From the IMG/VR virus record IMGVR_UViG_2724679352_000002, positions 44,905-64,904 of that record: a stretch of 20,000 bases of DNA; one strand, written 5' to 3'. Within the stretch, counting starts at the first letter, position 1. Each line of letters opens with the position of its first letter. Position numbers and translations under genes: made by a program. The notes beneath the pieces were generated by a model, which was not told the origin of the DNA, did no database searches, and saw only the letters and a list, made by a program, of their open reading frames with translations. The stretch is from an uncultured virus (IMG/VR IMGVR_UViG_2724679352_000002) (Duplodnaviria > Heunggongvirae > Uroviricota > Caudoviricetes). Positions 1 to 20,000 of the stretch are shown here, in pieces.

Positions 1-1012
1 ATTCGCCCAGCATCGGGATATCGACGTTGTTGCGGGTAAACAGGGCAGTAAGCACATCGGCCACCCGATCCATTTTCTCTGCTGGTATCCCCATCGCGGT
101 TTGAATATTAGACGCAATATCCGCTGCGGTGCCGAGATCGATATCACCGGCCGCCGCCAAATTCAGCATACCCGGCATCGCCCCTAATACCTGTTTCGGG
201 CTATAACCGGTACGACCAAGAAAATATTGCCCTTGCGCCACTTCCAGATCGGTAAATTTAGAGGACAGCGGCAAGGTACGGGCCTGATGGCGCATAGCTT
301 GCATATCCGGTGAGTTTTTATCAGGAATACGGGTAACGGCTTGGGTTTTACTCATCATGCCGTCAAATTCATAACCGACATGCAAGGCGTTCCCAATCCC
401 GCGGCCCATGGCGCGGCCGGTGGAGAGCGAGGTGTAACCCAATCCGGCGGCAATGGCTTTGCGCTGATTGCTGCTATCAAAGCGGTTACGGGCGGCGCTG
501 AGGCGCTGTTGCTGCTGGGCTTGCTGTTCTAATCGGCGCTGTTGTGCGGTCAGTGCGGCGGTGGTGCTGGTGATATTGGCTTTAAGGGATCGCTGTGCCT
601 GGCCTAATCGGTTGGTGGCAATGCCGCTGCTTTGCAATGCTCTGCGCTGGGTATGTAGCGCGGTGCGTAAATCATTGTATTTTTGTTTTAGCTTGGCGGC
701 CTCTTCGCTGGCGCGGCGAAACTCTCTGGCCTGTTTAGCGGTGGGCGCGGCACTGTTTTTTAATTCATTGGCAAGCTGGCGCGCTTTATCGCGGGCAGCG
801 GCTAGCGCCTGAGCAGCACCATTAACCGCCACTTTATTCTTGCGAAAGCCCTCAATGTTAGCCGCCTGGCTATTGAGTTGTTTAAGCTCTTGCTTGGAGT
901 TTTTAATGGATGCGGCCAGCATTTTATTGCTGGCCAACATAGATTTAAATGGCTTGGTAACTTTATCAATGGCACTTAAAGAAACCTGCAAGCGGAGGTT
1001 CTTATCGCTCAT
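1..1012 (-). CDS. gpT: P2-like tail tape measure protein, N-terminal part (runs off window)
   Basis: Manual translation from ATG at 1012 gives MSDKNLRLQVSLSAIDKVTKPFKSMLASNK..., which is Ala/Gln-rich and coiled-coil-like. It follows E/E'. Confidence 0.92.
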   Translation of the reverse strand, partial: MSDKNLRLQVSLSAIDKVTKPFKSMLASNKMLAASIKNSKQELKQLNSQAANIEGFRKNKVAVNGAAQALAAARDKARQLANELKNSAAPTAKQAREFRRASEEAAKLKQKYNDLRTALHTQRRALQSSGIATNRLGQAQRSLKANITSTTAALTAQQRRLEQQAQQQQRLSAARNRFDSSNQRKAIAAGLGYTSLSTGRAMGRGIGNALHVGYEFDGMMSKTQAVTRIPDKNSPDMQAMRHQARTLPLSSKFTDLEVAQGQYFLGRTGYSPKQVLGAMPGMLNLAAAGDIDLGTAADIASNIQTAMGIPAEKMDRVADVLTALFTRNNVDIPMLGE

Positions 1013-1185
1013 CACTGCCCCCGTTACGGATTATGGCCTTATGTCGCCATGCTAAAAGCTCACCTACAGTCATCGGGTCGGTGGCTGATGGCGGCCAATG
1101 GAATACCACGGCAATATCAGCCACCAAATCATCAACCGTCAGGCTTTCAGGTAATCGGACTTGACCGAGTTCGGTAAGAAAAAAA
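1002..1185 (-). CDS. gpE': Tail assembly chaperone extension E', reached by -1 frameshift from gpE
   Basis: The -1 frame reads ...LPESLTVDDLVADIAVVFHWPPSATDPMTVGELLAWRHKAIIRNGGSDER*. A T7 slippery run lies at 1179-1185. Confidence 0.88.
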
Positions 1186-1492
1186 TAGCCAACGCCTGAG
1201 ACAGCGCGTAGATATCAGCTGGATCAAGATTGCTGATTTCTGGCACGGTCAGGTTAGGGGTGGTGATGCGAGGTAATACTCGGATCAGCGCGTCAACATC
1301 GGTATCTAACAGCGCTTGCAATTTAGCCCCGCGCAATGCGCCAGCGGTGGGTTTATTGACCGTCACTTCGGTAATGGTGGTATTACCTCGGACAATAGGC
1401 ACATCCAATGTGATCACATTGAATTTGTCTTGCTCCAACGCTACGGTATCAATCACCGCGTTGGTTTCGTTTTCTGCTTTAACTTCTTTCAT
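1139..1492 (-). CDS. gpE: Tail assembly chaperone gpE
   Basis: The segment ITLDVPIVRGNTTITEVTVNKPTAGALRG...LIRVLPRIT is typical of P2 E. The likely start is ATG at 1492 (MKEVKAEN), with GGA upstream. Confidence 0.9.
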   Translation of the reverse strand: MKEVKAENETNAVIDTVALEQDKFNVITLDVPIVRGNTTITEVTVNKPTAGALRGAKLQALLDTDVDALIRVLPRITTPNLTVPEISNLDPADIYALSQALAIFFLPNSVKSDYLKA

Positions 1493-1545
1493 GATGGCTA
1501 TCCAAAAATAAAGGGTAAAGGCGCGGAGCATTCCACACCGTGATG

Positions 1546-2061
1546 TTACAAGCCGATATTGCGGCGGTGGGCTTCCAACATGTTCACGCCATTGACTATT
1601 TCGACCATATTCACAATGTCGATTTCAATCAACACTTCACCGTCCCACGTCAGTTTGTAGTAGGTGTTTTTAGTGGAAATCTTGGTGGTGGTGTTATCGC
1701 CTTGCTTGCTGTCACCGCCGTCGATTTCTTCATGACGGCCACGCATCACAATTTCTACTGCGTGGGTTTCGCCGGTATCGTCGCGCTGATAAGAGCCAGC
1801 AAAACGCAACATCACGCCATCGACTTTTGTCACCCCCCATTGCTTGTAAATCTCTGACTCAATGCCGCCCAGCGTCCAGTCAACATCTAGTGCGCCATCC
1901 GCCAGTCCTAAATCGACCTTGGCGCTGCCGTTCATCCCGCCACCGCGAAACTCTTCAAATTTGCGGTTCAATTTTGGCAAGGTGATGGACTCAACCACCC
2001 CTTGATAGCTGTTCCCGTTAACGAACACATTCAGGAACTTAAGTTTGCGTGGTAATGCCAT
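1546..2061 (-). CDS. gpFII: Major tail tube protein
   Basis: 171 aa, MALPRKLKFLNVF...RGGGMNG...RFAGSYQRDDTGE, the P2 FII pattern. Confidence 0.97.
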   Translation of the reverse strand: MALPRKLKFLNVFVNGNSYQGVVESITLPKLNRKFEEFRGGGMNGSAKVDLGLADGALDVDWTLGGIESEIYKQWGVTKVDGVMLRFAGSYQRDDTGETHAVEIVMRGRHEEIDGGDSKQGDNTTTKISTKNTYYKLTWDGEVLIEIDIVNMVEIVNGVNMLEAHRRNIGL

Positions 2062-2074
2062 GGTTTAAGCTCCC

Positions 2075-3250
2075 TTAGCTGTTAACTGCGGCGGCGAAAT
2101 TAGCCAGATGACGATCGGTAATCCGCTGACGCAGGGTTAAATCCTCCAGCGGCGGTACCGGCGTATAGTCGTAATCAATAAGCAAGCGGCCCGCTTTGAG
2201 TGTGTCTTTATCGTTCACGCTTTCGTCATACCAGCAGTCGCCATCAATGATGTAACCCATTGTTTTGAGTTCGCGCATTTTGGCGCGGATACCCTCAATA
2301 ATGTCTTTTACTATTGATGGATTCAGCGACTTATCGTTGGCCCACATGTGCGCCTCGGCCATGGTGTCAGCCAATACCTGTGCGGTGCGGGTGTAGTTCT
2401 CAAAGGCAAATAACGGATCATCGGAGCAAGAACGGGAACCCCAAAAACGGTAACCGTCTTTACGGATCAGAGTGGTAATGTCTTTACTGTTGAGCAAGTT
2501 GGCATCGGTGGCGCTGGATTGCAGATCCCAGAATACGTCCGCGCTAATACCAGTGACACCATTCACCCCGACGTTAGACAAGGACTTATGCCAGCCAACA
2601 TCATTATCAATCTTGGCACGTAAGCCCAAGGCGCGGGCGGTGGCGTAAGCGGTGGCCTCGGCATTAGTGACCGTGTCCCAACTGAGGAAATCCGGCCAAA
2701 TTAACATCGCTTCGCGTTGACTAAAGTTTTCGCGGTAAATAATGGCTTCTTCCATAGTTTTGCAACCGTAGGCGCTGATGTAAGCGAAAGCCCGTAAATC
2801 CTGAGCCACGGAAAGCAGGGCGGTGGATACCGCCAGAGTGTCATGGCCTGGCACCCCCAAAATGCGGGGCTTTACACCGAAACGGCCTTGTGCGGCCAAT
2901 AAAGCTTTCATGCCTGTTTTGCGGCCATCTGGCGTGGCACCGCCAATAATATTGGAAGTGGTTTCAGCTTCGGTTTCGCCCTGTGCGACGCGGACAACAA
3001 TGGTAAGTGGTTTGGTTTGGTCGCTAATGGCGGCCAGTGAGTGGGCTAAAGTGCCGGTTTTACCGGCCTTGCCACTGGCGGCCAGTACATCAGTGAGTAA
3101 TATCGGGGTATTTAACGGGAATAGGGTGGCGTCAGCATCATCGGAGGTACAGACCATCCCTACCACCGCCGTGCTGACAGTGCGGATCGGGCGAGTGCCT
3201 TCGTTAATTTCAATGACGCGCACACCGTGGTGGTAATCGGTTGCAGACAT
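2075..3250 (-). CDS. gpFI: Tail sheath protein
   Basis: 391 aa, DYHHGVRVIEINEGTRPI...GYRFWGSRSCSDDPLFAFENYTRTAQVLADT...YTPVPPLEDL. Confidence 0.97.
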   Translation of the reverse strand: MSATDYHHGVRVIEINEGTRPIRTVSTAVVGMVCTSDDADATLFPLNTPILLTDVLAASGKAGKTGTLAHSLAAISDQTKPLTIVVRVAQGETEAETTSNIIGGATPDGRKTGMKALLAAQGRFGVKPRILGVPGHDTLAVSTALLSVAQDLRAFAYISAYGCKTMEEAIIYRENFSQREAMLIWPDFLSWDTVTNAEATAYATARALGLRAKIDNDVGWHKSLSNVGVNGVTGISADVFWDLQSSATDANLLNSKDITTLIRKDGYRFWGSRSCSDDPLFAFENYTRTAQVLADTMAEAHMWANDKSLNPSIVKDIIEGIRAKMRELKTMGYIIDGDCWYDESVNDKDTLKAGRLLIDYDYTPVPPLEDLTLRQRITDRHLANFAAAVNS

Positions 3251-3296
3251 GCGGTTTTCTCCGGTTAAGCGTTCATTCGCTATGATGCCGGATACA

Positions 3297-3355
3297 ATGA
3301 TGCCGGATAATTAGGCGCGGGACAGGTGATGGGGGTTGTGTGAGGGATGGCACAA
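3297..3355 (-). promoter_or_regulatory. P2-type late promoter PF with Ogr/Delta activator site
   Basis: TGT-N12-ACA at 3337-3354, inside the 20-mer TTGTGTGAGGGATGGCACAA that is identical to 13330-13349. A -10-like CATCAT lies at the same spacing as in PV. Confidence 0.85.
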
Positions 3356-3566
3356 AAAAACAGATACGCAGATTCAGCGATATTCTCCACATAAAAACCG
3401 ACTGCATCACGAATATGAGTGCTATGCAGTGTTTCGTGTTGTAGCCGGTTTTTGCGGTGTAACCTTTATATCTCATTGTATTTACGGATCAACTCCTACA
3501 GATTCAAGATTATTGTGGATAGCTCACCGTCAATAAATCTCTTTCAGTGGTGGCCTATCCATTGTG

Positions 3567-3761
3567 TTAGAGGGTGAACGCTAATTCTAGTGACTCCTCG
3601 CTGTCCCGCAGATAAGTACTGTATAACGTATCAATCTGTTGCCACAAAATAAGCAAAAGCACCTCTTTAGTATCGGCACGATCAAGGGTGACGATGGCGT
3701 AAATCAGCGCGCGGCAGTGGTCGATAAGTTCTTCTACTTCGCGGGGGGTGTCATCATACAT
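3567..3761 (-). CDS. Small hypothetical helical protein (64 aa), second gene downstream of C4 module 1
   Basis: MYDDTPREVEELIDHCRALIYAIVTLDR..., preceded by a strong RBS (GGAGGTGCGCT-ATG). It overlaps the stop of the upstream peptide. Confidence 0.7.
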   Translation of the reverse strand: MYDDTPREVEELIDHCRALIYAIVTLDRADTKEVLLLILWQQIDTLYSTYLRDSEESLELAFTL

Positions 3762-3861
3762 AGCGCACCTCCGGCAGCAGAGGGGCAGATGAAGAAACAG
3801 GTGTGGGAATAGCAACAATAGTGCAGGTCAATAATGATAGGCGTTTAGTCGTCAGATCCAT
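3754..3861 (-). CDS. 35-aa peptide directly under C4-type antisense control (icd/kil position)
   Basis: MDLTTKRLSLLTCTIVAIPTPVSSSAPLLPEVRYV*. Its RBS (GAGGT) overlaps the C4 target at 3872-3881. Confidence 0.55.
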   Translation of the reverse strand: MDLTTKRLSLLTCTIVAIPTPVSSSAPLLPEVRYV

Positions 3862-3917
3862 GATGACTACCTCTTTGGTAGGGGATTAATCACCACCAAG
3901 AGACGCTAACCTCAGAG

Positions 3918-3998
3918 GGTGGTGAACTGGGCGGGGTTAGCGTAACCGGCTACCAAAGAACCCGGCGCATCTTGCGATGCCCCCACCCAGTTCACCGT
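3918..3998 (-). ncRNA. c4: C4-type (P1/P7 c4, P4 CI-like) antisense RNA, copy 1
   Basis: Closing stem 3921-3931/3986-3996 with two internal hairpins and a 3' CACCA-like end. Loop segments UCUUUGGUAG and ACGCUAACC are complementary to 3872-3881 and 3903-3911, and partly to 4059-4066 and 4076-4082. Confidence 0.85.
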
Positions 3999-4049
3999 TT
4001 CTTGCATATTACAGGTGTCACTGTGCCCGCACATAATAGCCGTGTCTAC

Positions 4050-4143
4050 GGTTGTGCGCTTTGGTAAATTCCGGGACGCTAATCCCGACAGCGGATTTTG
4101 CCGCTGCGGCGTGACTATAGCCCAGCGAAGTTATGGCGTGCAA
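4050..4143 (-). promoter_or_regulatory. sigma70 promoter plus structured leader carrying upstream C4 targets (a1/b1-like)
   Basis: TTGCAC-18-TATAGT (4143-4138, 4119-4114), followed by hairpins CAGCGG-CAAAAT-CCGCTG and CGGGA-TTAGCG-TCCCG that present the target. Confidence 0.75.
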
Positions 4144-4154
4144 TCAGCCCGCAT

Positions 4155-4198
4155 CACTTTAGGACAAACATTTTTTCTGTAAAAATAGGCAGTTATCG
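4155..4198. repeat. Dispersed repeat copy R1
   Basis: cactttaggacaaacattttttctgtaaaaataggcagttatcg. Confidence 0.9.
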
Positions 4199-4272
4199 CG
4201 GTGATGCTTTAAAGGATGGATGAGGTAACAAGTAGTAAGGAAGAAAAAGGGAAAGGGGTAATAAACAGCGCA

Positions 4273-4304
4273 AACAGACGACGTTTAAGGCAACATCGCC
4301 TGTT
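4273..4304 (-). terminator. Hairpin after rpn
   Basis: On the minus strand AACAGGCGATGTT-GCCTTA-AACGTCGTCTGTT, closed with G-U pairs. A related hairpin at about 5378-5411 follows the RpnS remnant. Confidence 0.6.
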
Positions 4305-4328
4305 AAAAGTAGGGATTTAGCTAGCAAC

Positions 4329-4502
4329 TTAATGGCAAATTTGTGCCAGTTCTTCTTCTCTCAGACCTGTCAGCTTCATGACTTCAGTGCGGTCATAACC
4401 ATTAGCGAGCATCGAGCTGGCAATCTTCAGGGCCATTTCTTGTACCCCTTCCACTCGGCCTGCTTGATGGGCTTTATATTCCAATTTCTGTGCAATCGTC
4501 AT
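4329..4502 (-). CDS. Internal in-frame small protein RpnS (intragenic antitoxin), 57 aa
   Basis: GAGGAGGAACTT-ATG within rpn gives MTIAQKLEYK...KLTGLREEELAQICH, matching the known RpnL/RpnS architecture. Confidence 0.75.
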   Translation of the reverse strand: MTIAQKLEYKAHQAGRVEGVQEMALKIASSMLANGYDRTEVMKLTGLREEELAQICH

Positions 4503-5225
4503 AAGTTCCTCCTCGTGCTGTGGCAGGTGGTGGGCCAGATCGCGGATAAACCTTTCCGGCTCAGCCGTGTCACCATTTTGTAGTATGTAATGTATCACAG
4601 AGATTAGCTGATCTTTACTAGTGTAACCGTTCGATAACAACCTGACCAGTTCATCCGATAATTCGGACAGGTCACGTTGACGAATGTGTTTCTGCAACAG
4701 CTCCAGTAAGGCGACACGCTTATGTGTCATGATTTCGTCATCGGGGATAACGGTCACATCAATCAACGGAAAGTTGCCGCCATACAGTTCCCCCGCAAGC
4801 GTGGGTGCACTGAATGCTTGTAACCAGCTCATGGGATACGGGTACGGCGTGACCATCCCATGATAGAACAACATGGGAATGACCAGAGGCAGTTTGTCGT
4901 GTCCGGCATCAAGATGGCTCTGCATAGCGGCGATGGCATAGCGCATCAGGCGAAAAGCCATATGCTTGTCGGGAGAACTTTGATGCTCGATCAGCGCGTA
5001 AACATAGCCATCCTGTCCCTGCATTTTTAGTGAGTAGAGTACGTCCGAGTAGTAGGCTCGCAGGTCATTTTCAATAAAGCTGCCCGACTCCAGCCGCAGT
5101 GTTTTCAGGTCACAGATTTTCCGCAGGGCGGGTGGTAAGTGAATATCCAGCAGATCATAAGCCGTTTCGGGTTTGGTGACGAAATTTTTAAAAAGTGCAT
5201 CATGGGGTGTAGGGGTCGTTTTCAT
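4329..5225 (-). CDS. rpn: Rpn/YhgA-like recombination-promoting nuclease (putative transposase family), 298 aa
   Basis: TPHDALFK...LRLESGSF...YSDVLYS...YALIEHQSSPDKHMAFRLMRYAIAAM...LPLVIPMLFYHG. The likely start is ATG at 5225. Confidence 0.95.
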   Translation of the reverse strand: MKTTPTPHDALFKNFVTKPETAYDLLDIHLPPALRKICDLKTLRLESGSFIENDLRAYYSDVLYSLKMQGQDGYVYALIEHQSSPDKHMAFRLMRYAIAAMQSHLDAGHDKLPLVIPMLFYHGMVTPYPYPMSWLQAFSAPTLAGELYGGNFPLIDVTVIPDDEIMTHKRVALLELLQKHIRQRDLSELSDELVRLLSNGYTSKDQLISVIHYILQNGDTAEPERFIRDLAHHLPQHEEELMTIAQKLEYKAHQAGRVEGVQEMALKIASSMLANGYDRTEVMKLTGLREEELAQICH

Positions 5226-5271
5226 CGGGCGATAATAGTCATGGGGATCAGTGTGAGCAATCACTCCGTAC

Positions 5272-5316
5272 CACTTTAGGACAAACATTTTTTCTATTTA
5301 AAATAATGAGTTATCG
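5272..5316. repeat. Dispersed repeat copy R2
   Basis: cactttaggacaaacattttttctatttaaaataatgagttatcg. Confidence 0.9.
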
Positions 5317-5429
5317 ATATAAATAAGAGAGAAAAAACAATCACAGTGCGGAATAAATAAGGTGCAAAAAATAGTAGAAACAAGGCGACGTCTAACACAA
5401 CATCGCCCGTTAGAATGGGGGTTAACGCG

Positions 5430-5593
5430 TTATTGCGTCAGGTCTTCATCACGTAGGCCAGTGACTTTCTTTACCAGAGTGCGATCAACACCTTCTGCCA
5501 ATAGAGAGTGGGCGATTTTCAGTATCGTCTCCCGCTGACTTTCCTGATAGCTTTCAGATAGCCTTCTAGTTCAAGTGATTCTGCAATTGTCAT
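5430..5593 (-). pseudogene. Stand-alone RpnS-like ORF / rpn 3' remnant with a 1-nt frameshift
   Basis: AAGGAAGCACTG-ATG gives MTIAESLELEGYLK, then after a shift near 5551, YQESQRETILKIAHSLLAEGVDRTLVKKVTGLRDEDLTQ*. The span is 164 nt, one short of 55 codons. Confidence 0.8.
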
Positions 5594-5682
5594 CAGTGCT
5601 TCCTTGTACTACGCCGAGTTGCTATTAGTCTTTCTCAGTTGACGGTGTTGATACTCACCATCTTGAGATTTTCATCGCTATA

Positions 5683-5762
5683 GGTGCTGAACTGGGCGGG
5701 GTTGACAGACCGGTCATCGAAGAACCCGGCGCATCTTGCGATGCCCCCGCCCAGCTCACCAT
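5683..5762 (-). ncRNA. c4: C4-type antisense RNA, copy 2 (diverged loops)
   Basis: The scaffold is near-identical to copy 1 (tgaactgggcgggg...agaacccggcgcatcttgcgatgccccc.cccag.tcacc) but the loop sequences differ. Confidence 0.75.
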
Positions 5763-5794
5763 TTCTTGCTTATTACCATGTAACCGTATCTATA

Positions 5795-5887
5795 TCATGC
5801 GCTTTGGTCTATGCCGGACCGCCAAATCCGGTAAAGGACTTTACCGCAGCGGTGCTGACTATAACCCGATGAGATTCTGCTGAGCAA
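5795..5887 (-). promoter_or_regulatory. sigma70 promoter plus C4 leader, copy 2
   Basis: TTGCTC-18-TATAGT (5887-5882, 5863-5858), with hairpins paralogous to 4050-4110. Confidence 0.65.
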
Positions 5888-5898
5888 TTAGCCAGTAT

Positions 5899-5944
5899 CA
5901 TTTTAGGACAAACATTTTTATCCGTTAAAATAATGAGTTACAGG
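5899..5944. repeat. Dispersed repeat copy R3
   Basis: cattttaggacaaacatttttatccgttaaaataatgagttacagg. Confidence 0.9.
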
Positions 5945-5967
5945 TGTAGTTAAAGGAGTTTTATACC

Positions 5968-5997
5968 GCTTCCGCTAAAGATAATAGTAGCGGAAGC
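5968..5997 (-). terminator. Hairpin downstream of the Icd-like operon
   Basis: 10-bp inverted repeat gcttccgcta / tagcggaagc. Confidence 0.55.
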
Positions 5998-6006
5998 CGG
6001 TGAAAT

Positions 6007-6327
6007 TTATTGCCTGGTCAACTCGTTGTTTGTGAGCTTGGCGTTTGCTGATGCTTGCAATTGAGTGAGGGCAGGTACCAGGATACTGATTGATGCCAGA
6101 CAATGGCCTAACTGGCACAAACTTTCTACTGAGAAATCCAACACATCGTTATCGGCGAAGGTAACAAAAGTATCCCCGATAAAATTCAGCCCATGCAGCA
6201 GTCCGGCGTAACATTCCTCGCTACTGTTTGCCAGTTCCAGTGTGTCATCAGCACTCAGGTGTGACATATCCAGCTTACCGAACACCTCAGTCAATGTGGG
6301 ATAAAGTCTATTGGTATCAGGCAACAT
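6007..6327 (-). CDS. Hypothetical helical protein (106 aa) coupled to the Icd-like gene
   Basis: MLPDTNRLYPTLTEVFGKLDMSHLS..., preceded by RBS AGGAGAAGCGCC-ATG. It overlaps the upstream stop. Confidence 0.7.
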   Translation of the reverse strand: MLPDTNRLYPTLTEVFGKLDMSHLSADDTLELANSSEECYAGLLHGLNFIGDTFVTFADNDVLDFSVESLCQLGHCLASISILVPALTQLQASANAKLTNNELTRQ

Positions 6328-6523
6328 GGCGCTTCTCCTGTGGTTTGCAAGAAACAAACACCAGCGAGAAACCGGCCAGCAGATTGCGGGCCTCACGCTC
6401 AGTGGGAGCCAAAACAGAAATCAGGCGCAACGGAGAAATTTCAGCCAATAATGTGTTAGAACGGGCGTTAAGGAAGGTGTAGAGCTTTGAATATGCACGT
6501 ATGTTACTATTAGCGTCAGCCAT
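6317..6523 (-). CDS. Host cell division inhibitor Icd-like protein (68 aa)
   Basis: MADANSNIR...YTFL...ISVLAPTEREARNLLAGFSLVFVS carries the A-x-TEREAR...LVF pattern. RBS GAGGTAATGCT-ATG. Confidence 0.65.
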   Translation of the reverse strand: MADANSNIRAYSKLYTFLNARSNTLLAEISPLRLISVLAPTEREARNLLAGFSLVFVSCKPQEKRHVA

Positions 6524-6595
6524 AGCATTACCTCGTATAATGGTGTGGTTAGATGTCCTGTGAGTGTTCACGCACCCACGGGGCATTGTCTTTAC
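6517..6595 (+). ncRNA. Putative SymR-like cis-antisense RNA over the Icd-like RBS and start
   Basis: Extended -10 TGTTACTAT at 6502-6510. A plus-strand hairpin at 6554-6586 is supported by G-U pairs. The leader layout resembles symE/symR loci. Confidence 0.5.
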
Positions 6596-6657
6596 TGAGT
6601 GCTGTACATTGGTGTACATTTAAAACCAGTTAAAGAAATATACCCGAGTGATAACCA

Positions 6658-6837
6658 ATGTCAACCAAAGACAACCAAAAAGAAAGGAATGTTGTTCAAC
6701 TTCGGTTGGATGCTGATTTGTCCGAAAGACTGACTATCGCTATGAAAGAAGATGGCGATGATAACAAAGCAGGATGGATTAAACGGTTACTACGCCGAGA
6801 GTTAGATCGTCGCGGCATTGAGCTTAAAGGTGAGTAG
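6658..6837 (+). CDS. Small ribbon-helix-helix-like DNA-binding protein (59 aa; below the ORF-track cutoff)
   Basis: MSTKDNQKERNVVQLRLDADLSERLTIAMKEDGDDNKAGWIKRLLRRELDRRGIELKGE*, with strand VQLRL followed by two helices. Confidence 0.75.
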   Translation: MSTKDNQKERNVVQLRLDADLSERLTIAMKEDGDDNKAGWIKRLLRRELDRRGIELKGE

Positions 6838-6893
6838 CATCATAAAAACAGACGGGTTTACTGATTAGAGTTGGCCTTGTGCACTTTTTAAGT

Positions 6894-6929
6894 AAGTCGA
6901 ACAGTCCGAAAACGTGGACTGTTCGACTT
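6894..6929. terminator. Probable bidirectional terminator
   Basis: Perfect 14-bp inverted repeat aagtcgaacagtcc / ggactgttcgactt between convergent genes. Confidence 0.75.
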
Positions 6930-6931
6930 TG

Positions 6932-7228
6932 TTAAGTAGTCGTGCTCACCTGACGCTGAACCGAGCGAACGATAGAGAAAAAATTACGCACCGTTGGGTT
7001 ACTGCCAGGAGCCAGCATTTGCATGACTGATTTGCTGTTTTTCCCAATATCTTCACCTACGGTAACAAACCCGCCAGTAGCGAGTATCAGCCAGCGTAAA
7101 ATCACTGCTGCGGAATCAAATTCACCCTCAGCAATAAGTTCTTTTGCCTCATCAAACATCGCCTGACGATAATCAGGATCTTCGCGCATCTCTTGCACGA
7201 TCCGTTGGTTAACAGAAACTGCCGGCAT
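6932..7228 (-). CDS. HTH antitoxin (addiction module antidote, HigA-like)
   Basis: 98 aa with GGF...IGK...MLAPGSNPT motif, directly downstream of the toxin. Confidence 0.8.
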   Translation of the reverse strand: MPAVSVNQRIVQEMREDPDYRQAMFDEAKELIAEGEFDSAAVILRWLILATGGFVTVGEDIGKNSKSVMQMLAPGSNPTVRNFFSIVRSVQRQVSTTT

Positions 7229-7230
7229 AA

Positions 7231-7569
7231 TTATTTACCTCTCTTTTCTTTCAGATAACACTTACGATATTTTTCAGCATTATCAAGATCTTTGTCCTGA
7301 GCCGATTTATCTCCAGCACATAACAAGATGATTAGCTCATCACCATCCTGCATCAAATACAGTCTAATACCCGGCCCCCAATTAATGCGGTATTCACCGA
7401 TACCGGGACGACCACTGAGCCATTTTACAGATGACGTATTCCCTACCATTAAACGAGCAATTGCTGAGTCGATTTTCACTCTCGCTTGAGGGTTTTTTTT
7501 ACGCCATTTATCCAGAGGGCTGATACCTTCAGGCGTCTGGTATTCTTTGATGGTGATTTCAAGTCTCAT
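7231..7569 (-). CDS. RelE/ParE-superfamily toxin (addiction module killer, HigB-like)
   Basis: GIGEYRINWGPGIRLY...IILLCAGDKSAQDKD motif, in toxin-first order. Confidence 0.88.
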   Translation of the reverse strand: MRLEITIKEYQTPEGISPLDKWRKKNPQARVKIDSAIARLMVGNTSSVKWLSGRPGIGEYRINWGPGIRLYLMQDGDELIILLCAGDKSAQDKDLDNAEKYRKCYLKEKRGK

Positions 7570-7574
7570 GGATG

Positions 7575-7604
7575 AATGGTAATTTATATATTACCATTTA
7601 ACAA
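7575..7604 (-). promoter_or_regulatory. Promoter/operator of the HigBA-like module
   Basis: Inverted repeat aatggtaat-N6-attaccatt (7575-7598) overlapping TTGTTA-17-TACCAT. Confidence 0.7.
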
Positions 7605-7651
7605 GGTGCAGGGTAGGAAAAATAAGACTAAAAAGCAATTTTAAGTGTTAC

Positions 7652-7732
7652 GGTGATGCTTCCCTTGCGACGTGGATAAAAAGGATATTGCGTAAAGAGT
7701 TACGCGAAAGAGGCATTGAACCTAAAGGTTAG
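7652..7732 (+). pseudogene. 3' remnant of a paralogue of the RHH gene at 6658-6837
   Basis: GDASLATWIKRILRKELRERGIEPKG* aligns with GDDNKAGWIKRLLRRELDRRGIELKGE*. No N-terminus is present. Confidence 0.75.
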
Positions 7733-7739
7733 GTGAGTA

Positions 7740-7798
7740 TATACAATGTATAACTTTTGATTGTTCTCTTTGGTACTTGAGGTTATACTTTGTATAAT
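7740..7798 (+). promoter_or_regulatory. Operator palindromes and -10 of the MazEF/ChpSB-like module
   Basis: tatac-aat-gtata (7740-7752) and ttatac-ttt-gtataa (7783-7797), the latter overlapping TATAAT. Confidence 0.65.
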
Positions 7799-7818
7799 TT
7801 CTTGCGGGGGATAATACT

Positions 7819-8070
7819 ATGACTATAGCAATCAAAAAGTGGGGCAACAGTAGTGGCGTTGTCTTGCCCTCATTATTGTTGAAAAAACTAGGTGTGACCA
7901 ACGGGCAACATCTTGATGCAGAAATAAAGAATGGCTCATTGATTCTGACCCCAACACAACGCCGTTACACGCTTGAAGAGTTAGTCGCGCAATGTGATAA
8001 AAATGCGCCAATGACGGCAGAAGAGGATGTTTGGGGTAACGACGCACCGACAGGGAATGAAATATGGTGA
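7819..8070 (+). CDS. AbrB/MazE-family antitoxin (ChpS/PemI-like)
   Basis: IKKWGNSSGVVLP...YTLEELVAQCD...GNEIW. Confidence 0.93.
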   Translation: MTIAIKKWGNSSGVVLPSLLLKKLGVTNGQHLDAEIKNGSLILTPTQRRYTLEELVAQCDKNAPMTAEEDVWGNDAPTGNEIW

Positions 8071-8420
8071 AGCGTAAGCAGGGATGGAATCGCGGCGATA
8101 TCGTTTTAGTAGACTTTAACCCGGCAATGGGGAGTGAGCAGCGAGATGCTCGTCCAGCGCTGGTATTGACAAAAAAACTGTTTAACAATCTCGGCATGGC
8201 CCTTGTTGCCCCAATAACTCAGGGCGGTAACTATGTGCGCCATGCTGGTTTTACCGTGTCGCTGTCGGGTACAGGATGTACAACACAAGGCGTCGTTTTA
8301 CTCAATCAAGTCCGAATGCTCGATCTTATGGCACGAAATGCCCGCTTTGTGGAGCAACTTGATGAAGTCGCCGTAAATGACGCTCTGCTGAAATTTGCGA
8401 CTCTCGTCGAAATTGACTAG
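8064..8420 (+). CDS. PemK/MazF-family endoribonuclease toxin (ChpB-like)
   Basis: RGDIVLVDFNPAMGSEQRDARPALVL...VAPITQGG...GVVLLNQVRMLD. Confidence 0.93.
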   Translation: MVKRKQGWNRGDIVLVDFNPAMGSEQRDARPALVLTKKLFNNLGMALVAPITQGGNYVRHAGFTVSLSGTGCTTQGVVLLNQVRMLDLMARNARFVEQLDEVAVNDALLKFATLVEID

Positions 8421-8995
8421 CCAAGAAATATTGGTAGGGGTTTTATACCAATCAATTACGCTCGTATTGAGGTTGCTCTGCACGTTCTCTTAAAAAATCA
8501 TCTGAAACGTGCGGGCTACTGAGGAAAAAACTATCCCATGCATTTTTAACAGGTAACAAAATACGCTCATTTTTTACAACTTTTGGTTTAATGTTTTCTT
8601 TAAAATACATATCTACCTTATATGACATATTTTATAAGCTAATAAATAGAATCTAAGAGAAATATTTGATAGAAATTGTGAAATTTTTATTGATTCATTT
8701 TAGCTATTTAAGTCTCTCTAAAAAAGACATCTGCAATCCATTAAGTCATGCTAGTTTGGTTTTTCGACCCATTGTCTAACAGGATTAGACAACGGGCGAT
8801 ATTTTCAAACGATAGAGAGTCATCTTTTGTAGCCCCGTAGACACAATAATTCAGTTTATGGCGATAACTGTAGCCCTTGGGATACAAGAAATTAAAAAAT
8901 CATCGTCAATAAAGCGACTGATTCAGTAGACAATACACTGACAAATATCCCGCCAACTGTAACCACGGGCATCATCCCGAACAATGCCTCAACCT

Positions 8996-9040
8996 CACTT
9001 TAAGACAAATATTTTCCAAGTTAAAATAACGAGTTACAGG
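8996..9040. repeat. Dispersed repeat copy R4
   Basis: cactttaagacaaatattttccaagttaaaataacgagttacagg. Confidence 0.85.
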
Positions 9041-9137
9041 ATAGGTTACTGCAATCTCCCAAGGTTTTTGATGAGAATTCGAGTATTTTGTTGATTGAAT
9101 TTACCCTCCAACTCTCTATTCAGTTATTAAGCTTTAT

Positions 9138-9166
9138 TTGATTTTGTAGCTCAGTTGAGCCACAAT
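9138..9166 (+). promoter_or_regulatory. dinJ-yafQ promoter/operator
   Basis: TTGATT-17-CACAAT overlapped by the palindrome ttgtagctca-gt-tgagccacaa (one mismatch). Confidence 0.7.
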
Positions 9167-9195
9167 GTGGTCTCCAACTAAAAGGAGGCTTTACT

Positions 9196-9456
9196 ATGGC
9201 CGCAAATGCTTTTGTTCGTGCTCGTATAGACGAAACCCTAAAAAATGAAGCCGCTGCTGTGCTTGCTGGCATGGGTTTAACCGTATCCGATCTGGTGCGG
9301 ATAACCTTAACCAAGGTCGCCCGAGAAAAAGCGCTTCCGTTCGATTTGAGTATTCCTAACGAACTTACCGCTAAAACTATTGCCAACAGCGAGAAAGGTG
9401 TCGATGTCCATAAAGCAAAGGATGCCGATGATCTGTTTGATAAATTAGGTATCTGA
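9196..9456 (+). CDS. dinJ: RelB/DinJ-family antitoxin
   Basis: MAANAFVRARIDETLKNEAAAVLAGMGLTVSDLVRITLTKVAREKALPFDL...DADDLFDKLGI. Confidence 0.95.
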   Translation: MAANAFVRARIDETLKNEAAAVLAGMGLTVSDLVRITLTKVAREKALPFDLSIPNELTAKTIANSEKGVDVHKAKDADDLFDKLGI

Positions 9457-9462
9457 TAGACC

Positions 9463-9741
9463 ATGATTAAACAAAGGGAAATTGAATATTCAGGTCAGTT
9501 CCAGAAAGATGTGAAAAAAGCTCAGAAGCGCCATAAAGATATAAATAAACTTAAAGTCATTATGACGCTTCTGATTAACGATAAATTGCCCTTGCCTGTT
9601 GTATATAAGGATCATCAATTACAAGGTAATTACAAAGGTTACAGGGATGCACATATAGAGCCAGACTGGCTTATCATCTACAAGATTACTGATGATTTGC
9701 TTCGCTTCGAAAGGACAGGAAGCCATTCTGATCTATTTTAG
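9463..9741 (+). CDS. yafQ: YafQ-family mRNA interferase toxin
   Basis: REIEYSGQFQKDVK...KDHQLQG...YRDAHIEPDWLIIYK...FERTGSHSDLF. Confidence 0.95.
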   Translation: MIKQREIEYSGQFQKDVKKAQKRHKDINKLKVIMTLLINDKLPLPVVYKDHQLQGNYKGYRDAHIEPDWLIIYKITDDLLRFERTGSHSDLF

Positions 9742-9753
9742 GTATCACTCAGC

Positions 9754-9780
9754 CTCATTTTAAGACAAACATAAAATAAG
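9754..9780. repeat. Dispersed repeat copy R5 (shortened), abutting the end of the tail fibre assembly gene
   Basis: ctcattttaagacaaacataaaataag. Confidence 0.75.
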
Positions 9781-9783
9781 CTG

Positions 9784-10200
9784 TCATTGCGGCAACTCCG
9801 GCCAGTCAATCTCTGGCGCAGCGCTGGTGTTGATGCGCATTAACGCGACGCGGTACTGTTTGAATGCCGCCAATTGCTGAATATCAGTCTGTTGATTATC
9901 CATTGCGATAGCGTCGAGTAGGATGTTGATGTGATCTGATACCTGATTTATCAGCGCGGTTTTCTGTTGGCTTGCGGCGGCAATATGGCGGGCTTTTAAT
10001 GCCTGTTGATCGACTTCCCAGGCGGTTCCTGTCCATATATCAAACTCATGCATTGGCTGAATCAGTGTTTTATTGTGTGGAATGGGGCGAGCACAAAAAT
10101 GATGGATTCATGTTTTGTTTCAATGTCATACACCGTTTGATGGCGATAGTCTGCCACTGTTACCCACTGGTTAGCAGTTAAATCCCTGACCAATGCCATG
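9784..10200 (-). pseudogene. Tail fibre assembly chaperone (Tfa/gpG-like) remnant: 5' deleted, frameshift near 10088
   Basis: ALVRDLTANQWVTVADYRHQTVYDI... continues in another frame as PIPHNKTLIQPMHEFDIWTGTAW...YRVALMRINTSAAPEIDWPELPQ*. Confidence 0.85.
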
Positions 10201-10916
10201 CCGGTTTTTGTCAGCGCATTGATCCCCGCCGAGGCAATAATGCAGGGGCCACCCCAGCCAAATGCCCCGACCTGCATGAGTTCATCTTGAGCATTACCCA
10301 CATTTCTGGTGGCCGCAGAGCCTAATTGCAAGTTAGTCCGCGCCGCTTTGGTATCGCTAAGATCAAATAAATTGTGGCTGGCGAGGAGATATTGCGGGTG
10401 TGGATTAAGGGTGCGGATATGGTTGCTGATTGAGGTTACAGTGGTGCTGATGAGTTGGTCGGCATATTGGCGTGTTGCCAGCACCACTGCTGGGTCGGTT
10501 TTCAGGATAACGGCTGCTGTGCTGCTGACGGCCAAAATGACTCGAATAGTCTGGATGCGGCCACTGCCTTCCTGCATTTGTGGCTTATAACTTTCCGGGC
10601 AATTGGCGATGGCAATTAACTCTCCGGCTTTATTCAGCAAACCAATCTCCCGGATCCACCACCCGCCCTCGGTCTCAGGGATAATTTGCTCCACAATAAT
10701 CTGATGGGGATTGCTCGGGTCAATGGTCAGGGCATTAAGGGCGGCGCGGCGTTGTTCATTCACCAGTTGGGTTTGTGCCGGGCTAGGGGTTGGCAGGGTT
10801 CCACCGCCATCCCCGACCGCCATGTGGGTAATCTCTAAGCGGGTGCCGAGCGCAGTGGCGTTCGCCAGTTTGGCCGCGCCGATATGGGTCAGTAAGGCGA
10901 AGTATTTAGCGGTCAT
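10062..10916 (-). pseudogene. gpH: Tail fibre gpH N-terminus, truncated and fused in frame to a Tfa fragment
   Basis: The P2 H-type N-terminus (KYFALLTHIGAAKLANA...MAVGDGGG...GGWWIREIGL...NCPESYKP) switches to Tfa sequence after TKTGM. Confidence 0.88.
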
Positions 10917-11395
10917 ATTGAGTCCATTCGATAGGGGTACACGGTCAACTCATCACCGCTGTAACTGGTGGCAGCCACAGTCAGCGGGCCGCTACTTTCC
11001 AGATTAATCGATAGGCCGATCAAATGGCGACTACAGGGTTTGGCATCAAAAATCAGCCGCTCCAGCTCGGGGTACATTTCCTCGGTAATGCCTGTTTCCA
11101 ACACCCACATCAAGGCGAAAGGTGCCGGGGGTTTCGTTGGTCTTCCACCACTCAATCACCTTAATGAGATAGCCGAGCGGCTCAACCACGCGACGAATTG
11201 CGCCGATGGTGCCTTTGTGTTTGTGCACGTACTGCGAGGACTTCACCACCGCGCGCTTGGCGGCTTCCGGCCATTTCTCATCCCAGCGGTCCACAGCTGG
11301 CGTAATGGCACGTCAATGTCAGCCATGCGGGCGCAGGCTTGTGCGGCGGCAATTTCCAACGGGGTAGAGCCAACCGGCAATAGTCGTTTATTCAT
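10913..11395 (-). pseudogene. gpI: Baseplate/tail protein gpI with an internal deletion and frameshifts
   Basis: Three pieces in different frames: MNKRLLPVGSTPLE...PLRQLW, then DRWDEKWPE...GTFRLDVGV, then LETGITEEMY...AKPCSRHL. The conserved CP..LP.LAW segment is missing. Confidence 0.9.
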
Positions 11396-12296
11396 CTGAG
11401 CCACCCGCCGTTAATGTATAGCCAGCGCACCAGGCGGCTTGTGTTTTATTGAGTACCACATCAGCAACCGGCGCAGTCAGCTCTACCCGCTGCACACCCT
11501 CGACATGCAGTGCGGCATAAATAGCAGATTTGCGAATATCCCGCCCTAAGCGGCGCTGAGTGCTGATATAGCTTTTTAGCCTGGCTTCGGCTGCGGCTCG
11601 AATCGGCTCGGCTTCCGGCCCCGGATAAAAATAGAGCGTGGCGTCAATCTGATACTCAACGATGGTGGCAGAATTGACGGTTAAGCGGTCAGCTACCGGG
11701 CGCACGTTCTCATCGTTTAGCGCTATAAATACCTTATCTAATAAATACTGTGCCGCTGTACCATTTCCCTCGCGAGATAGCACGGTGACGGTAACGCACG
11801 CGGGGGAGGGGCTGATTGCGGAAGCATCGGCCACCCGACCATCCGCACTGCGGGCGTGATACTCGTAAGCACCCGTTGGCCCGGCCACGCTCAAACCCTC
11901 AAAGGCTTGCGGAATACGCATACGGAAATCGTCGTCAGATTCCATCACTGCGGTAATAGGTGGGATTGTGTCTGGATTGGCTGGCGTGATGGTTAACCGC
12001 TCAATACCATTATTTGCGCCGAGGTGATCTAAGTCGCTGCCAATAGCATGGGCTACCATCACCGCTTGCGCTCCCTCATTGACACGCTGACGCAACAGCA
12101 ATTCACGGTAGGTACTTTCCTGCAACAGCTTCACGATGGGTTCCGACTCAAATGACAACGTTAGGCGCACCGCGTCTTGTTGATCAGCCGGATATAAGGC
12201 GATAAATTCCTCTTTGCGCACGGCAAACAGGCTTTCAAAATCCAGTGATTCAATCACCAGCGGGGCCGGTAACTGGCTTAAATCAATGATTGCCAT
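11388..12296 (-). CDS. gpJ: Baseplate assembly protein gpJ
   Basis: IDLSQLPAP...ESEPIVKLLQE...LSVAGPTGAYEYHA...VRPVADRLTV. Confidence 0.96.
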   Translation of the reverse strand: MAIIDLSQLPAPLVIESLDFESLFAVRKEEFIALYPADQQDAVRLTLSFESEPIVKLLQESTYRELLLRQRVNEGAQAVMVAHAIGSDLDHLGANNGIERLTITPANPDTIPPITAVMESDDDFRMRIPQAFEGLSVAGPTGAYEYHARSADGRVADASAISPSPACVTVTVLSREGNGTAAQYLLDKVFIALNDENVRPVADRLTVNSATIVEYQIDATLYFYPGPEAEPIRAAAEARLKSYISTQRRLGRDIRKSAIYAALHVEGVQRVELTAPVADVVLNKTQAAWCAGYTLTAGGSDE

Positions 12297-12652
12297 TATT
12301 GACTTCCTATTGGCACGGCCAAACTCAACCGACTGTCACTATCGGTGCGACTTCCGGTTAAATCCACCATCATCTTGCCGTCTTTTTGAGTGGTGATACT
12401 GATGGCATTCAGCGTCACGCGCGGCTCCCAGCGCATCACTGCGCCATACACCGCCACCATCATTTTGAGACGTAAGGCGGGATTTTGTGGCTGGTCAATC
12501 AGGGTTGATAGCAAGGAGCCATAATCACGGCGCATCACTCGCGAGCCTTGCGGCGTGGTCAGAATGTCGCTGATTGACTGGCGAATGTGGTCAATATCTC
12601 CGATGTTTAAACCGCTGTTGCGGTTCATACCGATATATTTATAGCTGGTCAT
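12296..12652 (-). CDS. gpW: Baseplate wedge protein gpW
   Basis: DHIRQSISDILTTPQGSRVMRRDYGS...RWEPRV. Confidence 0.96.
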   Translation of the reverse strand: MTSYKYIGMNRNSGLNIGDIDHIRQSISDILTTPQGSRVMRRDYGSLLSTLIDQPQNPALRLKMMVAVYGAVMRWEPRVTLNAISITTQKDGKMMVDLTGSRTDSDSRLSLAVPIGSQ

Positions 12653-13284
12653 TTAACCCCCTCAGTCCAGCTTCCGCCGCGCTGCACGCCGCCGTGGTCA
12701 TGCTTATCAACCACCACGCCATTAGATGAAAGTTTCCCGCCGGAATGCGTGACATTACCGCTCATAGTGCCACCTTGCTTCACGTTCAGCGTGGCGGTGG
12801 TCAGGTTGTGGGTGCATTCCACTTCTGGCGTATCCAGTGTGATTTTGACTGATGCGGTACAGGTGATATTGGGGGCGGTGACAGTGACTGACTTGCTGGC
12901 ATCAATCACTGCGGTGGCTATTCCGGTGACAGCCAGGTGACTGGTTTCCGGCTCATACTCAAAACGCGCACCATCGGGAAAAGTGATCACCATGGCATCC
13001 GCCGATTGTGACGGCGCGGAATTGGCATCTGAAAAAATGGCGGGCAGCACAAAACCGGTAGTGAGTTCACCGCCGATACTCAACACCATAACTTGTTCAC
13101 CCACTGATGGCGCAGACCAAAAGCGCACTCGACCGGCGCGTAGGGTTAACCAATTTAGCCAATCGGTTTCAAGGTTGCCTATCTTGACCCGGCATAATCC
13201 GTTAGCAAGATCGACGTCTGAGACGATGCCAATACGGATAATGTTAGCCAACAGGCGTTTAAGGCCAGCAATAAGGATATTCAT
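12649..13284 (-). CDS. gpV: Baseplate spike protein gpV
   Basis: MNILIAGLKRLLANIIRIG...WSAPSVGEQV..., with a C-terminal metal-binding HDH motif. The start was reassigned to ATG at 13284. Confidence 0.95.
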   Translation of the reverse strand: MNILIAGLKRLLANIIRIGIVSDVDLANGLCRVKIGNLETDWLNWLTLRAGRVRFWSAPSVGEQVMVLSIGGELTTGFVLPAIFSDANSAPSQSADAMVITFPDGARFEYEPETSHLAVTGIATAVIDASKSVTVTAPNITCTASVKITLDTPEVECTHNLTTATLNVKQGGTMSGNVTHSGGKLSSNGVVVDKHDHGGVQRGGSWTEGVK

Positions 13285-13290
13285 GCGGCC

Positions 13291-13349
13291 AGTGTGCCGC
13301 CTACGGGCGCGCGCGGCATGTGATGGGTTTTGTGTGAGGGATGGCACAA
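13291..13349 (-). promoter_or_regulatory. P2-type late promoter PV with Ogr/Delta activator site
   Basis: TGT-N12-ACA at 13331-13348. A -10-like CACACT at 13296-13291 lies 6 nt before the gpV ATG. Confidence 0.85.
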
Positions 13350-13672
13350 GAGGTTCCCCAGAGATTCAAATTAGATTTTCACATATAGCATTTAATTAAA
13401 TGAAAGCAATAAATTAAATAAAGCAAACAAGAGAAGTCAGGTTATTAAATAATACACTATTAATTAATATTGTATTATTTAAATATTGAATAGATTATTA
13501 AATAAATTATCATTACAGTAATTATATTTTTTAGTTAATGATTAACAATCAATCTGAAATATATGTGATGTATATTTTAATAACTATTATACTAATCTAG
13601 CTGGTTATTTTTAATGCCTGATATTTTCCGTTTCTCACGTAGAGTTACCACAATAATTTATTTGGAGTTCGT

Positions 13673-15280
13673 ATGAATTTTAATAATAAACTTATGGGGA
13701 TTTTCAAGTCACCATTATTCAATCCTGAACTAAAATTTCACATATCCAAGCGTGACTATATAGATTTAACTATAAAAAGGATGAAATTTATTTTCAAAGA
13801 AAAAATAATTAACAATGACATGTGGCTTGGTCAGGGCAAAGAAATTAAATTCAATGAGTTGTGTGAAAATATAGGCTTAATTGGTGCATTCGATCACTCA
13901 TTAGCAATATCGATATCTATCCATATGATTTCTGGGAATGTTATGTTCACGCAATCTGACCTTATTCAGATGGGTAAATATCATGATGAAGTCAATAATA
14001 TGCACTGCATATACTCTATGTGTTGTTCAGAAATTGCCAACGGCACTAACTTAAAGAATCTGGAAACTACGGTAACCTATGATCATAAACATAAAAAATT
14101 GCTTCTCCATTCCCCAAGCTTTGGTTCATGTAAGTTTTGGATAGGGAATGCTCTCTACAGCGCATCTGTGGGTGTGGTATTAGCAAGACTTGTAGTTAAT
14201 AATATTGATCATGGCCCTCATTGGTTCCGAGTTCCATTAAGGGATAAGGATGATGGGATATTATTCTCGGGTATAAATATCATCCCTGTAGGCCCTGAGG
14301 GAGGGATGCACGGAATACAGATGGCTGCAATTCGATTTAATCAGGTTGGTTTGCCTCTCGATGCTATGTTGCAACGCTATTCCAGCATATCTTCTGACGG
14401 TGTATATCATAGCGAAATGGATCAACCACAGCGTTATATAAATTTATTTGAAACTTTTTTACAAGAAAGACTGATTCCATTATATATGCTAATCAAATCC
14501 TCAGCTACTGCGCTTGATATCACATTTAAATACTCTCAAAATAGAATTATATCACATGAACCGACGTGTAAAACATTAATTATGGAGCCGCTTTTTTGCC
14601 AACGATTATATCCAGAGCTATTAAAGTCGGCTGCGATTATGATTATCGGAAAAATAATCGTCAGGAAATTTATAGACTCTTGGGAAAATAAAAATTCCTA
14701 TAAAGAGTTGCAGATTATAGCTTCGACAGGAAAGTATATTGGAACAGCGTTGGGTTTGGATATTCTGCGTCAGTGTCGTTTGATGTGTGGGGCCTTAGGA
14801 TTTCATCATTATAATAAAATCATCACATTGCAGAATGATGCAGAGGCAGCATTAACTTATGCTGGTGACAATTCTGTAATGTCATACCAAATTGCAAAGC
14901 ATATGGTTAGAACACAGCGATTTAATAATCCGATGACTGTTCCCGCTAATCTTGCTCAAGAGGTTGAGAAGAAAGTCGTCGCTGATTGTCAACATAACCC
15001 ATTATCACATGCTGCCGCACAAATATTATCTTACTCTTATGGGTTAGATTTGGTTATTCAAGAGATACAAAATTCAGATATTTTAGATGATGAGCTGTTA
15101 TTAGATTTAATTAATGTCTTTTCACCTTATTTGTCTGAAATTCCAAGCCCTATAGTTCCTACAATAGAGAGAATAACCTATCTGATTAACCTTATCTCAC
15201 CGCCACCTGAACTAATAACAGCACCAATAGCTAATGCTGACTATACAAAGGAGTTCACTTCTAAGTTATATACTGAATGA
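13673..15280 (+). CDS. Acyl-CoA oxidase/dehydrogenase-fold flavoprotein
   Basis: SEIANGTNLKNLETTVTYD, KFWIGN, VVLARLV...DHGPHWFRVPLRD, CRLMCGALGF and TYAGDNSV correspond to acyl-CoA oxidase motifs. RBS GGAG. Confidence 0.85.
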   Translation: MNFNNKLMGIFKSPLFNPELKFHISKRDYIDLTIKRMKFIFKEKIINNDMWLGQGKEIKFNELCENIGLIGAFDHSLAISISIHMISGNVMFTQSDLIQMGKYHDEVNNMHCIYSMCCSEIANGTNLKNLETTVTYDHKHKKLLLHSPSFGSCKFWIGNALYSASVGVVLARLVVNNIDHGPHWFRVPLRDKDDGILFSGINIIPVGPEGGMHGIQMAAIRFNQVGLPLDAMLQRYSSISSDGVYHSEMDQPQRYINLFETFLQERLIPLYMLIKSSATALDITFKYSQNRIISHEPTCKTLIMEPLFCQRLYPELLKSAAIMIIGKIIVRKFIDSWENKNSYKELQIIASTGKYIGTALGLDILRQCRLMCGALGFHHYNKIITLQNDAEAALTYAGDNSVMSYQIAKHMVRTQRFNNPMTVPANLAQEVEKKVVADCQHNPLSHAAAQILSYSYGLDLVIQEIQNSDILDDELLLDLINVFSPYLSEIPSPIVPTIERITYLINLISPPPELITAPIANADYTKEFTSKLYTE

Positions 15281-15333
15281 TGTGATATTTACTCACCTGC
15301 ATCACACTAATTAATCACTATAGGAATCACACT

Positions 15334-16377
15334 ATGAATACAACCAATTTCAATATAGACAAACAGGATGACAAAATTAAATCCCAGAAAATAAGGAAGG
15401 CCATAAGTAATCACTGTAAAGAAATGGAGAGAAAATATGGTATATTAAAACGCCAGGATGCATTGGGTCTTGGTATATTATCTTTCGCCATTGGGGTTTT
15501 TATCGTTAGTTCATTATGTTATCTCAATGGATATATCGCATGGTGGGGATGCATCATAATTAATGCCCTTTGCCTTTCTATTGCACATGAAATTGAACAT
15601 GATTTAATTCATAATTTATATTTCAAAAAAAATCGTTTCATGCATAACATAATGATGGCCATTGTATGGGGTGTTCGCCCTAGTACGGCTAACCCTTGGG
15701 TTAGGCGAAAAATTCACCTTAAACATCACCAAATGCCAGGGACATATGAGGACTTAGAGGAAAGGCTACTTTCTAATGGTCAGCACTGGGGGCTGTTGAG
15801 ACTATGGATGACTAGTGATTTTATAGTTGCTACAGCGGTAGTGATATTACAATCTAAATCGATGGAAGAAAAAAGAGAGTTATTTAAGAAGGCAATTAAG
15901 GCGTTTTTCCCACTCTCACTTCTACACTCAATAATTGCATATTCATTTATTATATTTCACTTGATAAATATTGTCTCACCACTATTTGGAGTGACAATTA
16001 CCTGGTCTGAAATGACTCTAAAAGTATTCAATGTTATTGATGTCGTAATGGTAATAATCACAGCGCCCAATATCCTGTGGTCGTTCTGCTTACATTTCGT
16101 CAGCTCAAACATGCATTATTACGGCGATAATGAAACTGGTAATACTATTCAGGAAACGCAGGTGCTTAATCCTTGGTGGCTTTTACCGTTCAACCTATTT
16201 TGTTTTAACTTTGGTAGCACCCACGCAATACATCATTTTGTCGTCAATGAGCCTTTTTATATCAGACAATTATCAGCACCATTTGCACATAAAGTAATGA
16301 GGGATATGGGGGTCAGGTTTAATGATTTTAAAACATTTAACCGAGCAAATAGATGGGGAGAAAATATAATTAAATAA
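15334..16377 (+). CDS. Membrane di-iron fatty acid desaturase-fold enzyme, UndB-like
   Basis: His boxes HEIEH, HLKHH, NMH and HAIHH, plus several hydrophobic segments. RBS AGGA. Confidence 0.88.
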   Translation: MNTTNFNIDKQDDKIKSQKIRKAISNHCKEMERKYGILKRQDALGLGILSFAIGVFIVSSLCYLNGYIAWWGCIIINALCLSIAHEIEHDLIHNLYFKKNRFMHNIMMAIVWGVRPSTANPWVRRKIHLKHHQMPGTYEDLEERLLSNGQHWGLLRLWMTSDFIVATAVVILQSKSMEEKRELFKKAIKAFFPLSLLHSIIAYSFIIFHLINIVSPLFGVTITWSEMTLKVFNVIDVVMVIITAPNILWSFCLHFVSSNMHYYGDNETGNTIQETQVLNPWWLLPFNLFCFNFGSTHAIHHFVVNEPFYIRQLSAPFAHKVMRDMGVRFNDFKTFNRANRWGENIIK

Positions 16378-16391
16378 TGGACGAGAAAAAA

Positions 16392-16838
16392 TCACAGACT
16401 AATAAAATCCAACGCCAGATCCCCAATCCATTCACTATCGCCGTCAGTAAAGCCCAATAACTGGCGGCGCTCGTATTTCACTGTTGGCCCGTTGCGGCTA
16501 ACCTTATCGCGTAAGCCGTAGTGATGCACTCGCACCAGATTATTGACCTTACCGCTAAAGGTAACGGCGGCCTCGTCGGCGTTGGATTCGTTTTTGATAT
16601 AACGGGCGGTACGCAGTTGGGTAAACATATTGCGCTTGATACGGCCTTGTTTATCACGGCGTTTTTTCTTGCGCGGCACAAAGGGTGAGCCGTCCGGGTT
16701 CTGCTGTGCCTGAATATGCTTTTGCTGGCGCTGGCGTAACTCTTTAGCCACTTGACGCATAAACGCACCGCGTGCCTGTGGTGCCAATTGCGCCAGCAAA
16801 ATGGATAAAGTTTGGTCTAATTCCTGTAAATCATTCAT
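16392..16838 (-). CDS. gpS: Tail completion protein gpS
   Basis: QQNPDGSPFVPRK...RVHHYGL...RRQLLGF. ATG at 16838 overlaps the gpR stop (ATGA). Confidence 0.93.
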   Translation of the reverse strand: MNDLQELDQTLSILLAQLAPQARGAFMRQVAKELRQRQQKHIQAQQNPDGSPFVPRKKKRRDKQGRIKRNMFTQLRTARYIKNESNADEAAVTFSGKVNNLVRVHHYGLRDKVSRNGPTVKYERRQLLGFTDGDSEWIGDLALDFISL

Positions 16839-17214
16839 AGCGACCACTCGGCCACTTTCTCACCCTTAATGTAAACCTCGTAGCTGCTCAGAGAGGCGTA
16901 AGGTTCTGGCGGCTCGTCCAGAGTAGTGACCGTTAATTTCCCGTCTTGCTCTTTAACGATGGTTCGCTCGGTGAGTTTGAGGTCAATACTGATATCGCGC
17001 AGTTTGTTATCCAGATAATTCGCTTCAAAGGTGAAACCATCCTGACGCTTATCATGATTTGCCATGATATCTGGCTGATTGGTGCGCAACCAGTGCAAAA
17101 TCGGGACAATGACCAGATCCATATCACTGGCGTAATCGGTCACCACCAGATTTAAGGTGTACTGATATTCGAATGATAATGACGGGGCCAGCGTGGCAAT
17201 AATCGCCCCTTTTA
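16835..17214 (-). pseudogene. gpR: Tail completion protein gpR, 5' truncated
   Basis: The frame extends upstream of the listed ORF as KGAIIATLAPSLSFEYQYTLNLVVTDY... and includes DISIDLKLTER. Homology stops at about 17214. Confidence 0.88.
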
Positions 17215-17268
17215 TGTCAATTATGGTCTAAAAGTGAGCCACAGTTATGCTTTAAAAGTGTGCCACTA
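17215..17268. mobile_element. IS21-family-like element end; no transposase in window
   Basis: Begins TGTCAA at the gpR break and carries tandem subterminal repeats taaaagtgagccac (17229-17242) and taaaagtgtgccac (17253-17266). Confidence 0.65.
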
Positions 17269-17708
17269 CACTACTCTCGTGGAGCGGGTATTCTATCAGG
17301 ATCACTTCTTGTGATTTTTCATAATTGACAGACGCTGATACCGGGCCTGAAAGGTTCTAACTCTCGGGCATCTGGCCACGTTTAGTCCGTATCGTCCGCA
17401 TCATTTCAATTGCTTTGGTTAGTTCGAGGTAAAACCTCACCCGCCAGTCATTCTGGCAGCACCGATATGGCAAGGGGTTGTCGGCGCTCTCATATAGTTG
17501 CGCACGAATATTCACCTCTAACTTGGCCGTCCTACTTAAATATTTCCTTTCCCCTGCCGATAAAGATCTAAATAAGGTAGAAAGCATTATTTACGTCATT
17601 ACTCAGGCAATTGGAGTGGGATTCATGATGGACATTTCTATGCGTATGCCACCTTAACGATTTCAGCCCTAACCGATGAATCGCCATTTTTGAACTTGAA
17701 GGAAAACC

Positions 17709-20000
17709 ATGAACAACACCCACAGCATTGTTTTAAATGGGAAATCTAATGTTTTACCGGCACTATCTCAGTTTCGACTTCATCCGATCGTGCTTGCTTG
17801 CGCTGCCGCATTGGCATTGGGAGCCACCACATTCCCCGTGCGTGCGGCCGACTGCAGCATAAACGGCACCACTTACGCTAACTGCACACAGGGTCAGGCA
17901 GGAACTTCCGGTATTAATGCCTCCGGCGCGGAGGGGACTACAGGGAGTAATGGTAACACGGCTGGAAACCCAACTAATGCTGGGACTCATGGTAATAACG
18001 GTGGAGATGCCACCAATACTGCAACATCAGGTGGCGTAGGTGACGTGGCCGCAACAGGCGGTACCCTCAATGTCACCACTGGTAGCTTACTTGCGGGCGG
18101 TGCGGGCGGTTCTGGTGGTAATGCCAATGGCGGCAACGGCGGTAACGGCGGCTGGCCTGTACAGGGAAGCAATGCCAACGGCGGAAATGGGGGAGATGCG
18201 GGTCTGTCCGGAATTGCCCAAAATGGCGGTATGGGTGGCAACGCGATTGCGGGGAGCGGGTTCACCGTAAACAATGGCGGCTCAATCTTTGGTGGGGCGG
18301 GGGGGGCTGGTGGTAACGCTCTCGGCGGTGCAGGTGGCCGGGGAGGGCAAGGTGCAAACAATTTCGGTCATTCCGGCGATGGTGGTGATGGAACTGCCGG
18401 TGGTATTGCCGGGAATGGGGCGGCGGGCGGCATTGCCGTGACAGGGAGTCATTTCGATCTGGTCAGCCAGGGTATTATCCGAGGTGGAAATGGCGGGGGA
18501 GCCGGTTTAGCGACCGGTGGGGCTGCAGGTAGCACAGACCTTGCGGGTGCGCCCGGAGGCACTATGGGGTCAGCGGGACAGGCAGGTGCCGATGGTACTG
18601 CAGGATCTTATGGTGCTGGTGGGGTCGGTGTTATATCTACTGGCTCAAGCACCATCACGACATCGAATATTATCGCTGGGGGGCTCGCGGGCGACAGAAA
18701 GACGCAGGCTAACGCGATTGAACTTTCAGGCGGAAATAACACGCTGACCCTTGAATCCGGCTACAGTTTTGTTGGCAATGTGATTAGCAGTGGTGGGGAC
18801 ACGCTGGTGCTAGGCGGAGATACCAACAGCAGTTTTTCTGTCGCCAGTCTCGCGGCGTCATCACCATCCTCATGGACCGGTGATGTGCAATATTATGGCT
18901 TCAACAACTATGTAAAAACCGGTAACAGCACTTGGACACTGAGCGGCTCAACCACAGAAGTCACAGCATGGAACATCAATGCTGGCACTCTGTCAGTGTC
19001 GAGTGATAGCAACCTCGGAGCAACAGCGAGCGCGCTGACTTTCGGCAGCGGTACGCTAGAAAATACCGCTGTAATCAGTACAGCACGAGACATGCTGCTG
19101 AATACCAGTGGAACACTTAAGACGGACGCTAATTTAACCGCGGCGGGGAAAATTTCAGGCCCGGGTTCGCTGGTCAAAACAGGCACCGCAGCGCTTATCC
19201 TCACGAATAACAATACTTACGCCGGTGGCACCACCATCAACGCGGGTACTCTGCAAATCGGTAACGGCGGCACCACCGGATCAGTGGTTGGAGATATTAC
19301 CAACAACAGTGCGCTGTCGTTTAACCGCAGCGATGCACTGACCTACGGCGGCGTGATATCTGGCTCAGGTTCTCTGAATCAGGCGGGCAATGACGTACTG
19401 ACATTGACCGGTGACAACACCTTTACCGGCGCTACCACCATCAGCGCGGGTACCCTGCAAATTGGCAATGGCGGTACCACCGGGTCAGTGGTTGGGGATA
19501 TCATCAACAACAGTGCGTTGTCATTTAACCGCAGCGATGCATTGACTTACGATGGCGTGATATCCGGTTCAGGTTCTGTGGTTAAGACCGGCAACGACGT
19601 ACTGACATTGACTGGTGATAACACCTTTACCGGCGATACCACCATCAGCGCAGGTACCCTACAAGTCGGTAACGGCGGCACCACTGGGGCAATGGCCGGG
19701 AATATCATCAACAACGGCTCACTGTCATTTAACCGCAGCAACACACTGGTTTACGGTGGCGTGATATCCGGCTCAGGTTCTCTGGCTAAGGCTGGCAACG
19801 GTGTGCTGATACTGACCGGTGACCATACCTTTACCGGTGATACCACCATCAGTGCGGGTACTTTGGTCGTCGGTAACAACACCACCGGGTCAGTGGCCGG
19901 GAATATCATCAATAACAGTACGCTGGTGTTTAACCGTAGCGATGCATTGACTTACGATGGCGTGATATCCGGCTCAGGTTCTCTGAATCAGGCAGCTATC
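17709..20000 (+). CDS. Large autotransporter/adhesin, N-terminal part (runs off window; absent from the ORF track)
   Basis: RBS GAAGGA, then MNNTHSIVLNG...FRLHPIVLACAAALALGATTFPVRA (signal peptide), a Gly-rich region, and passenger beta-strand repeats (GSLVKTGTAALILTNNNTYAGGTTINAGTLQIG) in the same frame. Confidence 0.88.
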   Translation, partial: MNNTHSIVLNGKSNVLPALSQFRLHPIVLACAAALALGATTFPVRAADCSINGTTYANCTQGQAGTSGINASGAEGTTGSNGNTAGNPTNAGTHGNNGGDATNTATSGGVGDVAATGGTLNVTTGSLLAGGAGGSGGNANGGNGGNGGWPVQGSNANGGNGGDAGLSGIAQNGGMGGNAIAGSGFTVNNGGSIFGGAGGAGGNALGGAGGRGGQGANNFGHSGDGGDGTAGGIAGNGAAGGIAVTGSHFDLVSQGIIRGGNGGGAGLATGGAAGSTDLAGAPGGTMGSAGQAGADGTAGSYGAGGVGVISTGSSTITTSNIIAGGLAGDRKTQANAIELSGGNNTLTLESGYSFVGNVISSGGDTLVLGGDTNSSFSVASLAASSPSSWTGDVQYYGFNNYVKTGNSTWTLSGSTTEVTAWNINAGTLSVSSDSNLGATASALTFGSGTLENTAVISTARDMLLNTSGTLKTDANLTAAGKISGPGSLVKTGTAALILTNNNTYAGGTTINAGTLQIGNGGTTGSVVGDITNNSALSFNRSDALTYGGVISGSGSLNQAGNDVLTLTGDNTFTGATTISAGTLQIGNGGTTGSVVGDIINNSALSFNRSDALTYDGVISGSGSVVKTGNDVLTLTGDNTFTGDTTISAGTLQVGNGGTTGAMAGNIINNGSLSFNRSNTLVYGGVISGSGSLAKAGNGVLILTGDHTFTGDTTISAGTLVVGNNTTGSVAGNIINNSTLVFNRSDALTYDGVISGSGSLNQAAI
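19160..20000 (+). repeat. 204-bp (68-aa) coding tandem repeat, about four copies in window
   Basis: AGTL codons recur at 19242, 19446, 19650 and 19854. Confidence 0.9.

Follow-up and report, generated by a model that had tools for sequence, protein, structure and literature searches.

In T4-type phages, a short conserved sigma70-type promoter motif, PeSL (promoter-early stem-loop), is repeated between the non-essential genes of a hyperplastic region, where it bounds insertions, deletions and replacements between close relatives, and this shuffling has been ascribed to recombination from motif to motif (Arbiol et al. 2010, PMC2839356). For the P2/P4 defence hotspots, attention has centred on sites beside cos and on the gpA-gpQ gap, and the discussions of the two studies concerned leave open by which mechanism the cargo of P2-like hotspots is swapped; their main texts make no mention of a boundary repeat (Rousset et al. 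2022, PMC9122126; Moura de Sousa et al. 2026, PMC13586616). Here, we analysed a 20,000-nt stretch of a Yersinia P2-like prophage (hereafter the window; positions 44,905 to 64,904 of the IMG/VR record IMGVR_UViG_2724679352_000002), in which a single interval between tail genes accommodates as many as five toxin-antitoxin, RNA and nuclease modules in a row.

A repeated unit in the G-FI interval

The interval is bordered upstream by the tail-fibre assembly gene G (89 aa, 9784..10053, minus strand; PF02413) and downstream by the tail sheath gene FI (2075..3250, minus strand; PF04984, PF17482). It measures ~6.5 kb here, compared with 152 nt, i.e. an empty interval, in Yersinia phage vB_YenM_42.18 and 131-2965 nt in 30 other loci. 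The late promoter element of FI (TGT-N12-ACA, TGTGCCATCCCTCACACA; 3337..3354, minus strand), recognised by its sequence conservation, is shared with the empty interval of vB_YenM_42.18, and we take it to be of the Ogr/Delta site type.

Within this interval, exact copies of CAYTTTARGACAAAYA start at 4155, 5272, 5899, 8996 and 9756, all on the plus strand and hence in the single orientation originally described, with a chance expectation of 0.10 matches and at least five matches in none of 200 shuffles. No further match was found in the window with up to two mismatches, the whole 64.9-kb record contained only the same five sites with up to one mismatch, and reversed CAYTTTARGACAAAYA, used as a control, had no match in the record. 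A 125-nt profile of the unit likewise returned just the five known copies at E<=10. The co-oriented copies all lie between G and FI, in agreement with the first observation of the motif in this gap only. They are also intergenic, as first described, if rpn is started at 5225; a longer ORF (4329-5288) would have its ATG inside copy 2, and the YhgA-like Pfam domain is matched from residue 6, in keeping with that start. The T-rich spacer and AAAATA..AGTTA tail described alongside the motif are present in copies 1-4, and copy 5 is indeed shortened, lacking 13 nt of that part; its end lies at a distance of 13 nt from the stop codon of G, and in this sense the copy abuts the last phage gene.

On the minus strand, which is that of the late genes, the full copies have a fixed layout of an AT-rich tract, the core AAAAAATGTTTGTCCTAAARTG, 11 nt, a -35-like hexamer and a -10-like hexamer, the whole unit spanning ~60-80 nt with the core centred at ~-55.5. 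The core is near-invariant over 16-22 nt and the flanks vary by class. The gap from the core to the -35-like hexamer (TTG(C/T)(A/T)C) is exactly 11 nt in R1-R4, and the next gap, to the -10-like hexamer (TATAGT, TATTAT or TACAGT), is 17-18 nt in the same units. Full units precede C4/isrK RNA genes, rpn and small ORFs. Unit R1 (4108..4195, minus strand like all the others) has its AT-rich tract at 4171-4195, its core at 4155-4170, TTGCAC at 4138-4143 and TATAGT at 4114-4119, with a predicted start near 4107. In R2 (5226..5312; core 5272-5287, TTGCTC 5255-5260), TATTAT at 5232-5237 is followed after 6 nt by the start codon of rpn (ATG, 5225). R3 (5851..5944; core 5899-5914, TTGCTC 5882-5887, TATAGT 5858-5863) precedes the second C4 copy, and R4 (8950..9036; core 8996-9011, TTGTTC 8979-8984, TACAGT 8956-8961) precedes small ORFs at 8741-8887 and 8452-8628. 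The truncated R5 (9744..9778; core 9756-9771), without 13 nt of the AT-rich tract, has no promoter hexamers and sits between the stop codons of G (9784-9786) and yafQ (9739-9741).

The cargo of R1 comprises C4 antisense RNA copy 1 (3915-4002; RF01695, 75.9 bits), an isrK-like RNA (4033-4107; RF01394, 59.7 bits) and a c4-a1b1 target motif (4068-4120; RF03163, 52.7 bits), all on the minus strand and all exceeding the Rfam gathering score, and that of R3 includes C4 copy 2 (5680..5766, minus strand; RF01695, 74.7 bits). It is this cargo, and not the repeat, that qualifies as C4 antisense RNA or immI-type modules. Downstream of C4 copy 1, the last cassette is closed by an 83-aa ORF of unknown function (3567..3818, minus strand; phrog_16030) and by a hairpin plus T run at 3393-3453, found as an inverted repeat. 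The YhgA-like nuclease gene rpn (298 aa, 4329..5225, minus strand; PF04754, E 2.6e-86) has an RpnS-like, frameshifted counterpart (5430..5593, minus strand) that, judged by eye, is a remnant resembling its 3' end, and the same hairpin and flank follow both (5383-5415 and 4276-4308, 82% identical). Between R4 and R3 (6007..8887, mixed strands; ORF calls, Pfam and PHROG), we found mazEF (7819-8420, plus strand; MazE/PemK by Pfam), a 112-aa toxin-like ORF paired with one of 98 aa (6932-7569, minus strand), a 59-aa ORF (plus strand) and ORFs of 100 and 129 aa (phrog_20855 and phrog_19484). The pair dinJ (RelB family) and yafQ (9196..9741, plus strand; Pfam RelB/YafQ) runs opposite to the units, between the cores of R4 and R5. 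Pfam and Rfam therefore bear out dinJ-yafQ, mazEF, rpn and two C4 RNAs from the module contents first proposed, but not 'higBA', for which the sole match was a PHROG 'toxin' hit of the 112-aa ORF, nor 'RHH' and 'icd-like', which had no family match. Elsewhere, the cargo consists nearly entirely of toxin-antitoxin systems. As expected of morons, the modules lie between two phage genes at a site that is empty in a relative, with a putative promoter and terminator of their own.

The unit as a predicted promoter region

In our view, it is probable, at about 60%, that the repeat represents the conserved upstream segment of predicted sigma70-type promoter regions and that the cassettes have been shuffled by homologous recombination. 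The fixed spacing to the hexamers and to the C4/isrK 5' end points to the layout of a promoter region and argues against an integron analogy. Indeed, the first base of the Rfam isrK match, 4107, is 7 nt past the -10 hexamer of R1, homology to the C4 modules of other phages begins only at this base, and the 11-nt spacing from core to -35 is shared by five downstream classes among relatives. The -35-like hexamers agree with TTGACA at just 3/6 positions, and a generic promoter scan did not call the hexamers of the unit, proposing instead a candidate inside it with TTTACA/TTAACG and TAAAGT/TAAAAT at 16-17 nt, as well as weak ones on the plus strand. Furthermore, a plain promoter does not account for the stronger conservation of the core relative to the hexamers, although retrieving the loci by exact matches to the core inflates that figure. 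Terminator stem-loops inside the units were found neither by an inverted-repeat search nor by a promoter/terminator scan or folding; the sole terminator-like hairpin near a unit (5383-5408) lies ~100 nt upstream of R2 and has a homologue at 4276-4308. P2 late promoters activated by Ogr/Delta carry TGT-N12-ACA centred near -55. As an Ogr/Delta site the core was rejected, since its centre fits but it reads TGT-N12-GAT/GGT/GAG.

We found the unit in 38 proviral contigs of IMG/VR and, among 28 Yersinia species genomes, in nine (27 sites vs 3 control sites), where multiple copies are clustered and co-oriented as far as assemblies show. Its profile matched two of 80 FI-relative loci, both from Yersinia, and none of the 75 non-Yersinia loci. 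In 12 related hotspots, one core lies 16-29 nt past the G stop; an R4-type unit precedes cassettes c9 and c15 there, and the remaining ones have the yafQ type. No core was found upstream of the C4 modules of other phages, so the unit is a lineage-specific addition outside the C4 family. Scans of related genomes, which had been suggested as a check, placed the unit in hotspot clusters, and this argues against the repeat being a transcription-factor site in general use on the chromosome.

C4/rpn cassettes have the unit at other places in the late operon too (in the V-W gap and upstream of R/S), as would be expected if the copies were paralogous promoter/operator regions carried along with C4 and rpn morons and kept alike by a regulator site, with the shuffling caused not by them but by illegitimate recombination or exchange in flanking genes. 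This account, which we consider possible but rather unlikely, also draws on the longer upstream homology specific to each main class.

Cassette orders and homology limits among relatives

Cut at the core, the cassettes recur in many orders among relatives. The rpn cassette, the commonest with 22 copies, comes after 4 different cassette types and before 5, and the C4-2 cassette (14 copies) after 5 and before 3. Core-to-core alignment was seen in 2867 of the 4186 pairs of 616-nt windows compared. Partial homology stops either on the upstream side, at 25-45 nt from the core (25-30 nt in 1219 pairs), or on the downstream side within 0-20 nt of it, and no end falls 25-60 nt downstream. Units are also chimeric, their halves being mixed between classes (u0 with d0, d1 and d3; u1 with d0, d1 and d5). 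In relatives without exactly the dinJ-yafQ segment, the joints are 9021->9772 and 9027->9786, and the junction lies inside R4/R5, with 8 nt assignable to either side. The repeat had been proposed to mark cassette boundaries and, in accordance with this, junctions of gain, loss and reordering fall in or at it; the cassettes of related prophages were apparently shuffled through recombination inside the repeat unit.

The unit bounds the indels and replacements that distinguish relatives, with further breakpoints elsewhere too. Of 1942 homology ends, 20.8% are found no more than 30 nt from a core, vs 4.3% for random positions, and this piling up at unit edges argues against paralogous promoters that merely travel along, as do the units joining the upstream half of one class to the promoter of another and the cassette-free junction inside the repeat with its 8 nt common to both sides. 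More easily accommodated by passive copies are the numerous breaks distant from units, such as the joints 6555->9135, 6575->8669 and 5949->8738 or the right-hand HSP ends, 817 of 1055 of which lie over 155 nt away from any core, and the age of the cassettes, rpn cassettes elsewhere being 79-98% identical to that of the window. Of the breakpoints in relatives, whose alignment had been suggested as a check, some follow the repeat and many lie away from it. Both objections raised in advance, namely unrelated breakpoints and a widespread motif, were examined, and the idea survived each.

The sharp limits could also be read as those of a dedicated recombination site, integron- or pdif-like, at which a recombinase from phage or host moves cassettes as circles, and we regard this as quite improbable. 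It would fit a near-invariant core of 16-22 nt between flanks that differ by class, the single orientation of all copies, chimeric units that confine crossovers to ~22 nt, and dinJ-yafQ bounded by two cores, as circle insertion would give; moreover, oppositely oriented cassettes (dinJ-yafQ and the HigB/Xre cassette c6) lack the promoter and are still flanked by the core. Homologous crossovers would resolve in the identical stretch too, so the chimeras cannot tell the two mechanisms apart. Against a dedicated site, class-specific homology often reaches 45-100 nt past the core, the units have no inverted repeat, and ten DNA folds (five units, both strands) gave no shared structure or consistent hairpin (z-scores -2.46 to +0.61). 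The best match to a dif-like 28-bp site (XerC arm, 6-bp spacer and XerD arm) between 3200 and 10100 was 18/28 and not at a unit, with a mean maximum of 17.2 and a highest of 20 in shuffles. In line with the original statement that the window encodes no recombinase, Pfam found no integrase, resolvase or transposase family among its 29 ORFs, the YhgA-like Rpn aside. We give equally little credence to the 22-nt core being the recognition site of a new host or phage recombination system that moves toxin-antitoxin/defence cassettes as circles; if true, this would be a phage-borne integron analogue built on a promoter element and a mechanism for the rapid swapping of P2-type hotspot cargo.

Rpn itself had been named as a speculative candidate recombinase, and Rpn proteins have reportedly been found to raise RecA-independent recombination (Kingston et al., in 2017). 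That the nuclease cuts at or near the core and drives RecA-independent cassette exchange seems highly improbable to us: rpn is the commonest cassette and has a unit on either side, but of 31 arrays with at least two cores, 8 have no full-length rpn, and we know of no sequence specificity of Rpn proteins. They have been described as toxin-antitoxin and anti-phage proteins (10.1101/2023.05.02.539157).

Under homologous recombination between predicted promoter regions, the units would head add-on transcription units, or morons (C4/isrK RNA modules, rpn and toxin-antitoxin pairs), between G and FI, and because every cassette starts with the same unit they would supply short direct homology. Whether in a single genome or between phages that share a host, unequal homologous recombination from unit to unit may then add, delete and reorder whole cassettes, which would explain the stacking without a dedicated enzyme. 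This presumes that the hexamers fire as a promoter, that a protein or promoter function holds the core invariant, and that the recombination is homologous and not site-specific. The proposal that the repeat is a recombination or homology site for module stacking is consistent with the junctions found there, but its integron-like manner is not, given the promoter-type layout and the lack of a hairpin or dif site. The unit is confined to Yersinia among the genomes searched and its promoter role is predicted from the sequence; within these limits, one Yersinia lineage offers a concrete substrate for the swapping of hotspot cargo, i.e. a promoter-like unit of 60-80 nt to which crossovers map. Its repetition at cassette heads makes the question of mechanism testable, and the array also bears on how prophage 'junk' between late genes is interpreted.

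Comparison with known systems

Like integron arrays, the locus has small modules in tandem, many of them toxin-antitoxin pairs, and a repeated site in one orientation. Unlike integrons, with their attC sites and IntI, it has no IntI among the window ORFs, no attC-type hairpin and no single common promoter: four of the five units have -35/-10-like hexamers of their own, dinJ-yafQ and mazEF are encoded on the opposite strand, and most cassettes have their own promoter-like region, some being inverted. The pdif modules of Acinetobacter plasmids, as reportedly described by Blackwell and Hall, are similar in being discrete, in including toxin-antitoxin pairs and in having short bounding sites with no recombinase gene nearby, but a XerC/XerD-type 11-6-11 site is missing here. 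As in phage morons, putative independent transcription units, likely expressed from the lysogen, are placed between prophage late genes; morons are said to be usually single and to have unrelated control regions (Juhala et al. in 2000, and Hendrix), whereas up to five share one promoter-proximal unit here.

Two of the five units precede bona fide C4-family RNA genes, as known from the P1 immI operon and Gifsy-1 IsrK, and differ from the C4 modules of other phages by the core upstream. As at the P2/P4 defence hotspots, defence and toxin cargo is rapidly swapped at a fixed site in P2-like phages. PeSL, of which regulatory cassettes in T4-type phages were reportedly described by Comeau et al. in 2014, belongs to lytic T4-type phages and has ORFans as cargo, whereas the host here is a temperate P2-like prophage and the cargo consists of toxin-antitoxin and defence modules and C4 RNAs; the Yersinia unit also contains no terminator stem-loop, and its promoter is a predicted one. 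In both cases, a short promoter-like motif is repeated between non-essential genes and bounds indels and replacements.

A co-oriented repeat in the G-FI hotspot

A pattern scan of the window gave five matches to CAYTTTARGACAAAYA, at 4155, 5272, 5899, 8996 and 9756 (R1 to R5), all on the plus strand, where 0.10 would be expected by chance and none of 200 shuffles gave five, confirming the original prediction of a five-copy repeat in one orientation. Allowing up to two mismatches revealed no further copy in the window; across the whole 64.9-kb proviral record, the same five sites were recovered with up to one mismatch (none for the reversed control), and a search with a profile of the unit at E ≤ 10 returned nothing besides them. 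The predicted restriction to the G-FI region also held, as all five copies lie between the stop of the tail-fibre assembly gene G (9784) and the start of the tail sheath gene FI (3250). The late genes of this P2-like prophage are on the minus strand, with T, E, FII and FI at 1-3250, G, H, J, W and V at 9784-13347, and S and a truncated R at 16392-17146 (all Pfam), and the FI start with the bases just upstream (3200-3294) is 97% identical to Yersinia phage vB_YenM_42.18 over 95 bases. The Pfam match of the truncated gpR covers positions 54-133 only (window 16835-20000 side), and an autotransporter with PATR repeats starts beyond it, at 17709. At this end the prophage seems to be without genes for lysis and heads, and it may be a remnant. 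Between baseplate gene V and tail-completion gene S, at 13673-16377, the plus strand (opposite to the late genes) encodes an acyl-CoA dehydrogenase/oxidase-like protein of 535 aa and a fatty-acid desaturase of 347 aa; such cargo is unusual, and occupies a second slot within the late operon.

The copies were reverse-complemented for alignment, since they fit best on the phage strand. Full copies consist of an AT-rich tract, (G/T)(A/T)TAAC-N3-5-TATTTT(T/A)A-N3-6, a core, AAAAAATGTTTGTCCTAAA(G/A)TG, a spacer of exactly 11 nt in every case, and putative promoter hexamers, -35-like (TTGCAC, TTGCTC or TTGTTC) and -10-like (TATAGT, TATTAT or TACAGT), 17-18 nt apart. R1 (4155) heads a c4-a1b1 motif, an isrK-like RNA and a C4 antisense RNA (Rfam), R2 (5272) heads rpn (Pfam), whose ATG lies 6 nt past the -10-like hexamer, R3 (5899) heads a second C4 RNA and then a frameshifted remnant resembling the 3' end of rpn, and R4 (8996) heads small ORFs. 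R5 (9756) heads nothing, being a 36-nt remnant without hexamers wedged between the stops of G and yafQ. Units of the type heading the second C4 copy (C4-2) carry a longer conserved upstream arm, because a conserved hairpin, GCTTCCGCTA..TAGCGGAAGC, recurs about 45 nt upstream of every one of them (window 5960-6000; ends of cassette clusters c5, c8, c10, c13, c15, c19, c24 and c34); it adjoins a recurring pair of ORFs of 100 and 129 aa (phrog_20855 and phrog_19484).

On the minus strand, the core can also be read as a mini-ORF of five codons, ATG TTT GTC CTA AAG/AAA TGA (MFVLK, stop), at 4155-4172, 5899-5916 and 9756-9773. In this frame, neither variable position of the core changes an amino acid. 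The frame is broken in the R4 type, where ATA replaces ATG, and continues into rpn in R2 (ORF 4329-5288); GTC is replaced by ATC in 9 of 81 distinct windows. This mini-ORF is probably a coincidence.

In R1, the isrK model of Rfam starts at 4107, 7 nt past the -10-like hexamer, and likeness to the C4 modules of Hafnia phage yong2, APSE-2 and Stx phages starts at exactly this position, so that with 4107 as the putative start the core is centred at about -55.5. The yong2 module has TATAGT upstream, without the core. The assigned hexamers were missed by a generic promoter scan, because the -35 fits only 3 of 6 positions; the scan called a candidate within the unit, TTTACA/TTAACG and TAAAGT/TAAAAT separated by 16-17 nt (the downstream hexamer forming the 3' half of the core), and the unit itself may be a promoter, 41 nt upstream of the hexamer-defined one. 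The c4-a1b1 model extends 13 nt beyond the isrK start on its upstream side, but these positions are unpaired and were rejected as a sign of an upstream promoter. An Ogr-type site was likewise rejected for the core: TGT-N12-ACA, the definition of an Ogr/Delta site, is found in the actual FI late promoter (3337-3354), and this element is shared with the G-FI interval of vB_YenM_42.18, which is 'empty' and 152 nt long. Just downstream of the FI late-promoter element on the minus strand, at 3290-3325, a 12-nt tandem duplication carries ATCCGGCATCAT twice, where vB_YenM_42.18 has a single copy. By eye and against consensus sequences, no likeness to CRP, IHF, Fis, LexA, Fur, DnaA or P2 cox-box sites fits across the unit classes, and 8-mers of the core gave 40 scattered matches elsewhere in the 64.9-kb record with no operator-like cluster.

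Distribution of the unit

The exact 18-nt core pattern was found at 66 loci on 38 IMG/VR proviral contigs, and the exact 16-nt core in 9 of 28 Yersinia genomes (one per species), with 27 sites compared to 3 in the reversed control. Sites in multi-copy genomes are clustered and co-oriented (3+4 in G306, 4 in G046, 5 over 4 small contigs in G302). When a family-wide sample of 301 genomes was scanned for the core with up to one mismatch, 33 places were found, compared to about 54 in the reversed control; single one-mismatch matches are chance, because they are no commoner than those of the control, and only the four-copy cluster of G046 and genome G001 looked real. An exact core match in another genome (G211) was set aside as the promoter-like continuation is absent. 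Among the matches listed in a broad scan of genome contigs, almost all were chance matches in unrelated phyla, and only one, in Yersinia artesiana (L081), was useful.

Of 80 loci encoding FI relatives, sampled without bias, two matched the unit profile, both from Yersinia (Y. thracica and Y. aldovae); none of the 3 other Yersinia loci and none of the 75 non-Yersinia loci did. The G-FI gap spans 131-2965 nt in the 30 FI-relative loci with a recognisable G, and about 6.5 kb in the window. A self-repeat scan of the regions upstream of FI, covering 68 loci from other species, found no multi-copy array like that of the window; a two-copy repeat was present in 17 (several pairs in one of them, L298). 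The motif could have been a widespread chromosomal transcription-factor site, but only Yersinia clusters stood out among the sampled genomes, and 0 of 75 non-Yersinia loci had the unit. A general role in chromosomal regulation is therefore rejected; the motif is a lineage-specific trait of the hotspots. The cassettes are not tied to the G-FI site, because two contigs, 2724679353_000002 and 2660238100_000009 (within loci L206-L207 and L218-L219), each have a unit between V and W that heads a C4-type promoter, directly after rpn in the former. Upstream of R/S there is also a degenerate unit.

Cassette orders and breakpoints

Oriented loci were cut at G ends, cores and FI starts, and the segments, clustered at a mutual coverage of at least 80%, recur as cassettes in many differing orders. 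Four segment types occur ahead of the rpn cassette (22 copies, 1092-1165 nt) and five behind it; for the C4-2 cassette (14 copies) the counts are five and three. A core lies 16-29 nt past the G stop in 12 hotspots. Toxin-antitoxin systems (Gp49/HTH, HigB/Xre, RelE/MqsA-like, HipBA, HicAB, PIN and MazEF) make up nearly all the cargo of the relatives, and cassettes in the opposite orientation (dinJ-yafQ and a HigB/Xre pair) start immediately past the core, or 12 nt further on, without promoter hexamers. At L156, a locus of G046 (G046:C29, oriented 3910-6680), three of four consecutive units head C4-type RNA cassettes and the remaining one heads rpn, and the near identity of two of these four units suggests a recent tandem duplication. 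In IMG/VR 2671180868_000004 (L186/L187), a second, partial H-G segment in mid-array is a duplicated tail-fibre end with the assembly gene. A first comparison of cassette and FI identities was discarded, as broken FI genes had spoiled it; at the protein level there is only mild incongruence, one prophage having an FI identity of 72% with cassettes at 88-91%, and the comparison prophages 91% with cassettes at 80-84%.

Because the cassette cut points were self-chosen, we added a core-anchored test on 92 distinct 616-nt windows centred on cores, of which 2867 of 4186 pairs aligned core to core. Partial homology ends sharply 25-45 nt upstream of the core (1219 pairs at 25-30 nt) and 0-20 nt past it downstream (416 pairs at 0-5 nt, 681 at 15-20 nt), and in no pair 25-60 nt downstream. 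Homology reaches at most 45 nt upstream and the full length downstream in 386 pairs, and the full length upstream and at most 15 nt downstream in 33. Several units are chimeric, joining an upstream half of the C4-1 type (first C4 copy) to the rpn promoter or the reverse, and among 80 distinct units the upstream types u0 and u1 each pair with three downstream types. RNA-library runs of relatives (in contig form, with only 9-14% of the words) include contigs that skip exactly dinJ-yafQ, with joints 9021->9772 (8 nt fitting either side) and 9027->9786, and one whose match to the window breaks off 2 nt into the R1 core. A placement of breakpoints in or at the repeat is supported by the homology limits, the chimeras and the dinJ-yafQ joints, but does not hold throughout: three joints in RNA-library contigs are not at cores, and in a cruder test of HSP ends, 20.8% of 1942 lay within 30 nt of a core (4.3% for random positions), whereas 817 of 1055 right-hand ends lay more than 155 nt from any core. 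That test was noisy because of paralogous matches (C4-1 with C4-2, rpn with its remnant) and was replaced by the core-anchored one.

Proposed recombination between units

The suggestion that modules stack in an integron-like manner is not supported, as the units have no consistent single-strand hairpin on folding and no inverted repeat, no dif-like site was found (best match 18/28, shuffle mean maximum 17.2), and the 29 window ORFs include no recombinase family. Of 31 arrays with at least two cores, 8 lack a full-length copy of rpn, whose product was a speculative candidate for the recombinase. The role of the repeat as a cassette boundary is retained, and we consider it somewhat probable (about 0.6) that the units are boundaries of regulatory cassettes mediating modular shuffling by homologous recombination. 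Directly repeated units of 60-80 nt, with a most conserved stretch of about 22 nt, would recombine unequally, which would stack, delete and reorder cassettes, and such recombination is sufficient to explain their stacking, loss and reordering. The core persists at junctions that have lost the promoter hexamers and is more conserved than these, a comparison that carries an ascertainment bias because the loci were fetched by exact core match; its invariance could come from a bound protein, promoter -10 function or homogenisation by recombination itself.

We found no boundary repeat in the main-text parts consulted of two papers on P2-like hotspots (PMC9122126 and PMC13586616), whose discussions, in the same parts, leave the cargo-swapping mechanism open, and no description of the unit in literature on c4-a1b1, C4 antisense RNA/isrK and toxin-antitoxin morons of Yersinia P2-like phages. 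The boundaries described here belong to the toxin-antitoxin/defence hotspot of a temperate phage, and were found only in Yersinia among the genomes searched. The closest known counterpart is the PeSL, the promoter-stem-loop cassette of T4-type phages, for which the part of PMC2839356 consulted proposes the same recombination mechanism as we propose for the units of the window.

Follow-up and report, generated by a model that had tools for sequence, protein, structure and literature searches.

A two-gene cassette that pairs a flavoenzyme of the acyl-CoA oxidase (ACOX) fold with a member of the UndB family is preserved intact in a decayed P2-like Yersinia prophage. We analysed a window of 20,000 nucleotides of uncultured viral DNA (IMG/VR record IMGVR_UViG_2724679352_000002), in which both genes, encoding the flavoenzyme P0001 and the UndB-family protein P0002, lie between the tail genes gpV and gpS at the P2 orf30 moron site (Table 1). 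In the reading that we prefer, and to which we give about an even chance of being correct, the pair is a self-contained mobile oxidative lipid module, carried as an orf30 moron and kept by selection, with lysogens making olefins or a related oxidised lipid. The module would be horizontally mobile and would have been kept intact by selection after the surrounding prophage decayed.

Table 1. Features of the cassette and its flanks (positions in the window)
Feature	Position	Strand	Remarks
gpV baseplate spike gene, left anchor	12649..13347	-	PF04717, PF18715, PF18946; 93% aa identity to gpV of vB_YenM_42.18
AT-rich leader, 325 nt	13348..13672	+	GC 0.16 at 13400-13599
Conserved leader block, 60 nt	13540..13599	+	Kept across phage and chromosomal copies
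ACOX-fold flavoenzyme gene (P0001, 535 aa)	13673..15280	+	E265 is the relocated Glu; Ala397 at the usual position
Spacer, 53 nt	15281..15333	+	AGGA 8 nt ahead of second ATG
UndB-family membrane diiron enzyme gene (P0002, 347 aa)	15334..16377	+	PF00487 7.3e-15; His boxes; 51-54% identity to Pseudomonas orthologues
gpS tail completion gene, right anchor	16392..16847	-	PF05069 5e-32; convergent with cassette, 14-nt gap
gpR fragment, N-terminal third gone	16835..17146	-	PF06891 positions 54-133 of 133

The two ORFs are AT-rich, intact and antisense to gpV and gpS, and both proteins are full length, aligning to their counterparts in phage vB_YenM_42.18 over all 535 and all 347 residues. The GC content is 0.27–0.40 over the cassette, compared with 0.50–0.56 in the flanks, and drops further in the leader. 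A GGAG sequence lies ∼8 nt upstream of the first ATG, matching in distance the AGGA ahead of the second. Gene order is identical, and the spacing similar, in all copies. Within the leader, the conserved block is identical at 44 of 60 positions in the Providencia copy and 49 of 60 in the Y. massiliensis copy; the same comparison of the adjoining stretches gives 94 and 102 of 185, and 23 and 36 of 70. On sequence comparison, the block is likely to be a regulatory site. A promoter-like site at 13486–13513 is a consensus match only. The leader was also considered as a structured RNA; this was rejected, with no Rfam family found and a folding energy not better than that of shuffled sequences (z +1.5).

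The prophage around the cassette is incomplete. It ends at ∼17212, where blastn homology to the intact phage stops, and a host autotransporter gene lies beyond. As well as the shortened gpR, gpI is present as fragments only, the tail-fibre assembly gene is truncated, and gpH is reduced to its N-terminal domain of 284 aa, of which 170 aa align to the 452-aa H of the phage. At 3273–10053 there is ∼6.8 kb of foreign DNA with a YhgA-like transposase gene and MazF- and YafQ-type toxin genes. The first-pass annotation had described an intact AT-rich gene pair with an AT-rich leader, antisense to the tail genes between V and S, amid decaying structural genes. The ORFs, base composition and dN/dS values (below) agree with the description of the pair, and the incomplete state of all four of these structural genes agrees with that of its neighbours.

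The placement at the variable orf30 site was likewise correct, as the P2 record places Orf30, which is nonessential, between S and V and opposite to them in strand, a site and strand identical to those of the cassette. This site is one of three moron regions in P2-like phages (PMC6823313). The cassette has the features of a P2-type moron, namely non-structural cargo, location at the gpS/gpV junction, opposite strand, deviant base composition and absence from related phages; the group 2 Yersinia phages are without the two genes, as far as the accessible part of PMC9224151 goes. In vB_YenM_42.18, the same cassette occupies the same V/S junction as ORF36 and ORF37 with 96.8% nucleotide identity, although that phage is complete and inducible whereas the present copy is a tail-module remnant. 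The suggestion that the pair was undescribed as P2 cargo does not stand: for this P2-like phage it is already in print under the generic names ‘fatty acid desaturase’ and ‘Acyl CoA oxidase’, with the UndB link absent from the accessible part of that paper (PMC9224151). Our literature searches gave nothing relevant on UndB in prophages or, among the publications listed, on desaturase/acyl-CoA cargo of P2-like Yersinia phages, and, judged by title and abstract, the publications on Yersinia and 1-undecene include none about the present locus.

By its sequence, P0002 is a UndB-family protein, unlike ordinary desaturases. It is 51–54% identical over 94–100% of its length to Pseudomonas proteins of 352–357 aa, the Pseudomonas orthologue being equated with UndB by length and exact residue numbering rather than by aligning it with the deposited sequence. 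The accessible text of PMC11776017 gives the UndB gene of Pf-5 as 1074 bp and, quoting Rui et al. 2015, the UndB His boxes as H89DLIH93, H128(L/F)(N/H)H131H132 and H297(G/S/A)IH300H301. The boxes of P0002 are H89DLIH93, H128-L-K-H131-H132 and H297-A-I-H300-H301, with every His at its published position; at the third residue of box 2, P0002 has K where UndB has N or H. Eleven His residues are conserved in 133 of 134 sequences. Hydropathy shows four hydrophobic spans (windows ∼41–84 and ∼190–256), and the structural model, of moderate quality (pLDDT 72.8), has helices at 41–64, 70–92, 194–217 and 226–261. The four transmembrane helices and cytosolic His-rich domain of UndB are thus also predicted for P0002, which shares its similar length, His boxes and four hydrophobic spans with UndB (Pmen_4370 of P. 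mendocina ymp and PFL_0203 of Pf-5).

Structure databases added little on this protein: the best match of P0002 among PDB sequences had an E-value of 0.7, and a fold search with the model found no solved fold at E ≤ 0.001. The best matches, two chains of chloroplast Ycf2/Orf2971–FtsHi complexes at E 0.04–0.05 (TM 0.40–0.43), were set aside because the P0002 model is moderate. NCBIfam gave no informative match for either protein, and PHROGs only a weak 23-bit match, for P0001.

The family annotations on both proteins are generic, and they would suit a role in ordinary fatty-acid metabolism, with P0002 a desaturase or hydroxylase that alters the unsaturation of membranes or of acyl-CoA, as in adaptation to cold growth, and P0001 an extra beta-oxidation dehydrogenase. 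The finding, in the accessible part of PMC9224151, that vB_YenM_42.18 forms plaques only at about 22°C points the same way. Against this, two Pseudomonas genomes with three and five PF00487 genes each have exactly one that resembles P0002 (54% identity, 1e-124 to 1e-126), while the remaining PF00487 desaturases of Pseudomonas and those of Y. massiliensis have no detectable similarity to it (E ≥ 0.17). In the tree, P0002 groups with the UndB orthologues, its clade being sister to Pseudomonas with support of 100/99. This comparison bears out the proposal that P0002 belongs with UndB and not with the ordinary desaturases. Furthermore, the six homologues with activity reported in the accessible text of PMC12746148, whose authors modelled 14, all made 1-alkenes (the five besides Pme-UndB are 36–75% identical to it). 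We therefore regard a role in ordinary metabolism as distinctly unlikely.

The substrate-binding network is one place where P0002 departs from UndB. For Pme-UndB, the network is given as E85, R112, R121, D137, E139, Y188 and R246 (PMC12746148, accessible text), and P0100 has all seven residues at the published numbers. P0002 keeps five of the seven, as E88, R115, R124, D140 and E142, and replaces Y188 with F191 and R246 with W249. At the R246 position, all 26 enterobacterial sequences have Trp and 107 of the 108 others have Arg, and the Y188 position is Phe across the enterobacterial clade. R246 is described in the UndB papers as critical for substrate binding. The network binds the carboxylate, and the two changes in it would allow for a substrate that is not a free acid, a point in favour of a role in ordinary metabolism. 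The first-pass view of P0002 as closely UndB-like is therefore right as to family and too strong as to the two published substrate contacts. We consider that P0002 most likely decarboxylates medium-chain fatty acids oxidatively to terminal 1-alkenes, using O2 and two electrons. With Trp in place of Arg246 and Phe in place of Tyr188, it may prefer other substrates than UndB does.

P0001 matches PF22924 (1.5e-14) and not PF01756 in Pfam, and matches acyl-CoA oxidases in the PDB at 2.5e-32 with the FAD motifs aligned. Its AF2 model (pLDDT 89.7, pTM 0.91) superposes on 5y9d with a TM of 0.82 in Foldseek, where the ∼30 best matches are all acyl-CoA oxidases (TM 0.67–0.82). As modelled, P0001 has the acyl-CoA oxidase fold, with N-terminal helical, beta, C-alpha1 and C-alpha2 domains. 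The whole fold, including the second C-terminal helical domain, is shared with ACOX1 (PDB 5y9d, 1w07, 5k3g and 1is2; TM 0.71–0.82), although acyl-CoA oxidases have 620–710 aa compared with 535 aa for P0001, and their catalytic Glu is Ala in P0001. Specifically, P0001 has T-Y-A397-G-D-N where ACOX has F/Y-E-G-E/D-N, with Ala397 aligned to E421 of rat ACOX, and Ala is invariant at this position in all 39 family sequences.

A Glu is instead found in helix G. An LCAD orthologue has both ‘LPQERL’, whose Glu aligns by hhalign with E265 of P0001, and ‘YAGT’, and an IVD orthologue has the same pair of features as ‘LDYERV’ and ‘GAGT’; these Pseudomonas comparators were named by their PDB matches 8w0t (3e-133) and 4o5m (1e-195), since no IVD-specific NCBIfam model identified them. 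LCAD and IVD thus resemble P0001 in having the helix-G Glu in ‘xER’, with Ala or Gly where the canonical base would stand, but they are tetrameric proteins of ∼385 aa without the extra C-terminal domain, and are ∼21% identical to P0001 by profile alignment. IVD Glu254 and LCAD Glu261 are the helix-G catalytic bases of these enzymes. Among near relatives of P0001, the helix-G Glu is present in 13 of 13 and the canonical Glu absent in all 12 that have that region, while distant ACOX-type proteins show the reverse pattern in 5 of 5. The two residues are mutually exclusive in the 17 relatives with both regions (12 versus 5). The description of this protein as acyl-CoA oxidase-like thus holds for the fold and fails for the ACOX catalytic Glu, in place of which there is an LCAD/IVD-type Glu in helix G. 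By analogy, P0001 would be an FAD enzyme that most likely removes the alpha-proton of an acyl thioester via this Glu.

The pair is conserved well beyond this prophage. Neither a lack of co-occurrence elsewhere nor a clustering of P0002 with ordinary desaturases, the two outcomes that would have spoken against the first-pass interpretation, was thus found. The genes are adjacent in vB_YenM_42.18, two IMG/VR contigs, Y. massiliensis and Providencia, and consecutive protein accessions indicate adjacency in three species of Pectobacterium, Y. wautersii, Y. pseudotuberculosis and Y. canariae. At least 200 contigs of Y. enterocolitica carry the cassette. A megablast search of E. coli genomes with it gave no match. 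The pair-bearing sequences form one clade (support 99/95). The dN/dS ratios are 0.10–0.32, and 0.10–0.14 against copies at dS 0.8–1.1; therefore, both are real genes under purifying selection. An O-methyltransferase was rejected as a third gene of the cassette, being found 3′ of the pair in Providencia only.

The settings in which the pair recurs bear on a possible function in defence or superinfection exclusion, in which it would alter envelope lipids or make a toxic product that blocks competing phages. Anti-phage cargo is known in variable loci of P2-like phages (PMC9122126), and the cassette survives in a dead prophage. However, the hotspot of PMC9122126 adjoins cos and not orf30, the pair occurs in plain chromosomal islands as well as in phages, both proteins are metabolic enzymes, and neither of the two was matched in PADLOC-DB 2.0 at E ≤ 0.01. 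A defence function is, in our view, very improbable.

The UndB-like genes found elsewhere have other neighbours. The P0002 gene is phage-borne and stands behind the flavoenzyme gene, whereas in all four loci compared from Pseudomonas, Alcanivorax and Thalassolituus the UndB-like gene adjoins a divergent AraC regulator in place of the flavoenzyme gene. In 3 of 5 Yersiniaceae genomes with a UndB-like gene, no member of the flavoenzyme family was found. Going by these gene neighbourhoods, UndB-like genes appear to work without a flavoenzyme partner elsewhere, which counts against a partnership.

Relatives of P0001 are also found beside a different type of oxygen-activating enzyme. In 10 of 10 Pseudomonas loci, a member of the same flavoenzyme family lies in the order HPP, ACOX-like, P450, RidA, and in some Pseudomonas the ACOX-like and P450 parts are fused in a protein of 938 aa (e.g. 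ABA74602.1, ‘acyl CoA oxidase/cytochrome P450 fusion protein’). An exhaustive profile search gave a fusion cluster of 21 members, with 938 aa in 13 of the 15 listed and one member on 60 contigs. The ACOX-like part of the fusion is 38% identical to P0001 over 526 aa, shares its E-R and F-A-G-D-N motifs and is likewise directly upstream of an O2-activating enzyme. The Pseudomonas partner is, in contrast, a soluble CYP107-like P450 rather than a membrane diiron enzyme, is followed by a RidA gene and is chromosomal. The 938-aa fusion is reportedly listed as CYP221A1 in a review from 2007 on fusion enzymes with P450 domains; literature searches on CYP221A1, on a P450–ACAD fusion in P. fluorescens and on acyl-CoA oxidase/P450/RidA gave nothing relevant. 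From these associations, members of the flavoenzyme family seem to be dedicated to partnering metalloenzymes that activate O2, the partner being a P450 in Pseudomonas, sometimes as a fusion, and a UndB-like enzyme in the cassette.

Such a partnership could be a redox couple, in which the oxidation of an acyl thioester by P0001 reduces its FAD, and the two electrons then go to the UndB-like diiron centre, or to the P450 in Pseudomonas; the cassette would in that case be independent of a host ferredoxin system, and H2O2 would not be released. Each turnover of either partner type takes two electrons from outside, and no reductase was seen among the ORFs of at least 90 codons scanned in either cassette. 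The fusion to P450 also argues for electron transfer, since the fusion partners of P450s are classically redox partners. However, the acyl-CoA/enoyl-CoA couple is a poor reductant for P450 haem, and we know of no flavoenzyme of the ACOX fold that reduces a P450 or a membrane diiron enzyme. UndB also functions in E. coli with host partners (PMC11204201 and the accessible text of PMC12746148). Taken together, we judge a redox couple to be quite improbable.

We instead favour a lipid module in which P0001 and P0002 work one after the other on a shared acyl pool, host FadD and thioesterases acting in between. This arrangement has its own difficulties. UndB converts free fatty acids (C10–C16) to 1-alkenes with O2 and a reductant, and ACOX-type enzymes take thioesters; the cassette encodes neither a thioesterase nor a ligase. 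The 2-enoyl products would be without an sp3 beta-hydrogen for UndB chemistry, so that a simple two-step route is not obvious. In addition, H2O2 reversibly inhibits UndB (PMC11204201), and a peroxide-releasing oxidase beside UndB is therefore disfavoured. With the module expressed in the lysogen, the host would make volatile olefins or a related oxidised lipid.

Uncoupled electron supply limits the turnover of UndB, for which no native redox partner is known (PMC11204201). The cassette is a compact, natural and mobile unit in which a UndB-family gene is always coupled to one flavoenzyme, which makes this flavoenzyme a concrete candidate for a UndB partner. Together with the Pseudomonas P450 fusion, this points to a more general pattern in which one flavoenzyme family works with different oxygenases. 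In a bolder form, which we think rather unlikely, ACOX-fold flavoenzymes with a helix-G Glu would be an unrecognised class of swappable partners for O2-dependent metalloenzymes, the member described here would be the native UndB partner delivering electrons or substrate, and phage would confer olefin emission on lysogens of Yersinia, Providencia and Pectobacterium. In Pseudomonas, 1-undecene is reported as an aerial signal and antifungal volatile (PMC10614000 and PMC11776017). If the preferred reading is true, the cassette would be a moron of metabolic type, with a volatile hydrocarbon as its product, that has stayed under selection after the death of its prophage.

We found that the cassette consists of two genes with a 53-nt intergenic gap, each preceded by a Shine-Dalgarno-like motif. 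The first encodes P0001, a flavoenzyme with an acyl-CoA oxidase (ACOX) fold, and the second P0002, a putative member of the UndB family of 1-alkene-making fatty acid decarboxylases. GC content is 0.50–0.56 in the flanks versus 0.27–0.40 in the cassette, with a minimum of 0.16 at 13400–13599. The reading frames and this profile confirmed the AT-rich two-gene unit, with an AT-rich leader and antisense to the tail genes, that the first-pass annotation had placed between V and S. Its assignment to the variable orf30 site of P2 was also borne out: the P2 record has the nonessential Orf30 at the same V/S junction and on the same relative strand, and this junction is described, in the available text of the phage R18C paper, as one of three moron regions in P2-like phages (PMC6823313). 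A defence role for the cassette found no support, since PADLOC matched 0/2 proteins and the P2 hotspot described in the available text of PMC9122126 adjoins cos.

The same cassette lies between gpV and gpS in the intact inducible Yersinia phage vB_YenM_42.18 (two records, one phage), with 96.8% identity over all 3001 bases queried. In that phage the two genes bear the labels 'acyl CoA oxidase' and 'fatty acid desaturase'; the available part of the phage description calls the two genes a striking difference from group 2 phages and does not mention UndB. The pair, initially not recognised as P2 cargo, was thus already in print under generic names. A literature search for UndB together with prophage found nothing relevant.

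Features of the cassette and of the surrounding prophage remnant (window positions)
Feature	Position	Strand	Remark
Foreign DNA, ~6.8 kb	3273–10053		lower GC; replaces most of the tail-fibre module
C4 antisense RNA/isrK/c4-a1b1 set	3915–4002, 4033–4120, 5680–5766	all −	
YhgA-like transposase gene (Transposase_31)	4329–5288	−	within foreign DNA
'toxin' ORF	7231–7569	−	PHROG match
MazF/PemK-like toxin gene	8064–8420	+	
YafQ/RelE-like toxin gene	9463–9741	+	
gpV gene	12649–13347	−	left neighbour of cassette
Leader of cassette, 325 nt			upstream of P0001 gene
P0001 gene	13673–15280	+	535 aa
P0002 gene	15334–16377	+	347 aa
gpS gene	16392–16847	−	right neighbour of cassette
Autotransporter-repeat ORF	17709–20000	+	open-ended, at least 763 aa

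The window makes up the final 20 kb of an IMG/VR provirus record of 64.9 kb, and its minus strand carries the P2-type tail genes T (N-terminal part), E, FII, FI, J, W, V and S, and the tail proteins are 86–97% identical to their vB_YenM_42.18 counterparts. What remains is a partial element: only record positions 41070–48259 and 55367–62116 (window 1–3355 and 10463–17212) show DNA homology to the phage, and past the end of this homology the window has no genes for head, lysis or replication. The gpR gene is reduced to profile positions 54–133 of 133, gpI is present as fragments, gpH as its N-terminal domain alone, and the tail-fibre assembly gene is truncated. Together with the foreign insert, which also holds several ORFs matching PHROGs of unknown function, these partial genes agree with the decay of neighbouring structural genes that had been noted. 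Either side of the transposase gene lie isrK, a c4-a1b1 target and two matches to C4 antisense RNA, both full-length (75.9 and 74.7 bits); the set resembles what is left of a P1/P7-type immunity region within the P2-like element. Four PATR autotransporter passenger repeats mark the ORF that begins ∼500 nt past the end of phage homology, probably a host gene adjoining the prophage end.

Relatives of P0001 are rare, with 38 clusters found by word-index search; they occur in 2/401 Enterobacterales genomes, 10/401 Pseudomonas genomes and 2/400 scored Gammaproteobacteria, one of these last being merely a distant relative. An ACOX-like gene followed by an UndB-like gene at similar spacing was seen in vB_YenM_42.18, two IMG/VR contigs, Yersinia massiliensis and one Providencia genome. 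Consecutive protein accessions imply adjacency of the pair in three species of Pectobacterium (P. carotovorum, P. versatile and P. actinidiae) and three of Yersinia (Y. wautersii, Y. pseudotuberculosis and Y. canariae); for one of the P. carotovorum pairs the accessions are not consecutive. The two genes thus do co-occur elsewhere, in phage, IMG/VR contigs, Yersinia, Providencia and Pectobacterium. The Y. enterocolitica cassette proteins are found on 200 and 223 contigs. The Y. massiliensis and Providencia copies occupy ordinary chromosomal islands, where the 35 kb read contained no phage gene. Y. alsatica (G004; L036/L037, L003) has a decaying copy between remnants of V and S (37 aa of gpV, 96 aa of gpS): the ACOX-like gene is split over two frames, the UndB-like gene lies at the edge of a contig, and the other contig carries an inverted fragment of 25 aa. 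The Providencia genome (G002) has a small-molecule O-methyltransferase gene (PF00891, PF08100; L057:512–1540) ∼1.1 kb downstream, absent from the other cassette copies.

A 60-nt leader block (window 13540–13599) travels with the cassette. Comparison with the phage copy gives the cassette genes dN/dS values of 0.32 and 0.12; with distant copies the range is 0.10–0.14. Relative to vB_YenM_42.18, cassette dS is 0.05–0.18 versus 0.35–0.85 for the five flanking tail genes (V, J, FI, FII and S), so that the cassette has been exchanged between diverged P2-like phages since the divergence of its flanks. The tree built from 34 UndB-like proteins groups those of Pectobacterium, Yersinia and Providencia in a single clade (99/95) with Serratia as sister, and joins all Enterobacterales as the sister group of Pseudomonas (100/99). 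On these sequence comparisons, the cassette appears well supported as a functional unit under selection.

P0002 matches PF00487 (7.3e-15), and its nearest relatives, among 2222, are from Yersinia (69–93%), Pectobacterium (58–60%) and Serratia (57–58%). After the enterobacteria come Pseudomonas proteins of 352–357 aa, with 50–55% identity over 94–100% of P0002. The available text of PMC11776017 gives UndB of P. fluorescens Pf-5 as a 1074-bp gene and the UndB-defining His boxes as H89DLIH93, H128(L/F)(N/H)H131H132 and H297(G/S/A)IH300H301. The His residues of P0002 are exactly at these positions, the sole departure being Lys at 130. For the characterised P. mendocina enzyme, Pme-UndB, the residues named in the available text of PMC12746148 are E85, R112, R121, D137, E139, Y188 and R246. 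Because P0100, an UndB-like protein of the P. mendocina group, has all seven at identical numbers, we took it as a close orthologue of Pme-UndB. P0002 retains 5/7, with Phe191 for Y188 and Trp249 for R246. In a 134-sequence alignment, the R246 position is Trp in all 26 enterobacterial proteins (14 from Yersinia, Providencia and Pectobacterium, 12 from Serratia), and Arg in 95/96 Pseudomonas-type and 12/12 Alcanivorax-type proteins. Both clade-specific changes, Y188 to F and R246 to W, affect published substrate contacts of UndB and are present in all 26, including Serratia, which has no flavoenzyme partner.

Two Pseudomonas genomes have 3 and 5 PF00487 genes; in each, a single gene reaches 54% identity to P0002 (1e-124 to 1e-126), the remainder giving E ≥ 0.17, so that clustering of P0002 with ordinary desaturases was not seen in either genome. 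According to the available text of PMC12746148, six UndB homologues produce 1-alkenes in E. coli, the five besides Pme-UndB being 36–75% identical to it. P0002 would be inside this identity envelope, the comparison being made via Pseudomonas orthologues rather than deposited UndB sequences. Membership of the second cassette enzyme in the UndB family, as first proposed, therefore appears well supported. Its predicted structure, a moderate model, matched no solved fold.

Among 31 genome loci found with P0002, an ACOX-like gene is present in two; one further locus begins inside the UndB-like gene, and in the other 28, some short, the DNA examined has no ACOX-like gene. A divergent AraC-type regulator adjoins the UndB-like gene in 4/4 Pseudomonas, Alcanivorax and Thalassolituus loci scanned. 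Beyond this regulator, the Pseudomonas akapageensis locus has an Mpo1-like gene (L005:4332–4841), which belongs to the 2-hydroxy-palmitic acid dioxygenase family (PF06127) and encodes a further iron enzyme that oxidises fatty acids. UndB-like genes occur in 5/401 Yersiniaceae genomes; three of the five (UndB-like proteins 50–58% identical) have no flavoenzyme family member, a weak match (5e-23) lying elsewhere in one genome.

P0001 matches PF22924 (1.5e-14) and weakly PF02770 and PF00441, with no PF01756 match, and gave 2.5e-32 against solved acyl-CoA oxidases. The top structural matches of its model (39 sequences; pLDDT 89.7, pTM 0.91) are all acyl-CoA oxidases (TM 0.82 to 5y9d). In HMMER alignments the FAD-motif regions are conserved, and Ala397 stands at the position of rat ACOX residue 421, the Glu that acts as catalytic base in ACOX. 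The first-pass description as acyl-CoA oxidase-like thus held for fold and FAD motifs but not for this residue. Ala397 is invariant (39/39 family sequences). The motif 'FLQERL' holds an equally invariant pair, Glu265-Arg266. Our comparators were the acyl-CoA dehydrogenases of one Pseudomonas genome, named by PDB matches: the isovaleryl-CoA dehydrogenase orthologue (4o5m 1e-195; 1ivh 1.6e-162) has 'LDYERV' and 'GAGT', and the long-chain orthologue (8w0t 3.3e-133) 'LPQERL' and 'YAGT'. Isovaleryl-CoA and long-chain acyl-CoA dehydrogenases use this helix-G Glu as catalytic base. Profile–profile alignment (probability 98.3%) matched E265 to the 'LPQERL' Glu and A397 to the 'YAGT' Ala.

An exhaustive profile search returned 782 relatives at E ≤ 1e-30, of which we aligned 18 (the 13 nearest and five more distant ACOX-type proteins). 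The helix-G Glu is present in 13/13 nearest relatives, Streptomyces and Saccharopolyspora proteins among them, and the canonical region reads F/Y-[A/G/T]-G-D-N in all 12 that span it. In the distant proteins (5/5), helix G shows [T/G]-R and the canonical region reads [F/Y]-E-G-D-N. The two Glu positions are thus mutually exclusive, the pattern predicted by relocation of the base, so P0001 is probably an active acyl-thioester dehydrogenase or oxidase and not a canonical ACOX.

In all 10 Pseudomonas loci (L038–L053, G427–G759; 401 genomes searched), the gene order is HPP-family membrane protein, ACOX-like, cytochrome P450 and RidA, sometimes followed by an Abhydrolase_3 esterase. The P450 is CYP107-like, with best PDB matches to PksS and BioI, and in one genome P450 and RidA are fused as a single ORF. 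No paper on the function of this conserved accessory cluster was found in a literature search. The exhaustive search also returned a 938-aa fusion protein, with an ACOX-like part at residues 2–535 (38% identity to P0001 over 526 residues) and a C-terminal P450. It belongs to a 90% cluster of 21 members, and among the 15 listed, 13 are 938 aa long; one member, on 60 contigs, is named at source 'Putative acyl CoA oxidase/Cytochrome P450 fusion protein' of P. fluorescens. A 2007 review on fusion enzymes with P450 domains reportedly lists this protein as CYP221A1. Therefore, in every context examined, whether UndB-like, P450 or fusion, the partner of the flavoenzyme family is an O2-activating enzyme with a need for two electrons, either fused to it or encoded directly after it.

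The flavoenzyme might then be an electron donor to the oxygenase, as would fit the ACOX-like::P450 fusion, but we know of no precedent for a flavoenzyme of such kind feeding electrons to an oxygenase. The same reading fits the statement, in the available text of PMC11204201, that UndB has no known native redox partners. Our preferred reading is that the two enzymes would act consecutively on one acyl pool. UndB is reversibly inhibited by H2O2 (PMC11204201, available text), which disfavours a peroxide-releasing oxidase in that role. A simple two-step route is disfavoured too, as it would present UndB with a 2-enoyl product that lacks the sp3 beta-hydrogen for its chemistry. The comparisons give good support to the first cassette enzyme as a predicted flavin dehydrogenase or oxidase whose catalytic base has moved and which serves an oxygenase, and the product of the cassette would be a medium-chain terminal alkene.
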